Positions 1 through 64,000 of a stretch of DNA of 64,000 nucleotides are shown piece after piece. Positions within the stretch are counted from its first letter, which is position 1, and every line of letters begins with the position of its first letter. The DNA is from Candidatus Calditenuaceae archaeon (lineage in GTDB: Archaea; Thermoproteota; Nitrososphaeria_A; Caldarchaeales; Calditenuaceae): assembly GCA_025058055.1 (NCBI GenBank), contig JANXEU010000012.1, positions 5,095 to 69,094 of the forward strand. Reading direction: 5' to 3'. The translations under genes and the position numbers were made by a program. A model generated the notes under the pieces. The model worked only from the letters and a program-made list of their open reading frames with translations. It had not been told where the DNA came from and made no database searches.

Positions 1-339
1 GAGAGGATGGACAAGGAGGAGTTAATTGAGGCGGGCCGAGCCAATTACTCGAGGTACGATGAACTTTATTTAGTATACAAAGACCTGAGGAAAAGGGGCT
101 ATTACGTAAGCACGGGAATCAAGTTCGGAAGCGACTACGCGGTCTACGTTTACGGCCCCGGAATTGACCATGCGCCATTCATAGTGCTCGTGCGATCGAA
201 AGAGGAGTATCTCTGGGCAACTGATGTGGTGAGAGCAGGCAGGCTCTCAACTACGGTGAGGAAGAACTTCTTGATCGCAACACCAGAACTGGGGAAGGAA
301 CAGGTGAGGTACCTCTCAATCTCGTGGGCGAGGCTGTGA
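1..339 (+). CDS. endA: tRNA-splicing endonuclease, catalytic C-terminal domain (probably 5'-truncated by the window edge)
   Basis: GSDYAVY...HAPFIVLV...VRKNFLIA matches the Tyr/His/Lys catalytic context of archaeal EndA. The frame is open to base 1; the listed ATG is at 7. Confidence 0.75.
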   Translation, partial: ERMDKEELIEAGRANYSRYDELYLVYKDLRKRGYYVSTGIKFGSDYAVYVYGPGIDHAPFIVLVRSKEEYLWATDVVRAGRLSTTVRKNFLIATPELGKEQVRYLSISWARL

Positions 340-879
340 TTAGGTCATTCTCTTCTCTTGGCCTATGACGAGCTCCAGCAACGAACCTAGAACCAACCAA
401 GCCCTAGTCTTGTCGATGGCGACACACGGAAGAACCGGAACGGACAGAGGCGCCCCTAAGACGAACCTAACCTCATCAGGTTTCAAGGCGTCGGGCATGT
501 CTTGCTTGTTCGCAGCGACGACCATCGGTACCTTCGCGAATTGGCTAAGGGCCTTCCTGAACTCCTCTGTAGCGGTTGTGATGTACTCGCGGTCGCTGGA
601 GTCCAGCATGAAGATGATCCCGTGAGCTCCTATAGAGAGGACCTTCCACATGAATGAGAACCTAGGTTGACCTGGACTGCCGAATATCCTGATGACGTAG
701 CCGTCTCCGATGTTGACGATCCCGAAGTCCATCCCTACCGTTGTCCATCGCTTCTTCCTCCTCTCTTCGGGAGAGGTCACCTCCACGTCGGTCGTGATGC
801 TGAGGCCGGTGAGTGTCTTGATGAAGGTCGTCTTACCTGCGTTGAACGGCCCCACGACCAACACCTTGACGTTCCTCAT
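340..879 (-). CDS. small Ras/MglA-like GTPase
   Basis: P-loop GPFNAGKTT, switch II FGSPGQ and NKQD guanine-specificity motif in a 179-aa protein. It lies directly downstream of two Roadblock/LC7-type genes. Confidence 0.8.
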   Translation of the reverse strand: MRNVKVLVVGPFNAGKTTFIKTLTGLSITTDVEVTSPEERRKKRWTTVGMDFGIVNIGDGYVIRIFGSPGQPRFSFMWKVLSIGAHGIIFMLDSSDREYITTATEEFRKALSQFAKVPMVVAANKQDMPDALKPDEVRFVLGAPLSVPVLPCVAIDKTRAWLVLGSLLELVIGQEKRMT

Positions 880-883
880 CCCG

Positions 884-1249
884 CTAGTCCTTGAAATAGA
901 CCGAGAGAAGCATGTTGATGAACCCTAGGTTGGGATTGGACTTCGTTACCGCAACCACGACGTCGCCTCTGAAGGGCATCGCGAAGACGTAACGCTTGTC
1001 GGTGAGCTCAACGTATATTCTCTTGTAGTCACCGAGCTCAAGCATCTCTAACACAGACCTGATTACACCAGAGACAGCTGAGATCGCCGCTGCGAGGTAG
1101 TCGGGACTCAGGGAGACGGAATTGGCGTAGGCGACAGGTGTGCCGTCGGGCTTCGAGACCAAAAGTATCTCCAAGGCCCCCCTGCTGACTTTGAGGACCT
1201 CGTCGAGGTAGACTTTGAGAGAGTCGGGGTCGTAATGAAAGCCGCACAA
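884..1249 (-). CDS. Roadblock/LC7 (MglB-like) domain protein
   Basis: 121-aa protein with a Roadblock-like pattern (LLVSKPDGTPVAYA...LAAAISAVSGV...YVELTDKRYVF...VVVAVT). A 4-nt gap separates it from the GTPase gene. Confidence 0.65.
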   Translation of the reverse strand: MCGFHYDPDSLKVYLDEVLKVSRGALEILLVSKPDGTPVAYANSVSLSPDYLAAAISAVSGVIRSVLEMLELGDYKRIYVELTDKRYVFAMPFRGDVVVAVTKSNPNLGFINMLLSVYFKD

Positions 1250-1252
1250 TGT

Positions 1253-1894
1253 TCACCTGACCTCCAACATCTTACCGAGGACGCGCCTGCAAGACTCGGT
1301 AAGCTTGCGAAGCATGTCCGTGTCGAGAGGCCCCTCAACCCTGAAGTACGCGTAGACCTCCCGCTCGTCGACCGTGGCTATCCTCACTACCGCACCCACC
1401 ACACCATCGAGCATCGCGAAAGAACTAACGCGATCGTTGGCCATGAGGATTACCGTGAACGCCTCGGTCAGTAACGCTGCCATCCTCTCGGGGTCCTCCT
1501 CGCCCACGTTGTCCACAACGTGGCCCGCGGAGTCGAAGAGGAGCACAGACTTGAGTCCGAAGACCGTCATGAGGTCCCTGAGGTCGGAGATTTCCCTCTC
1601 CACAGTAGCCGGCCTTGGAGGCTCCTTTGGGGTCGATAGGGGAACCTCCTCAACTGGTTGTGGTGCGGGCTGCGGCGGAGGCGTCGCGACACGCTCCTCG
1701 ATTTGGGGTCGAGGCGTGACCCTCTCCTCTTCTGAAGGTACCTGCTTCACGGTGATCTGCAGAGCCTCCCTCATCAGCTTCAGCTCCGTCGTGATCCTCT
1801 TTAAACCCGAGATAACGGTGATCAACACGACTACTATGGCGACCGCCAGAATCGCCCACCAGATCAGTCCCAGCAGGTCAGCCGGCGACTCCAA
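1253..1894 (-). CDS. membrane-anchored protein with Pro-rich linker and C-terminal Roadblock/LC7-like domain
   Basis: N-terminal TM helix (WWAILAVAIVVVLITVISGL), a PQPAPQP-type linker, and a C-terminal segment LLFDSAGHVVDNVG...AALLTEAF...VVRIA resembling Roadblock. A 3-nt gap separates it from the next gene. Confidence 0.5.
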   Translation of the reverse strand: MESPADLLGLIWWAILAVAIVVVLITVISGLKRITTELKLMREALQITVKQVPSEEERVTPRPQIEERVATPPPQPAPQPVEEVPLSTPKEPPRPATVEREISDLRDLMTVFGLKSVLLFDSAGHVVDNVGEEDPERMAALLTEAFTVILMANDRVSSFAMLDGVVGAVVRIATVDEREVYAYFRVEGPLDTDMLRKLTESCRRVLGKMLEVR

Positions 1895-1983
1895 CGCTCA
1901 ACCTCCACCGGATCTCTCCACATCGCCCCCTCAAAAAACGTTCTTATAAGAAGGGGATTAGAGGTCGTTCCGTAATCTGCAGG

Positions 1984-2241
1984 TCAGACGCTGATGACTC
2001 GGTGGCTTAAATCGGACCTCTTGATACCCGTGGAGACGAAGACCACGGCCCTCTCGGGCAGGACGTGCCTCATGTAGCAAATCTTGCAGACAGGCCTGTA
2101 CCCAGCGTAAACCGCGCATCTGTTGCAGATCATCCGCGAGCAGATGTGACATCGCCTAACCGCGAACGCATCGGAGTGGTAATAGCATCTGTAGGTGATG
2201 ATGTGACCGTCAACGCCGTGCTCGGTCCGGACCGAGGGCAT
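1984..2241 (-). CDS. small Cys-rich (B-box-like) zinc-finger protein
   Basis: 85-aa product with CYYH...CHICSRMICNRC...CKIC cysteine/histidine spacing. Confidence 0.45.
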   Translation of the reverse strand: MPSVRTEHGVDGHIITYRCYYHSDAFAVRRCHICSRMICNRCAVYAGYRPVCKICYMRHVLPERAVVFVSTGIKRSDLSHRVISV

Positions 2242-2329
2242 GCAGTCTACTCCGATTCTGTGCGATATTTCACGGTAGTGACAGAACGTTGTGAAGGAAT
2301 CTATGGGTAATTCTTGGGGAATCGCTGAG

Positions 2330-3526
2330 TTAGCGCCTATTTCTGATCGCTACAACCCTGTCATCACCCTGCCTCGGTCTCCCACGACCGTCCCGGTTGC
2401 TCGTGAGTAGATAGAGTGAGCCATCGGGAGCCTGAGCCACATCTCGTAGCCTCCCCAAGGTGCCTGATAGGAGGACCTCGTGAAGGACTACCGTGCGCTC
2501 CTCCTCGTCGAGAGCGACCCTGTGAAGCGCCTCTCCCCTCAAGGCCGCGAAGAACAGGCTGTCCTTGAACTGTTCCAATTCCGTTCCTGAGTAGAACGCG
2601 CAGCCCGACGGTGCCCAGGTGGTGCTGCCGCTATCGAGGACTGGATCAACGTACCTAGGGTCGCGACCTGCGCCGATCACGTGGGGCCAGCCGTAGTTGC
2701 CACCAGGCACTATCAGGTTGACCTCATCGTGTGCGAACCTCCCGAACTCTCCGGTGGGGCCGTGCTCGGTCGAGAAGAGCCTGCCGCGTCGAGGACTCCA
2801 CGCGATGCCCTGCGGGTTCCTGTGGCCCATGCTGTACACGAGCGAGTTCGGAGATGGGTTGTCGGGCGGGGGCGTCCCATCAGGCCTGAGCCTGAGTATC
2901 TTGCCAGCTAGGGAGTCGGGCCTTTGTGATAGCTCGGGCCTAGCAGCGTCGCCGGTCGTCGCGTAGACGTTTCCGTCGGGACCGGCCTTTACCCTTCCTC
3001 CGTTGTGTACCGAGGCTCCTTCTATGTTGTCCACAAGGACCGCGTGGTCCCTTAGCGTGAGATCGTCGTAGAGCAGGATGGAGTTCGTCAGTCGTTGTTG
3101 GACGGTCGCTGTCCTGTAGAGTATCAGCTTCGGACCTCTCGGGAGGACTTCGCATCCTAGGAGGCCCCCTTCACCGACGTGGGCCACATCAACCGTCCCG
3201 AGCAGTTCAGCCCTGCCTGTGCTCAAGTCGAGCAACCTCACCCTGCCAGGCCTCTCCGTGACTATGGCCTCGCTGCCGTTAAGGAAGGAGATCGACCAAG
3301 GGATCTCGAGCCCCTCGACTACTGTCTCGACCACGATCTCACTGTCGTGGCTATCCCGAGTGGTGGTGACTTGGTCTGCGAAAGGTCTCAGGCCGAAGTA
3401 TGCGACGGCCCCCATGACCGCTGCGCCTGCACCCATCAACAGGTGCCTCCTGCTGATCCGTCGAATAGCGCTCACCGTAGCTCTCCCTTTCGAATCAAAG
3501 CTGTGATATGAGCAGTATTCGATCAC
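2330..3526 (-). CDS. PQQ-dependent (soluble glucose/sorbosone-type) sugar dehydrogenase, exported
   Basis: GHRNPQGIAW motif and beta-propeller-like repeats. The N-terminus has a twin-arginine-like SRRHLLMGAGAAVMG signal. Confidence 0.75.
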   Translation of the reverse strand: MIEYCSYHSFDSKGRATVSAIRRISRRHLLMGAGAAVMGAVAYFGLRPFADQVTTTRDSHDSEIVVETVVEGLEIPWSISFLNGSEAIVTERPGRVRLLDLSTGRAELLGTVDVAHVGEGGLLGCEVLPRGPKLILYRTATVQQRLTNSILLYDDLTLRDHAVLVDNIEGASVHNGGRVKAGPDGNVYATTGDAARPELSQRPDSLAGKILRLRPDGTPPPDNPSPNSLVYSMGHRNPQGIAWSPRRGRLFSTEHGPTGEFGRFAHDEVNLIVPGGNYGWPHVIGAGRDPRYVDPVLDSGSTTWAPSGCAFYSGTELEQFKDSLFFAALRGEALHRVALDEEERTVVLHEVLLSGTLGRLRDVAQAPDGSLYLLTSNRDGRGRPRQGDDRVVAIRNRR

Positions 3527-3559
3527 AACCGGACGCGTCGATAGGTACGGGTATCCGAT

Positions 3560-3960
3560 CTAAAGGCTATTCCGATCAATCTCGCGAGCTCGGGGGCTTA
3601 GCAGAGCTGGTAGCGCGAGTCGTGTTCCTCCTTTTTTGGTCCGTCGCGCATGACCGTTGGACCAACGAGTTCGTCGTAGTTCCACTACCATCAGACCTTG
3701 GTCCACTTAGCCTTAGCGTATGAGCGATCACTTCGCTCGGGCACCGAACTGCATGAGGGGGTGTAAGCCTAGTCGCTGAGTTCTGTGCTCGCTCCATCTT
3801 GATCTCCTCTCTCAGCCTGCTCTGCCCCGAGATAGCTCCCGAAACGCGGCTTAACGTCCTCCACGGGACGGTATGCTCCAGCGCTTGATGAATGAGGCAA
3901 CCCTATGCGTCTGGGTGAAGTCCATCACCAAAGCTGACCCTAAGCTCAATGAGGAGTTGT
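3560..3960. ncRNA. ORF-poor structured region; candidate ncRNA(s) of unknown class
   Basis: Only short, low-complexity ORFs are present. Strong hairpins: 3581-3619 (CTCGCG+AGCTC / GAGCT+CGCGAG), 3659-3704 (GGACCAA/TTGGTCC with inner GTAGT/ACTAC) and 3722-3738 (GAGCGA/TCGCTC). There is a T6 tract at 3632-3637. Confidence 0.3.
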
Positions 3961-3977
3961 CCTCGAGTTTTATCATG

Positions 3978-4068
3978 TGCCCCGGCCGGGATTTGAACCC
4001 GGGTCACCGGCTCGCCTCGCGACTTGCTCGAAAGGCCGGTATACTTGACCTGACTATACGACCGGGGC
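3978..4068 (-). tRNA. tRNA-Glu(UUC) with a 16-nt intron at the canonical 37/38 position
   Basis: Reverse complement folds as acceptor GCCCCGG/CCGGGGC, D arm GTAT/GTAT, anticodon stem CCGGC/GCCGG, loop CTTTCG[16 nt]A, T arm CCGGG-TTCAAAT-CCCGG, discriminator A. A TATA-like TTTTTAG lies about 30 nt upstream. No CCA is encoded. Confidence 0.85.
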
Positions 4069-4134
4069 CTTCAAGCGACCCAATCCCCTCCGATCTAAAA
4101 AGGATTTTAACGTCTGAATGACCAATTATGCTCG

Positions 4135-5712
4135 ATGGCAGGCCAGCAGAAGATCACCTACGTGACTCTGTTCGCGGACCCTACGATTCACCCGAACTAC
4201 GAGAGGGCCTTGAAGGAGGTCGAGTCGAAGTACTTGGGGAGAAGCTATCCCCTCTACATCGGAGACGAGGAGGTCTGGACCGGCGACGAGTTCGATGACC
4301 GGAGCCCGATCGACACCAGCATTCTGGTTGGCAGGTTTCAGCGGGCGAGGAGGGAGCATATCGCGAAAGCGATCGAGGTCGCGGACTCGGCCTTCGGAGA
4401 ATGGTCGGAGCTCGACTGGAAGGAGAGAGTGAAGGTAATGGAGAGGGCAGCTCAGATCATCGATGAGAGGAAGTTCGAGATAGCCGCGGTGATCACGTAC
4501 GAGGTCGGCAAAAACAGGCTCGAGGCCCTCGCGGAGTGTTGGGAGGCCGTCGACGCCATAAGGTACTACTGCAGAGTGATGGAGGAGAACAACGGGTATC
4601 AGAGGGACCTTGGACCGGGCGCTCCCGGTGAGTTCTGCAGGATGGTCGCTAGGCCCTACGGCGCATGGGTCGTGATATCGCCCTTCAACTTCCCCTTCAT
4701 GCTCGCTAACGGGATGATGCTCGGCGCCCTCATCACGGGCAACACGGTCGTCTTCAAGCCCACGAGCGAGGCGCCACTCTCGGGTCTGTTGTTGTATCGA
4801 GTTTACAGGGACGCGGGTGTGCCTCCGGGCGCGATCAGCTTCCTCACAGGCCCCGGAGACTTCTTCGAAGAGGAGGTCACCACGAACCCTAAGGTCGCTG
4901 GCATAGCGTTCACCGGCTCGAAGGGCGTTGGCATGAGACTCTACAGGAGGTTCCTCACCAACCAGCCCTATCCTAAACCGGTGGTACTAGAAATGGGCAG
5001 CAAGAACCCGACGATCGTAACGGACAAGGCCGACTTGCAGAAGGCGGTAACGGGGGTCATCAGGGCTGCCTTCGGATACGGCGGTCAGAAGTGCTCAGCG
5101 ACATCGAGGCTCTACGTCCACTACCGTGTCTACGACAAGTTCATCGAGGAGCTGGTGAAGGAGGCGTCGAGGCTGAAGGTCGGCGACCCGAGGGAAAGGG
5201 AGGCTTTCATGGGACCGGTGATCAATCGAAGAGCCCTCGAGAACTTCAAGGCTTACGTCGATGAAGCTAGGAGGGCCGGTGCGCAGGTCCTCTTCGGGGG
5301 AGAAGTGATGGACTATGAACCCTACAACAAGGGCTTCTACGTTCAGCCCACGATAATAGCTGGCCTACCGGACGGCCATAGGCTCTGGAGGGAGGAGCTC
5401 TTCTTGCCGATACTGCTGGTAGCGAGCTTCAGGTCGTTGGACGAAGCACTCCAGATGGCGAACGACACCGAATACGGCCTCACGGCAGGCATCTTCTCGG
5501 AGGACAGGGAGGAAGTCGATCGGTTCTTCGGTAGAATCAGGTTCGGAGTCTGCTACGCCAACAGGCGCGGCGGCTCGACAACCGGTGCCTGGCCCGGTGC
5601 CCAGACCTTTGTCGGTTGGAAGGCCAGCGGCGCTACGGGCAAGGGTGTTGGAGGGCCCCATTACCTCCTCACGTTCCTAAGGGAGCAGTCGAGGACCATA
5701 GTGGTCGAGTGA
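4135..5712 (+). CDS. aldehyde dehydrogenase family, 1-pyrroline-5-carboxylate dehydrogenase-like
   Basis: ALDH motifs FTGSKGVG, LEMGSKNP (catalytic Glu) and GQKCSATSR (catalytic Cys). The 525-aa length and the N-terminal region resemble P5C dehydrogenases. Confidence 0.8.
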   Translation: MAGQQKITYVTLFADPTIHPNYERALKEVESKYLGRSYPLYIGDEEVWTGDEFDDRSPIDTSILVGRFQRARREHIAKAIEVADSAFGEWSELDWKERVKVMERAAQIIDERKFEIAAVITYEVGKNRLEALAECWEAVDAIRYYCRVMEENNGYQRDLGPGAPGEFCRMVARPYGAWVVISPFNFPFMLANGMMLGALITGNTVVFKPTSEAPLSGLLLYRVYRDAGVPPGAISFLTGPGDFFEEEVTTNPKVAGIAFTGSKGVGMRLYRRFLTNQPYPKPVVLEMGSKNPTIVTDKADLQKAVTGVIRAAFGYGGQKCSATSRLYVHYRVYDKFIEELVKEASRLKVGDPREREAFMGPVINRRALENFKAYVDEARRAGAQVLFGGEVMDYEPYNKGFYVQPTIIAGLPDGHRLWREELFLPILLVASFRSLDEALQMANDTEYGLTAGIFSEDREEVDRFFGRIRFGVCYANRRGGSTTGAWPGAQTFVGWKASGATGKGVGGPHYLLTFLREQSRTIVVE

Positions 5713-5751
5713 AGCTCGCGTCCGTCGAGTTTTTACGCTTGATAGCGTCTG

Positions 5752-6387
5752 TTGACGGGGGGTTTGTCTAGAAAGCGTGAGATGGAGAGGAGGGCGCTGA
5801 GGAGCGCTTCGAGACGGCTGGTCGAAGCGATGGCTAGAAGGAACGTCTCTCCCTTCACGCTCACTTACTCGGCCTTCGGAATGGCGCTCTTAGCTGCGGC
5901 CCTGCTGAGTCTCTCCACTTCTTGGGAGCTATTTGTTCCGATCGGTGGTCTGGTGTACGTGGCTGCGGGTCTACTCGACGCCCTCGACGGCGAGGTCGCT
6001 CGGAAGTCGGGTAGGGTCACAGCGCAGGGCGCATATGAGGACTCGGTGCTCGATAAGTTCTCTGAAGTTGCAATATCGATCGGTCTGCTACTCGGCCCCG
6101 CCGGTGAGCTGGAGGTATTGATGTTCATCACAGGCTCACTTCTAGTGAGTTACACGAGAGCGCGTGCCGAGTCCTTAGGGGTAGAGCTCGCGGGCGTTGG
6201 ATTCGCTGAGCGCGCTGAGCGGACTCTGGGCCTCTTCGCAGGAACGCTGGTTCACGCGATCTGGAAAGAGGGGTTGAACTTGGCGTTGGCGCTGGTCGGT
6301 GTATTCTCGTACGCAACCGCGTTTCACCGGTATGTGGTAACTCGAAAGGCGCTCGCGGAGAGGGAGGCAGCATCAGGTCGTGGATGA
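5752..6387 (+). CDS. CDP-alcohol phosphatidyltransferase family (archaeal lipid head-group synthase)
   Basis: DALDGEVARKSGRVTAQGAYEDSVLDKFSE fits D-x2-DG-x2-AR-x8-G-x3-D-x3-D. The protein is polytopic. Confidence 0.8.
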   Translation: MTGGLSRKREMERRALRSASRRLVEAMARRNVSPFTLTYSAFGMALLAAALLSLSTSWELFVPIGGLVYVAAGLLDALDGEVARKSGRVTAQGAYEDSVLDKFSEVAISIGLLLGPAGELEVLMFITGSLLVSYTRARAESLGVELAGVGFAERAERTLGLFAGTLVHAIWKEGLNLALALVGVFSYATAFHRYVVTRKALAEREAASGRG

Positions 6388-7473
6388 CGTGGTGAGGGCT
6401 CGACTAAGGGCCTTCAGAAATCGATCGTTATCTGTCTTCGAGCAGACGGTGACTCTGAGGCAGTCGCTGAGGTAGGGGTTTCCTTCGAAGCTTCTGACGA
6501 CCATCCCTTGTTGTAGCAGAGACCTCTTGACGCCCTTGACGTCGTAGTTCAGGAACTTGATGAGGAGGAAGTTGGCTGATGACGGATAGACGTGAACGCC
6601 CTTGAGCCTCGACAGCTCAGAGCGAATCCTCTCCCTCTCCTGCACCAATCGCTCGACGTTCCTCATAACGTAGGCGTGGTTCCTCAGGGCGATCGTCCCA
6701 CACCTAGCGTTGACGGTGCCGATGCTGTTGGGAGGTCTGGCCTTGTTGAGCTGCCTGACCACAGTCTCGTTTGCGATCAAGAAACCGATCCGCATCCCCG
6801 CTAGCCCGAAGGCCTTCGAGAGCGTCCTGATGACGCAGAGGTTCTCGTGATCGTTGAGGATGCGCGTCGCGGTCCTTCCGGAGAACTCGTGATAGGCCTC
6901 GTCCACCACTACTAAGGCGTCAGTCTCCTCGCAGAGCCTCTCAACCGTCCCGTCGCCCAGTCCGTTTCCGGTGGGATTGTTTGGATCGCAGAGCCAGATC
7001 ACGGACGTGCGACCGTCGCAAGTCGTCAGTATCGATTCGACGTCCTCGTAAAAGTCGCTCCGTCGGCCAACCCCCTTGAACCGAGCTCCCTGCAACTCCG
7101 TGGCGATTCTGAAGTAAGAGTAGGTGGGGACCGGTGAGACGGCGTTTCTGCCGCAGGTGAGGTAGGTGCGTGCGACGATGTCGATGGCTTCGTCGGCGCC
7201 GTTCGTTGGGACGATGCAGTTCGCGTCCCAACCCACGTACTCGGCCATAGCCTCCCTCAGCTCCCTGTAGCTCGTGTCCGGATACTGGTTGACACTCATC
7301 TTCGCGACCTCGATGGCGACCCTCTTCATCACGGACACAGGTCTGAATGGAGAGACGTTTGTGTCCATCCTCACCACCTGATCCGTACGCAGTCCGTGTG
7401 CTCTGGCAATCTCCTCGGTTGAGGGTTCCCACGCGTAAGGCTCGAAATTGATGAGGTCCTCCCTGATCATCAC
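6373..7473 (-). CDS. hisC: histidinol-phosphate aminotransferase (class II aminotransferase)
   Basis: TNVSPF, PNNPTGN and the PLP-lysine context LSKAFGLAGMRIGF; 366 aa. Confidence 0.75.
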   Translation of the reverse strand: MMIREDLINFEPYAWEPSTEEIARAHGLRTDQVVRMDTNVSPFRPVSVMKRVAIEVAKMSVNQYPDTSYRELREAMAEYVGWDANCIVPTNGADEAIDIVARTYLTCGRNAVSPVPTYSYFRIATELQGARFKGVGRRSDFYEDVESILTTCDGRTSVIWLCDPNNPTGNGLGDGTVERLCEETDALVVVDEAYHEFSGRTATRILNDHENLCVIRTLSKAFGLAGMRIGFLIANETVVRQLNKARPPNSIGTVNARCGTIALRNHAYVMRNVERLVQERERIRSELSRLKGVHVYPSSANFLLIKFLNYDVKGVKRSLLQQGMVVRSFEGNPYLSDCLRVTVCSKTDNDRFLKALSRALTTSSTT

Positions 7474-7585
7474 GTCTCCACGAACTCACGACGTGGTGAT
7501 AAGCTCAACTCGCGAAAGCACGGGAACCACGCAGTCGCGCGTTGAGGCCTCGGAACGAGAACCTGCCCCCATTTGTCGGATCGAG

Positions 7586-7602
7586 TTTTTAATACTTAAA
7601 TA
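7586..7602 (+). promoter_or_regulatory. TATA-like promoter element upstream of the rpl21e-rpoF-DUF655 operon
   Basis: TTTTTAATACTTAAATA lies in an otherwise GC-rich intergenic region. Confidence 0.45.
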
Positions 7603-7604
7603 GG

Positions 7605-7931
7605 GTGGAAAGACGGAGTTTATGTCGGTGGAGAGGTCTGGCTCGTCATCACGGTTACAGATACAGATCTAGGACGCTCTTCACTAAACCCGTCGGGTCG
7701 AGGATGGGGCCGAGGCCGGAGCTTCACCTCGTCGACTATCCGATCGGGAGCAAGGTGATCGTGCTGGCAGATCCCTCAGTGCAGAGGGCGATGCCTCATC
7801 GCAGGTTTCACGGAAGAGTCGGCACGATACTGGGACGGAGAGGGAGGGGGTACGAAGTTGAGGTTTTACTCGGCTCGAAGAGGAAGGTGCTGTACTTACT
7901 TCCCGACCATCTGATGCTTCACACCCCATAG
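7605..7931 (+). CDS. rpl21e: 50S ribosomal protein L21e (start codon uncertain)
   Basis: HHGYRYRSRTLF...MPHRRFHGRVGTILGRRGRGYEVEV matches L21e. The listed GTG start sits inside or adjacent to the TATA element. Confidence 0.85.
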   Translation: MERRSLCRWRGLARHHGYRYRSRTLFTKPVGSRMGPRPELHLVDYPIGSKVIVLADPSVQRAMPHRRFHGRVGTILGRRGRGYEVEVLLGSKRKVLYLLPDHLMLHTP

Positions 7932-8306
7932 GTGATCGAGTTGCCGAGGCGAATCGTATCGATGAAACCCTTGACCATAACTGAGGTTAAGGAGCTCCTC
8001 GAGCAGAACGAGAGGATAAGGTCGCCCATGGTGCAACGCGTCATCAGTTACGTCTCCGCCTACTCGAAGTTGAGTCCCGTGGCTGTGAGGAAATTGAAAG
8101 AGGAGCTTATGAGCTTCCACGGACTCGATGAACTCGAGGCGACTCAGGTAGTCAACATATGCCCAGTGACCGTCGAGGAGCTGAGAGCAGTTCTGTCCGG
8201 TTACAAGAGGCTGCTGCTGACGGTACTCGCTGACGAGGAGAGGCTCTCACGAATAGTCGAGACGGTAAAGAAGTACGTCGGCGAACACCAAAGGTCAGAG
8301 GACTGA
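7932..8306 (+). CDS. rpoF: DNA-directed RNA polymerase subunit Rpo4/F
   Basis: Rpb4/RpoF-like sequence (ITEVKELLEQ...ATQVVNICPVTVEELRAVL). The position between L21e and DUF655 is the conserved archaeal arrangement. Confidence 0.8.
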   Translation: MIELPRRIVSMKPLTITEVKELLEQNERIRSPMVQRVISYVSAYSKLSPVAVRKLKEELMSFHGLDELEATQVVNICPVTVEELRAVLSGYKRLLLTVLADEERLSRIVETVKKYVGEHQRSED

Positions 8307-8307
8307 C

Positions 8308-8889
8308 ATGCGGAGAGCGGGGCGCTGGCGGCCCAAGGTCTACGAAGACGAGGCCGTAGTTCTGGGGATCAACCAGACAAGGGGTGGCGGGAGGTTCGGA
8401 CACACGAACGTCGTGTATCTCCTCGGTACCGAGCACTTCACCCTTCTTGAGGCTGCGGTCTCCCCCGAGCTGAAGCTGATCGCAGGCAACCTCCTCTACA
8501 TAGGAAGGGACGCGCCTAGGGAGCTCGTCAGGATCATTAGGAGAGTGAGCTATCAGGACCTTCCTGAGACGGTGAGGCTTGAGCTCGAGAGGGCTGTGGA
8601 GAGGATCGTCGCTGAGAAGGAGGAGAGGTTCGTGAGGTTCTTCAACAGCTGCGGTTCCCTGACACCCCGCCTCCATGCGCTCGAGGTCATACCCGGTATC
8701 GGCAAGAAGACGATGCTCAAGCTTTTGGAGGAGAGGGAGAGGAAAGCCTTCGAGTCCTTCAAGGAGATAGAAGAGAGGACAGGGCTGCAAGGAGTGAGAA
8801 CGAGCGTAGTTAAGAGGGTCATGCAGGAGCTCTCCGATCCCGAGAACAGATACTGGCTCTTCGTCAGGCCACCGCATATCGAGGAATAG
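8308..8889 (+). CDS. DUF655-family helix-hairpin-helix nucleic-acid-binding protein
   Basis: EERFVRFFN...HALEVIPGIGKKTMLKLLEER pattern, plus conserved synteny after rpoF. Confidence 0.7.
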   Translation: MRRAGRWRPKVYEDEAVVLGINQTRGGGRFGHTNVVYLLGTEHFTLLEAAVSPELKLIAGNLLYIGRDAPRELVRIIRRVSYQDLPETVRLELERAVERIVAEKEERFVRFFNSCGSLTPRLHALEVIPGIGKKTMLKLLEERERKAFESFKEIEERTGLQGVRTSVVKRVMQELSDPENRYWLFVRPPHIEE

Positions 8890-8937
8890 CGCCTCGACTC
8901 CGAATTCCTCGTAGACCTCTCAGCTCTCACGTAAATA

Positions 8938-9717
8938 TTGACCGTGCTGAGAAGAGTTGACAGGATGACGGAGCTGGTGAGAATGGAAAACGTCTCCTTC
9001 GCGTACGCAAACTCGAGGGTTCCAGTTCTTCGGGAGATAAACGTCTACGTGAACTACGCTGAGTTCGTTGGGATCGTCGGACCGAGCGGGTGCGGCAAAT
9101 CAACGCTCCTTCGGTTGATGACCGGCCTGCTCAAACCCACTTCGGGCAGGGTGTTGTTCAGGGGCGAACCGCTCAACGGACCTAACCAGAGGATCTCGAT
9201 GATGTTCCAGTCACCGACGCTGTTGCCGTGGCTCACGGTCATCGACAACGTCATGCTTCCCCTCAGGGCGAGGAGAGACCTGACTGAGGAGCAGAAGTCC
9301 GAGCTTGCGACGAGGTTCCTAGACCTTACAGGTCTCTCGGGTTATGAGAGGGCCTATCCTAGAGAGCTGAGCGGTGGAATGCAGCAGAGAGTCGCCCTGG
9401 CGAGGGCCCTCGTCAGCCTTCCAGACCTGCTTCTGCTCGATGAGCCCTTCAGCAACCTCGATCCCCTAACGGCGTTGGCGTTGATAAGAGAGATCGAGCA
9501 CATGTGGTACGATTCGAGCCTTCCCCCCGCATCGGTAGTCCTGGTATCCCACAACGTGGACGAGGTCGTTCAGCTCTCTGACAAGGTGATCGTCCTGAAG
9601 GGCAGGCCTGCGACGGTGGCTGCAGAGATAAAGGTTGAGCTCGAGAGGCCTAGGGTAAGGAGGAGCCCTGAGTTCCTCAACGTGGTCGACGAGATCATCG
9701 TCCTCATGGGGAATTAG
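8938..9717 (+). CDS. ABC transporter ATP-binding protein (nitrate/sulfonate/bicarbonate-type)
   Basis: Walker A GPSGCGKST, signature LSGGMQQR, Walker B LLLLDEP, H-loop VSHN. No permease or binding-protein gene is adjacent. Confidence 0.85.
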   Translation: MTVLRRVDRMTELVRMENVSFAYANSRVPVLREINVYVNYAEFVGIVGPSGCGKSTLLRLMTGLLKPTSGRVLFRGEPLNGPNQRISMMFQSPTLLPWLTVIDNVMLPLRARRDLTEEQKSELATRFLDLTGLSGYERAYPRELSGGMQQRVALARALVSLPDLLLLDEPFSNLDPLTALALIREIEHMWYDSSLPPASVVLVSHNVDEVVQLSDKVIVLKGRPATVAAEIKVELERPRVRRSPEFLNVVDEIIVLMGN

Positions 9718-10220
9718 GATTTCGCCCTCTTTGCCCTCCTGAGCTTAAAGGAGGAGGTCTCGCCGTCGTACTCGAGTATTCCCGTGGCAACCAGCCAGTC
9801 TATGATGAACGAGTTAAGCTTCCTATGCTGCTCCTCATCCACTGGGCAGAGACCCAGCTTCTCGTTGATCTCCTCCACGGAGAGAGGAGCAGTTGTCGAG
9901 GACAGAAGCGCGATGACCGACTTGAAAGGCTCTAGCCCTTGGACCAAGTCTTTCAGCATTCCCAACTTCCCCGAGGTTCCACGCCTGCTGAAGACCTGTC
10001 CATCCTTCGTCAGTATCAGGTCGCCGTTCGCGACCTCAACGAACCTCAGGACCCTCGCCACCTCTGCGACCCTCAACAGCAGACCAGTCTCCATGCCCGT
10101 CTCTCTCGCCAAACGATGGAGGTCTATCCTGCCTCCCCACAGTACCAGCACCTCCACCAGCCCCGCGATCATCGAGGGCGTAACGTCTATGGGGCAGCTC
10201 CGTTGCTCTTCTTCCGACAA
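9714..10220 (-). CDS. winged-helix protein resembling the AAA-associated C-terminal domain of NitT/TauT-type ABC ATPases
   Basis: 168-aa product (IAGLVEVL...RIDLHRLARETGMETGLLLRVAEVARVLRFVEV). Convergent with the ABC ATPase gene, with a 4-nt overlap. Family call is from memory only. Confidence 0.4.
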   Translation of the reverse strand: MSEEEQRSCPIDVTPSMIAGLVEVLVLWGGRIDLHRLARETGMETGLLLRVAEVARVLRFVEVANGDLILTKDGQVFSRRGTSGKLGMLKDLVQGLEPFKSVIALLSSTTAPLSVEEINEKLGLCPVDEEQHRKLNSFIIDWLVATGILEYDGETSSFKLRRAKRAKS

Positions 10221-10301
10221 CCCCTGCCCGATTTCTGTGGCTCACCTATAAAACCGTGTTGTGGTTCTCACTTAAATATGGAGGATAAAGGTGGATGAGG
10301 G

Positions 10302-10718
10302 ATGTCCCACACGCCGAAGGCAGAGGCGCTTAAGGTCGTGTTCGTCGGTAAGAGGAAGGAGGCCGTAGCGAGGCTTAAGGTCGTAAAGGGGTCAGGGAAG
10401 GTGCTTGTGAACGGGGTCCCGATAGAACTGTGGGGGAACTGGATCGCTAGGGAGAAGGCGATGGTTCCGCTGAGGATCGCTGAAGGCGTGCGAAGTTCAC
10501 ACGACTTCCACCTCAACGTTCACGGAGGCGGTACGCTCGGTCAGGCAGACGCCATCGCTATTGCGATCGCGAGGGCCGTTGCGACTCTCAACCCCGAATA
10601 CGGCAAGATGATAGAGTCATTCGACTATCATCTGCTATCCGGTGACCCGAGAAGGACCGAGCCCAAGAAACCGAACAGAAGGTCCGCGAGGCGGTTCAAG
10701 CAGAAGTCCTACAGGTGA
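10302..10718 (+). CDS. rps9: 30S ribosomal protein S9 (uS9)
   Basis: GGGTLGQADAIAIAIARA and the C-terminal RRSARRFKQKSYR; TATA-like elements lie upstream. Confidence 0.9.
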   Translation: MSHTPKAEALKVVFVGKRKEAVARLKVVKGSGKVLVNGVPIELWGNWIAREKAMVPLRIAEGVRSSHDFHLNVHGGGTLGQADAIAIAIARAVATLNPEYGKMIESFDYHLLSGDPRRTEPKKPNRRSARRFKQKSYR

Positions 10719-10761
10719 CTCAGGTAACCGTTTTTCGGGAAGAGAACGGCCCAATGTCTGA

Positions 10762-11442
10762 ATGAGGGCAGACCTTCTGATAGCCGAGGCGGCGATCGAG
10801 CTGATACCACCGGAGCTGTGGAGGGAGTCGGACGTTGTCGCGTACTGCACAAAGAGACGCAAGGACGTCAGGTGGACTCTCCTTGACTCGTCCTACCATC
10901 ACAGAGCGATGGCAAGGCTCAGAGAGAGACAGAAGCGGGGAAGGCCTGACTTGGTGCACTTCATCCTCTTAGAGGCTCTGGGTTCGCCCTTGAACAGGGC
11001 TGGCCTTCTTCAAGCGCACGTCCACACGAGGGACGGTCGCTGGATTAGGATCAACCCAGCTACGAGGCTCCCGCGGGTCTACGAGAGGTTCAAGGGCCTC
11101 ATCGAGCACCTCTACAGACACGGGAGGGTTTGGTCCGAGGACGGAACCGCCCTTCTCGAGATGGAGGTGATCGGCCTCAAGGAATTACTTGAGCGACTCG
11201 GCCCAAGTCGGCGGGTTCTGCTACACGAGGCCGGTGCAGTCATCGACGACGAAGCGATTCGACGATATGCCTCTTCTGGGAGCGTGACGATCGTGGTCGG
11301 AGGCTTCCCGCATGGCGACTTCAGCCCTCACGTCCTCGAGTTAGTTGACGAACGCGTCAGAGTGTCTGACTACAGATTAGACGCGTGGGTCGCGGTTTCG
11401 AGGGCCCTCTGCCTCTTTGAGAGGGCCCTTCTTCAACCTTGA
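10762..11442 (+). CDS. nep1: rRNA small-subunit pseudouridine methyltransferase Nep1/Emg1 (SPOUT)
   Basis: LLIAEAAIELIP...LLDSSYHH...RGRPDLVHFILLEALGSPLN matches the Nep1 pattern. Confidence 0.75.
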   Translation: MRADLLIAEAAIELIPPELWRESDVVAYCTKRRKDVRWTLLDSSYHHRAMARLRERQKRGRPDLVHFILLEALGSPLNRAGLLQAHVHTRDGRWIRINPATRLPRVYERFKGLIEHLYRHGRVWSEDGTALLEMEVIGLKELLERLGPSRRVLLHEAGAVIDDEAIRRYASSGSVTIVVGGFPHGDFSPHVLELVDERVRVSDYRLDAWVAVSRALCLFERALLQP

Positions 11443-11454
11443 GCTACTTGGTCC

Positions 11455-13155
11455 TCAACCGTAACGGAACGTCACTCCGTGACCTCTCCTCTCGTGACCG
11501 AAGTCGACAACTTTCTGAGGGCCTATGACGCCGCAAGTACCGCACGCCACGCAGGCCACGTAATCGAACCGCAATCGGGCCTTCGCTATGTCGTTAAGCG
11601 TCTCCCTGACCGCCCTCATCCTCGCCTCCTGTTCGGTGAGGCCCTCGGACTTCGCGCGCTCTAGGTTGAATAAGTATAGGTCTCTGTAAGAAGCGAAGAC
11701 CCCCTTGTCCAAAAGGATCGTGTAACAGTTGACTGGGCACGCTGGTACCCACTGTTTGAGTTCATAGGCAGACGCCGCGTCGACATCGACCTTGATGTGG
11801 CTGTAGTTGTGGTCCTCATCGTACTGCAGTATCGCCGTGAGCTCCTGAACCCGCTTGATGGAGTCACGTACGTTGGGCCTCTTTGAGGCTCCTGCAACGC
11901 CTCGCACCTTTACACCACCAGCCGCCAGCAGTAACCTCGGGCCCAGTTCGTAGCCTATGCGGCCCTCGCTGATCACAGAGTTCGTCGAGGACCTCTTGAC
12001 GTCTCTGTAGATAGGTTTCAGTAACTCTTGGTAGGGTGCTAGCGCTTCGGCGTCGAACCTGTTAGCTGAGACGCACCTGAGCGCCACCTCCGCCGCCATT
12101 ATCCCTGTGGCTATAGCCCTCCTCATGCCGTCGATGAGTCCGCCGATCTTCACGAACGCTCCTAGCGCGTCGCCTGTCACCAAGTAGCCCGCCCTGAATG
12201 GCTTCTCCAGAAAAGTTTTGTGACCCTTCGGTATGTTGTGGGCCGAATACTCTACAAGTTCCGCTCCCTCGAGATACTGCGACACTACTGGGTGCTCTTC
12301 GAACTCCTCGAGGAGATCCATGGGCTTGCCGACGTTCGCTGGGTCTTCGAAGGCACGTCTCAGGTAGGAGTCGAGGGACGCGACGATGCCAACGCTCAAC
12401 GTGTCTCTGTTAGTGTAGATGAAGGCGCCTCCGCTGACACCCCTCATGAAGGGCCCTATGTAGTAGATCGCTTTACCTTCACCCGGTTTGACGCCGAACC
12501 TCTCCTCGATCAGTTCGGGTTTGAGCTTGAAGACGTGCTTCACGCCGTGATAGACCTGATACGGTTCGAGTTTCGATCTGAGCCCGGCCTCTGTCACCAG
12601 ATTGGACGTGACCCCGGAGGCGTCTATCACGAGCTTCGACCTCAGCTCCTCGTCGCTGGTTCTGACGCCGACAACTCTTCCGTCCTCGAAGAGCAGGTGC
12701 TCGACGGTGGTGCAGGTGTTCACGACTCCCCCCGCCTCTTGGACTCTGGCGGCCATCCAGCGGTCCATCTTCGCTCTGAGTACAGAGTAAGCCCTGCCGC
12801 CGGTCTCCTTGAAGCCGGTGATCCCGATTCTTGTCAGGAAAGAGTGCTCGTCAACCCTCCTGAACTTGTAAGAGACTGAGTCTTTGTCTTGTGTAGGTGC
12901 CGATACGAATAGGACCTCGTGAGAGACGATGCGCCTCTCGACTGGTCCGTTCTCCGCGAAATCCGGGAAGACATCGAGGACGGTGTAACCGGGAATGTAG
13001 TCGAGATAGAGCACACCCCCAGACACGTTCTTGCTTCCTGCCAAGGGACCTCGTTCGATAAGTGCCACCTCAACGCCGCTTTGGACGAGCTTCTTCGCAG
13101 CGGTGCAGCCCGCTGGACCAGCTCCGACCACGATGACATCGAAGTCGTAACCCAT
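11455..13155 (-). CDS. fixCX: electron-transfer flavoprotein:quinone oxidoreductase FixC fused to ferredoxin-like FixX
   Basis: N-terminal FAD fold DVIVVGAGPAGCTAA and a FixC-like body. The C-terminal roughly 100 aa carry CPVNCY...CVACGTCGV, a FixX-type cluster. Confidence 0.8.
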   Translation of the reverse strand: MGYDFDVIVVGAGPAGCTAAKKLVQSGVEVALIERGPLAGSKNVSGGVLYLDYIPGYTVLDVFPDFAENGPVERRIVSHEVLFVSAPTQDKDSVSYKFRRVDEHSFLTRIGITGFKETGGRAYSVLRAKMDRWMAARVQEAGGVVNTCTTVEHLLFEDGRVVGVRTSDEELRSKLVIDASGVTSNLVTEAGLRSKLEPYQVYHGVKHVFKLKPELIEERFGVKPGEGKAIYYIGPFMRGVSGGAFIYTNRDTLSVGIVASLDSYLRRAFEDPANVGKPMDLLEEFEEHPVVSQYLEGAELVEYSAHNIPKGHKTFLEKPFRAGYLVTGDALGAFVKIGGLIDGMRRAIATGIMAAEVALRCVSANRFDAEALAPYQELLKPIYRDVKRSSTNSVISEGRIGYELGPRLLLAAGGVKVRGVAGASKRPNVRDSIKRVQELTAILQYDEDHNYSHIKVDVDAASAYELKQWVPACPVNCYTILLDKGVFASYRDLYLFNLERAKSEGLTEQEARMRAVRETLNDIAKARLRFDYVACVACGTCGVIGPQKVVDFGHERRGHGVTFRYG

Positions 13156-13157
13156 CT

Positions 13158-14279
13158 TCAGATCGACCTCAACTCTTCTATCAGTTTCGGGAGGAAGTCG
13201 TAAAGGTCGCCGACCACGCAGTAATGTGCGATCTGGAAGATCGGTGCGTTCGGGTCCAAGTTGACCGCGACGATCTTCTTGGACCTCTGCATCCCCACTC
13301 TGTGCTGAAGCGCGCCGCTGATGCCTAGAGCGATGTAAAGGTCGGGTGCGATGGTCTTCCCTGTTTGGCCGACCTGACGGTCCTTTGTTATCAGTCCTTC
13401 GAGCTCCTTCAACTGAGCGTATATCAGGGCCCTGCTCGAGCCGATCTCGACCTTAATTCCGAACTTCTCGCTCAACAGCTTCTTCAGCTCCTCGGCCATT
13501 CCGTAAGCCTCCCTCGGGTCTCTAGGTCTGCCTGCTCCGTCCCTCAGTATTCCGAGCCCGAGGCTGATGACAACGTTCGCCTCCTCTAGTTTGATCTCGC
13601 TCTTGGGGAGCCTTCTGGTTTCGAGCGTCTCAACTTGGAAGTCGTCTTCGTTGAACTGAGGCTCCCATCTGACGAGGTCACCGCGCCTCTTCTCATCGCG
13701 CGGGAGAGGCGTGAAGTTACCAGGTCTCACGCTGCTTATCTGGGGCCTGTGCTTGGGAGTGAAGATCTTCGCGATCCTCGTTGCGAAGTCCGGTCTCACC
13801 TGTGCGATGCAGTCCTTGTAGACGTACCTGCCTGTTGGGAGGTTCATCACGAAGTCTTCCACGATCAGGTCGATCACGTCCGCTGCAAGTCCGGTCCTAG
13901 TCCTGTAAGCCACTCTGGGGCCCAAGTCCTTTCCGATCTCACTGGTCACGAACAGCATTGCCCACGGCTTCAGCTTCACGATCATGTCCGAAAGGACAGT
14001 TGTATACGGCAACACTTGATAGTCCTTCAACCTTGGGTCGTCGCAGTAGATCACCGAGTCAGCTCCATAGTAGATCGGTTCCCTCAACAGGTCATTCAGG
14101 TTGTATCCAATCAGCACGCCCACCACTTTCATTCCGACTCTGTCAGCGACCTTCCTTGCACCGCCGATGACCTCGGTCGTTGCCCTCGTCAGCTGGCCGT
14201 CCTCGTGCTCGCAGTAAACCCAGACGTCCCTGTAACCTTCTATCCTGACCTCAATGCTTTGCAGCTGCGAGGACACCAC
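13158..14279 (-). CDS. etfA: electron transfer flavoprotein alpha subunit
   Basis: C-terminal FAD-binding pattern GQTGKTIAPDLYIALGISGALQH...AVNLDPNAPIF. Confidence 0.85.
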   Translation of the reverse strand: MVSSQLQSIEVRIEGYRDVWVYCEHEDGQLTRATTEVIGGARKVADRVGMKVVGVLIGYNLNDLLREPIYYGADSVIYCDDPRLKDYQVLPYTTVLSDMIVKLKPWAMLFVTSEIGKDLGPRVAYRTRTGLAADVIDLIVEDFVMNLPTGRYVYKDCIAQVRPDFATRIAKIFTPKHRPQISSVRPGNFTPLPRDEKRRGDLVRWEPQFNEDDFQVETLETRRLPKSEIKLEEANVVISLGLGILRDGAGRPRDPREAYGMAEELKKLLSEKFGIKVEIGSSRALIYAQLKELEGLITKDRQVGQTGKTIAPDLYIALGISGALQHRVGMQRSKKIVAVNLDPNAPIFQIAHYCVVGDLYDFLPKLIEELRSI

Positions 14280-15453
14280 TGAACACCTCTGCTATCAAGT
14301 CCTTCAGATCGAAGACCTTAATCAGGCCCTTAGACTCTAGCTCTCTCACCAACTCCTCAGGAAGTCCCTCGACCTTCTGGAACCTCTCGAAGGGCCCGTA
14401 GGTCTTGCCGTTGAACTCGAACTTCTCGACCTTACTGCGGAAGACCTTCGTCACACCGAGGAACTTCTGAACCGGTATGCCACCGATGTCTATTCCAGGG
14501 CCAACAATCGTCGGAGAACCAGCGAGTCCTATCTGTGAGGGGTCTGCACCTATTGCGTCGGCGTTCCAAACGACGACCTCGCTCAACTTGTTCCTGTAGG
14601 AGTAGGCCCTGGCCCGTTTCCGTCTGGAGACTGGGGGGACGTCCGGTCTGTAATCTGGAAGGATGGTGATCAGGCAGGGAAGCTGACACCTTACCTTCTG
14701 GAAATACGAGCCTGTCTTACGTTCAGCTATGAGAGTCCCAGTCTCCGCATCGACTTCGAACCATGAGACGTGGGTTATGTCTGGTATCCTTTTGCCCAAC
14801 AGGTCTGAGAGGGCCTCGGCGGTCTGGGGCCCGGTACTACCGGTCTCGCCATCAGAGGTCTTGAGCCCAGCTACGATCAGAAACCTCTCAATCTCGACCC
14901 TAACCTTCTTCATGGTGTCAAGCAGCTCCTCTCTTGAAAGCTGGCCCCTTGCGTAGCGCTGTACCGCGGCCTCGGGTGCCCCGGGCTTGTCGGTGTAGAG
15001 GAGGTTTGGGATCAGGTTTCGCTTGTAGAGTTCCTCTGCTCTCTGAAGGACCTTCTCTCGAGGCTCACCGGACTCTACCATTGAAGTCAGCTCGTCGACC
15101 GCGTTTCGATGAATGTCGAGGACCTTTTTGACTCCAAGCGCCACCGCATAAGCAGTTGCCCAAGTGTCGGCACCGGCCATCCTCCTATCGCTCAGGATGT
15201 AACCCTCGTCAACGCCCTCAATCGGATAAGAGTAAAGCTCGGTGAAGAGGGGCTTCACCTTGAAGTCAGGGCCCATGCTGACCGCAACGAGCTTGCCGCC
15301 GTTGAACCTCTTCGCGTAATCCGCCGCCTGCAGCGCCTTGAAGTCCAGCGGGTTGATCACCAAGTCCATCTCCTCCCTCCTCAGCACGCCTCCGACCGTA
15401 ATGACCTTCGTCGTCCTAGCGGGCACCGCCTTCGTCAACAACAGTACGATCAA
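14251..15453 (-). CDS. etfB: electron transfer flavoprotein beta subunit, unusually long (400 aa)
   Basis: The N-terminus (VINPLDFKALQAADYAK...LVAVSMGP) and GLAGSPTIV are EtfB-like. There are internal and C-terminal extensions of roughly 100 aa. Confidence 0.75.
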   Translation of the reverse strand: MIVLLLTKAVPARTTKVITVGGVLRREEMDLVINPLDFKALQAADYAKRFNGGKLVAVSMGPDFKVKPLFTELYSYPIEGVDEGYILSDRRMAGADTWATAYAVALGVKKVLDIHRNAVDELTSMVESGEPREKVLQRAEELYKRNLIPNLLYTDKPGAPEAAVQRYARGQLSREELLDTMKKVRVEIERFLIVAGLKTSDGETGSTGPQTAEALSDLLGKRIPDITHVSWFEVDAETGTLIAERKTGSYFQKVRCQLPCLITILPDYRPDVPPVSRRKRARAYSYRNKLSEVVVWNADAIGADPSQIGLAGSPTIVGPGIDIGGIPVQKFLGVTKVFRSKVEKFEFNGKTYGPFERFQKVEGLPEELVRELESKGLIKVFDLKDLIAEVFSGVLAAAKH

Positions 15454-15548
15454 GATCTCTCGGAGAGCCTTAGGTCACGGTCTTAATATATACCCTCCTA
15501 AAATCACCACAAATCGTCCGCAGAGCGTTCGAGATCGAGGTCGGACCG

Positions 15549-16646
15549 CTAACCGGTGATCGAGTTGAGTCTCTTGAGTGCCTCTATCCTCTCCCTGTTA
15601 CCGAGCTTCGCAGACAGAACCGCCTCCCTCAGGAGCTCCGCGTTCCTCAACATCGCCCTTCGGTCCACCATGTAGGGCCTTCCGCTCTTAGTGCCATGTG
15701 CGTAGGCGAACTTGACAGGGTCCCTCCACGAGACCCGTGTGCCGTAGATCAGGGACGCGATGTAGGCTAAACCCCTGATCGTCGAGGGTCCCATCCCCTT
15801 CACAGTTAGCAGCTCCTCGAAGCTGTCGACGCCACGCGTCCTCCTGATCGTCTCCTCGTCAAGCGACTTAGGGGGTAGCAAGTGATCCGGGAGCTCCGTT
15901 CCCCCCACTTCAGGCCCCTCCCTGTCCAGAAGGCGCTGCCCCCTCAGCAACGCCTTAGCTTGGGCGAGGTCCTCGTTCAGTCTGCTCGCTGGTGTGTCCT
16001 TGAGCAGCTCAACGATCGTCTCCCTAGTGCCCCTGGAGTCGACACTTGTCATGTCGAGCACGACCTCCTCCTCCCTCTCCGCGAAGATGGACGAGTGGGG
16101 CCTCTCGACGACCGCTCCACGGTCACTGGACCAGTGATACCGCCTCGCGAGCCTCTCACGAACGTTCATCCCCTGATTCACGACCGTCCAGCTACCCTCT
16201 TCAGACAGCACCATCGCGTGGAAGTAAACGCTGTACGAGTCCTGAAGCGCGGAGTCGTCTACGCTGCAAGTCAACCTCGAGACGTTGGCTAGCTCACCCC
16301 TGTCCTTGATCGAGAAGCTGCGACCTACGCGCTCCAGCTCGTACGCAGCCCACCTCATCTCCTCTCCCTTTCCGCCGACGACCCGCATGGGCACATCCGT
16401 TCCCTCCAGACCCTCCTTCAGCGCCCTCATCGTGATCGTCGTCTGTCCGCTGGTGTCCCACTCGAACCCCAATACACACGCGAGCGCCGTCAGCCAGGTC
16501 GGGTCCGCGAACCTCCTCACGGTCTCCTCAGGGCCGTGTACCTCCACCAAGGCCCTCACTATCTCCCTTCCAAGCTCCACCATCTCCCTGTAATGCGGTA
16601 CCGGACCCGACGCCAGCCAGAGCTTGGCCGTTCCTATTCTCTTCAC
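15549..16646 (-). CDS. conserved hypothetical protein (DUF763-like) with C-terminal helix-hairpin-helix
   Basis: 365 aa with KGMGPSTIRGLAYIA and AYAHGTKSGRPYMVD segments. Family name is recalled, not verified. Confidence 0.45.
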   Translation of the reverse strand: MKRIGTAKLWLASGPVPHYREMVELGREIVRALVEVHGPEETVRRFADPTWLTALACVLGFEWDTSGQTTITMRALKEGLEGTDVPMRVVGGKGEEMRWAAYELERVGRSFSIKDRGELANVSRLTCSVDDSALQDSYSVYFHAMVLSEEGSWTVVNQGMNVRERLARRYHWSSDRGAVVERPHSSIFAEREEEVVLDMTSVDSRGTRETIVELLKDTPASRLNEDLAQAKALLRGQRLLDREGPEVGGTELPDHLLPPKSLDEETIRRTRGVDSFEELLTVKGMGPSTIRGLAYIASLIYGTRVSWRDPVKFAYAHGTKSGRPYMVDRRAMLRNAELLREAVLSAKLGNRERIEALKRLNSITG

Positions 16647-16756
16647 CGACTATACCAGTCCGAGTCGAGATTTAGAATTTACCGGAGACCGATACGTAGG
16701 GTAGGGCCCTGCTCAGCGCATGAAACGTTCAAATTCTATGGCTCTGTGGTGACCGC

Positions 16757-17086
16757 GTGGCCGTAGAGAAGGGAGGAACGCGCGTGATTGCGGTTGAGCT
16801 AGAGTCGCCGGAGGACCTCCTAAGGCTTGCTTCCCTGCTGCCCGTTCCCTTCGTGAATTACTCCATCGAGGAGAGGGTTGTCTTCCTGCCGTTTGGAGGT
16901 ATCGGTCGGACTGGGGCCGTCTACTACGCACGACTCGGAGAGCCTCTGAACTCCAGGTTCGCACATGTGAACAGGCTTAAGGGTTCTGTGACCTTCGGAG
17001 ACGCGGCTTCGATGGAGCCGAACGTGGTAAACGTCGAGATCATTCGGGTGAGGGCCCACAACATCCAGTTCCTGCAGTCAAAATAG
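16757..17086 (+). CDS. hypothetical protein
   Basis: 109-aa ORF with balanced, protein-like composition and no recognisable motif. It overlaps the next gene convergently by 9 nt. Confidence 0.35.
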   Translation: MAVEKGGTRVIAVELESPEDLLRLASLLPVPFVNYSIEERVVFLPFGGIGRTGAVYYARLGEPLNSRFAHVNRLKGSVTFGDAASMEPNVVNVEIIRVRAHNIQFLQSK

Positions 17087-17662
17087 ACCTCTCCTGCTGA
17101 ACTTCCTCCTTTGTGCGTACTGGTCGAGATACCTGTAAACGACGTTGTGAGGAGAGCCCTGCACGAGCATCATCACCGCCCTTCTCGCGGCCTCGACGTC
17201 TTCGGGGTGTCCCAGTATCGCGACTCTGTCGCCCTGTATTGCTACGTCTACGTGCGTAGTCTCCTCTATGATCCTCTTGGTCTTTCCCTGTGAACCGATG
17301 ATCCTGCCCATCACCCTCCTCAGGTCCCTGAAGTCCTTTCCGATGAACTCAGAGACATCCAGGACCGTGAGGGAGGTGTTGTCGCTGATGAGCTTCATCG
17401 CTAGCTCAGGCCTGAAACCGCTTCCTATCGCGTTCACGATGTCCTTGGCCTTGAAGAGCGCCACCGGGTCTCCGCCCTGATCGGGGGCCCTCATCAGCCT
17501 TATCTCGACATGACCGCTTGCCCCGTCTATCTCCAACCTTACCCCTAACCTCTCTTCGATCTCTCGCTTCACAGAGCCGTTTGGACCCAAGAGGGCAGAT
17601 ACCCTCTCAGAGGGGAGAGTGACGTAGAAGACCTGCTCGTGTCCTGCCATGGCACCCCCCAC
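17078..17662 (-). CDS. KH-domain RNA-binding protein (archaeal Dim2/Pno1-like)
   Basis: Two KH-like modules (LLGPNGSVKREIEERLGV; IIGSQGKTKRIIEETT); 194 aa. Confidence 0.7.
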   Translation of the reverse strand: MGGAMAGHEQVFYVTLPSERVSALLGPNGSVKREIEERLGVRLEIDGASGHVEIRLMRAPDQGGDPVALFKAKDIVNAIGSGFRPELAMKLISDNTSLTVLDVSEFIGKDFRDLRRVMGRIIGSQGKTKRIIEETTHVDVAIQGDRVAILGHPEDVEAARRAVMMLVQGSPHNVVYRYLDQYAQRRKFSRRGLF

Positions 17663-17766
17663 GATCTATGAAAAGCCGGTTATTCAAGTACTCAGCCCCC
17701 CAACCGTCACGTAGATCATGAAAAGGACAATTACCGCTTAGGGTTCTCAGAACTGGGTGCTGCGCG

Positions 17767-18570
17767 ATGGTCGTGCTTTTGGAGGGCTTCATGCTGAGGG
17801 CATACGTTGCGGGAATACTTGTAGCGACCATACTTCCAACGGTCGGGAACTTCATCGTTCCGAAGAGGCTCTCGGTGATCAGCGACATGGCTGCACATGT
17901 GACGTTCGGTGCGCTGGCCCTTGCGACGCTTCTCAACCTCGTGGCCCAGGACCTGATACTCTACGGCGTGACCGCTCTCTCCGTCATCGGGGCACTTTGG
18001 CTGGTGAGGGCAGGAGGCTATTCTGGTGACATAGCGGCAGCGATCTTCCTAGCGCTTGGCGCAGCTACGGCCTCTATAGCCCTCAGCCTGGGATCGAGGT
18101 TGAGCTTGCAGGGAATACTGTTCGGATCTATACTTCTGGTCGGATGGGAGGAGGTCGTCTCAGCTGCGGCCGTCCTTGCGGTGATCGGTCTGACCCTTGC
18201 AGCGCGTTACAAGGCGCTGTTGCTCTACGTCTTAAGCGGGGAGCTGACTCGACTTAGAGGTTACAGGCCGGAGCTGATAGAAGTCCTTCTAGCGTTACTC
18301 TCGTCGATGGCGATCGTAAGCTCGATCAAACTGCTGGGCGTCCTCATGGTGACCGCGCTCACCGTGATTCCGGTTGCCTCGGCATCCAGCTTAGCCACCT
18401 CCATGAAGAGGTCGGTGGTCCTGTCGATAGCGATCGCGCAGTACTCCGTGCTCTCAGGGTTGTCGCTCTCCTATTTTGTGGGGTTTCCGCCAGGGGCCAT
18501 GACGGTTCTCACCGCGCTAACGGCGCTGCTGGTGACCTCGTTGCTCTCGAGAGTAGGGGTGAGGTTCTGA
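17767..18570 (+). CDS. ABC-3 family metal (Zn/Mn-type) transporter permease
   Basis: Polytopic 267-aa protein with ZnuB-like N-terminal and central segments. No cognate ATPase or binding protein is adjacent. Confidence 0.6.
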   Translation: MVVLLEGFMLRAYVAGILVATILPTVGNFIVPKRLSVISDMAAHVTFGALALATLLNLVAQDLILYGVTALSVIGALWLVRAGGYSGDIAAAIFLALGAATASIALSLGSRLSLQGILFGSILLVGWEEVVSAAAVLAVIGLTLAARYKALLLYVLSGELTRLRGYRPELIEVLLALLSSMAIVSSIKLLGVLMVTALTVIPVASASSLATSMKRSVVLSIAIAQYSVLSGLSLSYFVGFPPGAMTVLTALTALLVTSLLSRVGVRF

Positions 18571-18571
18571 A

Positions 18572-19852
18572 GTGGTTCAGCGATGGGTCGCGGGCCCTCT
18601 CGCGCTTCCTTTAATCGCTGTTTTGGCTATATTGACACTTGTCGAACCATCGTTCGCGCAGCCGTCGTTGATCGTCGTTATCAGAAACGCTGAGCACGTC
18701 ACCAACGAGCTGAAGATCGTCATAGACGGCCCCATGGGCAAGCTTACCTTCGAGGGGCGGACGTCGGTAACCCTGACAGGCGTTTTGAGCGGGGTTTACG
18801 CGGTCACCGTGTACTGGCGGCAACACCTCGTCGCTGCTAAATCGGTCGCGGTCAACGTGGAGAACGTGGTCGAGACGATAGAGCTGCCGTTCTTCGACTT
18901 CGCGATGCGCGTGGTTGACCTGAACGGTGGAGATCTTCCGGGGCCCTTCACGGTGAGGGTTGAACCTCGTGACGCTTTCGGCGAGCTCCGCGTCGTCGAT
19001 GGCTCTCTGGTCCTGATCAACGCTGTAAGGACACTGTACTACACTATCACCGTAGAGTGGGAGAGTCTGGTCTATCAAAGGAGGGCTCAGGGCGTTGCAG
19101 CAGGCTACGGCTCGGACCTGATGAGGAGAGGCGTAATCACCGTACCGGTTGGCGACGTGACGGTCTCGATAGTGGATCAGAAGGGAAGAGGTCTAGGAGG
19201 TGCGGTCCTGAGCACAGCCAACGCGAGGTTAACGACTGCGGACGACGGTGTGGCGCTCTTGAGGCGTGTTCCACTTGAAAGTGCCGAAGGTGCGGTCAGC
19301 CTACCGGTGACCGTGAGCTTCGAGGGCCATGAGGTCGCCAGTCAGGTCCTGAGGGTCTCTAGGGAGGTGAGGTCCTTTACCGTAACGGCCTCGGTCTACG
19401 ACCTCAACGTAGCGGTCTTCGGGTCAAACGAGCAGCCTTTGAGCGGAGCAAAGGTCTCGCTGCTCAGGGAGGGAGTTGAGGTGGGTTTAGCGTTCTCAGA
19501 CGAAGGAGGTCTAGCCAGATTGAGCAGAGTGATCCCAGTAAGACACTTCCTCAGGGTCGAGTACAAGGGAGCCGATACGGTTCTGGAACTCTCACCTGAG
19601 TTGATCAGACGCGGGACCGTTGAGGCGAGGTTGCCGGTCTTCATCGAGCTCGGCGGTGCACCGCTCTCTTTCGAGCAGCTGCTCGCTTTGATCATAGTGC
19701 TGGTGATGGCTGTTCTCGGAGCGACTTTCGCCATAGCGTTTTACATACGCAGGAGATCTCGGAAGCTGTTGGTGAGGGGGCCGATCTTTGCACTCAATAC
19801 CACTCTCTTGGGTAGCGCCAATCGGAACCGTGCGATCTCCTTCCGACTCTGA
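18572..19852 (+). CDS. exported, C-terminally anchored protein with carboxypeptidase-regulatory-like beta-sandwich repeats
   Basis: Signal-like N-terminus. Repeats of the type VSIVDQKGRGLGGAVLSTANARLTTADDGVALLRRVPL. A C-terminal TM helix is followed by RRRSRK. Confidence 0.5.
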   Translation: MVQRWVAGPLALPLIAVLAILTLVEPSFAQPSLIVVIRNAEHVTNELKIVIDGPMGKLTFEGRTSVTLTGVLSGVYAVTVYWRQHLVAAKSVAVNVENVVETIELPFFDFAMRVVDLNGGDLPGPFTVRVEPRDAFGELRVVDGSLVLINAVRTLYYTITVEWESLVYQRRAQGVAAGYGSDLMRRGVITVPVGDVTVSIVDQKGRGLGGAVLSTANARLTTADDGVALLRRVPLESAEGAVSLPVTVSFEGHEVASQVLRVSREVRSFTVTASVYDLNVAVFGSNEQPLSGAKVSLLREGVEVGLAFSDEGGLARLSRVIPVRHFLRVEYKGADTVLELSPELIRRGTVEARLPVFIELGGAPLSFEQLLALIIVLVMAVLGATFAIAFYIRRRSRKLLVRGPIFALNTTLLGSANRNRAISFRL

Positions 19853-20642
19853 ACACCTCAGGCATCATGCGTTTGTGCTGGCTCGACCTAACCATGTGCT
19901 CCACCTTCACCACCAACGCCTTGTCAATTCCGAGCTCTTCAGCGACGGCCGCAGGGTCCAACCACTCGTCGAACCGCAGATAAAGGATGCTGTCAAGTAG
20001 CTCGTAACTCATCCCGATCTCCTCGATCGCCAAGTGGTCCTTCCAGAGCCTCGGAGACGGAAGTTTAACTATAACCTCCTCAGGGATGCCAAGATGCTTG
20101 CCTAACTGCTTCACCTGTGTCTTGTAGAGGTCTGCTATCGGCATGACATCAACACCCGCGTCGCCGTATTTCGTGAAGTATCCGATCGTGAGTTCGGACT
20201 TGTCGCTGGTCCCGATGACGAGGCTGTCGGTGCTCGCCGCTAAAGCGTGCAACATGATCATCCTCACCCTCGCGGTGACGTTCCCCCTCACCACCCTGTC
20301 CGTAACGGAGAGGTCTGAGGATATCTCCTCGACGATCGGCTCGATGTCTATGACTCTGTAGTTCACCTCTGGGATCGAGAGCTCCTCGATGACCTTCATG
20401 GCGTCCCTCAGGTCTTCCTTCGGTGTGACGGAAGTGGGTAGAATTAGACACCTGACCCTCTCCGGACTCAGTGCTCTAACGGCGAGGTAAGCCGTCACCG
20501 TTGAGTCAAGTCCTCCGCTCAGCCCTATGACTCCCCCGCTCCTCCCAGCGTAGTCGAGAACGTATTGCCTGAGCCTCTTCGAGAGGTACTCAGCAACGAA
20601 CTCCGCATCGATCTCCAGCTCCCTTATCGGGACCTGTCGCAA
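19794..20642 (-). CDS. nadE: NH3-dependent NAD+ synthetase
   Basis: PP-loop GLSGGLDSTV, with FTKYGDAGVD and the rest of the NadE pattern. Confidence 0.9.
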   Translation of the reverse strand: MRQVPIRELEIDAEFVAEYLSKRLRQYVLDYAGRSGGVIGLSGGLDSTVTAYLAVRALSPERVRCLILPTSVTPKEDLRDAMKVIEELSIPEVNYRVIDIEPIVEEISSDLSVTDRVVRGNVTARVRMIMLHALAASTDSLVIGTSDKSELTIGYFTKYGDAGVDVMPIADLYKTQVKQLGKHLGIPEEVIVKLPSPRLWKDHLAIEEIGMSYELLDSILYLRFDEWLDPAAVAEELGIDKALVVKVEHMVRSSQHKRMMPEVFRVGRRSHGSDWRYPREWY

Positions 20643-20696
20643 AGCCTCCCCTTCAATTGGGGGCCCATGTTAAATATCTAACGAGTTGACGTTGCG

Positions 20697-22268
20697 GTGA
20701 AGATGAGCAGAGACGAGAGGTCAGTGCCTAGGACGATGGCTTCTCAGCACCCAGATCACGTCTCACCACCGCCTTGGTCGAGAGAGCCGATGATCTCAGG
20801 AGTCGACGAGGTGGTCGAAGTCTACTGGGCCTATGCGGAGTATGGAACCGATGAGGTGATGTGGGACGCGGAGGGTAAGGACATCGATCCCAACGTCGTC
20901 AGGAAGCTCCTGACCTCCTACCCTGAATTCTTCAAGACCAAGAGGTTAGGCAGGGAAGTATATCTGACCTTCAGGCTCCCGAACCCGTCGATAGAGGTCG
21001 TGGAGCGTAAGGTCTTCCTCGAGACGCTTCAGTCGATACCAAGGCATAACGACGTTGCCAAAGCCTTCTACGGTGATTCCGATAGGCCCGCGGTCTTTGA
21101 GGTGATATTGCCATTCACGACGAGTCACGTCGAGCTGCTCAGAGTGGGCGAGAGTTACAGGAAGGCCGTCGCGGCACCGCTTCTCGAGAGGATCGACTTC
21201 CAAGGGACGAGGCTCGTAGACTGGGTCGGAGACATCGAGCCTGAGTTCGTGGACGTGATACCCTTGGTCGAGGACATAGACACCGTGACTAACTTGGAGC
21301 GGCTGCTGATTAAGTACGCGGAGCTCGTTGGGCCGCGATACATCAGAACGTTCATCGCTAGGTCGGATCCCGCCATGAACTACGGCTTCGTGGTTGCGGT
21401 CCTTCTCGCGAAATACGGTCTCTGGGCCTGCAGGAGGGCCTCTGAGCAGCTCGGCATACCCATTTTCCCTATCATAGGAGCTGGCGCTTTGCCTTTCAGA
21501 GGTCACAATTCTCCAGACAACGTCGAGAGCCTCGTCGAGGAATATAGGGGAGTTTACACGGTAACGATCCAATCCGCGTTCAGGTACGATTATCCGATCG
21601 ATCAGGCCCGTTCCGCGATCTCGAAGCTCAAGTCCGTCCTGCCCAGAGGCGAGGCGAAGGAGGTGAACAGGGACTTGCTTCTCGAGGTAGCGTCCAAGTT
21701 GGTTCCTGCGTTCCAGTTTAGCATCGAGTCCGCGGCCCGTGCGATCAATATGATAGCTTCTCACATCCCACCGAGACGGGCTAGAAGGCAACACATAGGC
21801 CTCTTCGGTTACAGCAGAACGGTCGGATCGATACGGTTGCCGAGGGCCATACCCTTTACCGCCTCTCTGTACTCGATCGGTATGCCGCCGGAGCTGATAG
21901 GGTTGAGGGCCATAAATTCGCTGAGCGAGGAGGAGTTCGACTTCGTTCTGGAGACGCACTTGAACCTCAGACGTGACCTCGAGGCGGTCGGTAGGAGGGT
22001 TTCTTGGGAGTGCATCTCCCTGATCAACGAGAACAGTGAAGCTGCTAAGGCAGTCTTCGGGCCGGAGTTCGTCGATCGTTTCGTGCCGAAATACCTTGAA
22101 GACCTCAGCATCGTTGAGGAACAGCTGGGATTGAAGACCGGCCCTCGAACCGTCTCCGACAGGATGTACCTCAACTCCGTTGAGAACGTCATGATAGCGC
22201 TGCTGACGGGTCACGATCCTGTTCAGGAGCTAGTTAGGGCTGCGTCGCTCCGGCGGTCACTGGGTTAG
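20697..22268 (+). CDS. ppcA: archaeal-type phosphoenolpyruvate carboxylase
   Basis: N-terminal PRTMASQHPDH signature of PpcA-type PEPC; about 520 aa. Confidence 0.85.
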   Translation: MKMSRDERSVPRTMASQHPDHVSPPPWSREPMISGVDEVVEVYWAYAEYGTDEVMWDAEGKDIDPNVVRKLLTSYPEFFKTKRLGREVYLTFRLPNPSIEVVERKVFLETLQSIPRHNDVAKAFYGDSDRPAVFEVILPFTTSHVELLRVGESYRKAVAAPLLERIDFQGTRLVDWVGDIEPEFVDVIPLVEDIDTVTNLERLLIKYAELVGPRYIRTFIARSDPAMNYGFVVAVLLAKYGLWACRRASEQLGIPIFPIIGAGALPFRGHNSPDNVESLVEEYRGVYTVTIQSAFRYDYPIDQARSAISKLKSVLPRGEAKEVNRDLLLEVASKLVPAFQFSIESAARAINMIASHIPPRRARRQHIGLFGYSRTVGSIRLPRAIPFTASLYSIGMPPELIGLRAINSLSEEEFDFVLETHLNLRRDLEAVGRRVSWECISLINENSEAAKAVFGPEFVDRFVPKYLEDLSIVEEQLGLKTGPRTVSDRMYLNSVENVMIALLTGHDPVQELVRAASLRRSLG

Positions 22269-22338
22269 AATGGGTCTGAGTCGAGCTCGTTCTGACAACC
22301 CCTAAAGCTCACGTCATACGAATACGAGGTGGTCTCAG

Positions 22339-22623
22339 GTGTCATACGTGAAGCGGGCGATCGCGCGACTTGAGGCGAGCAGCGTAGCGATCAGCGAAAT
22401 TCTCCGTGATACGATCGCAACCTTCGGAAGCGCAGTCGCTGGAGTCTTCATCGGGCCCGACTCAGACGGTTTCAGGGAAGTCTACGTCGAGTTCGAGTGT
22501 GACGAGGAGGTGATGGGTTTGGTCATCGAAAAGCTGAAGAGCGTGAAGGGCCTACACTCTTTGAAGGTGAGGGACGTAGACGCTCTAATAGACTTCGCGT
22601 CAGCTTGGAGGAAGGCCTTCTGA
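22339..22623 (+). CDS. hypothetical small protein (ACT-like composition)
   Basis: 94-aa ORF with no motif; call rests on protein-like composition only. Confidence 0.35.
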   Translation: MSYVKRAIARLEASSVAISEILRDTIATFGSAVAGVFIGPDSDGFREVYVEFECDEEVMGLVIEKLKSVKGLHSLKVRDVDALIDFASAWRKAF

Positions 22624-22628
22624 GAGGT

Positions 22629-23537
22629 TCACGATGTCTTTCTCCTCAGCCATCCCATAATCGCATCGATCGGGTTGGTAGAAGGGGGGGCGGTGGATAT
22701 CTTGGGACCGGAGAGAGCGATTGGGTTGTAGACCATCCCTACTCTGGAGGTGGAGGAGAGCTCGAAGTCCGGCGTCATCTCGAGGGCGTAGAACGGACAG
22801 GCGTCGACGCAGAAGCCACAGAACACGCACCGGCCATAGTCGACCATGGGGAAGTAGGACTTCTTGTTGACAGGTATGTTCATGTTCCTCTTCTCGACTC
22901 TGAGAACAAGCGTGACGTCGTCTTTGATAAGCTCGTAGAGCACTCTATCTGGAGATTCGTCCTTCGCAATCCTCACCTCGTATCCCCTAGTTATCATCGC
23001 TCTGAAGGAGTCTTCGAAGTAGTCCCTTACGAGCAGGTCTAACCTGTTCGCCCACACGGCATCCGAGTTGAGCTTGAGCACGTAGCCCGAATCGGTCTTG
23101 CTGACGTTCTTCAAGTTCACGAGCACCGGCATCACGGGATGCGAGAACCCTCCCCTGTGGTCCTCCGTGACGTACCTGTTGAAGCCCTCCATCAGCAAAT
23201 CGACGGCGCCCGTAACAGGCGACTCCTTCTTCCCGAGCTCCGAGTAGGCACGCTCTGGCATCTCGAGGACCACGTCGTAAGCGTAGACCATAGTGATCGC
23301 CTCGGCGATGTTCTGGCACGCTATGTCGCAGAGGCTGCAGCCCGTGCACTTGTCGAGTCTCAGAAGGTGTCTCCCCTTTGATCCCGGATAAGCGATGCCA
23401 GCCTTAGGGTCGTATCTGTAGTTCTCCTGAAGAGCGCTGGGAACCCGCTCATAGGGGTATTTGTAAGTGTAGGGTTTCGCGAATACGTGCTTGGCTGCTG
23501 ACCAGAGTGGGCCGAGGACCTCCTTCAACGACACCAT
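22629..23537 (-). CDS. NuoI-like 2x[4Fe-4S] ferredoxin-domain protein with a large insertion
   Basis: CTGCSLCDIAC (res 64-74) and CVFCGFCVDACP (res 237-248). The N-terminal KYPYE and the C-terminal YALEMTPDFEL resemble NuoI. Confidence 0.65.
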   Translation of the reverse strand: MVSLKEVLGPLWSAAKHVFAKPYTYKYPYERVPSALQENYRYDPKAGIAYPGSKGRHLLRLDKCTGCSLCDIACQNIAEAITMVYAYDVVLEMPERAYSELGKKESPVTGAVDLLMEGFNRYVTEDHRGGFSHPVMPVLVNLKNVSKTDSGYVLKLNSDAVWANRLDLLVRDYFEDSFRAMITRGYEVRIAKDESPDRVLYELIKDDVTLVLRVEKRNMNIPVNKKSYFPMVDYGRCVFCGFCVDACPFYALEMTPDFELSSTSRVGMVYNPIALSGPKISTAPPSTNPIDAIMGWLRRKTS

Positions 23538-23653
23538 TCATCGCTCTAACTCGTTTGCCGATAATAAATCGAACTCGGTTAGTGAAGATCCGGTTGTCCT
23601 CCGTGTCTGGTAAGGCGTTCACGTATTTATAACACTGAACGTGGAGGAGATTT

Positions 23654-24100
23654 ATGAGGTTCGACGGAGTTTTTGAAGTGAACGCTCCTCCAGAACAGGT
23701 CTTCAAAGTGGCGAGCGACCCGAAGCAGTTCAGTAAGGCCATACCCGATGTGAGGAAGGTAACGCTGCTGGATGCGGAGCGGTTCAACGTCGAGTTCGTG
23801 ATCTCATTAGGTCCGATCAGGGGCAACATGAAGGTGGACTTCCGGTACGAGCAGCTTACTCCGAACAGTAAGGTACTGGTCGTCGGGAATGGAAGCGGTC
23901 TTCAGTCGACGGTTAACTTGAGAATCGATGCCACCATAGAACCTATTGGCACCGGTTCAAGGGTGAAGTGGGCTGCAGACCTCTCGGTCGGGGGACTAGT
24001 TGCAAGTGTCGGTGGCAGGCTAATTGAGAGCGTGACGAAGGACAAGGTCACCGAGATCATAAACAACCTGAAGAAGTTGGTAGAGAAGGGATCAAGGTGA
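23654..24100 (+). CDS. SRPBCC/CoxG family protein
   Basis: MRFDGVFEVNAPPEQVFKVASDPKQFSKAIPDV is a typical CoxG N-terminus; 148 aa. Confidence 0.7.
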   Translation: MRFDGVFEVNAPPEQVFKVASDPKQFSKAIPDVRKVTLLDAERFNVEFVISLGPIRGNMKVDFRYEQLTPNSKVLVVGNGSGLQSTVNLRIDATIEPIGTGSRVKWAADLSVGGLVASVGGRLIESVTKDKVTEIINNLKKLVEKGSR

Positions 24101-24120
24101 TTAGAGACCGCGGCCTGCGT

Positions 24121-25275
24121 TCATCCAGTTATGCTGTGATACCACCGCAGTATGTATTCGGGTAGCTTGAGTCCTCTCTCCTGCAGCCTCTCGACTACGA
24201 AGATGGGTACTGGACTTGTAGCGAAGGCAGCCTTGATGTAGAAGTCGTTTGGTGCGCCGGGTTCTGCGTTGGTCTGGATCCTGAAAGCGTAGTCCGATAA
24301 AGACTCGAGCGTGGTGTTGCTCCTCCCAACTACCGAGAGGATCGTGCCTCCGAGCTTCTTGAAGTTCCTACACCAAGAGACCACGATCTCAGTCTCACCG
24401 CTGTGAGAGATTACCAGCAGCAGGTCACCCGCCCTAGGAGGTGGGGTACTCGACTCTCCGGCCACGTAGACTTGATCTCCGATGGCTCTCTTGACGTGAC
24501 CTAGCCTCACCGCTATCATCCTACTAACCTCTCTGCCGCTACCCAGTCCGGCGAAGAAGCAGAGGTTCCTCCTCTCCAGCAGCTCGACCAGCGTCCTCAT
24601 GAAGTCGCTTCCCACGAAACTCTCGATGATGCCGTTGGTCTCGTTGATCAACCTCTGTACCCTGTCTCTGATCTCAGAGGGCCTTCCCGTATACATGGAC
24701 TCCGCGATTGCTTGGAGCACCAAGCTCGCACTCAAGATGAAGACGTCCTCAAGGATGCCCACCGACTTGAAAGTCGAAGTGTCGATAGCGTCCTCGTCGA
24801 TCTCACGGCCCTTGATAGTCATGCACGTGCCGAACTCGCGCCCAAGCCTTCCGAGTGGTGAATTAGGGTCGCTGGTGACGACATCGATGCTGAAGTCCCT
24901 CCTGCGTCCTGCTTTCGTGATGTAGAGGGCCAATTTCTGCGCGTCCACCAGAGGTACCAAAGACCTGCCGCTGCCAGAGAGGACCAACAACGACAGCTGA
25001 CCGTATCGGTCCCTCAGAATTGGTGCTGCACCGTCCATCTCCCTGTCTGGAAAGCCAACGTCTCCTCTGTCGAAGATGACTTTACCTCCTCGCATCTTAG
25101 CGATTTCGGAGCATATGATGCTGAGGGCGCCTTTGCTCCTGCCCTCACCGTTCATCACGATAACACCTGCAGCTTTCAGCGAGGAGTAAAGCGACGCGGC
25201 CTCGTCCCAGTTGACTTCCGCCACGTTCTCAAAGACCTGATTCATGTAACCGATCGTGCTCTTGGGGATCAGCAT
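24121..25275 (-). CDS. tandem SIS-domain sugar-phosphate binding/isomerase-like protein
   Basis: Two SIS-like modules (NGEGRSKG...LVLSGSGRS; FAGLGSGRE...LLVISHSGET). Confidence 0.6.
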   Translation of the reverse strand: MLIPKSTIGYMNQVFENVAEVNWDEAASLYSSLKAAGVIVMNGEGRSKGALSIICSEIAKMRGGKVIFDRGDVGFPDREMDGAAPILRDRYGQLSLLVLSGSGRSLVPLVDAQKLALYITKAGRRRDFSIDVVTSDPNSPLGRLGREFGTCMTIKGREIDEDAIDTSTFKSVGILEDVFILSASLVLQAIAESMYTGRPSEIRDRVQRLINETNGIIESFVGSDFMRTLVELLERRNLCFFAGLGSGREVSRMIAVRLGHVKRAIGDQVYVAGESSTPPPRAGDLLLVISHSGETEIVVSWCRNFKKLGGTILSVVGRSNTTLESLSDYAFRIQTNAEPGAPNDFYIKAAFATSPVPIFVVERLQERGLKLPEYILRWYHSITG

Positions 25276-25431
25276 CTCTCAGGCCTACCCGATTCGACCA
25301 TCATTTAAAGTTGGGAAAAACTGTGTTCGGAGACTTTCTCCTCGAATCTCCTCCACCGACCGTTGAACTGAAGAGTCGCTGCGGCTCCAGGAGTCTAGCT
25401 TATATAATGACCGACCGCATGTTGAACGGAC

Positions 25432-26040
25432 ATGGCGTTCCAGTATCCGTTCCCGGGAGCGACGACGTTGGGCATCAGGTGCAAGGACGGTGTCGTTCTA
25501 GCATCAGAGAAACGCTTGGCGTACGGGTACTTCGTTGTCTCCAAGAACGTGAGAAAGGTCTTCCAAGTTACTCCGAAGGTCGGAGCCGCGTGTGCCGGTC
25601 TGGTGTCGGACATGCAGAACTTAATCCGTGACTTGAAGTTCTTGGTGAACCTTTACGTCCTTGAGGAGAGGAGGCAGCCCTCTGTCAATTCGATCGCTAA
25701 GGTGATGTCCAACTTGCTCTTCGGGAACAGATACTTCCCCTACCTCACGGAGGCCGTTGTGGGAGGGTTTGACGAGAAGGGCCCGCACGTTATTGTCTTG
25801 GACGCTATGGGCTCGATGATAGAGGACGACTACGCGGTGGTTGGGTCGGGTGCCGAGATCGCGGTGGGCGTGCTGGAAGGCGAGTACAACACGAAGATGG
25901 GTTCCAAAGAGATCTATGAGCTAGCGCTTAGGGCCCTAAGGACCTCGATGGCCCGTGACAGCGGTAGCGGCAACGGCATCGATATTCTGCTCATCAACGA
26001 GAACGGAATCGTTAAGGACGAGACGGTCCCCGTCAGCTGA
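25432..26040 (+). CDS. psmB: proteasome beta subunit
   Basis: Short propeptide followed by TTLGIRCKDGVVLASEKR (catalytic Thr) and a GSG motif. TATA-like TTATATAA lies upstream. Confidence 0.9.
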   Translation: MAFQYPFPGATTLGIRCKDGVVLASEKRLAYGYFVVSKNVRKVFQVTPKVGAACAGLVSDMQNLIRDLKFLVNLYVLEERRQPSVNSIAKVMSNLLFGNRYFPYLTEAVVGGFDEKGPHVIVLDAMGSMIEDDYAVVGSGAEIAVGVLEGEYNTKMGSKEIYELALRALRTSMARDSGSGNGIDILLINENGIVKDETVPVS

Positions 26041-26115
26041 GCCGGGTCAATACCCCCTTTAAATTGGCGAGATGCGATTTAAACTATATCAGATAGTATA
26101 ACACCGTTATGTCAA

Positions 26116-26844
26116 ATGACCCTGAACCTGATGGCGGTGAGGGCGCTTCTTACCCTCTACGCCCAGAATGGGTTCTCCGTCAGCGTCAAAGTCTCCACAC
26201 CTGCACTAGCCAGAACGTTGGGCACTTCTCAGCAATCGGCTTCCAGAATTCTGATAAGGCTGGAGAAGGAGGGTCTAATCGAGAGAAGGTCGGTAGGCCG
26301 GGTTACCTTCGTCAGGGTGACAGAGCTCGGCCTCAACAAGTTGTTGGACCTATATACTGACCTTAGGGCCGTAATCGAAAGGCCCATGGACTTCGTGCTG
26401 GAGGGAAGGGTCTTCACCGGGTTCGGCGAGGGCGCGTTCTATGTGTCCCTGCCCAAGTACAGGCAGCAGTTCAGGGAGAAGTTGGGTTTCGATCCGTTTC
26501 CGGGGACGTTGAACGTCAGACTTCTCTCTCTCGACTCGATAAATAACAGGAGGCTCCTCAACAGGATCGCGGACGTCTACATAGAGGGTTTCAAGAACGG
26601 ATCGCGCACCTACGGCGGCCTCAAGGCCATACACGGAACCTTCAACGACTCCGAGCTTTGCGCTGTCCTCTTCATCGAGAGGACTCATTACGGTAGCGAC
26701 GTCGTTGAAGTGATATCACCAGTTTACCTGAGAGGGCGGTTCGCTCTCAAGGACGGCGACAAGGTCCGGATCCGCGTCACGATACCGAAGGAGAAGGTCG
26801 AGCGTGAAGAGGTCGGCGGTGAGTTAGTGAGCGTAGGGACGTGA
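26116..26844 (+). CDS. ribK: CTP-dependent riboflavin kinase fused to N-terminal winged-helix DNA-binding domain (RbkR-type)
   Basis: C-terminal GFGEGAFYVSLPKYRQQF...FPGTLNV archaeal RibK pattern. The N-terminal roughly 90 aa are HTH-like (LARTLGTSQQSASRILIRLEKEGLI). Confidence 0.8.
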   Translation: MTLNLMAVRALLTLYAQNGFSVSVKVSTPALARTLGTSQQSASRILIRLEKEGLIERRSVGRVTFVRVTELGLNKLLDLYTDLRAVIERPMDFVLEGRVFTGFGEGAFYVSLPKYRQQFREKLGFDPFPGTLNVRLLSLDSINNRRLLNRIADVYIEGFKNGSRTYGGLKAIHGTFNDSELCAVLFIERTHYGSDVVEVISPVYLRGRFALKDGDKVRIRVTIPKEKVEREEVGGELVSVGT

Positions 26845-26908
26845 TGCGTTCCTTATCGAGCGGCTTAAATCGAGGAGTGAGTAGCTGTTTGGGGAGGTAA
26901 TCAGAGCC

Positions 26909-27655
26909 ATGGAGCTCGTGGAGGACTACGGAGAGGTCGTGAAGGGTAAGAAAGTGTTGTTGGACCTGTCTCCCGGCCCGGGAGCGGTTGGGATGATACT
27001 GGCTAACCTACTGCTCGAGCTGAAGGAGGTTAAGAGGGTGAAGTCCGTCTTCTCACCTCACTTCCCTCAAGTCTGTCTTATCGACAACGAGGGGCTGTCC
27101 TCTTTACCCAAGGTTGAGGTCTACCAGCGAGAAGACTCGGTAAACGCGATCGTCGTGGTCAGGAACTTCGTCGTGGACTCGACCGAGGCCGGAGAATCGG
27201 TATCGGAAAGGTTGGTCAAGGAACTGAGGGTAACACAAGACGACCTCCTGATTGTCATCACGAGCGGTAGGCTGACCGGGGCCGGCGACATCTTCGTGGC
27301 CTCTACCGATCAAGAACTACTCAGGTCTGCCGTGGCTGTCGGTGCGAAGATGGCTCCTCACATGGACGCACTACCGGTTGACAGGCTCTCCTCAGCGTTG
27401 TTAAGGAGGTGCGTGGTGGGAGGGGCAAAGGCGATGTTCGTTGTGGTGGACACCGAGGCCCTTATGCCGGACTTCAAGGCCGCCAAGAAGTTGGTGCAGC
27501 TCTTGTCGTCACTGCTAGGCATTCAGATAACCACAACCAGACTCGACGAGGAAGCTGCGAAGCAGCAGAGGTTCCTTCAACAGATGGAGAGAACGATGAG
27601 AGGTATGCTCGAGCCCGGTGAGGAAGAGGAGAGGAAGCCCTCCTACATCGGCTGA
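26909..27655 (+). CDS. PAC2-family (proteasome-assembly-chaperone-like) protein
   Basis: 248 aa with an N-terminal GPGAVGMILANLL...FSPHFPQV pattern recalled from PAC2/Pba proteins. Weak call. Confidence 0.45.
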   Translation: MELVEDYGEVVKGKKVLLDLSPGPGAVGMILANLLLELKEVKRVKSVFSPHFPQVCLIDNEGLSSLPKVEVYQREDSVNAIVVVRNFVVDSTEAGESVSERLVKELRVTQDDLLIVITSGRLTGAGDIFVASTDQELLRSAVAVGAKMAPHMDALPVDRLSSALLRRCVVGGAKAMFVVVDTEALMPDFKAAKKLVQLLSSLLGIQITTTRLDEEAAKQQRFLQQMERTMRGMLEPGEEEERKPSYIG

Positions 27656-27656
27656 A

Positions 27657-29825
27657 TCAGTCCACGATCTCGTAGATGTAAACGTAGCCATACGTGTTCG
27701 GGCTGTATGGCGGGCTAGACGAGTAAACGAGCCTGTACCCCTCGATCTGTGGCGGGTTGTAGACGTGATAGGTCTGAGTACCCAAGGCGACCGGTTTATA
27801 GGGTATCATGAGGCCCAGAGTAGTCTCACTCCAGAACTTGTCGGTCGCTGTGGTGGGTGAGCCGCCGGTTCCCAGAAGGCTCGCCTCATCGATCGACGCA
27901 TACCCCAAGTTGCCTGCCTCTTGGTTTGCGATCTTGAGCATCCAATACCACTTGGACTCGTCGCCGTAAAAGAGGAGTTGCCCTCCCTGTTGACCGCCGA
28001 CGAACGGTGCAAACGTCACGAATATCAGCACATGCGTCGCCCCCAGCTCCTTGAAGATCGGCCTACTCGCGTTGGGGGGTGACAGGTATGCATAGGCGAC
28101 CTTCGCGATCCTTATGCTGTCTATCGTCGTGTTATCGATGATGCTCGTTCTGTTCCCCAGCCTCGAGATCCAGTTACCGTAGTCCCACCACGATGCGACC
28201 ACCGCGTTCTCAGGAAGGTTGTTCTTCATCCACTCGAGCGCCCTCGTCCAGTCCAAGACCGGTTGCTTGACGGGTAAGCTGCTGGTCAGTACGGTCGGTG
28301 GTACTTCTGCGTAGTCGATGCTAGAGTACTGCGAGACGCCACCGGCCCTTACGGGCACGTAGTAAAGCGTGACGACCAGAAGGATCGCTAACGGTACCGC
28401 TATCAGAGCCCTGCTCTCCAGAGCCACTCTTCTTCTGATCCTCGGAGCGGGTGAAGCTAGAGTCCTGAAGCCTCCCTCGATGATGTAGGAGAGGGTTGTG
28501 CCTGCCAGTACCGAGACTACGGGAGACGTGGGCAACGCGAGCCTCACCATCGAAGACGCGAAGTAGAAAGCGAGAATTGCGTAGACTGCCAAGAAGATGG
28601 CCTCGTTCGTTCTCCTCTTAGCAACCAGGTAGAGCGCGAAGGGCGTGAGGAGGAGCGTTGGGCCGAAGTCGAAGAAGAGAGATCCCCAAGTCGCGAGCTG
28701 GTTCTCAGCAACTGATTGGACGATCGGCAGCGTTCCCCTGAACTGCGGCAACAAGACCGAGAAGAACTTCACCCCGGGAACGTCGAGGGCTCCGAGCGCG
28801 ACGACGGTGACTCCCAAGATCGCAACCGCTAGAGCTATTCCCCTAGTGACTATCAGCGACTTGACCTCGTCCAAACGCTCCTTCGCAAGCCATACCGCGA
28901 TGAGGTACGGTATGATGAGCCACCCCGCGGCCATGCTGAACTCTGTGAGGTATCCGATGCCCAACTTCGGGACATTCACGGCGATCATCGCGTATGTCGA
29001 GAATGTTGCGAGATACGAGAGGAGGAGGTTCCTGTTGAGCCGGCCGATTAGGGTCAACAAAGCCGTGTAAAGAGGTATCATAGCGATGACCATTCTGTGT
29101 GCGCCCCACGTAGCGGTAACGTATCCGACGAAGAGCCCAGAGATCACTCCGAACAGTAGAGATCCCTTGAGAGACCTCTTCTCGTTTATGGCGACGAGAT
29201 AGAAGAGGAAAGCGGCGTGCATGAGAGGTATCGAAAGGGCCTCGTCGTCAAACCAGCCGTAATGTGTCCTCGATATATGGGCGGCGCTGACTGAGAGCAA
29301 CAACACGGACGCTAGAGCTGCACCCCTACCTACAATGTACCTCGCGAAGAAGTAGACGATCACGATCGTAACCATTCCGTAGAAAACCGGTAGGGCAGCT
29401 GCCAGAGCCACCGGTTCCACGGAGACTCCGAGCGACGAAAGCGCTAGGTAGATGAAGGCCATAGTGAAAGCGACTCCAGGGTAGAACGTGGATCCAACGT
29501 TGAGCCCCGTGGGGTACCATGAGAGCGTGTCGACCATCTCCCTGAACTCCCAGAACCCGGACCATCCCCTCTCGATGATCATGGTCGCAACTCTGTAGTG
29601 CCACCAAGGGTCGAACTCGCTCAGGATAGGGCCCCACTTCGCAGGAAGCGATCTCACCATGAAGGCCGTCGAGACCGCAATCAGCAAAACTGCTGCCTCT
29701 ATCGGTGTTAACCTTCCGCCGAGCTTCTTGTCGAGCCAACGGAAGGCTGTCGAGACACTTCCGAAGAGATGACGAGCTCCCGAGGACATCCTCCGGTACG
29801 GCTCGCTCTCACCTAATAATCTCAC
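27657..29825 (-). CDS. aglB: oligosaccharyltransferase AglB (STT3 family)
   Basis: Polytopic N-terminal half and the WWDYGNW catalytic motif; 722 aa. Confidence 0.9.
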   Translation of the reverse strand: MRLLGESEPYRRMSSGARHLFGSVSTAFRWLDKKLGGRLTPIEAAVLLIAVSTAFMVRSLPAKWGPILSEFDPWWHYRVATMIIERGWSGFWEFREMVDTLSWYPTGLNVGSTFYPGVAFTMAFIYLALSSLGVSVEPVALAAALPVFYGMVTIVIVYFFARYIVGRGAALASVLLLSVSAAHISRTHYGWFDDEALSIPLMHAAFLFYLVAINEKRSLKGSLLFGVISGLFVGYVTATWGAHRMVIAMIPLYTALLTLIGRLNRNLLLSYLATFSTYAMIAVNVPKLGIGYLTEFSMAAGWLIIPYLIAVWLAKERLDEVKSLIVTRGIALAVAILGVTVVALGALDVPGVKFFSVLLPQFRGTLPIVQSVAENQLATWGSLFFDFGPTLLLTPFALYLVAKRRTNEAIFLAVYAILAFYFASSMVRLALPTSPVVSVLAGTTLSYIIEGGFRTLASPAPRIRRRVALESRALIAVPLAILLVVTLYYVPVRAGGVSQYSSIDYAEVPPTVLTSSLPVKQPVLDWTRALEWMKNNLPENAVVASWWDYGNWISRLGNRTSIIDNTTIDSIRIAKVAYAYLSPPNASRPIFKELGATHVLIFVTFAPFVGGQQGGQLLFYGDESKWYWMLKIANQEAGNLGYASIDEASLLGTGGSPTTATDKFWSETTLGLMIPYKPVALGTQTYHVYNPPQIEGYRLVYSSSPPYSPNTYGYVYIYEIVD

Positions 29826-29855
29826 CCTTTCGAACTGACGGCTCGTCGATCGGAA

Positions 29856-30176
29856 CTACTTCGCGAGCCCGAAGGCGAAACCGATCAGGAGCCCTATGAG
29901 GAAAAGCGGATAGCTCATCAGAGGGCCCAGCGAGCTCCTCGCTAAGTCGGCTATGGGCGACAGAGCTCCAAGGAGCGACTGAACTGGTGGCAGTCCCGCG
30001 ATCGTGAGGCCTAACAAAACCACTATAGCTAGACCCACCAGAACAACCAGGAGGCCCCGAACCACCCTACCTAATCCGTATCCGATCAGAAGCCCCACTA
30101 CTAGCGTGAACCCCTGAACGACGTATTGCTGAGTATTGGCGTCGAGCATGGCCACCTCGCTGAATGTTCGTTGCAC
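29856..30176 (-). CDS. small integral membrane protein
   Basis: 106 aa with three hydrophobic, Gly/Leu-rich helices. Confidence 0.45.
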   Translation of the reverse strand: MQRTFSEVAMLDANTQQYVVQGFTLVVGLLIGYGLGRVVRGLLVVLVGLAIVVLLGLTIAGLPPVQSLLGALSPIADLARSSLGPLMSYPLFLIGLLIGFAFGLAK

Positions 30177-30207
30177 TCAGTGGAGATAAGTCTTTTCGGT
30201 TGAATAG

Positions 30208-31137
30208 TTAAAGCCACCCCCACCTGCCGAATATCAAGTAGAGCAGCGCCGCCTCTGTGTGCATCCTGTTCTCAGCCTGATCGTACATGACCGAGCTCGG
30301 GCCATCGGCGATTTCCGCATCGACTTCCTCACCTCTCTTGACCGGCATGCAGTGCATGAACTTCGCCTGAGGCTTCGCTAGCGACATCAACTCTCTCGTG
30401 ACCCTGTAACGCGGAACAAAGGCCTTCAGTCTCTGCTCGCGCTCGGCTTCAAAACCCATTGACACGAAGACGTCGGTGTACACGAAGTCTGCACCCTTGA
30501 CAGCCTCCTTCGGGTCTTCAGTGAGCGTGACCTCGGCACCTGAGGCCCTCGCGGCCTCCAACGCTCTCTTGGTCTGCTCCTCCGACACGGAAAATCCCCG
30601 CGGCGAGGCGATCGCGAAGTCGACTCCAGTAAGAGCGCAGGCCTGCATGAGGGAAGTCGCGACGTTGTTCCCGTCTCCAACGAATGCGACCTTGACTCCG
30701 TTGAAGGTCCTTTTCAGCTCGAAGACGGTCATGAGGTCTGCGAGAGCTTGGCAGGGGTGGTGTTGGTCCGAGAGTGCGTTGATTACGGGTACGCTTGAGT
30801 GTGTGGCTAGCTCCCTGAGTGTTGCGTGGCTGTAGACCCTGCAGACAAGTCCGTCGACGTACCTCGAGAGGACCTTTCCAACGTCGCTCACCGGTTCGCC
30901 TCTGGCTAGCTGGAGCTCCGCTGAGGAGATGTAATCGTAACTGCCTCCGAGCCTGTGAATGGCAGAAGTGAAAGAGACCCGTGTCCTAGTGGAAGGCTTC
31001 TCGAAGATCAGCGCTAGAGTTGTACCCCTGAGCCCGTTTGGGGGGTAACCCTCGGATTTGAACCGAACAGCCGTCCTCACGGCCTCGATGAACTCGGACC
31101 TAGACAGGTCAAGGACTTCGAGGTAGTGCCTGACCAT
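30208..31137 (-). CDS. argF: ornithine carbamoyltransferase
   Basis: STRTRVSF, HPCQALADL, DVFVSMG and HCMP motifs. Confidence 0.85.
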   Translation of the reverse strand: MVRHYLEVLDLSRSEFIEAVRTAVRFKSEGYPPNGLRGTTLALIFEKPSTRTRVSFTSAIHRLGGSYDYISSAELQLARGEPVSDVGKVLSRYVDGLVCRVYSHATLRELATHSSVPVINALSDQHHPCQALADLMTVFELKRTFNGVKVAFVGDGNNVATSLMQACALTGVDFAIASPRGFSVSEEQTKRALEAARASGAEVTLTEDPKEAVKGADFVYTDVFVSMGFEAEREQRLKAFVPRYRVTRELMSLAKPQAKFMHCMPVKRGEEVDAEIADGPSSVMYDQAENRMHTEAALLYLIFGRWGWL

Positions 31138-31247
31138 CGCTGAGAGTTCGATAACCCCGAAAATAATAGGCTATCCGGCCGCACTTCCACCTTCGTCAGG
31201 GACTGGGTCTCTTCGCTTATATCCGGTGAACTACGGTTCGAGCAGAG

Positions 31248-31436
31248 TTGTCCTGTCAACTCAAGGTTCGTGGCGGTTTAAGGCCGCTGACGGTCAGGCT
31301 CCCCGAGTCGTACATAGAGGTGCTGGAGGAGTTGGTCGAGTCGGGCGTTTACGTGAGCGTCGCTGAGGCTGTGAGGACCGCGATCAGAGACCTCATCGCT
31401 AGAGAGGGCTTTCTTATCAGGGGCGACCGGAAATGA
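31248..31436 (+). CDS. ribbon-helix-helix (CopG-like) DNA-binding protein
   Basis: LTVRLPESYIEVLEELVESGVYVSVAEAVRTAIRDLI fits a beta-strand plus two helices. TTG start is uncertain. ATGA overlap with the next ORF. Confidence 0.55.
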   Translation: MSCQLKVRGGLRPLTVRLPESYIEVLEELVESGVYVSVAEAVRTAIRDLIAREGFLIRGDRK

Positions 31437-31855
31437 GCTCCGTTTTGCTGATCGAGGAGGTGAACAGGGCGCTCTCAGAGCTGCTAGAGAGGGTGAGAGA
31501 GGAGGGCCTCATCGCCGCAGTCGCGAAGGGTTCGATACCGCCCGTTTACCCGAGAGCCACGCTGTTGTTGAGGGAGGCTAGAATAGAGAGGAGGACTATA
31601 GGAGGCAGCGCACTCTCAGTCACACAGGAGTACGAGATCGTCATCGAGAGCTTAAGGCCTGATCACGTTATTCAAGCCGAAGAGGCCCTGCGCGCGGCCG
31701 TCAGGACCATGGAGCTTCTACTCATGGAGGGGCCGAGAACCGTCGGAAACCGACCCGTCGAGGTCTTCCCCTACGAGATGAGACGGATCGAGATGCTCGA
31801 TAGCGGTAGGATGTCGACGCTGGTATCTGTCCACGTGAGGGTGCTTGTCGGGTGA
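31433..31855 (+). CDS. hypothetical protein (140 aa) coupled to the RHH gene
   Basis: Protein-like composition and a 4-nt start/stop overlap with the RHH gene. There is only a vague resemblance to phage neck/tail-completion proteins. Confidence 0.4.
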   Translation: MSSVLLIEEVNRALSELLERVREEGLIAAVAKGSIPPVYPRATLLLREARIERRTIGGSALSVTQEYEIVIESLRPDHVIQAEEALRAAVRTMELLLMEGPRTVGNRPVEVFPYEMRRIEMLDSGRMSTLVSVHVRVLVG

Positions 31856-32303
31856 ACTGCATAACCGCACCTCTTTTCCTCATGATCCTCATCAGGAGCA
31901 GAGAGAGTGTCATGACCGCGAGGCCGAGAGGCAGTAGGATTGGTGCCGCGATCTTGAAGTCGCGCCTCGATGCGACAAGCATCGCGATGCCTGCGGAGTA
32001 AGCGACCCCGACGATCGAGACGGCTCTTCTGAAGATGGATGACCTCTCTCGATGTGCCAGAACAGCGACAAGGGAGAGGGCGACAGCTCCTGCAGCTAAC
32101 AGGGCCAGAGACTCGGGCGTTCTGCTCCTCAACCGTATCTCGTACTCCTCCCAGTGTAGGGGGATGTCTCCAACGAAGGGGACGTAGAACTCCCTCACGA
32201 TGACCCTCTTGATGAGCTCAGACTCTGGAGACGAGAGTGAGATTCCACCTGCGATGAAGAAGAGGGCCGCGAACGCGAGTCCCAACATCAGAAGTACCCT
32301 CAT
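31722..32303 (-). CDS. integral membrane protein (about 4 TM)
   Basis: Hydrophobic helices through residue about 140. The basic tail lies antisense to the preceding + gene, with a 134-nt convergent overlap. Confidence 0.5.
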   Translation of the reverse strand: MRVLLMLGLAFAALFFIAGGISLSSPESELIKRVIVREFYVPFVGDIPLHWEEYEIRLRSRTPESLALLAAGAVALSLVAVLAHRERSSIFRRAVSIVGVAYSAGIAMLVASRRDFKIAAPILLPLGLAVMTLSLLLMRIMRKRGAVMQFTRQAPSRGQIPASTSYRYRASRSVSSRRGRPRRVGFRRFSAPP

Positions 32304-32596
32304 CCAACTCTCCTCCTACGGCTTCGAGTCAAGACTATTGCACCGAACAGGTCGTTCAGCAAGGTCACCGCACCACCTGTCAGAAGAAGTTCCTCCATTC
32401 GGAGATCGGTGATGTCGAGGCCCAAGTGTGGTGAGATCAGACCGACGAGGGCGCCGACCGCGACGGTCTTGAGGAACTTGCGTGGAGAGAACCCCTCAAA
32501 TCTCCTCGACTTCAGATAGCCTGCACCAGCGAAGACGGCACCGTAGAGCGCCCCTAGTAAAGCTGCGGAGAAGCTCAATTGGACCTCATGATCCAA
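32300..32596 (-). CDS. small membrane protein (98 aa)
   Basis: Gly/Ala-rich TM segments; 4-nt overlap with the downstream gene. Confidence 0.45.
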   Translation of the reverse strand: MDHEVQLSFSAALLGALYGAVFAGAGYLKSRRFEGFSPRKFLKTVAVGALVGLISPHLGLDITDLRMEELLLTGGAVTLLNDLFGAIVLTRSRRRRVG

Positions 32597-32792
32597 TCGT
32601 CGTCCACCTCTTAGTTCGAGGCGAGAGCCTCAAACAGCCGTTGCAGCAGGGGCACCTCAACGAATCGTCAACCGATCTGCAGCATCTCAGGGGGAGGGCT
32701 GCGTCGCAGACGGCGCACCAAGCATAACCCAACCGGTACCTCACCCTCCTCGAAGCGCCGTCGATCGAGGTGCAGAACGACCTGCATCTCAT
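32586..32792 (-). CDS. zinc-ribbon protein (start moved to internal ATG)
   Basis: GYAWCAVC...RCPCCNGCLRLSPR has two CxxC pairs. The internal ATG forms an ATGA overlap with the upstream gene's stop. Confidence 0.4.
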   Translation of the reverse strand: MRCRSFCTSIDGASRRVRYRLGYAWCAVCDAALPLRCCRSVDDSLRCPCCNGCLRLSPRTKRWTTIGS

Positions 32793-33025
32793 CTCGCACA
32801 GGGCCTCCGACTGGTTCTCCGCACCATCTCGCTGAGGGAAAGGCCACCTCCGAAGCTGCCGACGAGCGCGGCCTCCAGCGCCCTTCCCGCCCATAGAAGC
32901 AGGACGAACGCGATCGCAAGTACCAGAGCCAGCAACCCGAGCCAGTCGTCCATTCCGACCTTGACGGTCAGCCCTTTGCCGGTCCTCCTCACCGTAAGTC
33001 TGTCCTCTCTCCTCATCTCAATCAC
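32789..33025 (-). CDS. single-pass membrane protein (78 aa)
   Basis: Central TM helix WLGLLALVLAIAFVLLLWA; overlaps both neighbouring genes. Confidence 0.4.
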   Translation of the reverse strand: MIEMRREDRLTVRRTGKGLTVKVGMDDWLGLLALVLAIAFVLLLWAGRALEAALVGSFGGGLSLSEMVRRTSRRPCAR

Positions 33026-33344
33026 CGGTCAGGAGTACTCCGCCTCTGGACCTGAGGTCCTCTGTTAAGACCTCCAGCTCCTCCCTCACAGCCCTCAGGT
33101 AAGAGGTCACCTCGTCCCTTTTCGGAGACCTCCACGCGACGAACAGCAAAGCGGCGATTGTGCTGGAGAGCTTCCTTATTCTAGGCGGAGGTTCCACCAA
33201 GGGCGCATCAAGTCCGGACGCGTTTAGGGCAGCGTCGATCAACGCGTCAGCCTCTTCGACGAAGGCCCTGAGAACCTCGTCGTACGTCGAGTCGTCCACG
33301 GGAAGACCGACCTTCACCTTCACCTCTTGCACCGAGCCGTACAT
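33018..33344 (-). CDS. hypothetical protein, weakly reminiscent of phage gp6-type head-tail connector/DNA-packaging proteins
   Basis: 108 aa. The N-terminal VQEVKVKVGLPVDDSTYDEVLRAFVEEADALIDAAL resembles the connector-family N-terminal helix pattern. Unverified. Confidence 0.35.
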   Translation of the reverse strand: MYGSVQEVKVKVGLPVDDSTYDEVLRAFVEEADALIDAALNASGLDAPLVEPPPRIRKLSSTIAALLFVAWRSPKRDEVTSYLRAVREELEVLTEDLRSRGGVLLTGD

Positions 33345-33468
33345 CGACTAGGTAGGAGCAGAAGTCAAGCATTACCCCTCGCTATATTGACGTTTTAGTT
33401 TTAAAATTCACTGAAATCAAGTTTCAAAAAAGCGATACTGAGTAAACTTAGTCTAAATCGATACAGGC
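33345..33468. promoter_or_regulatory. AT-rich divergent promoter region
   Basis: This is the only strongly AT-rich stretch in the cluster (CTATATTGAC, TTTTAGTTTTAAAATTC, TTTCAAAAAAGC). It lies between two divergent, tightly coupled operons. Confidence 0.45.
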
Positions 33469-33813
33469 GTGGTGAGTAGAAGGATCAGGGAGGCGTTGCG
33501 TAGTGTGAGAGAAGGAGAGCTGATAGTTGTGAAGTGGTGGGACGCCTGTACGTGGAGGGACGTGCCCAACTCGGTCAGAAACCCGAGGAAGGTCGACAGT
33601 CCAATCTACTCCATCGGTGCCTTCGGAGGCGTCGTCAAGGGAGAGAGGGTTGAGTACCTCAGGTTGATCGTTGAAAGGAAGCCCGACACCAGCGACATCA
33701 CCTACATACCACTACAGCTGATCGAAGGGGTCGAGAGGGAGAGGTTCAGCGCCCCCAAGAAGCGCATAAGGAACTATGTGGACAACCTGAGGTTCTACGG
33801 TGAACGCGTGTGA
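33469..33813 (+). CDS. hypothetical protein (114 aa), first gene of the terminase-like operon
   Basis: Protein-like composition and a GTGA overlap with the next gene. Confidence 0.4.
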   Translation: MVSRRIREALRSVREGELIVVKWWDACTWRDVPNSVRNPRKVDSPIYSIGAFGGVVKGERVEYLRLIVERKPDTSDITYIPLQLIEGVERERFSAPKKRIRNYVDNLRFYGERV

Positions 33814-34124
33814 CCTCAGGGCTTCACAAGGAGTTCGTGTCCGTGGAGAGGAGGCTGAGGAGGCTTGCGAGATCGATCGAGAGGAGGTCTTCCGAGAAGG
33901 GCGTTCCGAGCGACTGGAGGCAGCTTGAGGAGGAGGTATGGTCGTTGGTGCAGGAATCTTACTCGCTCTCCCAAGCGGCAAAGTCCGAGGGCGATCTGAA
34001 GACCTCTAAGGCGTGTGTCGGTGTGGCTCTCAGAGGACTCGAGCTTCTCAGCAAGTTGAGGCGTGACCGAGAACTCGAGGAGATCAGGGCCCTAGTCGAC
34101 CGAATTGAGGAGGAGGAGAAATGA
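33810..34124 (+). CDS. coiled-coil protein (104 aa) in the small-terminase position
   Basis: Charged helical sequence; ATGA overlap with the terminase-like gene. Confidence 0.4.
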   Translation: MTSGLHKEFVSVERRLRRLARSIERRSSEKGVPSDWRQLEEEVWSLVQESYSLSQAAKSEGDLKTSKACVGVALRGLELLSKLRRDRELEEIRALVDRIEEEEK

Positions 34125-35434
34125 GCCGCTCGGTGCCGCATAACCTCAGGAGGAGGATCGAGACCCTCAGGAGACTGCGTCGATCTAGAGGCGTCTCGGT
34201 CCCAGAGGATCCCGTGGACTTCGCGGTCAACTTCCTCGCTTGGAGGCCCTTCCCCTATCAGATGGACTTGCTAACCGACAGCAGCACGAGGATATGCGTC
34301 TGCGCCGCGAGGCAGGTGGGTAAGTCCACGACCATTGCGGTTAAGGCACTTCACACCGCGCTGTCCAAGAGAGGGTCGAGGGTGCTCGTCGTTGCACCGA
34401 CTCTACGTCAGAGCTTGCTCTTCCTCGAGAAGGTCCATGAGCTCCTCAGGAGGTCGGAGGTTGCCTTCGGCTCGCTGGCCAAGACAGACAGGACGTCCGT
34501 GAAGTTCCTCAACGGCAGCAAGATCATCGCACTTCCCTCGGGCCGTTTCGGGCACACAATCAGAGGTTTCACGGCAGACGCGGTGATCGTGGACGAGGCG
34601 GCGTTCGTTCCGGAGGAGGTGATCACGGAGGCGCTGATGCCGCAAGTCGCAACGACCGGAGGTAGCATCGTCTTGATAGGAACTCCATGGGACAGAGGGC
34701 ACGTCTTCTACAGGTGCTTCACCAGTAGCGGCTGGAGCGTTAAGAGATGGCCGGCTAGCGTCTGTCCACTAATTCCGAGCAGCTTCGTCGAGGAGCAGCG
34801 CAGGCTCGTCGGCGAGGAGGCATTCAGGAGGGAGTACCTTGCGGAGTTCGTGGAGGACTCGAATTCGTTCTTCTCGGCTGAGCTGATCAGGAAGTGCGTG
34901 GCCGACTATGACCCCTCACCGGGGAGAGGTTCGGAGCTGGTCGCGGGGTACGATTGGGGCGGAAGGTCCGACCCGAACGCTCTGGTAGTCGTCGAGTGCT
35001 GTGGCGGTTTTTTGAAGTTGGTTCACGCTGAGACCTGGATGAGTGACAGCTACGCGTACTCGGTCTCTAGAGTTGCATCGCTCCAGAGGGAGATGGGGTT
35101 CAAGGTCGTCTTGGAGGAGATAGGCGCAGGGGTCCTGGTGAGAGAGCAGCTCGAGGCTTCAGGAGTCGACGTGATAGGTGTCGGCCCCTCTGAGGTCGAG
35201 AGGACGATGCTCCTCCTGAGGGTGCTAATGGAATCAGGAAAGGTGAAGATCTACCTCGACCACAGGCTCGTCGACTCGCTCAGGTCCGTTAGGTACGAGA
35301 AGACTAGAAACGGCAGGGTCAGGTTCTTCCACGACCCTGGTACCCGCGACGACCTTGCAAGGGCCCTAGCACTTGCTGCCTGGGGATCTACTCTGTCGCC
35401 TTTGAGCGTCTCTGTTGCTCTCTTGGAACCATGA
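34121..35434 (+). CDS. terminase large subunit-like ATPase/nuclease
   Basis: PYQ adenine motif, Walker A AARQVGKST, Walker B AVIVDEAAF and coupling motif IGTP. The C-terminal RNase H-like nuclease acidic residues are AGYDWGG and TRDDLARALALAAW. Confidence 0.75.
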   Translation: MSRSVPHNLRRRIETLRRLRRSRGVSVPEDPVDFAVNFLAWRPFPYQMDLLTDSSTRICVCAARQVGKSTTIAVKALHTALSKRGSRVLVVAPTLRQSLLFLEKVHELLRRSEVAFGSLAKTDRTSVKFLNGSKIIALPSGRFGHTIRGFTADAVIVDEAAFVPEEVITEALMPQVATTGGSIVLIGTPWDRGHVFYRCFTSSGWSVKRWPASVCPLIPSSFVEEQRRLVGEEAFRREYLAEFVEDSNSFFSAELIRKCVADYDPSPGRGSELVAGYDWGGRSDPNALVVVECCGGFLKLVHAETWMSDSYAYSVSRVASLQREMGFKVVLEEIGAGVLVREQLEASGVDVIGVGPSEVERTMLLLRVLMESGKVKIYLDHRLVDSLRSVRYEKTRNGRVRFFHDPGTRDDLARALALAAWGSTLSPLSVSVALLEP

Positions 35435-36918
35435 GGATCGAGCTATCGGACCCGGTAATTCCGAAGGGTTTCGTCCATTTACCGAAGAGGGCCTTCAGAC
35501 TCTCCCGCTCCTTCGAGACCTCCGCTCCGAGGAGAAGGAGAGTGCTGGACGTTCACGACGCCTTCGGGCTCGGTTTGGGAACCAAGAAGTTCGTCGTTTA
35601 CGATAAGCTGGTGGTCGACATCGACCCGGGAGACGTCGTTTTTATCACCGGAGAGAGCGGCGGAGGGAAGTCGCTCCTGCTGAAGGACCTCGCAGCGAGG
35701 CTGGCCTCCTTCAGGGAGTTCAGGCCCGTCCTCAAACTGAACGACATCAAGGTCCCGAGCAACGAGCTGGTAATAGAGGGCGTTGGCTCGGACACCAGAA
35801 GAGCGATCGAATCGCTGTCGACCGTGGGGCTCGGGGAGGCCTTCGTCTTCCTTAGGAGGTTCCGCGAGTTGAGCGACGGTCAGAAGTTCAGGTATCTGCT
35901 CGCGAAGGCCCTCGACCGCAGCCCAAAGACGCTCGTCGTGGATGAGTTCTGTTCGAACCTTGACCGCACCACCGCGAAGGTCCTTGCCTTCCTGGTTCAG
36001 AGACGCGCGAGAGCTCAGAGGGTAACGCTGCTGGTAGCGACATCTCACGACGACCTCATCGAAGACCTGGGGCCTGACGTGCTGGTGAAGAAGGCCTTCG
36101 GATCTAAGGCCGATGTTACCTATGACCTGCCGCGTCCGCGGAGTTGCTCGCTGATGAGCCACATGGTTATAACAGAGGGAACATGGCAGGATTACAAGCA
36201 GCTGGCCGAGTTCCATTACAGAGGTGGAAGTCCGGGTTTCCGGAGAGCAGTTTACAGCGCTAGGCTGGGCAACGAGCTCGCTGGAGTCATAGTTTACGTC
36301 GCACCGCACCGGGAGCTGGCTGCTAGGAACGCAGCACTTCCGATCGTTAAGGAGATGAGGTCCAAGCTCGGGGGATCGGCATTCCTGAAGTGGATGAACG
36401 ATCACTTCGTGAGGATCTCGAGGGTCGTCGTCCATCCGAAGTTCAGGGGCATAGGACTGGGAGTCGAGTTGGTGAGGAGAACGATGCCCCTCGTGGGGAA
36501 GCCGTATGTGGAGACTTTAGCCGTTATGGCGCGATACAACCCCTTCTTCGAGAGGGCTGGGATGAGGCGCGTTCAGTTCGACCGCGGCCTTCCCGCAGCT
36601 GTCGAAGACGCGTTGGAGCTGCTCGACGGATTAGGTGCCGACGACTTCGTCTTGCGGGACGAGGGGCTTTTCAAGAGGTGGTACCGGTCCATCGAGCCCA
36701 GCGCGCGCCGCAAGGTTTTGAAGCTCTTAAAGGCCGCGGTCGGAGGCTACTGGGCTACTCAGTCATCTAAAGATCCCTCCGAAATGGCCAGGGCCCTTGT
36801 CAAGTTGCTGGCGAGGCCTCAATACCTGATCTGGAAGAACCCCGACTCGAGATACGGATCGCTACCGGAACCGATCACTTGCCCTCTTCCTTCCGCTCCT
36901 CAGGAGCAAGCCTCCTGA
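35431..36918 (+). CDS. ABC-type ATPase fused to GNAT acetyltransferase domain
   Basis: Walker A GESGGGKS, signature LSDGQ, Walker B LVVDEF, D-loop SNLD and H-loop TSHD. These are followed by GNAT motif A RVVVHPKFRGIGLGVELV and a tail of about 120 aa. Confidence 0.8.
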   Translation: MRIELSDPVIPKGFVHLPKRAFRLSRSFETSAPRRRRVLDVHDAFGLGLGTKKFVVYDKLVVDIDPGDVVFITGESGGGKSLLLKDLAARLASFREFRPVLKLNDIKVPSNELVIEGVGSDTRRAIESLSTVGLGEAFVFLRRFRELSDGQKFRYLLAKALDRSPKTLVVDEFCSNLDRTTAKVLAFLVQRRARAQRVTLLVATSHDDLIEDLGPDVLVKKAFGSKADVTYDLPRPRSCSLMSHMVITEGTWQDYKQLAEFHYRGGSPGFRRAVYSARLGNELAGVIVYVAPHRELAARNAALPIVKEMRSKLGGSAFLKWMNDHFVRISRVVVHPKFRGIGLGVELVRRTMPLVGKPYVETLAVMARYNPFFERAGMRRVQFDRGLPAAVEDALELLDGLGADDFVLRDEGLFKRWYRSIEPSARRKVLKLLKAAVGGYWATQSSKDPSEMARALVKLLARPQYLIWKNPDSRYGSLPEPITCPLPSAPQEQAS

Positions 36919-37102
36919 TGTCGGTCCAGCACTCGCCGAGCGCGGCTCCGCCCATCTTCTCCCACACCCAGGCGATGAAGACGTTCCTGAGCACCTCGGC
37001 GTCGCTGCTCCCCATCTTGCCCTTCAGGTAGGACAGGCACCGGTACTGTTCGTCGGTGAGGGTCACGAGAACGTGCTTTGGCAACTCATCACCCCATATC
37101 AT
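36875..37102 (-). CDS. ribbon-helix-helix-like small protein
   Basis: VLVTLTDEQYRCLSYLKGKMGSSDAEVLRNVFIAWV fits a strand plus two helices. Its 3' end overlaps the ABC-GNAT gene by 44 nt. Confidence 0.5.
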   Translation of the reverse strand: MIWGDELPKHVLVTLTDEQYRCLSYLKGKMGSSDAEVLRNVFIAWVWEKMGGAALGECWTDIRRLAPEERKEEGK

Positions 37103-37153
37103 CTGGCTAATACTGCAATAATTAGGGTTTCGTCAGAGGTCGTTTGTGAGCCT

Positions 37154-37327
37154 TCATCGTCGGCCGTCTTTGAGCGACGAAAGCCTCTCCCTCAGCCTCC
37201 TCAGCTCAACCAATCGCGGATCCGTGCTCCTGAAGTCTGCCAAACCCCTCAAGACCTGTTCGTAAACCTCCGAGGTCGGCTCAATAGTCCTTCGACGCCG
37301 CAGGACCGCGAGGATCCTCCCCAGCAT
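37154..37327 (-). CDS. possible 57-aa ORF (below the ORF-track cutoff)
   Basis: Manual translation gives MLGRILAVLRRRRTIEPTSEVYEQVLRGLADFRSTDPRLVELRRLRERLSSLKDGRR. It lies upstream of the RHH gene and is co-oriented with it. The listed + strand ORF here looks Pro-rich and antisense-like. Confidence 0.25.
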   Translation of the reverse strand: MLGRILAVLRRRRTIEPTSEVYEQVLRGLADFRSTDPRLVELRRLRERLSSLKDGRR

Positions 37328-37441
37328 CCCCGTATCTCTTCCGAGGTCTCGGTATTATCGCTTCTCCGAACTTGTTAGGTACCAAATACCTTATGTGAGG
37401 ATACGCTTATTTTCATCGCGCTTCACTCGGTATGGAAGATC

Positions 37442-38317
37442 TTGTGCAGGATGCTTGCATTGAGGTTCGTCGAAGGAGCGAGACGGCTGGCTGACGAACT
37501 CATAGACTCGACGGTGGAGGCTTCAGTGAACGACCCCTACCTCGAGAGGTTATCGGGTAACCAAAGGCACTGTCACGGCTACGGCTTCGCGCTGGCGAGG
37601 AGGATCAGAGGGTCTTGGGAGGTCATCAAGGGTAGGTTCGATGCGGCTCCGTGGAAGAGCGGCGAGGAGGCCTGCGATGCTAACCTGAAGGCGCTGGGCG
37701 AGGCCGCAGAGGAACTTAAGGGCCTCCTGAAGAGAGGTGACGAATACGCACTCATCCTCCACAGCAGGCGTACTGGTTCGGAGCCCCGGGGCGTAAACTC
37801 CGCCCATCCGTTCTCGGGCGAGGTGGTGCTCAACGGTGTCAACGGCCCCGAGCTCTTCGAGGCCTATCTCTCCCACAACGGTGGTGTGAAGAAGGCTGAG
37901 CTCGCTGCTCTCTTGGGGCTCGCCGATCCGGACCTGTACACGGACTCGAACGTCCTGCTCAAATTCCTGCTGAGCAGAGTTGACCGACGGGCGACCCGGG
38001 AGCTCCGAGAGTCGCTTAGGGCTGCGATAAGGGAGGCTGTTCCATACGGCCTCAGCTCCTTGGACATGCTCGTCATGTTCGTGGGTCAGTCAACAGCCCC
38101 TATGCTCTTCGCAGCGGGTTACGTGAAGAGCTCCGATGAGAACAGATGGGCCTACTACGAGCCCGTGTTGGTGAGGGGGAATGGGCTTTCGGGTTACGTC
38201 TCGAGCACTGTCAGGGACGTAGCCCTGGGCAGACGCGTCGCGGTCGAGTTCCTCTCCGGGCGGAACAGGTTCCTTTCGGAGCTGTCGCCAAACGGCATCG
38301 AGTCGCTGGAGGTATGA
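37442..38317 (+). CDS. class II (Ntn-type) glutamine amidotransferase-like protein
   Basis: N-terminal MCRMLA, where Cys2 would be the nucleophile after Met removal; 291 aa. Confidence 0.55.
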   Translation: MCRMLALRFVEGARRLADELIDSTVEASVNDPYLERLSGNQRHCHGYGFALARRIRGSWEVIKGRFDAAPWKSGEEACDANLKALGEAAEELKGLLKRGDEYALILHSRRTGSEPRGVNSAHPFSGEVVLNGVNGPELFEAYLSHNGGVKKAELAALLGLADPDLYTDSNVLLKFLLSRVDRRATRELRESLRAAIREAVPYGLSSLDMLVMFVGQSTAPMLFAAGYVKSSDENRWAYYEPVLVRGNGLSGYVSSTVRDVALGRRVAVEFLSGRNRFLSELSPNGIESLEV

Positions 38318-38318
38318 G

Positions 38319-39311
38319 GTGACTCCCTTGGAGATCATGAGCAACGGAAGAGGAGCGATATTGACCCTCGATGATAGCAGATCTATTGCTCTGGACTCGG
38401 ACGATCCGAACGCGCTCGCGTGCGTCTCTCATGCCCACATGGACCACCTCTCCGGATTCGGGTCGAGGTCCGCGATTACGACAGAGGAAACCAAGCTGAT
38501 TCTAAGCGCGAGAGGTTTCAGGTTACGGAATCACATGAGGCTGGGCTTCGGAGAGTCCACAGACTTAGGCAGCGGACTCAAGGTCTCAGTCCACCCGTCA
38601 GGTCACATGTTGGGTTCGGCGGTCTTTGAGGTCGAGGTCGACGGCATGAAGGTGCTTTACACTGGCGACCTCAACACCGAGCCCTCGATACTTCACGACC
38701 CAGCTTGGTCAACGGATGCAGAAGTCCTCGTCATCGAGTCAACCTACGGATCGCCAGTCTATCGCTTCAAGGAGAGGGATCTGGTCTATTCGGAGATCGT
38801 CAGGTGGATCCGGGAGGTCCTCAGAGACGGCAGGATTCCAGCGTTCAACGTCTACGCAGCCGGCAAGGCCCAAGAGATCATCGCCCTCGTCAACCAGTCG
38901 ATCAAGGTGCCTGTGTTGGTAAGCAGGAGGGTAGGCAGCGTCGCATCCGTTTACAAGAGGACATACCCTTGGCTTGATTACGTCGTAGAGGGTTCAAGGA
39001 GTGCATCGGAGGTATTGAGGGACGGCTGCCTCGTTTACGTGAGCGACCGCGTCTCTCAGTTTGAGGGTCTCAGGCTGTCTTGGGCCGTGGCGACCGGCTG
39101 GGCCCTCACCAGAAGTTTTGGGGAGTTCGATGCAGCGTTCCCGCTCAGCAGCCACGCCGACTTCGCCGGTCTCATCGATTACGTTAATTCGGTCTCACCT
39201 AGAGTAGTCGTGACGATGTACGGCCACTCCTCCGTGTTCGCGTCGCACCTCAGGAGACTTGGTCGAAGGGCCTTCTCCCTAGACGAGATACGTAACGTTA
39301 GGATGCTTTGA
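38319..39311 (+). CDS. metallo-beta-lactamase / beta-CASP family nuclease
   Basis: SHAHMDHLSG, PSGHMLGSA, YTGDLN, VIESTYG, LSSHAD and TMYGHS motifs appear in the expected order. Confidence 0.75.
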   Translation: MTPLEIMSNGRGAILTLDDSRSIALDSDDPNALACVSHAHMDHLSGFGSRSAITTEETKLILSARGFRLRNHMRLGFGESTDLGSGLKVSVHPSGHMLGSAVFEVEVDGMKVLYTGDLNTEPSILHDPAWSTDAEVLVIESTYGSPVYRFKERDLVYSEIVRWIREVLRDGRIPAFNVYAAGKAQEIIALVNQSIKVPVLVSRRVGSVASVYKRTYPWLDYVVEGSRSASEVLRDGCLVYVSDRVSQFEGLRLSWAVATGWALTRSFGEFDAAFPLSSHADFAGLIDYVNSVSPRVVVTMYGHSSVFASHLRRLGRRAFSLDEIRNVRML

Positions 39312-39354
39312 TAAAAATATGTGAGGTTGGCTGGGCTTTGTCGCGTGCTTCAGG

Positions 39355-40251
39355 CTAGAGTCTGATTCCGAGCTTCTTCGCTATCTGCTCGAAGTCGTCC
39401 TTGTAAAGGCCCGGAGCGAACTCCTCCGGTACGTCCGGCAACACGGGTATCGGTCCGCCTTCGGGTGGCCCCTGTACGACCTCGAGCTCGCCGTCGCCTG
39501 TTGGTGCCATGCCCTTCCAGATGCGCTCGATGTCTTTGTAGTCGTTTTGGCTGAACCTGTAGAGCTTCCTGTGGACTCCCTTAGCCATGTAGTTCTTGGC
39601 CTCGGGGAACTTGTCGTTCTCGATCTTCGGGATCGGGAGCATTCGCCACACCTCGACCCCGGTTACGGCCTCCAGAGCCTTTCCGTAGGCGAGCGCGTGC
39701 ACTCCTCCCCTCACCAGCAGGTAACCTATCATCTCCCTTGCAACCGGGTTGTCAGTCATCTCGTATACCCGGATCTTCGCGAGCCTTGCGCCGACCTCGA
39801 GGAAGAAGTTGTGCAAGAGGTCGAGCGTCAGGTTTCCGCTCGAGAAGATGTAACCTCCGTGCCAGAAGGCGCCCATGCTGTCCCCAGCGAATGAGGTTAT
39901 CGCGGTGTTGATGAAGTGGAACGTATTGCGTGCAGACTTCCCTCTCTCGAGGGGCTTCTGATCTGGTGGAACGTTCTTCGTCGATCCCTGAAGCAAAAGG
40001 TTGATCGTCGCAGAGACCAGCTCTATGTGTCCCAGCTCCTCAGTCGCGATGTTCGCAATCAGGTCTCTGAAGGGTTTCACCGCCGGGTTGTTGTGGGCCC
40101 TGAAGTTGAAGGACTGGTAGGTGTAGTTCATCAGCGTCGACATCTCACCGAACCTACCTCCCAGCAGCTCCTGCACTGCAGCCGCGGCGTCCGGATCAGG
40201 TTCCTTCGGTGGTGGTAGCGCGATCTGTAACCTGTCTATTCGGAGCCACAT
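39355..40251 (-). CDS. manganese catalase
   Basis: LLGGRFGEMSTLMNYTYQSF and EELGHIELV motifs of the ferritin-like Mn catalases. Confidence 0.9.
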   Translation of the reverse strand: MWLRIDRLQIALPPPKEPDPDAAAAVQELLGGRFGEMSTLMNYTYQSFNFRAHNNPAVKPFRDLIANIATEELGHIELVSATINLLLQGSTKNVPPDQKPLERGKSARNTFHFINTAITSFAGDSMGAFWHGGYIFSSGNLTLDLLHNFFLEVGARLAKIRVYEMTDNPVAREMIGYLLVRGGVHALAYGKALEAVTGVEVWRMLPIPKIENDKFPEAKNYMAKGVHRKLYRFSQNDYKDIERIWKGMAPTGDGELEVVQGPPEGGPIPVLPDVPEEFAPGLYKDDFEQIAKKLGIRL

Positions 40252-40324
40252 AGCGACACACCACGAAACTAGCGTTAGATAGATTTATTTTTTCAAATGA
40301 AACTAATTGTTAAATGAAAAAATA
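40252..40324 (-). promoter_or_regulatory. AT-rich catalase promoter with repeated AAATGAAA elements (candidate Fur/PerR operator)
   Basis: AAATGAAA occurs at 40295-40302 and 40312-40319. There is an inverted TTTCA-AA-TGAAA and an A/T-rich TATA-like tract about 30-40 nt upstream of the catalase ATG. Confidence 0.35.
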
Positions 40325-40762
40325 TCATCCGTTCCTGCGAGGAGAGCATTTTGGGCAGATGACCAACACATCGCACCCCACTACGTTATACCCCTTCTTG
40401 TTGAGGAAGCTGAGCAGTCCTTTGATGTGAGAGTCATCTAGGTCTGAGATGAGACCGCATGCGACGCAGTGCAGGTTCACGTGAAGCCCCTGAGAGAGTT
40501 CATACCTCGAGTGACCTCTCATCGACGAGATCTCTCTCGTAAGTCCCGTCTTCGTGAAGAGCTGAAGGGCCCTATAGACCGTAGCTATACCTATGGTCGG
40601 GGCCCTCGATGCTATGTACTCGTATATCTCGGATGCCTTTGGGTGATCGAGCTTCATCAACGCTTCAGCGACTAGGAGCCTTTGGTGCGTGACCTTTACC
40701 CTGTGCGACTTCAGTAGGGCCAGCAGTTCTTCCGTCGTCGGGCCTGTGCGTTGTCTGGGCAT
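40325..40762 (-). CDS. Fur-family (PerR-like) transcriptional regulator
   Basis: Winged-helix N-terminus (HQRLLVAEAL...ASEIYEYI) and metal-site residues HCVACG ... CPKC. Confidence 0.85.
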   Translation of the reverse strand: MPRQRTGPTTEELLALLKSHRVKVTHQRLLVAEALMKLDHPKASEIYEYIASRAPTIGIATVYRALQLFTKTGLTREISSMRGHSRYELSQGLHVNLHCVACGLISDLDDSHIKGLLSFLNKKGYNVVGCDVLVICPKCSPRRNG

Positions 40763-40841
40763 CCCGCTCGTTGTAACTCGTGGTCGAGATTAATGCGTTG
40801 TGTCCAAAATTCGGCCTTCAACTAGCAGTGACGCGAGCGGT

Positions 40842-41903
40842 TCACACCGGTCTCAATGGAGGGGCGTTCAGGCCCTCATACTCGCTGAACCCCAGCACCA
40901 GGTTCATGCACTGAACGGCCTGACCTGCTGCGCCCTTCATCAAGTTGTCAATCGCTGCGAAGAGAGCTGCTCGACCGATTCTCTGCTCAACTGCCATTCC
41001 AACGTCTGCGAAGTTCGAGCCTATCAGGTATTTCGGATCTGGATACCTACCTCCCCTGACGATCCTCACGAAAGGCTCCTGTCCGTACCTCTTCGCGTAG
41101 GCCCTCCAGACCGCCAGCTCGTCTGTGGAGGTGTCGGACAACCAGACGTGAGAGGTCGCGAGAGCTCCTCTGACCGCACCGACTGCGTGTGGCACCAGCG
41201 CAACCCTGACGCTTTTTCCCGATAAAGCGGTGAGCTCCTGCTCTACTTCGGCAACGTGTCTGTGACCTGCGGCCTCGTACGGTCGCATTACGTTCGCCCT
41301 CTCAGGGTGATGAGTGCCTATGGACGGCTTCATGCCTGCCTCGCTGCTTCCCACCTTGACGTCAACGACGATGTGATCCAAGTCGATAAGCCTGTGTTCG
41401 ACTGCGGGGATAAGAGAGAGCAACGCAGCGGTTGAGTTGCAACCAGGACAGGCGACCAACTGGGCGTTCCTAATGGCGTCTCGATGAAGTTCTGGAAGAC
41501 CATAGGTTGCCTTCGAGAGCAGGTCTGGCGCGTCGTGAGAGAAGTCGTACCAGTGCTCGTAGAGCTTGGGGTCCTTTAACCTGAAGTCGGGGCTCAAATC
41601 GATCACCTTCAACCCGTGCTCAATCAGTTTGGGCGCTAGGCCTTTCGCGACACCGCTGGGGGTGCTCGTGAATACGACGTCGCACTTCCCTATCAGCTGA
41701 TCGACTGAGAGCTGTGAGAACTTCAGGTTTCCAAGGAATCCTTTGAGATTGAAGTGAACGTTAGAGATGGGCTGGCCCGCATACTCACGCGACGTCGCGA
41801 CCGTAATTTCGGCCCTCGGATGCGTCGCAAGTAACCTGAGGAGCTCCCCGCCTGTGTACCCTGATGCACCGACGATCCCGACCCTCACGTCCTTCGTCCC
41901 CAA
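40842..41903 (-). CDS. argC: N-acetyl-gamma-glutamyl-phosphate / LysW-aminoadipyl-phosphate reductase
   Basis: VGIVGASGYTGGELLRLL and the catalytic Cys context ACPGCNSTA; 353 aa. Confidence 0.85.
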   Translation of the reverse strand: MGTKDVRVGIVGASGYTGGELLRLLATHPRAEITVATSREYAGQPISNVHFNLKGFLGNLKFSQLSVDQLIGKCDVVFTSTPSGVAKGLAPKLIEHGLKVIDLSPDFRLKDPKLYEHWYDFSHDAPDLLSKATYGLPELHRDAIRNAQLVACPGCNSTAALLSLIPAVEHRLIDLDHIVVDVKVGSSEAGMKPSIGTHHPERANVMRPYEAAGHRHVAEVEQELTALSGKSVRVALVPHAVGAVRGALATSHVWLSDTSTDELAVWRAYAKRYGQEPFVRIVRGGRYPDPKYLIGSNFADVGMAVEQRIGRAALFAAIDNLMKGAAGQAVQCMNLVLGFSEYEGLNAPPLRPV

Positions 41904-42073
41904 TCTATAATCCGCCTTTCGCCTCCAGATAAAAAACCGGATCTGCTAGAGTCGGCGCTTATAGGGCCTAGAGAGAGCACGATCGAGCCATGCGTCAGAT
42001 CATACTCGAGGATCGCGCCCGTAACACTGAACGCGATACGCATTAAGGTGAGCGAATGGGAGGAACCTAGGCT

Positions 42074-45000
42074 GTGGTTCACCTCAAGAGGATAACGCTG
42101 CAGGGGTTCAAGTCGTTCCCTCCTAAGAGACAGACGATAGAGCTGGTGAAGGGCCTCGTGGTGATCGCTGGCCCTAATGGCAGCGGCAAGAGCAACATAA
42201 TCGACGCGATCAGGTTCGCGTTCGGAGAGCTGAGCCCACACGCTCTTAGGGTCTCGAGGATGTCGGAGCTGATCAACCAATCGGAGGCCGGAGGGACTGC
42301 GCAGTTTGCGAGGGTGACGGTCGTTCTCGAGAACTCAGAGAGGGCCATACCCCTAGACGCCGATGAGGTCACAGTCACGAGACGACTCTACGCCAGCGGG
42401 GAGAGCGAGTACGCCGTGAACAACAGGACCGTTGGGAGGTCAGATGTCCTAGGTTTGTTGGCAGCAGCGAACGTCAGACCCTCAGGGTTTAACGTCGTCA
42501 GTCAAGGAGCGGTACTCGGAATCGCGGAGATGGGACCGGAAGACCTCAAGGAGCTCATAGAAGAGGTCGCCGGAACGGCGGAGTTCGATCAGCGTAAGCA
42601 GGAAGCCATGAAGGAGCTCGAGAAGGCAGACCGGAACGTAGCCGTGGCAAAGGCTGGTGCCGAGGAGGTTAGACGGCGGCTTGTGCAGCTCGAGTTGGAG
42701 TGGTTCAACCTCTCTCGACGCCGGCACTTGGAGAGGGAACTGGAGTTCGTCAAGAGGCGAGAAGTCGTCTCGGAAATTTCGAAGATCGATCAAGAGTTGC
42801 TAAAGGTCTTTGAGAAGATCGCAACGCTACAGGAGGTCAGATCGAAGAAGGAGAGGGAGCTAGAGCGTCTCAGCAAGGAGCTATTTGAGGCGGAGCGTCT
42901 CGATGGTTCGCTTAGGTCGGAAGAGGCTGCAATTCAGTCGGAGATCAGAAGACTCTCTAATGAACTTGAGTTGGCGAGAAATAGTCTTGAGCGCTTGAGG
43001 ACCAAGATGCGAGACTCCGGGCAGAGATACGCAGAGGTGAGGAGGCGTGCGATGTCGATTAGGTCTTCTGTTGTCGCTGAGGTCGAGCAGGCTCGTGTAA
43101 TCAGGGAAAAGTTAGCGTCGCTAGACAAGACCGCTGCGGAGCTTAGCCAGCAGCTCAAGGGTGTCGAGGAAGAGCTCAGGGAAGTGAGTTCGAACGTAGA
43201 GCAACTGAGGTCCAAGCTAGAGAAATACGAAGAGGCCCAAAGGATGGTTTCGGCCGAGCGGAGACGGTTGCAGCAGGAGCTCTCGAAGGTGGACAGTGAG
43301 TTGGCTCGGCTGAGAAGCGAAGAGGCTAGACTGTCTGCGAGGATTGAGTCACTGCAATTGGAGTCTAAGCTGCGCGCTGAGGAACTGAAGAGGGTGAGAG
43401 AGGAGCTGACCTCTCTGAGTTCGTTGAGGACTGAGGTCAAGAGGAGGCTGGAGGGAGGGGTTAGGCTAGTTGCAGACTTAGACCGGAAGTCGCAGGACCT
43501 GGAAAGAGAGCGTTCCCAGATTATGGTGTGGTTGAGAGAGGCCGAGGAAGCCCTAGCGACCGTCAGGCAGGAGAGTAGTAAGCGGTCCTCAGAGATGACT
43601 GAGAGGCTTAGAGAGGTGTTCGGAGAGAGAGTGGTCGGCGTCCTCGGGGAACTAGTCTCCTTTCCGGAGGAGACGCGAGTTCTCTATGAGAGGCTGCTCG
43701 GAGAATTGATGAACGCGTGGGTGTTCAGGCGTAACTCCGACGCTCTAGCTGCTGTCCTAGCCGCAAGCGAGCTCGATCTCAACCTGTATGCGATCAGCAT
43801 AGAGGGAAGAGGTAACTGCTACCGTCGGAAAGGTAGGTGCCTAGCTTGCGCTGCTGACGTCAAGTCGCATGAGGCTCGAGCAGCGCTACACGTCGCTCTG
43901 TCCGGAGCTGAGATCGTAGTGAGCGATGACTTCTCGGTGAGCAGGCCAGCCGTGACAGCCAGAGGAGCCCATCACAACGGCCAGGGTGTCTTCGCCTCTC
44001 TAGGAGGGGTTGTCTCCGAGTCAGAAACGTTCGAAGAGGCGAAAGCGATACGAGAGATGGTGGTCTCGTTGCGAGATCGTTTGAAGGCTACGGAGGTCGA
44101 GCTGGAAAGGTTGCGAGGTGAGGTTTCAGCAGTCCGTGAGGCCGAGTCTGAGCTTAGAGGCGAGCTGAGGTCTATCGACTCCCGTGAGTTCGAACGGAAG
44201 GAGTTGGAGAAGAAGTTGCTCTCTGAGTTAAAGAGGATCGAAGCTGAGTCCTCTAGAGTCGAGTCAGCCTCTTCAGAGCTTCAGTCGAGGGTCGCGACAT
44301 TAGTTAGTCGACGTGAGGAGCTCGAGAAGGCCCTCCAAGAGATCATCTCACCCGATCAACCAGAGCAGGAGAGGAAAGAGCTCCTCCAACAGTCAGAGCT
44401 ACAGTTTCACCTGATATCAGAGCGTTCGAGGTTGATCGCTGAGCTTAAGAGGCACACCGATCAATCAAGCTCTCTCCGAAGAGAGCTAGCCGCCTTGGAG
44501 GGAAGGGTGGCCGATGTGCCCGCAAGAATCGAGGAGCTCGAGAAGGCCGCAGCCCTACATCTGGATCGCGTTAGATCGGCAGCGCTGGAGTACGCCGACA
44601 CGCTGAAGTCCGTCAGGGAAAGAGAGGCAGAACTCTCGAGGTTGGAGGACCACCTTCAACGCCTCAGGAGCGAGTCGGTCGGTCTATCAGAGAGAGTCAG
44701 GGCACTCAGGGAGGAACGGGATAGAGTGGGGGAGGAACTGGCCCGAGTTGACTCCGACCTCGAGTCTTGGAAGCTCTCAAGGGTCGAGCTTTCCTCTAGG
44801 CGGAACGCTCTGGAGGAGAGGTTGCAGGGCGGTGAGGTTCTCGTTCAGGAAGTTGCATTCGAGCTGCCGCAGCCTGTCCTCGAGGAGTTCAGGTCCTCTA
44901 TGGAACGAGAGCTTCAAGAGCTTGAGCTGGTTAACCAGCTGGCACCGATGCAGTACGTGGAGGTCTCGTCGACGTACAGGCAAAAGTCGATAAGGATATC

Positions 45001-45538
45001 AGAGCTTGAAGTCGAGAGGAATGAGATCCTGAAGCTGATCGAGGAGATTGACGCCCAGAAGCTTAAGGTAGTGACTGAGACCATCCGAAAGGTCTCGGAG
45101 GAGTTCGGAGAGTACTTCAACAGACTGACAGGTGGAGACGGTTGGCTGGAGTTCACTGATCCCCAGAGCCCACTCGAATCTGGAATAGAGATGGTCGTTA
45201 GGTTCCCCGGGAAGGCCCCGAGGTCGGCACGAGGGGTGAGCGGGGGCGAGAAGACAGTTTCGGCAGTCGCTTTGCTGCTCTCCTTACAGTCCCTTACGCC
45301 TGCAGACTTCTTGGTGTTCGATGAGGTCGACGCGCACCTTGACGCAGCTTACTCCTCGAACCTCGCTGAGCTACTGAAAGAGATGTCCAAGAAGATTCAG
45401 ATAATATTGGTCAGTCTGAAAGACATAGTCGCTGAGAAGGCCGATCTCTTGATCGGTGTATACGGCAGGAGCGGCGCATCACACGTCATAACCACGAAGC
45501 TGGGTGAGTTGCTTGAGGGGGAGCAGGGGATCGAATGA
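42074..45538 (+). CDS. smc: chromosome segregation protein SMC
   Basis: N-terminal GPNGSGKSNIIDAI, long coiled coils, a hinge region, and C-terminal signature VSGGEKTV with FLVFDEVDAHLD. Confidence 0.9.
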   Translation: MVHLKRITLQGFKSFPPKRQTIELVKGLVVIAGPNGSGKSNIIDAIRFAFGELSPHALRVSRMSELINQSEAGGTAQFARVTVVLENSERAIPLDADEVTVTRRLYASGESEYAVNNRTVGRSDVLGLLAAANVRPSGFNVVSQGAVLGIAEMGPEDLKELIEEVAGTAEFDQRKQEAMKELEKADRNVAVAKAGAEEVRRRLVQLELEWFNLSRRRHLERELEFVKRREVVSEISKIDQELLKVFEKIATLQEVRSKKERELERLSKELFEAERLDGSLRSEEAAIQSEIRRLSNELELARNSLERLRTKMRDSGQRYAEVRRRAMSIRSSVVAEVEQARVIREKLASLDKTAAELSQQLKGVEEELREVSSNVEQLRSKLEKYEEAQRMVSAERRRLQQELSKVDSELARLRSEEARLSARIESLQLESKLRAEELKRVREELTSLSSLRTEVKRRLEGGVRLVADLDRKSQDLERERSQIMVWLREAEEALATVRQESSKRSSEMTERLREVFGERVVGVLGELVSFPEETRVLYERLLGELMNAWVFRRNSDALAAVLAASELDLNLYAISIEGRGNCYRRKGRCLACAADVKSHEARAALHVALSGAEIVVSDDFSVSRPAVTARGAHHNGQGVFASLGGVVSESETFEEAKAIREMVVSLRDRLKATEVELERLRGEVSAVREAESELRGELRSIDSREFERKELEKKLLSELKRIEAESSRVESASSELQSRVATLVSRREELEKALQEIISPDQPEQERKELLQQSELQFHLISERSRLIAELKRHTDQSSSLRRELAALEGRVADVPARIEELEKAAALHLDRVRSAALEYADTLKSVREREAELSRLEDHLQRLRSESVGLSERVRALREERDRVGEELARVDSDLESWKLSRVELSSRRNALEERLQGGEVLVQEVAFELPQPVLEEFRSSMERELQELELVNQLAPMQYVEVSSTYRQKSIRISELEVERNEILKLIEEIDAQKLKVVTETIRKVSEEFGEYFNRLTGGDGWLEFTDPQSPLESGIEMVVRFPGKAPRSARGVSGGEKTVSAVALLLSLQSLTPADFLVFDEVDAHLDAAYSSNLAELLKEMSKKIQIILVSLKDIVAEKADLLIGVYGRSGASHVITTKLGELLEGEQGIE

Positions 45539-46166
45539 GGAGCTAGAGTGGAAGGTCTTGCTCAACCCTACGGCCTTCAAACGCCTCGATCCTTGGAAGG
45601 TGAAACTGGTACCGCTCCTTCGGCAATTCTCGGCGGCCTTCAGGTCGACGGAGGTCACGTTCACTCACGCGGGCATAGTAGTTCTAACCGCCTCTACTGT
45701 GCACAGAGAGAAGTCTGAGAGGTTGGAAGTAGAAGAGGAGCGTCCCAAGCTTGAGCGGCCTGACCTGATCGTACCACCTCCCCTCGAGCTGCCGGTCAGG
45801 GGAGACGTGATCAGCGCGACACTGCTGGACGTCGTCAAAGCCCTGAGGACAGTCCTAGTGAAAATGCAATCTGATAACAGTAGCAAGTTCGAGCAGATCA
45901 ACGTCGACATCAAGTTGGACGACTACTTGATCAGAATCGAGGAGGAGTTTAACGCCTTCGTTCAAGAACTGGCGGAGTTCTTCGCAGACAAACAGCTCGC
46001 GCCCCTTCTCGCGCTTATCGAGGGTCTCGACAGGTTGACCGCAGTCAAACGGATCATACTGCTCCTCTTCGCGGCTAGCAGGGGATACGTGGACCTGATT
46101 CAGGAAGAATCTGACGGCAGAGTCTTAGTGATGTGGGGTGGTGAAGGTGCCTCGAAACAGGCTTAA
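45504..46166 (+). CDS. scpA: segregation and condensation protein A (kleisin)
   Basis: ScpA-like N-terminus (RLDPWKVKLVPLLRQF), position after smc, and a winged-helix C-terminus. Start (GTG or TTG) is uncertain. Confidence 0.7.
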   Translation: MSCLRGSRGSNEELEWKVLLNPTAFKRLDPWKVKLVPLLRQFSAAFRSTEVTFTHAGIVVLTASTVHREKSERLEVEEERPKLERPDLIVPPPLELPVRGDVISATLLDVVKALRTVLVKMQSDNSSKFEQINVDIKLDDYLIRIEEEFNAFVQELAEFFADKQLAPLLALIEGLDRLTAVKRIILLLFAASRGYVDLIQEESDGRVLVMWGGEGASKQA

Positions 46167-46728
46167 CGACGTCGAGGCCCGGGTAGTCGTCGAGGCGATA
46201 CTGTTCGCTGCCAACAGACCGGTTGACTTGAGGACGCTGATGAGGGCAACGGGGTGGAGGAGCGTCAGGGAAATGACGGGCCTTCTAAGAGAACTCAAGC
46301 GGGACTACGACGAGCAGGGGAGGGCCTTCACGCTGAGCGAGCTCCCAAGCGAGCGCTTCCTCATGCACGTCCGTCACGAGCTGCTCCCGATCGTGAGGAG
46401 GTACTACCGTGGCTCACTCCTCTCAAGCGCGACCCTAAAGACGCTCTCCTTCATCGCCTATCACCAGCCGATCGAGATGTCGGCGATTGCCGCAGTTAGG
46501 GGCTCGAGAGCCTACGTTCAGGTCAGGGAGCTAGAAGACTTGGGCCTCGTCGATGTGGAAAGGAGGGGCCGCAAAAGGATACTTCGCACGTCCCAGCTCT
46601 TCTCGACCCTTATCGGCGTAGATGGATCAGGCTCAAGGGTAAAGAGGCTCATCGAACAGGCGCTGCAGCAACAGGGAGGGGCTGGTCAGGGCGACGGAGG
46701 ACGGAAGGGAGCCGAACCGAACCTTTGA
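46138..46728 (+). CDS. scpB: segregation and condensation protein B
   Basis: VVEAILFAANRPVDLRTL and a second winged-helix repeat (LKTLSFIAYHQPI). Confidence 0.8.
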   Translation: MVKVPRNRLNDVEARVVVEAILFAANRPVDLRTLMRATGWRSVREMTGLLRELKRDYDEQGRAFTLSELPSERFLMHVRHELLPIVRRYYRGSLLSSATLKTLSFIAYHQPIEMSAIAAVRGSRAYVQVRELEDLGLVDVERRGRKRILRTSQLFSTLIGVDGSGSRVKRLIEQALQQQGGAGQGDGGRKGAEPNL

Positions 46729-46782
46729 TATAAGTTACTTATTAGGTTGTTTAATAACACGGCCGGTCTGGTATCCGTCGCG

Positions 46783-47595
46783 ATGACCGTGAGGTTCGCA
46801 CCTGAGGTTGGAGAGAAGGAGATAACGAGGGCCATCGTCTCGAAGTTCGCCGAGCAGCTCCTATCGTCTGTGGAGAGCGATGTCGTGGTCGTGGGTGGCG
46901 GGCCTGCCGGCCTCATGGCCGCTAGGGACCTAGCGATTAAAGGGATAAAGGTGCTGGTCGTGGAGCAGAACAACTACCTCGGCGGAGGTTTCTGGATCGG
47001 CGGCTACCTCATGAACGTCGCGACCTTCAGACACCCTGCAGAACTGGTCCTCGATGAGCTAGGTGTGCGGTACGAGCCGGTCTCAGATGGTCTGTTCGTG
47101 ACCTCTGCTCCATACGCGTGCTCCAAGCTAATTGTCGCAGCCTGTGAGGCCGGAGCCCGTATACTCAACATGTCTCAGCTGGAGGATGTCGTGCTCAGGG
47201 ATGGTAAGGTTTCGGGTGTCGTGGTGAATTGGACTCCGGTGAAGTCCCTCCCCAAACTGATCACCTGCCTGGACCCGATTGCCCTCGAGTCCAAGGTCGT
47301 TATCGACGCGACCGGTCACGATGCAGCTGCCGTTGGCAAGCTCGAGAGACGCGGGCTCCTGAAGTTGCCTGGCATGAACGCTATGTGGGTCGAGAGATCT
47401 GAAGATGCAGTCGTCGAGTTCACGGGCGAGGTGTTCCCCGGGCTCATCGTCGCCGGGATGTCTGTTGCAGAGACCTTCGGTCTGCCGAGGATGGGGCCCA
47501 CCTTCGGGGCGATGTTGCTCTCAGGCCGTAGAGCAGCCGAGATCGCGCTGATGAAGCTACAGGAACTCGAGATAAAGAGTGCTCCTTTAAGATAA
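46783..47595 (+). CDS. thi4: thiamine thiazole synthase Thi4
   Basis: DVVVVGGGPAGLMAARDLA...VEQNNYLGGG pattern. Start moved to the ATG at 46783 because the listed TTG lies in an AT-rich promoter-like tract. Confidence 0.85.
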   Translation: MTVRFAPEVGEKEITRAIVSKFAEQLLSSVESDVVVVGGGPAGLMAARDLAIKGIKVLVVEQNNYLGGGFWIGGYLMNVATFRHPAELVLDELGVRYEPVSDGLFVTSAPYACSKLIVAACEAGARILNMSQLEDVVLRDGKVSGVVVNWTPVKSLPKLITCLDPIALESKVVIDATGHDAAAVGKLERRGLLKLPGMNAMWVERSEDAVVEFTGEVFPGLIVAGMSVAETFGLPRMGPTFGAMLLSGRRAAEIALMKLQELEIKSAPLR

Positions 47596-47617
47596 AAACC
47601 TCGTTAAACTTTTATCG

Positions 47618-48772
47618 TTATTTCAGTAATGTAATGTTTCCTCGAATTGGCCCGGATCCCCGGTTTCTAATCGCCTGGGCAAGAGTATAAGCGGTGAGCA
47701 GAGCCAGAGCGACCGCAAGCACTATGATGATCAGAGTCAATGTCTGAGGGTCTTGAAGCAGCCCTTCGTCGCCGTTCCTGGCCCTCTCCGTGACCGTCCG
47801 TGTAGTGGTTGCTGTTGTGGTGGTGAGGTCCTTCACAGTTGTGAACCACGTCTCCACTGTTACGACCTCCTTCATCGTTACCGACACATACGTTGTGGTA
47901 ACCGGGCTGACGACCGTCTCGGTCCGAGTCTCCGTAGTGGTCTGCCCCACTCGGGTCGTCACGGTTGTGGGCGGCAGAGTCGTGGTCACGTTGACCCATT
48001 GGGTTACTGTCGTCGCGGGAAGCGTTGTGGTGACGGTCACGCTCCTGGTTTCGGTGGTTCCCGGGAGTCGGGTCGTCGTGGTGACGGTCGCGGTCACGGT
48101 GGCCGGCGGCGCCTCGTCGGAGCAGTAGAAGGCCTCTATGAGTAGGCCGGTCGGACTAAGGGCGGGTCCGTTTCGAACTACTACGGTCACGTTGTTTATG
48201 CCCGAACTCACAGGGAACACCCACCATCCGGGTTGGGAAGGCCAGAGAGCGAATCCCGGTATGTTGATGCCCGTGTAGACGCCGTTCAGGTAGACCCATC
48301 CTGGGTCGTCTGACCCTCCCCTCATGTAGACCCTACCCGCTGAAGGTGCCACGAAGACGACGCTGTAGGTGAAGTTGGTGTTTTCCGGAGCAAGGCCCGG
48401 CTGGTTGTTGACCGGCCTGTAGGGGTTTATCCACATCGCCCTCGAGCCTACCGGCGGGCCTGAGTGCCAAGCGCCCGGCACAGGGTTCACGACCCACGGT
48501 CTCTCAACCGTGCCGTCTGGCAACCTGACGGACCAATCTAGGGGCGTTGAAACGGGATTCTCCCTTGATCCTGCAGGCTTCGCCACGAAGTTCAGCGAGC
48601 CGGTGCTCAGATCCATCATGCACGCACACGTCTCGGGAGCCCTCGTGGTCGTGATCACCTCCACTCTGCTCTGAGCGCTCACGGTCACCATCTGTACGAC
48701 CACCGGAATCAGCACCAGACCCAAAAGAGCCAGTGCCAGGCAGAGTTTAACCGATCTCGAACCCAAAGGCAT
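47618..48772 (-). CDS. exported cell-surface protein with Thr-rich stalk and C-terminal membrane anchor
   Basis: Signal-like N-terminus and a globular domain (GGSDDPGWVYLNGVY, PA14-like at best). A T/V-rich stalk of about 110 aa follows, then a C-terminal TM helix and a basic tail. Confidence 0.55.
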   Translation of the reverse strand: MPLGSRSVKLCLALALLGLVLIPVVVQMVTVSAQSRVEVITTTRAPETCACMMDLSTGSLNFVAKPAGSRENPVSTPLDWSVRLPDGTVERPWVVNPVPGAWHSGPPVGSRAMWINPYRPVNNQPGLAPENTNFTYSVVFVAPSAGRVYMRGGSDDPGWVYLNGVYTGINIPGFALWPSQPGWWVFPVSSGINNVTVVVRNGPALSPTGLLIEAFYCSDEAPPATVTATVTTTTRLPGTTETRSVTVTTTLPATTVTQWVNVTTTLPPTTVTTRVGQTTTETRTETVVSPVTTTYVSVTMKEVVTVETWFTTVKDLTTTTATTTRTVTERARNGDEGLLQDPQTLTLIIIVLAVALALLTAYTLAQAIRNRGSGPIRGNITLLK

Positions 48773-48878
48773 AGAATTTCCGGACAGAGGTCACGATTTA
48801 AGTCTAATTCCCAGGAGAGTTCCTCTGTCTGAACGTGAGAAGTATAAGAACCAGCCGGCAGATCGTCACATACGGCGA

Positions 48879-48952
48879 GCCTGGGTAGTATAGCCAGGTT
48901 AGTATACCGGCCTGTCGAGCCGGTGACCCGGGTTCAAATCCCGGCCCAGGCG
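48879..48952 (+). tRNA. tRNA-Asp(GUC)
   Basis: Full cloverleaf: GCCTGGG/CCCAGGC, anticodon stem CCGGC/GCCGG, loop CTGTCGA, T arm CCGGG-TTCAAAT-CCCGG. TATAAG lies about 31-36 nt upstream. Confidence 0.9.
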
Positions 48953-48965
48953 ATCATGAACCCCA

Positions 48966-50045
48966 TCATCTGGACCTCGTTATCAAGAACTCTGAGAGTT
49001 CCCTCAGCGCCTCCTTCGGTGTAGAATCAGGAAGCTTGCCGTCCAGCTCGGCCCATGCTTCCATCACGATCCTCCTTGAGAAGGTCCTTGCGTAGTCTAT
49101 TGATCCAGCCTCTTTCATGATATCTATCGCCTCCCTTATTAGAAAAGGATCGGATGGTCTTGAGGAGAGAATCTGCTCGAGGCGCTTCGACTTATCTTGC
49201 GGCAGTGTCCGAATCGCGTGAACCACCATCAGAGTCCTCTTCCCCTCCTTGATATCGCCTCCGATCTCCTTGCCGTACTCATGCTCGACACCGACCAGAT
49301 TGAGGACGTCGTCTTGAATCTGAAAGGCTACGGCGATCGAATCACCAAACCTAGTAAGGGCCCTCTCTGTAGCGGCATCGGTGTTAGCAAGAGAACAAGC
49401 GAACCTCATCCCCATCCTCACGAGCGAACCAGTCTTCAGGCTGCACATAGTCAGATAGGCATGCTCGTCGTAGTTGGAGGAGAGTGATCTGTGCCATGCT
49501 ATGTCGATCGCTTGGCCGAGGCTTAGGTTTGTCATCTCTTCCACGAAGATCGTGAGCACCTTTTCGACAACCGATCTGGGAATGCTTCCCTTCCTCAAGA
49601 CCGCGATTATCGGAAGGAAGTAAAGCGTATTTCCCATGTTGATGGCCACGTCCTGTCCATAGACTACGTGAACGCAAGGCTTTCCCCTCCTCAACTCGCT
49701 CTGGTCTTCGACGTCGTCAACGGCTAGCGTTCCATTGTGGATCAGCTCCGTCACCACCGCGAGGTCGGCTATTTCCTCAGCTTCACCACCCAGAGCCTCG
49801 TACGTCAACATGGTCAGCACCGGCCTCCATCTCTTTCCGCCCCTGTCGAGGAGGTCCCAAGCCGGAACGCTGACAGATTTCGTGATCGCTTCTGTGTCAA
49901 ACCTCATCCCCGACAAACCGCTTACGCGCTTCAGGTAGGCATCGTCTATTGTCCTCGGGAGTATAGACTCCATCGAATACGTGATTAGCTTCATGTACCT
50001 ACTTGACAGGCTCTCGAGGGCCTCCAACTCCACATTCGGCCCCAC
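48966..50045 (-). CDS. trans-polyprenyl diphosphate synthase (GGPP synthase family)
   Basis: First Asp-rich motif AVDDVEDQSELRRGKP and second motif FQIQDDVLN. Confidence 0.85.
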   Translation of the reverse strand: MGPNVELEALESLSSRYMKLITYSMESILPRTIDDAYLKRVSGLSGMRFDTEAITKSVSVPAWDLLDRGGKRWRPVLTMLTYEALGGEAEEIADLAVVTELIHNGTLAVDDVEDQSELRRGKPCVHVVYGQDVAINMGNTLYFLPIIAVLRKGSIPRSVVEKVLTIFVEEMTNLSLGQAIDIAWHRSLSSNYDEHAYLTMCSLKTGSLVRMGMRFACSLANTDAATERALTRFGDSIAVAFQIQDDVLNLVGVEHEYGKEIGGDIKEGKRTLMVVHAIRTLPQDKSKRLEQILSSRPSDPFLIREAIDIMKEAGSIDYARTFSRRIVMEAWAELDGKLPDSTPKEALRELSEFLITRSR

Positions 50046-50081
50046 GATCCTCTATTAACCTCTCTCTCGCGAGGACAGAAC

Positions 50082-50861
50082 TCAGATAATCAGCCCAGAA
50101 GACCTGAAAAATCGTTGTACGTCCGAGGCCTCCTCTTCGTGGGACTTGCTCTGAGACACCTTTTGGACCAGGTGCTCCCCGTACTTCGCGTCTGAGTTGC
50201 CGTACTTCCTTAGGTAACCTTCGGAGTTGTGGGCCTCATCGGCCTCCCTCAGGTAACTTTGCAGCTCCTCTTCAGTAGGGTCTCTGTAACGGTCGACGTG
50301 ATAGACGAACTCCAGCGGCACTCTCGGTCTCAGGGGAGGACTCTCGGCGGGCTGGCCGACGCACAGAAGGAACAGCGGGATCACCTTCTCGGGTAGACTA
50401 AGGGCCCTCGAGAACTCTTCCGGCGCCCTCAGCGGGTAGTCCAACACGACGCTTCCCAAGGCGAGGGCCTCGGCGGCGATAACCATGTTCTCCATGAACA
50501 TTGCAGTCTCAATCAGCATCTCAACGGTCTCCACAGGGTGTCTCTCCGTCCTGAGGACGTGCTTCTCAGTCAAAAGCGAGAACGTCCTACTCGTTCTACG
50601 GACGTCTAAGCACACCAAGAGGATTAGAGGCGCTCTGAGTGGGGGATCGTCTCCGACCAGCTCGATGACCTTCCTCCTCGTCTGAGGATCGTTCAACCGG
50701 ATTACGGAGTAGGACTGGTATACGCACGGCGCTCTCTGCCCGGCCTCGATGATGAGCTTCGCGACCTCCTCGCCCACAGGTGCGTTGGAGAAGTACCTTA
50801 TCGATCTCCGATTAAGCATAGCGCTGATTAGGCCGCGCCTCCTGACTGAGGCTGCCCTCAT
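50082..50861 (-). CDS. nitroreductase-family protein
   Basis: N-terminal NRRSIRYFS signature and typical length. Confidence 0.7.
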   Translation of the reverse strand: MRAASVRRRGLISAMLNRRSIRYFSNAPVGEEVAKLIIEAGQRAPCVYQSYSVIRLNDPQTRRKVIELVGDDPPLRAPLILLVCLDVRRTSRTFSLLTEKHVLRTERHPVETVEMLIETAMFMENMVIAAEALALGSVVLDYPLRAPEEFSRALSLPEKVIPLFLLCVGQPAESPPLRPRVPLEFVYHVDRYRDPTEEELQSYLREADEAHNSEGYLRKYGNSDAKYGEHLVQKVSQSKSHEEEASDVQRFFRSSGLII

Positions 50862-50922
50862 CCCGAATTCATGAATTGAGGAACTTAGTAAGAGTTACCC
50901 CGTGTGATCGTGTCTGTAATCA

Positions 50923-51510
50923 TCAGCTCTGAAGACCGGCGCTGTCCTCAACGAAGAGCGGGAGGACACCGAGGTGCTCTACGTCGTCGTGAACCCTGCC
51001 CTCTACGAGTATCGCTGCCTTTTTGAAAACGATTCCCCCGGCCCTCTTGACCAGTTCCTCTAGTGCGTTGAGCGTCTCCTTCGTGCTCACTATGTCGTCC
51101 ACGATCGCGACCCTCCTCCCCTCGAGCAGTCTAGCGTACCTACCGTCTATGGTGAGCGTCTGGGGCTTCTCGCTCGTGATGGGTTTGTATGAAACCGTGA
51201 TGGGGTTCTCCATGAACGGCAGTTTCCTCTTCCTTGCGATGACGTAGTGTTTGTGGCCGAGGATCTTAGCGATCTCGTGGACTAACGGCACACCCTTCGT
51301 CTCCGAGGTAAACAGGACGTCCGCGCCCCTTAACCTGTCTGCCAATAACCTAGCGCAGTGAGAGAGGAACTCCACGTCCCCAAGGCTGTCGAAGTAGGCG
51401 ATGTAGAGTCGTTCGGAGACCTTCATCAGCGGCAAGCTCTTCCTGTAACCGATGATCTCGAGGTCGTAGAACCTCCTTCCCTGAAGCGGGAGAATTACCT
51501 CTCCCTGCAA
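50923..51510 (-). CDS. type I phosphoribosyltransferase (purine/adenine PRT-like)
   Basis: PRPP-binding motif RVAIVDDIVSTKETL. Confidence 0.7.
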   Translation of the reverse strand: MQGEVILPLQGRRFYDLEIIGYRKSLPLMKVSERLYIAYFDSLGDVEFLSHCARLLADRLRGADVLFTSETKGVPLVHEIAKILGHKHYVIARKRKLPFMENPITVSYKPITSEKPQTLTIDGRYARLLEGRRVAIVDDIVSTKETLNALEELVKRAGGIVFKKAAILVEGRVHDDVEHLGVLPLFVEDSAGLQS

Positions 51511-51553
51511 ACCAACCGGCTAACTGATGGCTCCGTGATAAACTTTGTTCCGA

Positions 51554-53638
51554 TCAGGATCGTTCACGAGCTAAGCAGCGGCGAAGAACGTTGACCGTGT
51601 GAAAGACGGGCAGGTTCAGCGACTCCTTGAACTGCAGCGAGCAGACGCTGCTCTCCGTGACGACGAAGTCAGGCCGTTCAGCGCGTATACGTTCCGAGAC
51701 CATCCTCCCGATCTGGGAGCTTACCCCTCTGCCGACGGGCCCGCTCCTCATGCCCCATGTCCCGGCCATCCCGCAACACCCCAGATCCCGCGTGACGACC
51801 CTAAGTCCGACCTTCTCCAGCAACGACCTTGTTGCGTGACTGAGGCCGCTCCCCAGTCCATGACAGCTGACGTGATAGTAGGCAAGCGCCCCTGCCAAAT
51901 CCGATCGACCGAACTCCGTTAGAAGCCCGTCAGCGAGAAGGAGTTCGGTAAGGTTGAGAGTAGACTGAGCGATTGATCTCGACTCGAGGGTGCCGAGCAT
52001 TGCGGGAAACACCTCCCTCAAGCAGTAGCCCGCGGTTGGCTCCGTGACCACGACCCTCGCCCCGCGTTCCACGTAGAGATGCAGCACCTTAGAGATCCTC
52101 TTTGCAACCCTCATGGCCGTACCTAGTCGACCGTACTGTATCGCAGGCATGTGTGTTCCTGGACCTTCGTAAAGTACGACTCCGTAGCCGAGAGACCTGA
52201 GAACTTCGACTGTCTCTACGCCCACACTCCAATCGACGTAAGAGGTGTATGTGTCCGGAAAGTAAACGACGGTTCCGCGCTTCCCGTCTCGTTCGGCGCC
52301 GATCTTGACCCTCTCCAGCGCTTTGCGCAGGGTACCGCCCCTGAAACTCGGCAAGGGCGCGTTCCTGTCTATTCCCGCTAGAGCCTCCAGCGCCGCTCTG
52401 AAGGTCCTAGACCTTTGAGCGCGGCAGAAGAGGGCCGAGAACTTCGAACCCAACCTCGCGTAGAGCTCGAAACCACCTGCCAGCAAATCCAGCCTCAGGT
52501 CCCTTCTCGCGAAAGACTTCACTCTCGAGATCAGCAGAGGGATCCGGATCCCGACCGGACACTCGAGCTCGCAGAGTCCGCACCCGAAGCAGAGCCAAGA
52601 ATACTCGTTCGCGACGTCGAACCCCGACGTGACAGCGTCCAATGCCACGCCGATGGGGCCCGAGTAGTTACCTCCGAAGACGAGACCGCTGACAGTCTTG
52701 TAGGGGTTGCAGACGTTGAAGCAGGCCCCGCACCTGATGCAGAGATTAACCTGCCAGAGCCATGGGTCGTCACGCGCTCTTGTGCGGCCGTTATCGAGCA
52801 GCACCACGACGAACCTCTTCTTCTCACCGTACCAGCGCGGACAGTAGAGGGTGATGTAGGAGGACGTCCTACCTGCGGCGCTCAAGGCCTGAATTCTCGC
52901 GACCCTGATCGCGCTCTCTAATCCTTTCACCAGCTTCTCTACCCCCGCCAGACAGACGACGACCTTCGGGAACTCGACCACGAACAACTCGTTGCCCTCA
53001 TTTGTGACCACCACGATGGTGCCGGTTTCCGCGTCGATCGCGTTGGCTCCGGTTATCCCTGCAGCAGCGTCGATCATGATCCGCCTCAAGTACCTCCTAG
53101 CCGTTGAGGAGATGTCTCTGAGGTCTGTCCCGACCCGGGTGCCCAGTGATCGGCTCAGGACCTCCGCTATCTCCTTCCGATCCATGTGCAGAGCCGGGCC
53201 GAGAATGTGAGAGGGCCTTTCGTCTGCCATCTGAACCACCCATTCACCGAGATCGGTTTCTACGACCGATATGCCTTCAGAGCGGAGCGCCTCGTTGAGT
53301 CGAATCTCTTCGCTGGTGATCGACTTGGACTTGATGGCCACGCTGACGCCGTGCTCGCGTAAGACCCTGACTATCGCACTCTTCGCATCCTCACCGTTGC
53401 GTGCTAGGACGAACTCCCCACCGAGCCGCTCAACGGACGTCTTCAGAGTATCTATGAGCTCGTCCAATCGATGCAAGCTCTCTTGCTTCGCGAGACGGAC
53501 AGCTTCGAGCTCCGAAGAGGCAATCCTCATCATGCCCTCATCCCTTGAGCGCTTGGTCCCCTCTAACACCGACCAGAGGCGTTCGATTCTGTCCCGTCTC
53601 CTGAGGGCTTCAGAGGTTTTCTTCTCTAGGTCCATCAC
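51554..53638 (-). CDS. LUD-domain / 2x[4Fe-4S] / CCG-domain fusion (LutB-LutA-like Fe-S oxidoreductase)
   Basis: N-terminal LUD-like region, CIRCGACFNVC and CFGCGLCELECP clusters, and C-terminal cysteine-rich CCG motifs (LGCCGMAG). Confidence 0.7.
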   Translation of the reverse strand: MMDLEKKTSEALRRRDRIERLWSVLEGTKRSRDEGMMRIASSELEAVRLAKQESLHRLDELIDTLKTSVERLGGEFVLARNGEDAKSAIVRVLREHGVSVAIKSKSITSEEIRLNEALRSEGISVVETDLGEWVVQMADERPSHILGPALHMDRKEIAEVLSRSLGTRVGTDLRDISSTARRYLRRIMIDAAAGITGANAIDAETGTIVVVTNEGNELFVVEFPKVVVCLAGVEKLVKGLESAIRVARIQALSAAGRTSSYITLYCPRWYGEKKRFVVVLLDNGRTRARDDPWLWQVNLCIRCGACFNVCNPYKTVSGLVFGGNYSGPIGVALDAVTSGFDVANEYSWLCFGCGLCELECPVGIRIPLLISRVKSFARRDLRLDLLAGGFELYARLGSKFSALFCRAQRSRTFRAALEALAGIDRNAPLPSFRGGTLRKALERVKIGAERDGKRGTVVYFPDTYTSYVDWSVGVETVEVLRSLGYGVVLYEGPGTHMPAIQYGRLGTAMRVAKRISKVLHLYVERGARVVVTEPTAGYCLREVFPAMLGTLESRSIAQSTLNLTELLLADGLLTEFGRSDLAGALAYYHVSCHGLGSGLSHATRSLLEKVGLRVVTRDLGCCGMAGTWGMRSGPVGRGVSSQIGRMVSERIRAERPDFVVTESSVCSLQFKESLNLPVFHTVNVLRRCLARERS

Positions 53639-54165
53639 ATCACCAAGAACCTGAGGGTTACCGGCCCATGAACACCAACCACTCTCACGTGTTCGATGTC
53701 CCTAGTCATGCTGGGTCCTGCGACGATGTGAACTGGCCCTCCCCTCTCCTTCATCACGTGTCCGATAACCTCCGCCGCTTCGGCGATCCCGGCTATCGCT
53801 ACCTTCCGGACTATTACGGCCAAATGCTCCGCCAGAACGGTCGCCTTTTGTATCGCTTCGTCTCCCCAGAGGACAGCGGCACCCAATTCCGCGATCGCAA
53901 CGCCGGCAACCCTCACGACGAGAGATCGGTTGTCGTGAGGTTTCAGCGACTCTAGTTCAGCCCGTTTGTGTGGCAGAACTTTCGGTGGAACACTCAACCC
54001 CAAGTAAGACATCTCGTTCGCTAATGACTCCTCGAGGACGATGTACCTCGCCCCTACCTCGTCAGCGGCCCTCAACAGCGCGTTCGGGAGTTCGGCAATA
54101 TCGGTGAGGTGCTCCAAGGTCACACCATTGTCCCTGCAGGCATTGAGGAAGACATCCACGGACAA
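53635..54165 (-). CDS. LUD-domain protein (LutC-like)
   Basis: 176 aa; 4-nt overlap with the downstream Lut-like fusion gene. Weak sequence pattern. Confidence 0.5.
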   Translation of the reverse strand: MSVDVFLNACRDNGVTLEHLTDIAELPNALLRAADEVGARYIVLEESLANEMSYLGLSVPPKVLPHKRAELESLKPHDNRSLVVRVAGVAIAELGAAVLWGDEAIQKATVLAEHLAVIVRKVAIAGIAEAAEVIGHVMKERGGPVHIVAGPSMTRDIEHVRVVGVHGPVTLRFLVM

Positions 54166-54230
54166 CCGTTGTTATCTGCTGGACGACTGAAATAAGCATA
54201 TTGGAGGCTTGATGGAAGTCAGGTCGGGAA

Positions 54231-56138
54231 ATGAGGGTACCGATGAGTCACATCGAACTGGCCGCGTTGGTGCGGGAGTTGGCACCCAAGCTGGTAGGTG
54301 CGAGAGTGGTCAACGTCTATTCGATGGGAGACGGAAGCTACACGTTGAAGCTCAGGACAGCCTCAAGCGTATTCGAACTGAGGTTCGTTCCAGAGTCGAT
54401 TGTATTTCTCATCGAAGGCACTTACGAGGAGCATCCGCATCCAGACGAGTTCGCGTCCTCTCTGAGATCACAACTGAAGGGGAGGACCCTGACAGACCTG
54501 CGAGCGGTTGAGGGTGAGCGCGTGATAGAGTTCGTCTTCGACTGGGGAGGGAGGCTCGTGATTCAGCTCTTCCCCGGGGGGAGGACTCTCCTGCTATCCA
54601 AGAGCGGTGAGGTCTTGCTCGCACGTCCGGCCCTTGGACCCAGTGAGAGCGTGCCAGTCTACTCTCCGAGGCGCTTCGCGCCGGAGGATCTACTCGATGG
54701 GCTCAGGTCTCTCCCCAAAGACCAGAAGCTCGGCCAAGCGATGGTCAAGTCGCTGAACGTCCCGCCGAAATACGTCAACGAGGCACTGTACAGGGCGAAG
54801 GTAAATGGCTCCGTGAGGGTGAGGGAGCTCAGCGCGTCGGATCTGGAGAGGCTGAGCGGAGCGCTTGTAGAGCTGTTCAAAGAGATAGCTTCGGCGAAGC
54901 CTGTGGTCTACAGGTCCGCAGAAGGTGTCGAGATCTCCTTGGTCAGGCTCACCCATCTCGAGGCTAGGGGCTACTCGGTTGAAGAGTTCGATAGCGTGAA
55001 CGAGGCGCTCTCCAAGTACTTCTCGGAGCACTTAGCCGTTCAGAGGGCAGTCGTCGAATCGAAAAGGCAAGAGGAGAGATTGAGGAGGATTGAAGAGGAG
55101 ATCAGAGAGAAAGAGCAGGCGTTACGTTCCGTTGAGAACGAGGCCAACGAGCTTAGGTCGCTTGCTGAGTTGGTCTTCGCCCACATGCACGACCTCGAGT
55201 CCATCAAGGTGAGTCAAGTCCGTATCGCGGAGATAGGAGATCTCTCTGTTTCCCTAGAAGGGGCAGCGCTTGTGGTCAAGAGGGGCAGCGCGTCCTTCGT
55301 TATGAGCGTGAGGGAACCAGTCTCGAAGCAGATCTCGAGGATCTACGAGAGAGTGAAAGGCCTAGAGGAGGGCGCGAGAAACCTCCGAAAGGAGGTCGAG
55401 GAGCTAAGGGCTCGGATCGAAGAGGTCAAACGGGCGGGTTTCGAGCTCTCGAGGCCGGTTGAGCCGTCGGTGCGAAGGGCGAGGCCCAAGGAGTGGTATG
55501 AGGCTTACAGATGGACGTTCACCAGTTCCGGAAGGTTGGTGGTTGCAGGGAGGGACGCGAACAGCAACGTCAGGCTCCTCAAGAGGAACCTCGAGGCCGA
55601 TGATCTGGTCTTCCACGCAGAGGTGAGAGGGTCGCCGGTCGCTCTGTTGAAGGGCGGCGGAGACGAGTCTGACGTTCTGGAGGCAGCGACCTTTTGCGCC
55701 TGCTACAGCAGGGCGTGGAAAGAGAAGCTGAGCCGCATAACAGTCTACCACGTCAAGCCCTATCAGGTTTCGTTCTCCCCTCCTCAAGGCACCTACCTGC
55801 CCCGAGGCTCTTTCATCGTCAACCCTCCGAAGAACTACCTTCAGGTTAAACTGGAGCTGACTGTCGGCATCACGAAGGACGGTAGGGCGGTCTCCGGGTG
55901 CAGGGAGTGGGTCAAGTCAGTCGCTGCGGTTTACGCGGTCTTGGTGCCTGGTGACAGCAAGGCTGCGGAGGTCGCAGCGGAAATGGTGAGGCTTGCAGAG
56001 GAGAGTGGGCTTAAGCTCGAGAGGACGTTTACCTCAGAGCTCGCCTCACTCATTCCATACGGAGTATGCGAAGTCCTCGAGGTCAAGAGCGGTGTGTTGA
56101 GGAACGAGTCGACCAGCGCGCATGATGGGAGCAACTGA
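54231..56138 (+). CDS. NFACT-family ribosome quality-control protein (RqcH/NEMF/FbpA homologue)
   Basis: NFACT-N-like N-terminus (IELAALVRELAPKLVGARVVNVY), a central coiled coil, and an NFACT-R segment DLVFHAEVRGSPVALLKG. Confidence 0.8.
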   Translation: MRVPMSHIELAALVRELAPKLVGARVVNVYSMGDGSYTLKLRTASSVFELRFVPESIVFLIEGTYEEHPHPDEFASSLRSQLKGRTLTDLRAVEGERVIEFVFDWGGRLVIQLFPGGRTLLLSKSGEVLLARPALGPSESVPVYSPRRFAPEDLLDGLRSLPKDQKLGQAMVKSLNVPPKYVNEALYRAKVNGSVRVRELSASDLERLSGALVELFKEIASAKPVVYRSAEGVEISLVRLTHLEARGYSVEEFDSVNEALSKYFSEHLAVQRAVVESKRQEERLRRIEEEIREKEQALRSVENEANELRSLAELVFAHMHDLESIKVSQVRIAEIGDLSVSLEGAALVVKRGSASFVMSVREPVSKQISRIYERVKGLEEGARNLRKEVEELRARIEEVKRAGFELSRPVEPSVRRARPKEWYEAYRWTFTSSGRLVVAGRDANSNVRLLKRNLEADDLVFHAEVRGSPVALLKGGGDESDVLEAATFCACYSRAWKEKLSRITVYHVKPYQVSFSPPQGTYLPRGSFIVNPPKNYLQVKLELTVGITKDGRAVSGCREWVKSVAAVYAVLVPGDSKAAEVAAEMVRLAEESGLKLERTFTSELASLIPYGVCEVLEVKSGVLRNESTSAHDGSN

Positions 56139-56150
56139 TGTCACCGAAAG

Positions 56151-56272
56151 GGAGCACCAGCACGCGACTTTCACGGGTGGTCTCCCACCCCACTACTCGC
56201 CGCGCGGACAGGGCTTAGCTTCCGGGTTCGGAACGAGTCCGGGCGTTCCCCCTGTCCTATGACCGGTGCTCC
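56151..56272 (-). rRNA. rrf: 5S ribosomal RNA (unlinked to 16S/23S)
   Basis: The reverse complement contains CCGAACCCGGAAGCTAAGCCC. The terminal helix GGAGCACCGG/CTGGTGCTCC is 10 bp and the gene is 122 nt. A TTAATA box lies 24-29 nt upstream. Confidence 0.85.
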
Positions 56273-56295
56273 AACAGACCACACCATCAGCTCGG

Positions 56296-56301
56296 TATTA
56301 A
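56296..56301 (-). promoter_or_regulatory. TATA box of the 5S rRNA gene
   Basis: TTAATA on the minus strand at the expected distance from the inferred 5S 5' end. Confidence 0.45.
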
Positions 56302-56331
56302 CCATGAACCCACTGGAGAGCATATTAGACC

Positions 56332-57336
56332 GTGCAGTGGAGTAGGCGCGTGAAGGTACTGCTGTTGAAGGAGGAAGACGTGAGAGCGCTGCTGACGATG
56401 CGGGAGGCGATTGAGGCTGTTGAGATGGCTTACAGAGAGAAGGGTCTGGGTAGGGTGCAGATGCCTCCCAAGTCCTACCTGTACTTTGAGGAGTTCGACG
56501 GAGACCTCAGGGTGATGCCCTCGTACCTGGAGACCATCAAGATGGCCGGCGTCAAGCTCGTCAACTCGCACCCCTTCAATCAAGAGCGGTACGGACTTCC
56601 GACGGTGATGGCCATCGTGGCGCTCTATAAGCCCGAAGACGGCAGACCGCTCGCTATCATGGGAGGCGCATGGTTAACTGCGATGAGGACAGGTGCGGGG
56701 AGCGGCGTCGCAACAAAATACCTAGCAAGGAGGGGGTCGAGGGTGGTCGCAATAGTTGGAGCCGGCACCCAGGCCAGGACCCAGCTGATGGCGATGGTCG
56801 AGGTCCTCAACGGCCTCTCTGAGGTCAGGGTTTACGACAGAAGAGTCGAGAACGCGAGGTCCTTCGCTGAATGGTCGGTTCGGGAGCTAGGTGTGTCTCC
56901 TAGGGTCTGCGAGTCTCCCCTCGACTGTGTTAAGGGCGCTGACGTCTTGTGCACGACCACGCCCTCCCGTACGCCGATCGTGATGGCCGAATGGATCAGC
57001 GCGGGTACGCACATCAACGCTATAGGAGCTGATGCGCCTGGGAAGCAGGAGCTCGATCCCAGAATCCTCAAGTCGGCTACCATCTTCGTAGACGATCTAG
57101 AACAGGCGGTACATAGCGGAGAGGTCAACGTCCCCATCAAGCATGGCCTCCTAAGAGTCGAGGACATAAGAGGCGAGATAGGTGAGGTAGTTGCGGGCAA
57201 GAAGCCTAGCCGTATCGACGAGAACGAAGTGACGGTCTACGACTCGACAGGTCTCGCGATACTCGACCTAGCGACCGGGGAGCTGGTGTACAGGAAGGCA
57301 GTCAAGGAGGGGGTTGGGACTTGGGTAGAACTCTGA
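56332..57336 (+). CDS. ornithine cyclodeaminase/mu-crystallin family (archaeal alanine dehydrogenase-like)
   Basis: LLKEEDVRALLTMREAIEAVEMAY N-terminus and Rossmann motif VAIVGAGTQA. An alternative GTG start lies at 56350. Confidence 0.8.
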   Translation: MQWSRRVKVLLLKEEDVRALLTMREAIEAVEMAYREKGLGRVQMPPKSYLYFEEFDGDLRVMPSYLETIKMAGVKLVNSHPFNQERYGLPTVMAIVALYKPEDGRPLAIMGGAWLTAMRTGAGSGVATKYLARRGSRVVAIVGAGTQARTQLMAMVEVLNGLSEVRVYDRRVENARSFAEWSVRELGVSPRVCESPLDCVKGADVLCTTTPSRTPIVMAEWISAGTHINAIGADAPGKQELDPRILKSATIFVDDLEQAVHSGEVNVPIKHGLLRVEDIRGEIGEVVAGKKPSRIDENEVTVYDSTGLAILDLATGELVYRKAVKEGVGTWVEL

Positions 57337-57339
57337 CCT

Positions 57340-57759
57340 TCAAGAGGGCTTCTCTTTCTCCCTCAAGGACTGCTGTAGCTCAAGGCCCTTCTTGAGGACA
57401 GAGATGAGGGCATCGATAGTCTCCGCTATGCGTTCGATCTCCTCTGGGTCACCGGTCCTGGCGAGTAATTTGGTCAGCTCATCGATCTTCGCGACCGTCA
57501 CCTCCTCCAACGTGCTGAGGATATAGGGGTAGATGGCTCTACCAGCCTCGGTCTCATCTCTGACTATAACCACGGGCTTGTCGCAGATCGCGCACATCAC
57601 TTGGCCCTTGACCTCGACCAGCGGGCTTCCGCACTCCGGGCAGCTCTCAGTCCTGAGCTTCGCACCCGACTTGAGGGCAGCAGCGAGTCTCTTAACCTTC
57701 TCTTGGTTTCTCGATCGTTCCATCGCCTCAAAGAGGTGGACTCCGCGGTCAAAAAGCAT
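57340..57759 (-). CDS. zinc-ribbon protein (autoantigen p27/UPF0148-like)
   Basis: CPECGSPLVEVKGQVMCAICDKP zinc ribbon flanked by helical regions. Confidence 0.5.
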   Translation of the reverse strand: MLFDRGVHLFEAMERSRNQEKVKRLAAALKSGAKLRTESCPECGSPLVEVKGQVMCAICDKPVVIVRDETEAGRAIYPYILSTLEEVTVAKIDELTKLLARTGDPEEIERIAETIDALISVLKKGLELQQSLREKEKPS

Positions 57760-57816
57760 TACCCTCTCCGTGATGTTCTCGGGAAATCGTTATGAGCGGA
57801 ACTCCTTGCAATCGCT

Positions 57817-58455
57817 GTGATGGGATGGGAGGTTCTGATCCCCACGGTGGTCGTCCTTTCCGCTAGCGGCGTTCTCTCCCCCGGCCCTCTCACGATAGTA
57901 TCGATCTCCTCGGGTGCGAGATACGGGAAGCTTGCAGGCGTCCTCGTTTCCACAGGGCACATGCTCGTCGAGTTTCCACTCGTCATCGCGATCGCTGCTG
58001 GACTTACAAGCGTGCTTCAGGACAAATGGGCTCAGACGGTGATCGGAGGGCTCGGCGGAGCTGCGGTGATCGGATTCGGTCTGGTGGGGATCGCTCAGTC
58101 TCTGAGGGGCAAGGACGTCGGTAATCCCGGGATGGGGGCCGTCAGGATCAAGGGCGGCCCTTTGATCGCTGGCCTCCTCTTCACAGGCCTCAATCCCTTC
58201 TTCATCACCTGGTGGATGACCGTGGGAATGGCTCTGATTGCAGACGCTTTAGCGCTTGCGTCGGTCGCGGGAGTCTTCATCATGTACGCCTCTCACATCT
58301 GGATGGACTTCGCCTGGTTGACGTTCCTCAGCGTAGCGTCGGACAGGGCGTTGGGACTTCTAGGTTCTAAGGCTATCAAGTACACGGAGCTAGCGTTGAG
58401 TTCGGTCCTCTTGGGGATGGGCGTCTATCTCCTGTTTAGAGTAATTCAGCTCTGA
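57817..58455 (+). CDS. LysE/RhtB-family amino-acid exporter
   Basis: About 6 TM helices in 212 aa, with an N-terminal SPGPL motif. Confidence 0.65.
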   Translation: MMGWEVLIPTVVVLSASGVLSPGPLTIVSISSGARYGKLAGVLVSTGHMLVEFPLVIAIAAGLTSVLQDKWAQTVIGGLGGAAVIGFGLVGIAQSLRGKDVGNPGMGAVRIKGGPLIAGLLFTGLNPFFITWWMTVGMALIADALALASVAGVFIMYASHIWMDFAWLTFLSVASDRALGLLGSKAIKYTELALSSVLLGMGVYLLFRVIQL

Positions 58456-58499
58456 TCCCAACGCTCGTCCTCCGGTTAGCCATAATAAGGCACGCTACC

Positions 58500-59684
58500 T
58501 TGTTCATTCGAATGGCGGAGGAGGGGGGCGCGAGGAGGACGCTGATACTGGTGATCGATGAGGACAACGACATAGGCAGGAAGACGAATTGGGACACTCC
58601 AATCGTCGGAAGGGACAGAAACTTCCTCGCGGCCAAGGACCTTCTCCTCGCAGACCCTGAGGAAGCGGATGCGAACGCAATGTTCGCGGCGATCAAGTTA
58701 TACGACGACCTCTCGAGAAAGGGCGAAAGCGCAGTCGAGATGGCTACCGTGACAGGCAGACCCGGCGGTGGACTAGAATCGGACAGGAAGCTGTCGCAGG
58801 AAATAGAGAAGGTGCTCGCGGAGTTCCCAGCTGACGAGGGAATAGTAGTCACAGATGGCCCCCTCTCTGAGTCGGTTAGCGCGATAATCACGTCGAGGAT
58901 CAAGGTAGTCTCGGTGAGGAAACTTGTCGTTAAGCAGAGCACGTCGATAGAAACGACTTGGATTCTTCTCGGGAAGTACCTGAGAACAGCGCTCTTCGAG
59001 TCAGAGTACGCAAGGGTGCTCCTCGGCATTCCGGGAACCTTCCTGTTAGCGATCGGTGTCCTATTCTACTACAATCTGCTTACGCCCGCCACGCTCCTCA
59101 TACTCATCGGCTTAGCGTTTGCCTTCAGAGGTTTTGGAATCGACGCGGCGATCGCGTCCTACTTCAGGAAGCTCCAGACGATCCCCGCACGCCCGGCGCT
59201 CTATCAGGTGAGGGTCTACGTCGGTTTCTCATCAGCGATATTATTCGTCGTGGCGTTAGTCGCAGGGATCAACAGCGTCAGCTCCTACATCGCTCAGAAC
59301 TTCCCTCCGCAATCGACAAACATACAAGACCCAGTTTTCTGGGCCCAAAGGACGCCTCTGTTGGCAGGCCTGATGCTACTGAGCTCGATCGATCTCGTCA
59401 TCATCTCGGCCTCTATATCGTTGCTCTACGACCTCTTCTATCAGCTCTACGTTAGGAGCGCTCGCGTCGTCAGGTCTGCTCAAGCTCTAGTCCTCATGGT
59501 CTTCCTCTGGGCTCTGATGAGAGCGTTGGGCAGCTACCTCGTGATGGGACAGGAGATCTACATCACTCAGATGATCCTGATCGCGATAATGGGGATTGCT
59601 TCGTTGGCTACCATGTACATCCTGCTCTCAGCCATAGGGCTCGGTTTCTTACGTCGTAGGAGGGTGGCAGGTGAGTCCGAGTGA
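58500..59684 (+). CDS. archaeal membrane protein (DUF373-like): soluble N-domain plus polytopic C-domain
   Basis: The N-terminal roughly 170 aa are soluble (LILVIDEDNDIGRKT) and are followed by about 6 TM helices. Family name is recalled only. Confidence 0.45.
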   Translation: MFIRMAEEGGARRTLILVIDEDNDIGRKTNWDTPIVGRDRNFLAAKDLLLADPEEADANAMFAAIKLYDDLSRKGESAVEMATVTGRPGGGLESDRKLSQEIEKVLAEFPADEGIVVTDGPLSESVSAIITSRIKVVSVRKLVVKQSTSIETTWILLGKYLRTALFESEYARVLLGIPGTFLLAIGVLFYYNLLTPATLLILIGLAFAFRGFGIDAAIASYFRKLQTIPARPALYQVRVYVGFSSAILFVVALVAGINSVSSYIAQNFPPQSTNIQDPVFWAQRTPLLAGLMLLSSIDLVIISASISLLYDLFYQLYVRSARVVRSAQALVLMVFLWALMRALGSYLVMGQEIYITQMILIAIMGIASLATMYILLSAIGLGFLRRRRVAGESE

Positions 59685-60466
59685 TGCGATATCTCATGAA
59701 GGCCTTCGGCGTCTATGCGCTATACGAGGCCCTGCTACGGAGGAGTGTGAGCAGGGATGAGGCACCGAAGCACATAGCCGTAATCCTCGATGGTAACAGA
59801 AGGTGGGCGAGGCAGAACGGTCTCTCAATTGAGGAGGGATATCGGATGGGGGCTAGGCGGGTCGAAGAGCTTCTCAGGTGGTGTCTTGACCTAGGAGTGA
59901 ACACGGTAACGCTATACGTGCTCTCTCTGGAGAACATGATCAGGCGGCCTAAGGAGGAGGTCGAGACCGTCTACAAGGTTCTCGTGGAGTCGACCGAGCG
60001 GTTCCTGAGGGACGAGGAGGTGAGGGCGAGGGGCGTAAGGGTTAAGGTGATCGGGAGGAAGTGGGTCCTGCCTGCAGAGGTAGCGAGCGCCTTAGAGCGT
60101 CTTGAGCGTGAGACCTCGCAGAACAACAATCACTTCCTAATTCTAGCTGTGGCTTACGGAGGAAGGGACGAGATCATCCAAGCGGTTAAACGCGTCGCTA
60201 TTGACGTCGGACGGGGAGAGCTTTCGCTTGGTGACGTCAACGAACACGTCTTCAGCAGGTACCTTTACACGGGCGAACTTCCCTTCCCTGAACCTGATCT
60301 AGTGATAAGGACCTCCGGCGAGGAGCGGATCAGCAACTTCCTCCTATGGCAGATAGCGTACAGCGAGCTGATCTTTCTGGACGTCTACTGGCCCGAGTTC
60401 AGGCGCATCGATCTCTTGAGAGCCATCAGGACCTATCAAGCTAGAAGCAGGAGGTTCGGGTCCTAG
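59681..60466 (+). CDS. uppS: cis-prenyltransferase (undecaprenyl diphosphate synthase family)
   Basis: HIAVILDGNRRWAR, RTSGEERISNFLLWQ and other UppS motifs. Confidence 0.9.
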   Translation: MMRYLMKAFGVYALYEALLRRSVSRDEAPKHIAVILDGNRRWARQNGLSIEEGYRMGARRVEELLRWCLDLGVNTVTLYVLSLENMIRRPKEEVETVYKVLVESTERFLRDEEVRARGVRVKVIGRKWVLPAEVASALERLERETSQNNNHFLILAVAYGGRDEIIQAVKRVAIDVGRGELSLGDVNEHVFSRYLYTGELPFPEPDLVIRTSGEERISNFLLWQIAYSELIFLDVYWPEFRRIDLLRAIRTYQARSRRFGS

Positions 60467-61557
60467 GTGATGATGTACTCTGAGTAATTGAACTTGGTCA
60501 ACCTTTCGGGGCCCCTTTCCGTGACGAGCAGGGTGTCCTCAACCCTTATCCCCCATCGGTCCTTGATGTAAACTCCGGGCTCGCAGGTGAGTACCATGTT
60601 CGCTGCCAGCTTCTCCGAACTAGTCGGTGACATCCTCGGCGGTTCGTGAATGTCCAGACCAACTCCGTGGCCGAGGCTGTGCATGAAGTACTCGGAGAGA
60701 GCGTGCTCAGCGAGTTTGTTGCGCGCCACCGCATCCGGATATCCGCAGAGTGTCTCCGGTTTGATGTATTGTTCGGCCGCGTCCTTCGCAGCCACAACCG
60801 CCTCATACGCAGACGCGAACTGCGTGTCAGGCCTACCTATGAAGAAGGTTCTCGTGACGTCGGAGTGGTAGCCCTCTACCACCGCACCGAGATCTATCAT
60901 CACGGCATCGCCCTCCCTGAGAGGTATGTCGCGTTCTTCTGCCCTTTGAAGCGGCCCGTGAGGCAGCGCGGTTCTAGGGCCTGAAGCCACGATCACGTCG
61001 AACGCCAACCTTTCGCCGCCCGATCTGTAGATCTCGCTCACTATCTCTGCCTTGATCTCGTTCTCCGTGATGCCTGGGTATAGGATCTCGTAGGCGCTAC
61101 GCATCGCCCTGTCGGCGACCTCGCAAGCCCTCCTGATCGCACCGACCTCGTACTCGTCTTTCAGTTCCCGCAACTCCCAAATTATTCCCATCCCTGGCCT
61201 CAGTTCGGTAGACGCCAGAAGCCCTGAGACGAACCTGTAGTCCTCTAGCGACATCTCGTCAACGGCCGTGACACCGCCGATGCTCCCTATGGACTCCGCA
61301 ACTACGACGTTGAAGCGTTCATCCATCTTGGTCGTAACTACCTCGAGGAAGTCCGGTGCGTAAGTTTCCGCTGCGTGTCTGGAGAGCGGTGGAACGAAGA
61401 GCGTGTTGTTGTTCTTCTTGGTTGAGACGAGGAGGGCCGCAGGCCCATCGATGCCGACGAAGTACATGAGATCGGATTTCCCGGTGATCAGGAAGTTGTC
61501 GATTCCGTGGAGCCTCATTAAGGTCAGTAGCTTCTCTACCCGTTCTTTATGCCTCAC
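60463..61557 (-). CDS. M24-family Xaa-Pro aminopeptidase/dipeptidase
   Basis: HSLGHGVGLDIHEPP, with EPG and E metal ligands in a pita-bread-fold pattern. Confidence 0.85.
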   Translation of the reverse strand: MRHKERVEKLLTLMRLHGIDNFLITGKSDLMYFVGIDGPAALLVSTKKNNNTLFVPPLSRHAAETYAPDFLEVVTTKMDERFNVVVAESIGSIGGVTAVDEMSLEDYRFVSGLLASTELRPGMGIIWELRELKDEYEVGAIRRACEVADRAMRSAYEILYPGITENEIKAEIVSEIYRSGGERLAFDVIVASGPRTALPHGPLQRAEERDIPLREGDAVMIDLGAVVEGYHSDVTRTFFIGRPDTQFASAYEAVVAAKDAAEQYIKPETLCGYPDAVARNKLAEHALSEYFMHSLGHGVGLDIHEPPRMSPTSSEKLAANMVLTCEPGVYIKDRWGIRVEDTLLVTERGPERLTKFNYSEYIIT

Positions 61558-61692
61558 ATTCTCGAGACCTCCCGAGGGTGCATTAAAGTCCTTCGGGCGC
61601 CGTTCCTAGGTCGATCGTTCAGACCTTCCCCGTCATTTCGTGGTTCACCATCACACAACCTATAAATCGCCCAGGAGCACAGTAACAGAGAA

Positions 61693-61823
61693 GCGGGGGT
61701 AGCCAAGCGGCTAAAGAGGTAATAAAGCCTTAGAGGCGGCGGGCTTAAGATCTTCATGAGCGACCCGCTCCCCGTAGGCCAGAAGACGGAGGGGGTTCGT
61801 GGGTTCGAATCCCACCCCCCGCA
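61693..61823 (+). tRNA. tRNA-Leu(UAA) apparently interrupted by three introns (D arm 19 nt, anticodon loop 13 nt, variable arm 14 nt)
   Basis: Acceptor GCGGGGG/CCCCCGC and T arm GTGGG-TTCGAAT-CCCAC. An 85-nt class II tRNA results only if about 61716-61734, 61750-61762 and 61778-61791 are removed. TATAAA lies 27-32 nt upstream. Confidence 0.7.
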
Positions 61824-61873
61824 GACGTATCCCAGAGATTCTATGTGTTTTTGGTGTGGATCAATGGTGTTGT

Positions 61874-62143
61874 ATGATTTTTATCAAATCAAAGGATTCT
61901 TTACCTTTGGCTGGAACGGTTTCGGGTGTTTCTCCGGTCAGCGGCAAGGGGCAGGTGACGATTCCGAAGGAGATACAGGATTTTTTAGGCGTCGGGCCCG
62001 GCGACCGAATGGTCTTCGTCGTTGAGGACGGTAAGTTTGTCTTGTTCAAGGACGGCGTAGTCAAGGTTTCGAAGCCGCTTCGTCGTCAGAAGCCATGGCC
62101 CGATGGTCCTCTTGAGTTTCAGCGGAAACTCCGCAGTGAGTGA
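61874..62143 (+). CDS. vapB: AbrB/SpoVT-fold antitoxin (VapB-like)
   Basis: GKGQVTIPKEIQDFLGVGPGDRMVFVVEDG swapped-hairpin motif. Start moved to an internal ATG because the listed ORF start overlaps the tRNA. GTGA overlap with the PIN gene. Confidence 0.6.
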   Translation: MIFIKSKDSLPLAGTVSGVSPVSGKGQVTIPKEIQDFLGVGPGDRMVFVVEDGKFVLFKDGVVKVSKPLRRQKPWPDGPLEFQRKLRSE

Positions 62144-62564
62144 GTGTGAAAATAATATTCGACACCAACTTGTATGTCGCGGCCAAGAACAGAGACGACC
62201 ACCGTCATTCAGAGGCCCTCACGTTGATAGAGCACATCGATGATGGCGGGCTCCGACTTGTTGTTCCGACCCTTGTCATCGCTGAGCTCTGCACAGGATA
62301 CCATCAAATGGGTGATGCCGAAGGAGCTGATGAGCTGCTAACGGGTTTCATCACATCGCCCAGCTATGAAATAGCGCCCCTCGACCATAAGACCGCGGGT
62401 GAAGCAGGCAGGCTGAAAGCCGAGCTAGGGCTCAAACTTTCCGACGTGATAATTGTCGCCACAGCTTTAACTAAAACGCAATAGTGACTTACGATGCTGA
62501 GATGGCTAAATTGGTGCCGTATGTGAGGGGCGTTGAGCCGTCTAAAGTTAGATTGCGTCGATAG
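62140..62564 (+). pseudogene. vapC: PIN-domain toxin (VapC-like) interrupted by a frameshift
   Basis: IIFDTNLYV N-terminus. The ORF stops at 62484, while the expected C-terminal PIN segment (NAIVTYDAEMAKLVPYV) continues in the -1 frame from the A-run at 62473-62476 to a stop at 62564. Confidence 0.55.
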
Positions 62565-62669
62565 CGAAAATTTTCATCCGGCAACCAGCGGTCGTGGAAT
62601 TGCCTTTAACGGATCTCTCTAAACCGGATAGTTGCAACGTCATCAAGTTCGAGAGTTGCTTCTGAAGGA

Positions 62670-62698
62670 GTTCGTGGGTTCGAATCCAATCACCCGTA
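62670..62698 (+). repeat. degenerate copy of the tRNA-Leu 3' end (att-like)
   Basis: GTTCGTGGGTTCGAATCC (18 nt) is identical to 61795-61812, and the following 11 nt match 7/11. The T-stem pairing is destroyed, so this is not a functional tRNA. Confidence 0.55.
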
Positions 62699-62799
62699 GT
62701 TTTTCTGGTCGTTTGATGTGGGTTTTGTTCAATTGAGTCATCTTTGTTTGCTATGAACCAGTTAATGATTATATACGATTGGGGATGAGTGATTGAAAT

Positions 62800-63579
62800 A
62801 TGGGTAAGCTAAAACCTATTCAGATTTCCGAGAGAGAGCTAGAACAGTACGTCATAGAGAACCCGGGAGATTTAGAGGAGGGTTTTAGAGTGCTGTACAC
62901 TCAGTGGCCGACTGACAGCGGGCCGCTAGATATTCTCGGGGTGGACGAAGACGGTGTTCTGGTAGTCGTGGAGTTGAAAGCTAGGGAAGATGATGGACAA
63001 TTACTCCAAGGTCTGAGATATTATGATTATGTTACATCCAACGTAGCTAGCATAGCGAAACATGTATCAAGCGAAGGAACTTCAGTGTTGGATGACGAGC
63101 CAAGGCTCATGTTGATAGCTCCTTCCTTCTCCCAGACGTTGAAAAGAATATGCAAATATGTTGATGTTGATTTGGAGTTAAAGATTTACAAGTCATACAA
63201 GCTACCTTCGGGAGAGATAGATGTTGTTTTTGAAAGCATTGAGATAGAGGAGAGGGAAGAGGTCAAAGTTCCTCCGTCTCTGGAGGATAAGTTGAACAGG
63301 ATACAGAACGATGAGATGAGAAAGCTGGCTCAGAGGTTTTTGAACGATTTAGAGATATTGGGCTTTGAAATGAAGATGGTTCACGATGAATGGATAAGCT
63401 TGAAACACGGTGGGAAAAGGATAGCGACCATGGGATGTATGAAGAAATTTTTTGTCATTGAAACACAGACGGAAGGAGGCTGGAAAAGATATAGAATTCA
63501 GTCACAAAATGAATACAATAAGTTGTTTGAGTTGCTGAAGGCCAAAGCTATTTCATCGAAGATGAACCAAGAACAATGA
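62800..63579 (+). CDS. PD-(D/E)xK nuclease-fold protein (NucS/DUF91-like N-domain) in a low-GC islet
   Basis: PLDILGVDEDGVLVVVELKAREDDGQLLQGLRYYDY fits the D...E-x-K core. Composition is clearly more AT-rich than the rest of the window. Confidence 0.5.
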   Translation: MGKLKPIQISERELEQYVIENPGDLEEGFRVLYTQWPTDSGPLDILGVDEDGVLVVVELKAREDDGQLLQGLRYYDYVTSNVASIAKHVSSEGTSVLDDEPRLMLIAPSFSQTLKRICKYVDVDLELKIYKSYKLPSGEIDVVFESIEIEEREEVKVPPSLEDKLNRIQNDEMRKLAQRFLNDLEILGFEMKMVHDEWISLKHGGKRIATMGCMKKFFVIETQTEGGWKRYRIQSQNEYNKLFELLKAKAISSKMNQEQ

Positions 63580-64000
63580 CATTCACCTTGAGGATGTGCC
63601 TTATTCTCCGTTTCATTGCCTGATCAGTTTGCGTGCCTAGTTAACGTCGACTGGTAATGAAGAAAGGTTTGGATGTTATTGTTGACAGTCTACTCTCCGC
63701 TTTGCTGCTGCCATGCAGTCCAGATGACGAGTTGCACGTACTACTCGTCGTCAATTCATTTTATGCAGCAGGAGTTCGCAAGCGAACCCGGTCGGCGTCT
63801 CATTATATTTTCTGATCCTCCTCTCTAATCCATGTTTTTGTCCGTAGACCACGGCAGTCAAGATTCTTAACTGTAGAGCCTTTAACCTAGCTATAAGGGT
63901 CTAGCAGTGTTTAAATCCTTTGTAGGTCATTTGGTTGCTGTGACCGAATGGGTGCCATCCTGGCTGGGTCGGCAGTACGGCCTGCTGCTGAGCCGCTTCT

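Follow-up and report, generated by a model that had tools for sequence, protein, structure and literature searches.

An apparently domesticated fragment of a tailed provirus, with its large terminase intact, beside argF in Calditenuaceae archaea

The four-gene operon at positions 33469-36918 of the window (the whole 64-kb stretch of DNA that was analysed) forms part of a larger cassette of 11 genes, which occupies 5.7 kb (31248-36918). A minus-strand operon is divergent from the operon formed by g114, g104, the large terminase (TerL) and an ABC-ATPase/GNAT fusion (ABC/GNAT), and RHH62 and p140 lie on the plus strand at the left. The features are the following:

31248-31436, plus strand: RHH62, a CopG-type ribbon-helix-helix regulator (Pfam RHH_1, 1.2e-7), which opens the cassette
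31433-31855, plus strand: p140 (140 aa), a protein of the provirus neck/tail-joining block, linked by jackhmmer to c105 genes
31722-32303, minus strand: m193, a multi-pass membrane protein (hydrophobic segments in the translation), last in the minus-strand operon
32300-32596, minus strand: m98, a small membrane protein assigned by HMM match (1.5e-8) to the c60 family
32586-32792, minus strand: a zinc-ribbon protein (CxxC...CPCC) of 68 aa, counterpart of the provirus c59 family
32789-33016, minus strand: x78, about 75 aa, with a single hydrophobic helix
33018-33344, minus strand: a108, a head-tail adaptor (gp6/Mu gp36 type), first in the minus-strand operon
33345-33468, no strand: AT-rich spacer of 124 bp separating the two divergent operons, the presumed site of both promoters
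33469-33813, plus strand: g114 (114 aa), conserved third partner of TerL and ABC/GNAT, of a family found upstream of TerL
33810-34124, plus strand: g104 (104 aa), apparently all-helical by eye, in the usual small-terminase position
34121-35434, plus strand: TerL (437 aa), comprising a packaging ATPase (N-terminal) and an RNase H-type nuclease (C-terminal)
35431-36918, plus strand: ABC/GNAT (495 aa), a fusion of an ABC-type ATPase and a GNAT acyltransferase, plus a conserved helical C-terminal domain
36875-37102, minus strand: r75, a small, highly conserved host gene outside the cassette, marking its right border

The four co-directional genes are joined by start-stop overlaps (GTGA at 33810, ATGA at 34121 and 35431), as the first-pass annotation had described, but the operon that it treated as a unit belongs to the 11-gene cassette. 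The stop of RHH62 likewise overlaps the following start (ATGA). The inter-operon spacer measured 123-126 nt and contained conserved blocks in all seven cassette loci compared. The GC content of the cassette (0.584, versus 0.568 for the entire window) agrees with the host-like composition noted earlier. A tRNA-Leu islet had also been proposed at 62-64 kb; no tRNA-Leu was found there by ARAGORN or Rfam. At the right border, the 3' end of r75 overlaps that of ABC/GNAT by 44 nt. Homologues of r75 (60-84% identity) occur amid host genes in two loci, L179 and L180, with neither TerL nor ABC/GNAT nearby, and no relatives were found in the viral contigs searched.

All six terminase motifs reported previously were located in TerL: PYQ (45), AARQVGKST (62), VIVDEAAF (155), IGTP (186), GYDWGG (276) and RDDLARAL (409). 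The assignment agrees with matches to Pfam Terminase_6N (1.9e-14), a PHROG terminase family (5e-44) and, in the PDB, TerL ATPase (6e-13) and nuclease (2.5e-9) domains. The ATPase domain also scores 30 bits against the Pfam NAT10/TmcA helicase domain, above the cut-off of 22.7. Among 26 homologues, R64, G67, K68, R148, D158, E159 and D278 never vary, position 332 always holds D or E, and D410 is found in 25, as is D411. Judged from this alignment, the catalytic positions are all intact, not degenerate. The dN/dS of TerL was 0.11-0.17.

In ABC/GNAT, the Walker A (74), LSDGQ (147), Walker B (168), H-loop (206) and GNAT RGIGLG (339) motifs are intact and invariant in the alignment, bearing out its earlier identification as a fusion. 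Pfam detected ABC_tran (5.8e-10) and, weakly, GNAT families. With the AF2 model of residues 230-495 (pLDDT 89.8), Foldseek returned TmcA first (2zpa, 1.4e-5) and Mu Mom fifth, at low TM-scores (0.35-0.38). TmcA/NAT10 combines an ATPase with a GNAT domain and makes N4-acetylcytidine; Mom of phage Mu is a GNAT-fold DNA adenine acyltransferase. Like TmcA/NAT10, ABC/GNAT couples an ATPase to a GNAT, but its ATPase is of the ABC type rather than helicase-like, and it has no tRNA-binding domain. Because ordinary protein and small-molecule GNATs score almost as well as TmcA and Mom, DNA remains a putative substrate. In relatives, ParB is fused to, or lies beside, ABC/GNAT. The family was predicted to acylate DNA bases (Iyer et al., 2013, as quoted in PMC7824862). 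Some sources call it 'ABC-type ATPase with predicted acetyltransferase domain' or 'MK0520'.

Members of the g114 family (1179 proteins, none with a Pfam domain) lie upstream of TerL in 31 genome loci and four viral loci. The AF2 model of g114 (pLDDT 75) is a small beta-barrel with a basic C-terminal helix; Foldseek gave nothing significant, the best matches being ribosomal bL19-like barrels (E 0.016). The protein (dN/dS 0.06-0.08) is a candidate DNA-recognition or small-terminase-like factor. The neighbouring g104 (dN/dS 0.14-0.27) is confined to the 12 cassette loci, and hhalign found no homology between it and the genes at the same position in Bathyarchaeia or Nitrosocaldus loci.

Several of the remaining genes have counterparts in tailed proviruses. 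The head-tail adaptor a108, about 125 bp upstream of g114, was overlooked in the first-pass annotation; Phage_Mu_Gp36 was detected in 9 of 15 members of its family (best 8.8e-10) and Phage_connect_1 in four (1.5e-6), and homologues occur in nine provirus loci. Although p140 (dN/dS 0.12-0.30) had no match in Pfam or the PDB, its c105 relatives adjoin gp10-like neck and tail-tube genes in five complete proviruses (L100, L103, L106, L109 and L114). The zinc-ribbon protein, whose start codon was set by alignment with a 68-aa product of the syntenic locus L001, was linked by jackhmmer to c59 in the first four of these. Relatives of m98 were found by jackhmmer in 27 loci, proviruses included, and its c60 kin adjoin portal and ABC/GNAT genes in complete proviruses. 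RHH62 is present in all cassette loci, and RHH62-like genes also adjoin TerL-ABC/GNAT in locus L156. Two genes are confined to the 12 cassette loci: m193 (dN/dS 0.12-0.48) and x78, which is conserved in all 12 (dN/dS 0.08-0.36) and has more than one candidate start codon.

The first-pass annotation had taken the presence of ABC/GNAT where a portal gene would be expected as a sign of a non-viral partnership. This reading fails, as tailed (pro)viruses of Caldarchaeales, Nitrososphaeria and Bathyarchaeia repeatedly carry the trio of g114, TerL and ABC/GNAT. The linkage of the two enzymes is conserved across the genomes surveyed: TerL is also present in 55 of the 80 genome loci found with an ABC/GNAT profile, mostly adjacent and co-directional. 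Moreover, 40 of the 74 non-cassette loci carry portal, HK97 protease-MCP (major capsid protein), tail-tube, gp10 neck, tape-measure or hub genes within 10 kb, and homologues of p140, m98, the zinc ribbon and a108 are found inside such proviruses. Homologous loci thus routinely contain portal and capsid genes, which had been named beforehand as the mark of a provirus fragment and which makes the cassette locus one. In cultured phages nickie (Pseudomonas) and SSU5 (Salmonella), ParB-ABC-GNAT also adjoins the terminase; in nickie the order is ParB, methyltransferase, ABC, GNAT, a DNA-binding protein at the TerS position, TerL, portal and MCP. Their ABC and GNAT proteins are 32-40% identical to those of the cassette, with the same motifs and the same place beside TerS/TerL, but are encoded by two ORFs together with ParB and often a methyltransferase, whereas in the window ParB is absent and ABC/GNAT, on the downstream side of TerL, is not followed by a virion module. 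On these genome comparisons, a large group of tailed viruses normally has TerL beside ABC/GNAT, and the pairing in the window is no oddity but belongs to a recurrent viral gene trio. Recurrent capsid-less variants, in the order ABC/GNAT, ParB, TerL ATPase, were seen in Nitrosocaldus-type loci.

HMMs of structural genes built from related proviruses gave no match to portal, protease-MCP, MCP, tail tube, gp10-like neck, tape measure or tail hub in the whole 64-kb window, nor in six cassette genome loci (±10 kb) or five complete cassette copies on metagenome contigs. No integrase Pfam family was recorded within ±10 kb in L001. The carrier genomes are incomplete MAGs, and the structural-gene negatives cover the window and the cassette neighbourhoods. 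The earlier statement that no virion genes lie nearby thus holds for portal, capsid, tail and integrase genes, but not for the adaptor a108 or the neck-block homologue p140. The TerLs of the cassette loci form one clade, sister to provirus TerLs of Caldarchaeales and Nitrososphaerales; the nearest TerL on an IMG/VR viral contig is 37% identical, and none of the cassette type was found in the viral contig collections searched.

The whole cassette adjoins argF in six species-level genomes and five further metagenome contigs, with identical gene order in every carrier. TerL identity among these relatives is 60-90%, and all 11 ORFs are intact in every carrier, down to about 60%; the start-stop overlaps are conserved as well. 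Across four independent genome pairs, cassette genes had dN/dS values of 0.06-0.37, apart from m193 (to 0.48) and x102 (0.52 in one pair), comparable with those of the flanking housekeeping genes (0.05-0.21). In three of the four pairs, the cassette and the host flanks had similar dS. For the window compared with its closest relative, dS was uneven (0.23-0.43 from TerL to MBL; 0.9-1.5 for AglB, OTC and ArgC), indicating that some recombination occurred and that inheritance was not strictly clonal. The pattern supports an element that is maintained and not decaying.

These comparisons show that the cassette is a domesticated remnant of a tailed, HK97-capsid archaeal provirus. Its fixation between argF and a small host gene dates to an ancestral member of a Calditenuaceae (Caldarchaeales) lineage; the portal, capsid, protease and tail genes were lost, and transmission since then has been vertical, with purifying selection on every gene that remains. 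The operon of g114, g104, TerL and ABC/GNAT represents the packaging-proximal module of that virus. The proposal of a domesticated rather than decaying element survives as to maintenance (argF synteny, monophyletic TerLs, low dN/dS, intact catalytic residues), but the element is nonetheless a provirus fragment. Tailed (Caudoviricetes) proviruses (such as CalSub-Pro, Nvie-Pro1, NCAV2-Pro1 and the Bathyarchaeia tailed (pro)viruses) share with it the TerL lineage, the trio, the adaptor, the neck-block gene, the zinc ribbon and the small membrane protein, but they have portal, HK97 MCP, protease, tail tube and tape measure, whereas the cassette has none of these, is 5.7 kb long and is syntenic across the host family. 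The cassette resembles gene transfer agents (GTAs) and the domesticated defective prophages reportedly described by Bobay, Touchon and Rocha in 2014, most described examples being bacterial, in its fixed locus, its vertical inheritance, the purifying selection acting on what survives and its lost autonomy. GTAs, however, retain a complete head-tail module, and the cassette only packaging and connector genes. Several tailed archaeal proviruses of the CalSub-Pro/Nvie-Pro1 group also have no integrase or att sites (PMC6563490).

Intact retention beside argF across this hot-spring archaeal family suggests that the host probably uses the cassette for some role. On balance we favour, as the best overall explanation, a domesticated provirus fragment that may serve the host in conflict with related tailed viruses; taken alone, conflict with tailed viruses infecting these archaea is the leading suggestion for the host use, but a tentative and rather doubtful one. 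From what is known of the families, TerL is probably capable of ATP-driven DNA translocation and endonucleolytic cleavage, recognition of DNA or a partner would fall to g114 and perhaps g104, and ABC/GNAT would be an ATP-dependent acyltransferase that in viruses may act at the packaging step, its most likely substrate being DNA bases by the prediction of Iyer et al. (2013) and by analogy with TmcA and Mom. Possibly, the resident terminase and adaptor engage the concatemers and procapsids of an incoming virus, so that packaging is sabotaged or diverted. ABC/GNAT would mark DNA, and expression would be set by the RHH protein together with the conserved divergent promoter. A defence role had been put forward earlier; searches against PADLOC defence families gave it no support, as no cassette protein matched beyond generic ABC matches.

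To our knowledge, a terminase has no cellular role, no job in the absence of a procapsid and no precedent for operating without a portal. A split, GTA-like particle system or a helper-dependent satellite, in which the cassette packages DNA into capsids encoded elsewhere or by a helper, would give the terminase its procapsid and would fit the adaptor and the neck-block gene, whose retention is sensible only with virions around. A GTA-like nature has been proposed before for thaumarchaeal elements that derive from Caudovirales and have neither integrase nor att sites (PMC6563490, PMC5797428), and in one carrier, Ca. Calditenuis fumarioli, a different contig reportedly bears tape-measure-like, tail-fibre and Mu gpP-like genes (PMC10547907, Table S6), although the same source gives no capsid, portal or terminase for that MAG. 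We nevertheless consider this reading unlikely: portal and capsid genes are absent from the 64-kb window and from ±10 kb in every carrier, and the viral contig collections have neither a cassette-type TerL nor an r75-linked copy. Against a satellite in particular, the cassette lacks both integrase and replication genes and has kept its position through divergences with dS >1. PICI and capsid-forming PICI, which exploit or block a helper virus, are likewise small chromosomal elements with their own terminase and connector genes, but they are mobile and carry integrase, excision and replication genes, whereas the cassette has none and is positionally fixed.

Less probable still is the idea of the first-pass annotation, a capsid-independent cellular system, restriction-modification-like or for DNA processing, in which TerL as a translocating nuclease and ABC/GNAT as a DNA-marking enzyme work without any virion. 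The tight coupling of the operon, the intactness of both enzymes, the recurrence of capsid-less Nitrosocaldus-type variants and the DNA modification predicted for the ABC/GNAT family, as quoted in PMC7824862, are in its favor. It would leave the kept adaptor and neck-block gene unexplained, however, and asks of a terminase that it act without a portal; PADLOC families were unmatched, and a methyltransferase-type or specificity partner is absent.

The orphan TerS-TerL of NitKor-E1, a cryptic integrated element of Ca. Nitrosopumilus koreensis with a function called enigmatic (Krupovic et al., 2019, PMC6563490), resembles the cassette: it too is a terminase that stands apart from any further virion genes, again in the Nitrososphaerota. 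The element also encodes an integrase, a toxin-antitoxin pair and a restriction endonuclease; it was reported from one genome and interpreted as a likely relic (PMC6563490). The cassette lacks an integrase, includes ABC/GNAT and an adaptor gene, and is conserved in many species, where purifying selection acts on it. That the cassette too is an inert relic, not yet decayed and with no present function, would fit the loss of essential virion genes and a terminase lacking a cellular role, but this is strongly disfavoured and very improbable, given 11 intact ORFs in all carriers, housekeeping-like dN/dS, intact catalytic residues, and start-stop overlaps and promoter-spacer length that have been kept.

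All four overlapping plus-strand ORFs of the first-pass annotation are present, joined by the start-stop overlaps GTGA, ATGA and ATGA, and their host-like composition, judged by eye at the time, agrees with a GC content of 0.584 for the cassette and 0.568 for the window. A second overlapping operon, made up of five minus-strand ORFs, starts 125 bp upstream of the first plus-strand gene. The spacer between these divergent operons measures 123-126 nt in the seven cassette loci compared.

Genes of the cassette and of its right border
33469-33813, plus strand: g114, first gene of the plus-strand operon
33810-34124, plus strand: g104, second gene
34121-35434, plus strand: large terminase gene (TerL), third gene
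35431-36918, plus strand: ABC/GNAT gene, fourth gene
33018-33344, minus strand: a108, minus-strand operon, head-tail adaptor family
minus strand: x78, a 68-aa zinc ribbon, m98 and m193, the remaining ORFs of the minus-strand operon
left of the minus-strand operon: an RHH gene overlapping p140, the left end of the cassette
36875-37102, minus strand: r75, right border, its 3' end converging on the ABC/GNAT 3' end with a 44-nt overlap

The gene at the right border, r75, is 84-99% identical among cassette carriers, and homologues with 60-84% identity sit among housekeeping genes in two loci, L179 and L180, that have no cassette near them. Since r75 is a host gene, the cassette extends over 31248-36918 and comprises 11 genes. 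By eye the r75 pattern is ribbon-helix-helix-like, and no library match backs it; r75 had no match in IMG/VR either. We rejected r75 as a cassette regulator akin to the provirus RHH family c47 (hhalign, 0.1%; presence in the cassette-free loci). At the other end, p140 (plus strand) and m193 (minus strand) converge with a 134-nt overlap at 31722-31855, both frames being kept in all cassette loci; p140 found no match among Pfam or PDB profiles. According to jackhmmer searches, g104, x78 and m193 are cassette-specific. Genes at the position of g104 in Bathyarchaeia (cluster c16) and Nitrosocaldus (c163) were also rejected as its counterparts (hhalign probability at most 1.3%).

The TerL of Caudoviricetes has two parts: at the N terminus an ASCE packaging ATPase, marked by Walker A, Walker B, an arginine finger and a coupling motif, and at the C terminus an RNase H-fold nuclease that has three acidic catalytic positions; it is encoded in the virion morphogenesis module, together with portal and capsid genes, and packages DNA into procapsids. 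To our knowledge, terminases are regarded as strictly viral and as useless without a procapsid. The third protein of the plus-strand operon matches Pfam Terminase_6N (1.9e-14), PHROG terminase families (down to 5e-44) and the solved TerL domains of thermophilic phages, both ATPase (4zni, 6e-13) and nuclease (5m1f, 2.5e-9), and it contains every TerL motif quoted earlier. When 26 homologues were aligned, Walker A G67-K68, R148 and Walker B D158-E159 of the ATPase were invariant, and T188 and P189 were conserved; in the nuclease, D278 was invariant, position 332 was always D or E, and D410 and D411 were each present in 25 of the 26. On these sequence grounds, the third protein is a bona fide large terminase.

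The first-pass annotation had described the operon as free of virion genes. This is not strictly true, because a108 is a head-tail adaptor: nine of the 15 members of its family match Pfam Phage_Mu_Gp36 (best 8.8e-10) and four of the 15 match Phage_connect_1. What stands is that neither the 64-kb window nor any of the cassette loci has a match to the HMMs for portal and major capsid protein (MCP). No gene of a functional tailed provirus (MCP, portal, maturation protease, tail) was found in the window or the cassette loci, and HMMs of ten structural families from related proviruses had no match in the window or the extra metagenome copies, which also eliminates a complete provirus elsewhere in the window.

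The fourth protein had been read as an ABC-ATPase/GNAT fusion, and both domains are indeed there with all motifs intact. It matches Pfam ABC_tran (5.8e-10), and its ABC domain is complete, with GESGGGKS at 74, LSDGQ at 147, DEF at 171 and H206 invariant in 26 sequences; the acyl-CoA-binding R-x-x-G-x-G motif of the GNAT domain (R339-G-I-G-L-G) is likewise invariant across 26 relatives. These ABC and GNAT features place the protein, in all probability, in the 'ABC-type ATPase with predicted acetyltransferase domain' or MK0520-like family. The half with the GNAT and the C terminus, modelled with AlphaFold (AF2; pLDDT 89.8), gave 27 PDB matches at E<=1e-3, of which those listed are GNAT-type acyltransferases. 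The best was E. coli TmcA, an ATP-dependent tRNA cytidine acetyltransferase (E 1.4e-5 over 308 columns), and Mu Mom was fifth; because ordinary GNATs score close behind, the similarity to TmcA and Mom is only a hint. Against the NAT10/TmcA helicase domain (PF05127), the ATPase domain of the adjacent TerL also scores 30 bits, above the Pfam gathering cut-off of 22.7, and TerL matches NCBIfam TmcA at 1.2e-9. These TmcA matches of two neighbouring proteins may reflect shared P-loop ancestry or coincidence.

As to activity, the portion of PMC7824862 that cites Iyer 2013 carries a prediction by the Aravind group that the GNAT-plus-ABC protein makes an uncharacterised acyl modification of a DNA base, and DNA-base acylation is the predicted activity of the ABC/GNAT family. 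We found no functional account of the protein in the literature on COG2401, the JGI family name or SSU5. ParB is absent from the cassette, as judged by a profile screen of its proteins; among relatives it is fused to ABC/GNAT in versions of about 630 aa, and adjacent in Nitrosocaldus loci and in the phages nickie and SSU5. Fusions of about 630-660 aa with an N-terminal ParB were seen in Bathyarchaeia (L138, L140, L157, L160 and L163) and also in P0205, P0218, P0235 and P0237, and these loci have no TerL within 10 kb.

The ABC/GNAT profile matched more than 570 stretches in a one-genome-per-species collection, and also cultured phages. We examined the 80 best of these loci, which come from Caldarchaeales, Nitrosocaldus, Nitrososphaerales and many Bathyarchaeia; 55 of the 80 have a TerL within 10 kb, mostly directly upstream. 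Clustering of the neighbouring ORFs revealed g114 as the third constant partner of the two, in 31 genome loci and four viral loci. The g114 family has 1179 members, none with a Pfam domain. Its model (pLDDT 75) consists of a helix, a five-stranded barrel and a basic C-terminal helix, for which Foldseek found nothing significant in the PDB and BFVD (bL19-like barrel, 0.016; uncharacterised phage proteins, 4e-3 or weaker).

The neighbours of this trio include genes for a portal, a protease-HK97 capsid fusion, a Phage_tube_2 tail tube, an HK97 gp10-like neck protein, a tape measure and a hub; at least one such structural gene was found in 40 of the 74 non-cassette loci and in none of the cassette loci. 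Moreover, jackhmmer traced homologues of p140, a108, the zinc ribbon and m98 to complete Caldarchaeales proviruses (L100, L103, L106, L109 and L114). Among cultured bacteriophages, 58 phage records match the module. The order in Pseudomonas phage nickie is ParB, hypothetical, DNA methyltransferase, ABC, hypothetical, GNAT, hypothetical, DNA-binding protein, TerL and portal, with the MCP further on; in SSU5 it is ParB, ParB, ABC, hypothetical, GNAT. The idea that TerL and ABC/GNAT form a non-viral pairing has to be given up, since neighbours in related loci include portal and capsid genes and the module recurs in phages; together they are a viral module. An uncharacterised ATP-dependent GNAT enzyme and g114, with its unknown fold, are regular partners of TerL in tailed viruses of Thermoproteota, the enzyme's place beside the terminase being kept in cultured bacteriophages; this hints at an unstudied step tied to genome packaging, which is plausibly DNA acylation.

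The window derives from a Calditenuaceae MAG (Caldarchaeales, formerly 'Aigarchaeota'). Next to argF, the complete cassette was found with unchanged gene order in L001-L006, in six species-level genomes (L091-L096, with TerL identities of 60-90%) and in five further metagenome contigs (L173-L177), and its other flank varies between subclades. Occupation of the same site beside argF in several species indicates vertical inheritance. Cassette TerLs form one clade, sister to the TerLs of Caldarchaeales and Nitrososphaerales proviruses, and ABC/GNAT shares these nearest neighbours; this points to one acquisition in an ancestor. In IMG/VR, we found no free virus with a cassette-type TerL, the closest TerL being 37% identical.

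Over four independent genome pairs (Nei-Gojobori), the dN/dS of cassette genes was 0.06-0.37, with 0.52 for x102 in one pair, and that of the flanking host genes 0.05-0.21; the genes that remain are under purifying selection. In three pairs out of the four, dS follows that of the neighbouring host genes; between L092 and L093, for instance, all genes lie at about 0.3-0.4. This host-like dS and the fixed position set the cassette apart from a PICI-like phage satellite. Such satellites are mobile and have an integrase/excisionase and a replication module; in contrast, we found no integrase or replication domain in the cassette proteins screened with Pfam, PHROGs and NCBIfam (a set that excludes x78 and the 68-aa zinc ribbon), and the record of the syntenic locus L001 shows none within +/-10 kb. 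A functional tailed provirus, in turn, has an integrase and att sites or a replication module, so that this screen separates the cassette from such a provirus as well. When 27657-41903 was compared with the closest relative, L091, dS was 0.9-1.5 for AglB, OTC and ArgC and 0.23-0.43 for TerL, ABC/GNAT, p291 and an MBL-fold gene, which suggests a recent recombination tract across the right half of the cassette and two downstream genes.

As far as its genes can tell, the cassette is a domesticated defective provirus, in the sense that Bobay et al. reportedly gave to domesticated defective prophages in 2014, rather than a free virus or a provirus in decay. The earlier view that no decaying provirus is involved agrees with the selection, the vertical inheritance and the intact catalytic residues. 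Immobilised Caudovirales-derived elements, possibly GTA-like, have been described in Thaumarchaeota, and the orphan TerS-TerL pair of NitKor-E1 was called enigmatic and probably a relic (PMC6563490, PMC5797428). New here are a terminase cassette without capsid genes for which vertical descent and purifying selection are shown across a family, the constant presence of an ABC/GNAT enzyme and g114 alongside it, and the breadth of the trio in Thermoproteota viruses; the Bathyarchaeia and archaeal provirus literature that we checked holds no mention of the trio. A capsid-free terminase operon under selection offers a tractable case for how cells use domesticated packaging machinery.

Both TerL and ABC/GNAT keep their catalytic residues. 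In viruses, the trio would act at genome packaging: TerL would cut and translocate DNA, g114 would recognise DNA or a partner, and ABC/GNAT would acylate either DNA or part of the packaging apparatus. In our view, the domesticated cassette would most likely serve to interfere with related viruses that infect the host, or to exploit them, because a terminase and an adaptor are of use only where procapsids are present and because Calditenuaceae carry full proviruses of this kind (L108). Only tentatively do we consider that the terminase has been exapted by the cell, as a capsid-free anti-virus or DNA-marking and DNA-cutting device, or as the packaging locus of a multi-locus Caldarchaeales gene transfer agent (GTA). 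In the capsid-free version, the TerL translocase-nuclease, g114 and the ABC/GNAT acyltransferase would serve the host without a capsid of their own; they might hijack or destroy the replicating DNA or procapsids of related viruses, or alternatively constitute a DNA-marking and DNA-cutting system. Either version of exaptation, if true, would be the first for this phylum and would give the uncharacterised ABC/GNAT family a biological role. A defence role had been raised before, and PADLOC-DB 2.0 supports no known defence family: ABC/GNAT gave only generic ABC matches (mad3, mad8, AriA and AbiLi), x78 one weak Cas6 match (E 0.003), and the other eight cassette proteins tested no match.

In a GTA, the host controls a complete cluster of head and tail structural genes. 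With a lower probability, the cassette may belong to a split GTA or have a helper-dependent packaging role. The window and all the +/-10-kb flanks lack such a cluster, and the nearly complete carrier MAG C. fumarioli has, in the literature, scattered tail-like genes only and no capsid or portal (PMC10547907).

A second type of small island was seen in MAGs of Nitrosocaldus, Nitrososphaerales and Nitrosopumilales (L117, L119, L121, L124, L127 and L132, at about 8-14 kb in locus coordinates). These islands have no capsid genes within 10 kb, except for L132 with portal and MCP matches. They start with four small genes, after which come ABC/GNAT, a ParB-like gene, a helical protein of about 140 aa and a 285-aa ATPase-only TerL, whose Walker A reads K-A-T-G-I-G-I-T, with no GK[ST]; the nuclease domain is a separate ORF in L124 and L132. 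L118 has the ABC/GNAT gene without ParB and TerL.

Elsewhere in the window, the host gene at 15552-16649 (minus strand) is homologous to cluster c106 (HMM E 1.4e-83), whose member in L100, L103, L104 and L106 is the immediate neighbour of a complete provirus at its ABC/GNAT-RHH end; the c106 gene may thus point to a neighbourhood where integration is favoured in those genomes. The minus strand carries a tRNA-Ser at 3977-4068, and the right half of the window holds a tRNA-Asp gene (48879-48952, plus strand) and a 5S rRNA gene (56152-56270, minus strand). A tRNA-Leu had been placed at 62-64 kb, where neither ARAGORN nor Rfam at the gathering threshold gave a match. The ORF at 61799 (region 61799-63579) begins MGSNPTP, which resembles the translation of a tRNA T-arm; next come an AbrB/PIN-like pair and a 259-aa DUF91/NucS-like ORF, at the low-GC end of the window (0.43-0.49).

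Follow-up and report, generated by a model that had tools for sequence, protein, structure and literature searches.

Three-intron tRNA genes have reportedly been found by Sugahara and colleagues, in work from 2007 and 2008, in Thermoproteales such as Pyrobaculum calidifontis. As many as three introns per gene are known from archaeal tRNAs, mainly from those of Thermoproteales (PMC4033280; PMC8450103). In Candidatus Caldiarchaeum subterraneum, introns were described in 13 of 45 tRNA genes, with sites in the D, V and T arms (PMC3293823), and three multi-intron genes were recognized, tRNA-Leu(UAA) among them (Sugahara et al. 2012, PMC3293823). Here we analyzed a stretch of 64,000 nucleotides (termed the window) from an uncultured hot-spring archaeon whose nearest named relative is the Candidatus Calditenuaceae archaeon SKYB46 MAG (G006), a member of the same genus. 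A preliminary description had invoked a Thermoproteales-type lineage. This had to be corrected, since the nearest relative and the order placement assign the genome to Caldarchaeales/Calditenuaceae ('Aigarchaeota'). We conclude that the window very probably contains a working tRNA-Leu(UAA) gene of this Calditenuaceae archaeon, the transcript of which would lose three bulge-helix-bulge (BHB) introns to EndA and have its exons joined by RtcB.

The unspliced gene of 131 nt (GCGGGGGTAGCCAAGCGGCTAAAGAGGTAATAAAGCCTTAGAGGCGGCGGGCTTAAGATCTTCATGAGCGACCCGCTCCCCGTAGGCCAGAAGACGGAGGGGGTTCGTGGGTTCGAATCCCACCCCCCGCA; Table 1) was not called by ARAGORN, nor by Rfam at the gathering threshold. The Rfam tRNA model yielded 18.2 bits (E = 0.26) and covered the 3′ part only (C9:66830-66917, corresponding to window 61736-61823). 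The acceptor stem of 7 bp (GCGGGGG/CCCCCGC) and the T arm (GTGGG-TTCGAAT-CCCAC) proved to be as perfect as first described, and U8, G18G19, U33 and the discriminator A73 are likewise intact. After deletion of three inserts, an 85-nt sequence remained that ARAGORN folded into a normal class II cloverleaf and called tRNA-Leu(taa), in agreement with the earlier proposal that a class II tRNA emerges once three insertions are removed. This spliced form exhibits the hallmarks of a class II tRNA-Leu, namely a variable region of 16 nt that includes a 4-bp stem, the discriminator A73 and the anticodon UAA (61746-61748, within exon 2). The predicted mature tRNA carries the D loop AAGCGGCUAAAG and the exon junctions G23-G24, G37-A38 and GUAG-GGGG; exon 1 was alignable with the intron-less D arms of orthologues. 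The sequence supports the assignment of 61693-61823 to a tRNA-Leu(UAA) gene interrupted by three introns of the endonuclease type. A split or permuted tRNA gene was ruled out, as the four exons are colinear within 131 nt. The group I intron in tRNA-Leu(UAA) of bacteria and plastids is a self-splicing ribozyme that sits in the anticodon loop and measures some two hundred nucleotides or more. An intron of this kind was ruled out as well, because the inserts measure 13-19 nt and no Rfam intron family matched in the window.

Table 1 Coordinates of the tRNA-Leu(UAA) gene, its splicing motifs and further features (window positions, unless a contig is named; slashes mark the cut within a bulge)
Feature	Position	Strand	Remarks
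tRNA-Leu(UAA) gene	61693-61823	+	4 exons, 3 introns; 3′ end is discriminator A73; CCA not encoded
Exon 1	61693-61716	+	24 nt; acceptor 5′ strand, U8 A9, D-stem 5′ strand GCC, D loop to G23
Intron 1	61717-61735	+	19 nt, AGGUAAUAAAGCCUUAGAG; D arm, site 23/24 by BHB register
Intron 1 central helix CUAA:UUAG	61711-61714 : 61730-61733	+	BHB scan
Intron 1 bulges AG/A and AG/G	61715-61717 and 61734-61736	+	BHB scan
Intron 1 inner helix	61718-61720 : 61727-61729	+	3 bp; BHB scan
Intron 1 outer helix	61710:61737	+	single pair; relaxed, HBh′-like
Exon 2	61736-61749	+	14 nt; G24 C25 G26, anticodon-stem 5′ strand GCGGG, loop CUUAAG
Intron 2	61750-61762	+	13 nt, AUCUUCAUGAGCG; canonical site 37/38
Intron 2 central helix CUUA:UGAG	61744-61747 : 61757-61760	+	BHB scan
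Intron 2 bulges AG/A and CG/A	61748-61750 and 61761-61763	+	BHB scan
Exon 3	61763-61777	+	15 nt; A38, anticodon-stem 3′ strand CCCGC, U44, variable-stem 5′ CCCC, loop GUAG
Intron 3	61778-61791	+	14 nt, GCCAGAAGACGGAG; between variable loop and variable-stem 3′ strand
Intron 3 central helix CCGU:ACGG	61772-61775 : 61786-61789	+	BHB scan
Intron 3 bulges AG/G and AG/G	61776-61778 and 61790-61792	+	BHB scan
Intron 3 outer helix	61769-61771 : 61793-61795	+	3 bp; inner helix 1 bp
Exon 4	61792-61823	+	32 nt; variable-stem 3′ strand GGGG, UUC, T arm, acceptor 3′ strand, A73
TATA-like box	61660-61667	+	CTATAAAT; centred ~29-30 nt upstream of first tRNA base; putative archaeal promoter
T5 run	61848-61852	+	25 nt 3′ of gene; possible archaeal oligo-T terminator
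Catalytic EndA (tRNA-splicing endonuclease α)	1-339	+	C-terminal 112 aa; PF01974, 2.1e-24
Gln(UUG)	C6:61930-62038		apparent extra intron(s)
Gln(CUG)	C20:7847-7952		apparent extra intron(s)
Met(CAU)	C40:1900-2010		apparent extra intron(s)
Lys(CUU)	C32:3239-3357		apparent extra intron(s)
Asn(GUU)-like	C15:2831-2917		apparent extra intron(s)

All candidate intervals were scanned for BHB cores, that is, for two 3-nt bulges on opposite strands with 4 bp between them, and the cut was placed after the second base of the bulge. This geometry is said to derive from Marck and Grosjean in 2003 and from the EndA-RNA structure. Among the registers that lead to an identical mature product, exactly one per insert offered a perfect 4-bp central helix. 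With 3, 3 and 4 equivalent registers for the three inserts, the junctions were indeed ambiguous by 1-2 nt, as had been anticipated. The scan returned introns 2 and 3 exactly at the intervals first proposed (61750-61762 and 61778-61791). For intron 1, the insert and the spliced product were retained, but the BHB register shifted it from 61716-61734 by one base to the right, to 61717-61735; registers 21/22 and 22/23 yield the same spliced product. In line with the check that the preliminary description had suggested, the scan revealed a BHB-like motif at all three junctions, each with a central helix of 4/4 pairs and each falling within the range of BHB and relaxed motifs (hBH, HBh′ or BHL). Because some flanking helices comprise 1 bp, the three motifs represent relaxed forms (HBh′-like, BHL-like). 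In intron 2, the outer helix of 6 bp is provided by the anticodon stem plus G26-U44, the inner helix is 1 bp, and the 5′ cut lies within a 9-nt loop, resembling a bulge-helix-loop (BHL). The single pair in the outer helix of intron 1 and in the inner helices of introns 2 and 3 therefore calls for an enzyme that accepts relaxed motifs. Shuffled inserts reproduced the BHB core (perfect 4-bp helix, two 3-nt bulges) in 2.5% (intron 1), 3.4% (intron 2) and 6.5% (intron 3) of cases, which corresponds to a joint probability of ~5e-5 for all three cores. The motifs occupy gene positions 18-45, 46-77 and 77-103, and the only base they share is U77, in whose pair two outer helices end; they are adjacent and essentially non-overlapping and should therefore be able to form together and to be cut independently. 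A minimum free energy (MFE) fold recovered the variable-arm helix and the intron 2 helix, with some BHB registers shifted, and was given little weight because nearest-neighbour energies do not model BHB motifs.

An endA catalytic-domain gene had been noted at the start of the window, and the Pfam match (Table 1) as well as the best PDB match, the Aeropyrum pernix catalytic subunit 3P1Z_B (9e-47), confirmed this. The full ORF (C9:4864-5433) starts upstream of the window. Its best solved relatives (A. pernix 3P1Z_B/3AJV_B, S. tokodaii 2CV8 and P. aerophilum 2ZYZ_B) are crenarchaeal α subunits. The Tyr/His/Lys triad is conserved, and the lysine of VSKPKG aligned with K44 of A. pernix EndA (VEKPRG), a residue of a Crenarchaea-specific loop that is reported to be essential for broad substrate specificity (PMC3488258). 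A second EndA paralogue elsewhere in the genome (C6:50842-51444) is devoid of the catalytic His and showed weak matches to the structural subunits 3P1Z_A (1.1e-6), 3AJV_A (1.5e-6) and 2ZYZ_A (7e-4), which fits the heteromeric splicing endonuclease invoked in the preliminary description. The two proteins fit a crenarchaeal α2β2 broad-specificity endonuclease, as which they would be expected to assemble and act. A gene for RtcB, a 3′-phosphate RNA ligase, is present at C30:7758-9107 (PF01139, 540.7 bits).

From the gene anatomy, the motifs, the comparative support at every junction and the enzyme genes present, we infer the following order of transcription, cleavage and ligation. Transcription from the TATA-box promoter would yield a precursor of ~131 nt, in which a short intron lengthens each of three arms (D, anticodon and variable). 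By pairing with adjoining exon bases, each of these introns would create a BHB core, in which 4 bp of helix separate two 3-nt bulges. The heterotetrameric endonuclease, composed of the α subunit encoded at the window start and the His-less subunit encoded elsewhere, would then cut after the second bulge base, and RtcB would join the four exons (24 + 14 + 15 + 32 nt) to the 85-nt class II tRNA, to which CCA would be added afterwards. Other tRNA genes of this genome, as well as the G006 orthologue, are preceded by similar YTAAAT boxes at a comparable spacing. A bacterial promoter and terminator scan, which does not apply to archaea, found nothing. Just 3′ of the tRNA gene, an ORF on the plus strand from window 61865 onward starts MVLYDFYQIKGFFTFGWNGFGCFSGQRQGAGDDSEGDTGFFRRRA, and another reading frame of the same stretch from 61865 contains an AbrB/SpoVT-like motif (GKGQVTIPKEIQDFLGVGP). 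The window also holds a 5S rRNA gene at 56152-56270 on the minus strand (Rfam RF00001, 89.5 bits).

For comparison, tRNA-Leu genes were retrieved from 40 relatives and parsed with a structure-aware scheme; pairwise alignment to an intron-less reference misplaced the intron boundaries and was abandoned in its favour. Every insert site was confirmed by orthologues without that insert, and in other lineages the same positions are occupied by introns. Among Leu(UAA) orthologues of the same genus, G002 has the canonical intron only, while G001, G003, G004 and G006 have the canonical and the variable-arm introns; the D-arm intron was absent from all five. The combination of canonical and variable-arm introns recurs in Leu(UAA) of genus g3 of the same family (G008, G010, G012), and the variable-arm intron was absent in G002, G007, G009, G011 and family f4. 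Members of f4 (G021, G024, G027, G030 and others) carry an intron at the D-arm site (after ...AAAG, before D-stem GC) together with the canonical one. The same pair was found in G011, where the best BHB register cuts a few bases upstream of 23/24, and, with the D-arm intron at the same site, in Leu(UAA) genes that G002 and G004 carry on short contigs. When all 76 genomes of the order were searched with a pattern that demanded an exact acceptor and T arm, so that diverged genes could escape it, a D-arm intron was detected in Leu(UAA) of 20 genomes, and the D-arm, variable-arm and canonical introns occurred together in the window gene only.

The splice motifs themselves recur in relatives. The site and helix register of intron 2 were found in 35 distinct Leu(UAA/CAA) intron cores, and the central helix of the variable-arm intron showed 4/4 pairs in all 10 genuine distinct cores, one pair varying among U-A, C-G and U-G. 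Three further rows of the variable-arm table were regex false positives from intron-less genes and were excluded. In the central helix of intron 1, two pairs are changed on both sides relative to other D-arm-intron genes (U-A to C-G, C-G to U-A). An alternative D-arm register in relatives (helix GGUC:GGCC, 4/4) was rejected; the 23/24 register, with 3/4 pairs plus A-G, was preferred because the former leaves a D arm that cannot form a stem. The mature sequence is identical to the G004 orthologue at 83 of 85 positions. It deviates at C19 and U20, precisely those bases of the D loop with which intron 1 pairs. Overall, the exons are conserved and the introns are not. Apart from this, in the G006 orthologue (L074, G006:C32:69650-70100, minus strand), G37 is separated from the matching ACCCGC strand by ~63 nt, within which the anticodon-stem 3′ strand and the variable-arm start are partially copied two more times (ACCTGCTCCCG..., ATCTGCTCCCGAAGG). 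These copies resemble nested remnants of recurrent recombination or integration events at that tRNA.

Within the genome, the closest paralogue is tRNA-Leu(CAA) (C16:19555-19666, minus strand), which is 94% identical to the window gene over gene positions 42-131. The two genes share intron 3 exactly, their 37/38 introns are nearly identical, and the mature forms agree at 80 of 85 positions. In contrast to the window gene, it has no D-arm intron, and its anticodon CAA is accompanied by a compensated anticodon stem. Leu(GAG) has a variable-arm intron only, and Leu(CAG) and Leu(UAG) have none. At least five further tRNA genes (Table 1) seem to be interrupted either by two introns or by a single one at a non-canonical site, and several of the five bear wrong ARAGORN labels. 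Likewise, the gene at window 3977-4068 (minus strand) was labelled tRNA-Ser(cga) because of its intron; it reads as tRNA-Glu(UUC) with a 16-nt 37/38 intron (CTTTCG[AGCAAGTCGCGAGGCG]A). Besides the window gene, the assembly contains no full-length Leu(UAA). At C15:31937-32019 (L046 137-219) lies a 5′-truncated Leu(UAA)-like copy whose sequence is of another type ('type B'). It is without the 5′ acceptor strand and starts inside the would-be D-arm intron, with an anticodon stem GCAGG/CCTGC and a 15-nt 37/38 intron. Its reading as half of a split tRNA was discarded, as the assembly yielded no orphan 5′ half (GCGGGGGTAGCCAAGC, ≤3 mismatches). Same-genus MAGs, too, possess an additional Leu(UAA) gene of 'type B', which contains D-arm and canonical introns and lies on contigs of 551-803 bp (G002:C53, G004:C33, G004:C40). 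This points to a locus that is repeated or varies between strains, or to contaminating sequence from a related population.

These copies bear on the question whether the window gene functions at all. The genome is 77.5% complete and another Leu(UAA) gene could therefore exist, so that the present gene might be a decaying or redundant pseudogene from which some or all inserts are not removed, UUA being read by a Leu(UAA) encoded in the unassembled 22%. The C15 fragment, the second Leu(UAA) on the short contigs of G002 and G004, and the single pair in the outer helix of intron 1 speak for this view. However, all three BHB cores are perfect, the exons differ from the G004 orthologue solely by changes that improve the pairing of intron 1, the acceptor, T arm and the invariant bases listed above are intact, the promoter box is conserved, and the C15 copy has neither its 5′ acceptor strand nor a separate 5′ half in the assembly. 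We thus consider a pseudogene unlikely. It is far less probable still that only two of the inserts are true introns and that the D-arm insert is retained, or processed by a route other than EndA, to give an aberrant D arm. Admittedly, intron 1 has the weakest motif, owing to its 1-bp outer helix, and is unique to this genome among the same-genus type-A orthologues. Yet it possesses a 4-bp central helix, two 3-nt bulges and a 3-bp inner helix, introns with compensatory changes occupy the same site in 20 of 76 genomes of the order, and retention of the 19 nt would destroy the D stem. A chimeric tRNA gene assembled or binned from metagenomic strain variants is hardly credible either: the genome is a 40-contig MAG and the tRNA-Leu loci of the group show strain-level heterogeneity and short contigs (Sugahara 2012, PMC3293823), but the gene lies well inside a contig of >69 kb, both flanks and the promoter match the arrangement at the G006 orthologue, and introns 2 and 3 recur on another contig in Leu(CAA).

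If the window gene is a working three-intron gene, as we favour, the origin of its D-arm intron deserves consideration. Tentatively, intron 1 could be a very recent, species-specific gain by recombination between two Leu(UAA) genes, fixed by the C19 and U20 substitutions, although we regard this as rather doubtful. Its site is exactly the one occupied in the 'type B' Leu(UAA) lineage, which survives here only as the C15 fragment, and recombination with that lineage is a possible source of the intron. Under a recent gain, C19 and U20 may be compensatory changes that perfected the splice helix. A tandem-duplication origin was rejected, as alignment of intron 1 to the adjacent exons was no better than for shuffled introns (P = 0.35 and 0.40), and the same comparison had the same outcome for D-arm introns from five relatives. 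Transposition from another locus was dismissed as well, since no copy of intron 1 was found in the genome at ≤4 mismatches, bar one chance-level match. A search of the genome for copies of intron 3 retrieved only Leu(CAA), and matches to intron 2 at ≤2 mismatches were scattered and at chance level. If the gain were indeed recent, the locus would represent a dated snapshot of tRNA-intron gain and, as far as the literature found goes, the first three-intron tRNA described outside Thermoproteales.

For annotation, the gene is a case that default finders (ARAGORN, Rfam tRNA model) miss. If it were overlooked, the genome would therefore appear to be without the only tRNA able to read UUA, a codon that makes up 3.8% of Leu codons in its long ORFs. 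Furthermore, the build-up of introns to the known maximum of three per tRNA would extend to Caldarchaeales and not be restricted to Thermoproteales, and the one-, two- and three-intron versions in close relatives offer a natural series for the study of tRNA-intron gain and exon-intron co-adaptation.

The closest described counterpart within the order is the Leu(UAA) gene of G024, which we take to be Candidatus Caldiarchaeum subterraneum. It belongs to the same isoacceptor and has an intron at the same D-arm site in addition to the canonical one. However, it contains two introns (31 and 15 nt) and no variable-arm intron, and the central helix of its D-arm intron consists of three pairs and an A-G mismatch, compared with 4/4 pairs in the window gene. 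The three-intron tRNAs of Thermoproteales resemble the window gene in having three short BHB-type introns, one at the canonical and two at non-canonical sites, in their dependence on an α2β2 endonuclease and in being missed by default tRNA finders. They differ from it in lineage, the window gene belonging to Caldarchaeales/Calditenuaceae, as well as in isoacceptor and intron sites, which here are D arm 23/24, 37/38 and the variable arm. Both a multi-intron tRNA-Leu(UAA) and the three-intron maximum are already published, and the known mechanism is unchanged. The modest distinction of the window gene is that it reaches the three-intron maximum in a lineage where otherwise only two-intron cases were found.
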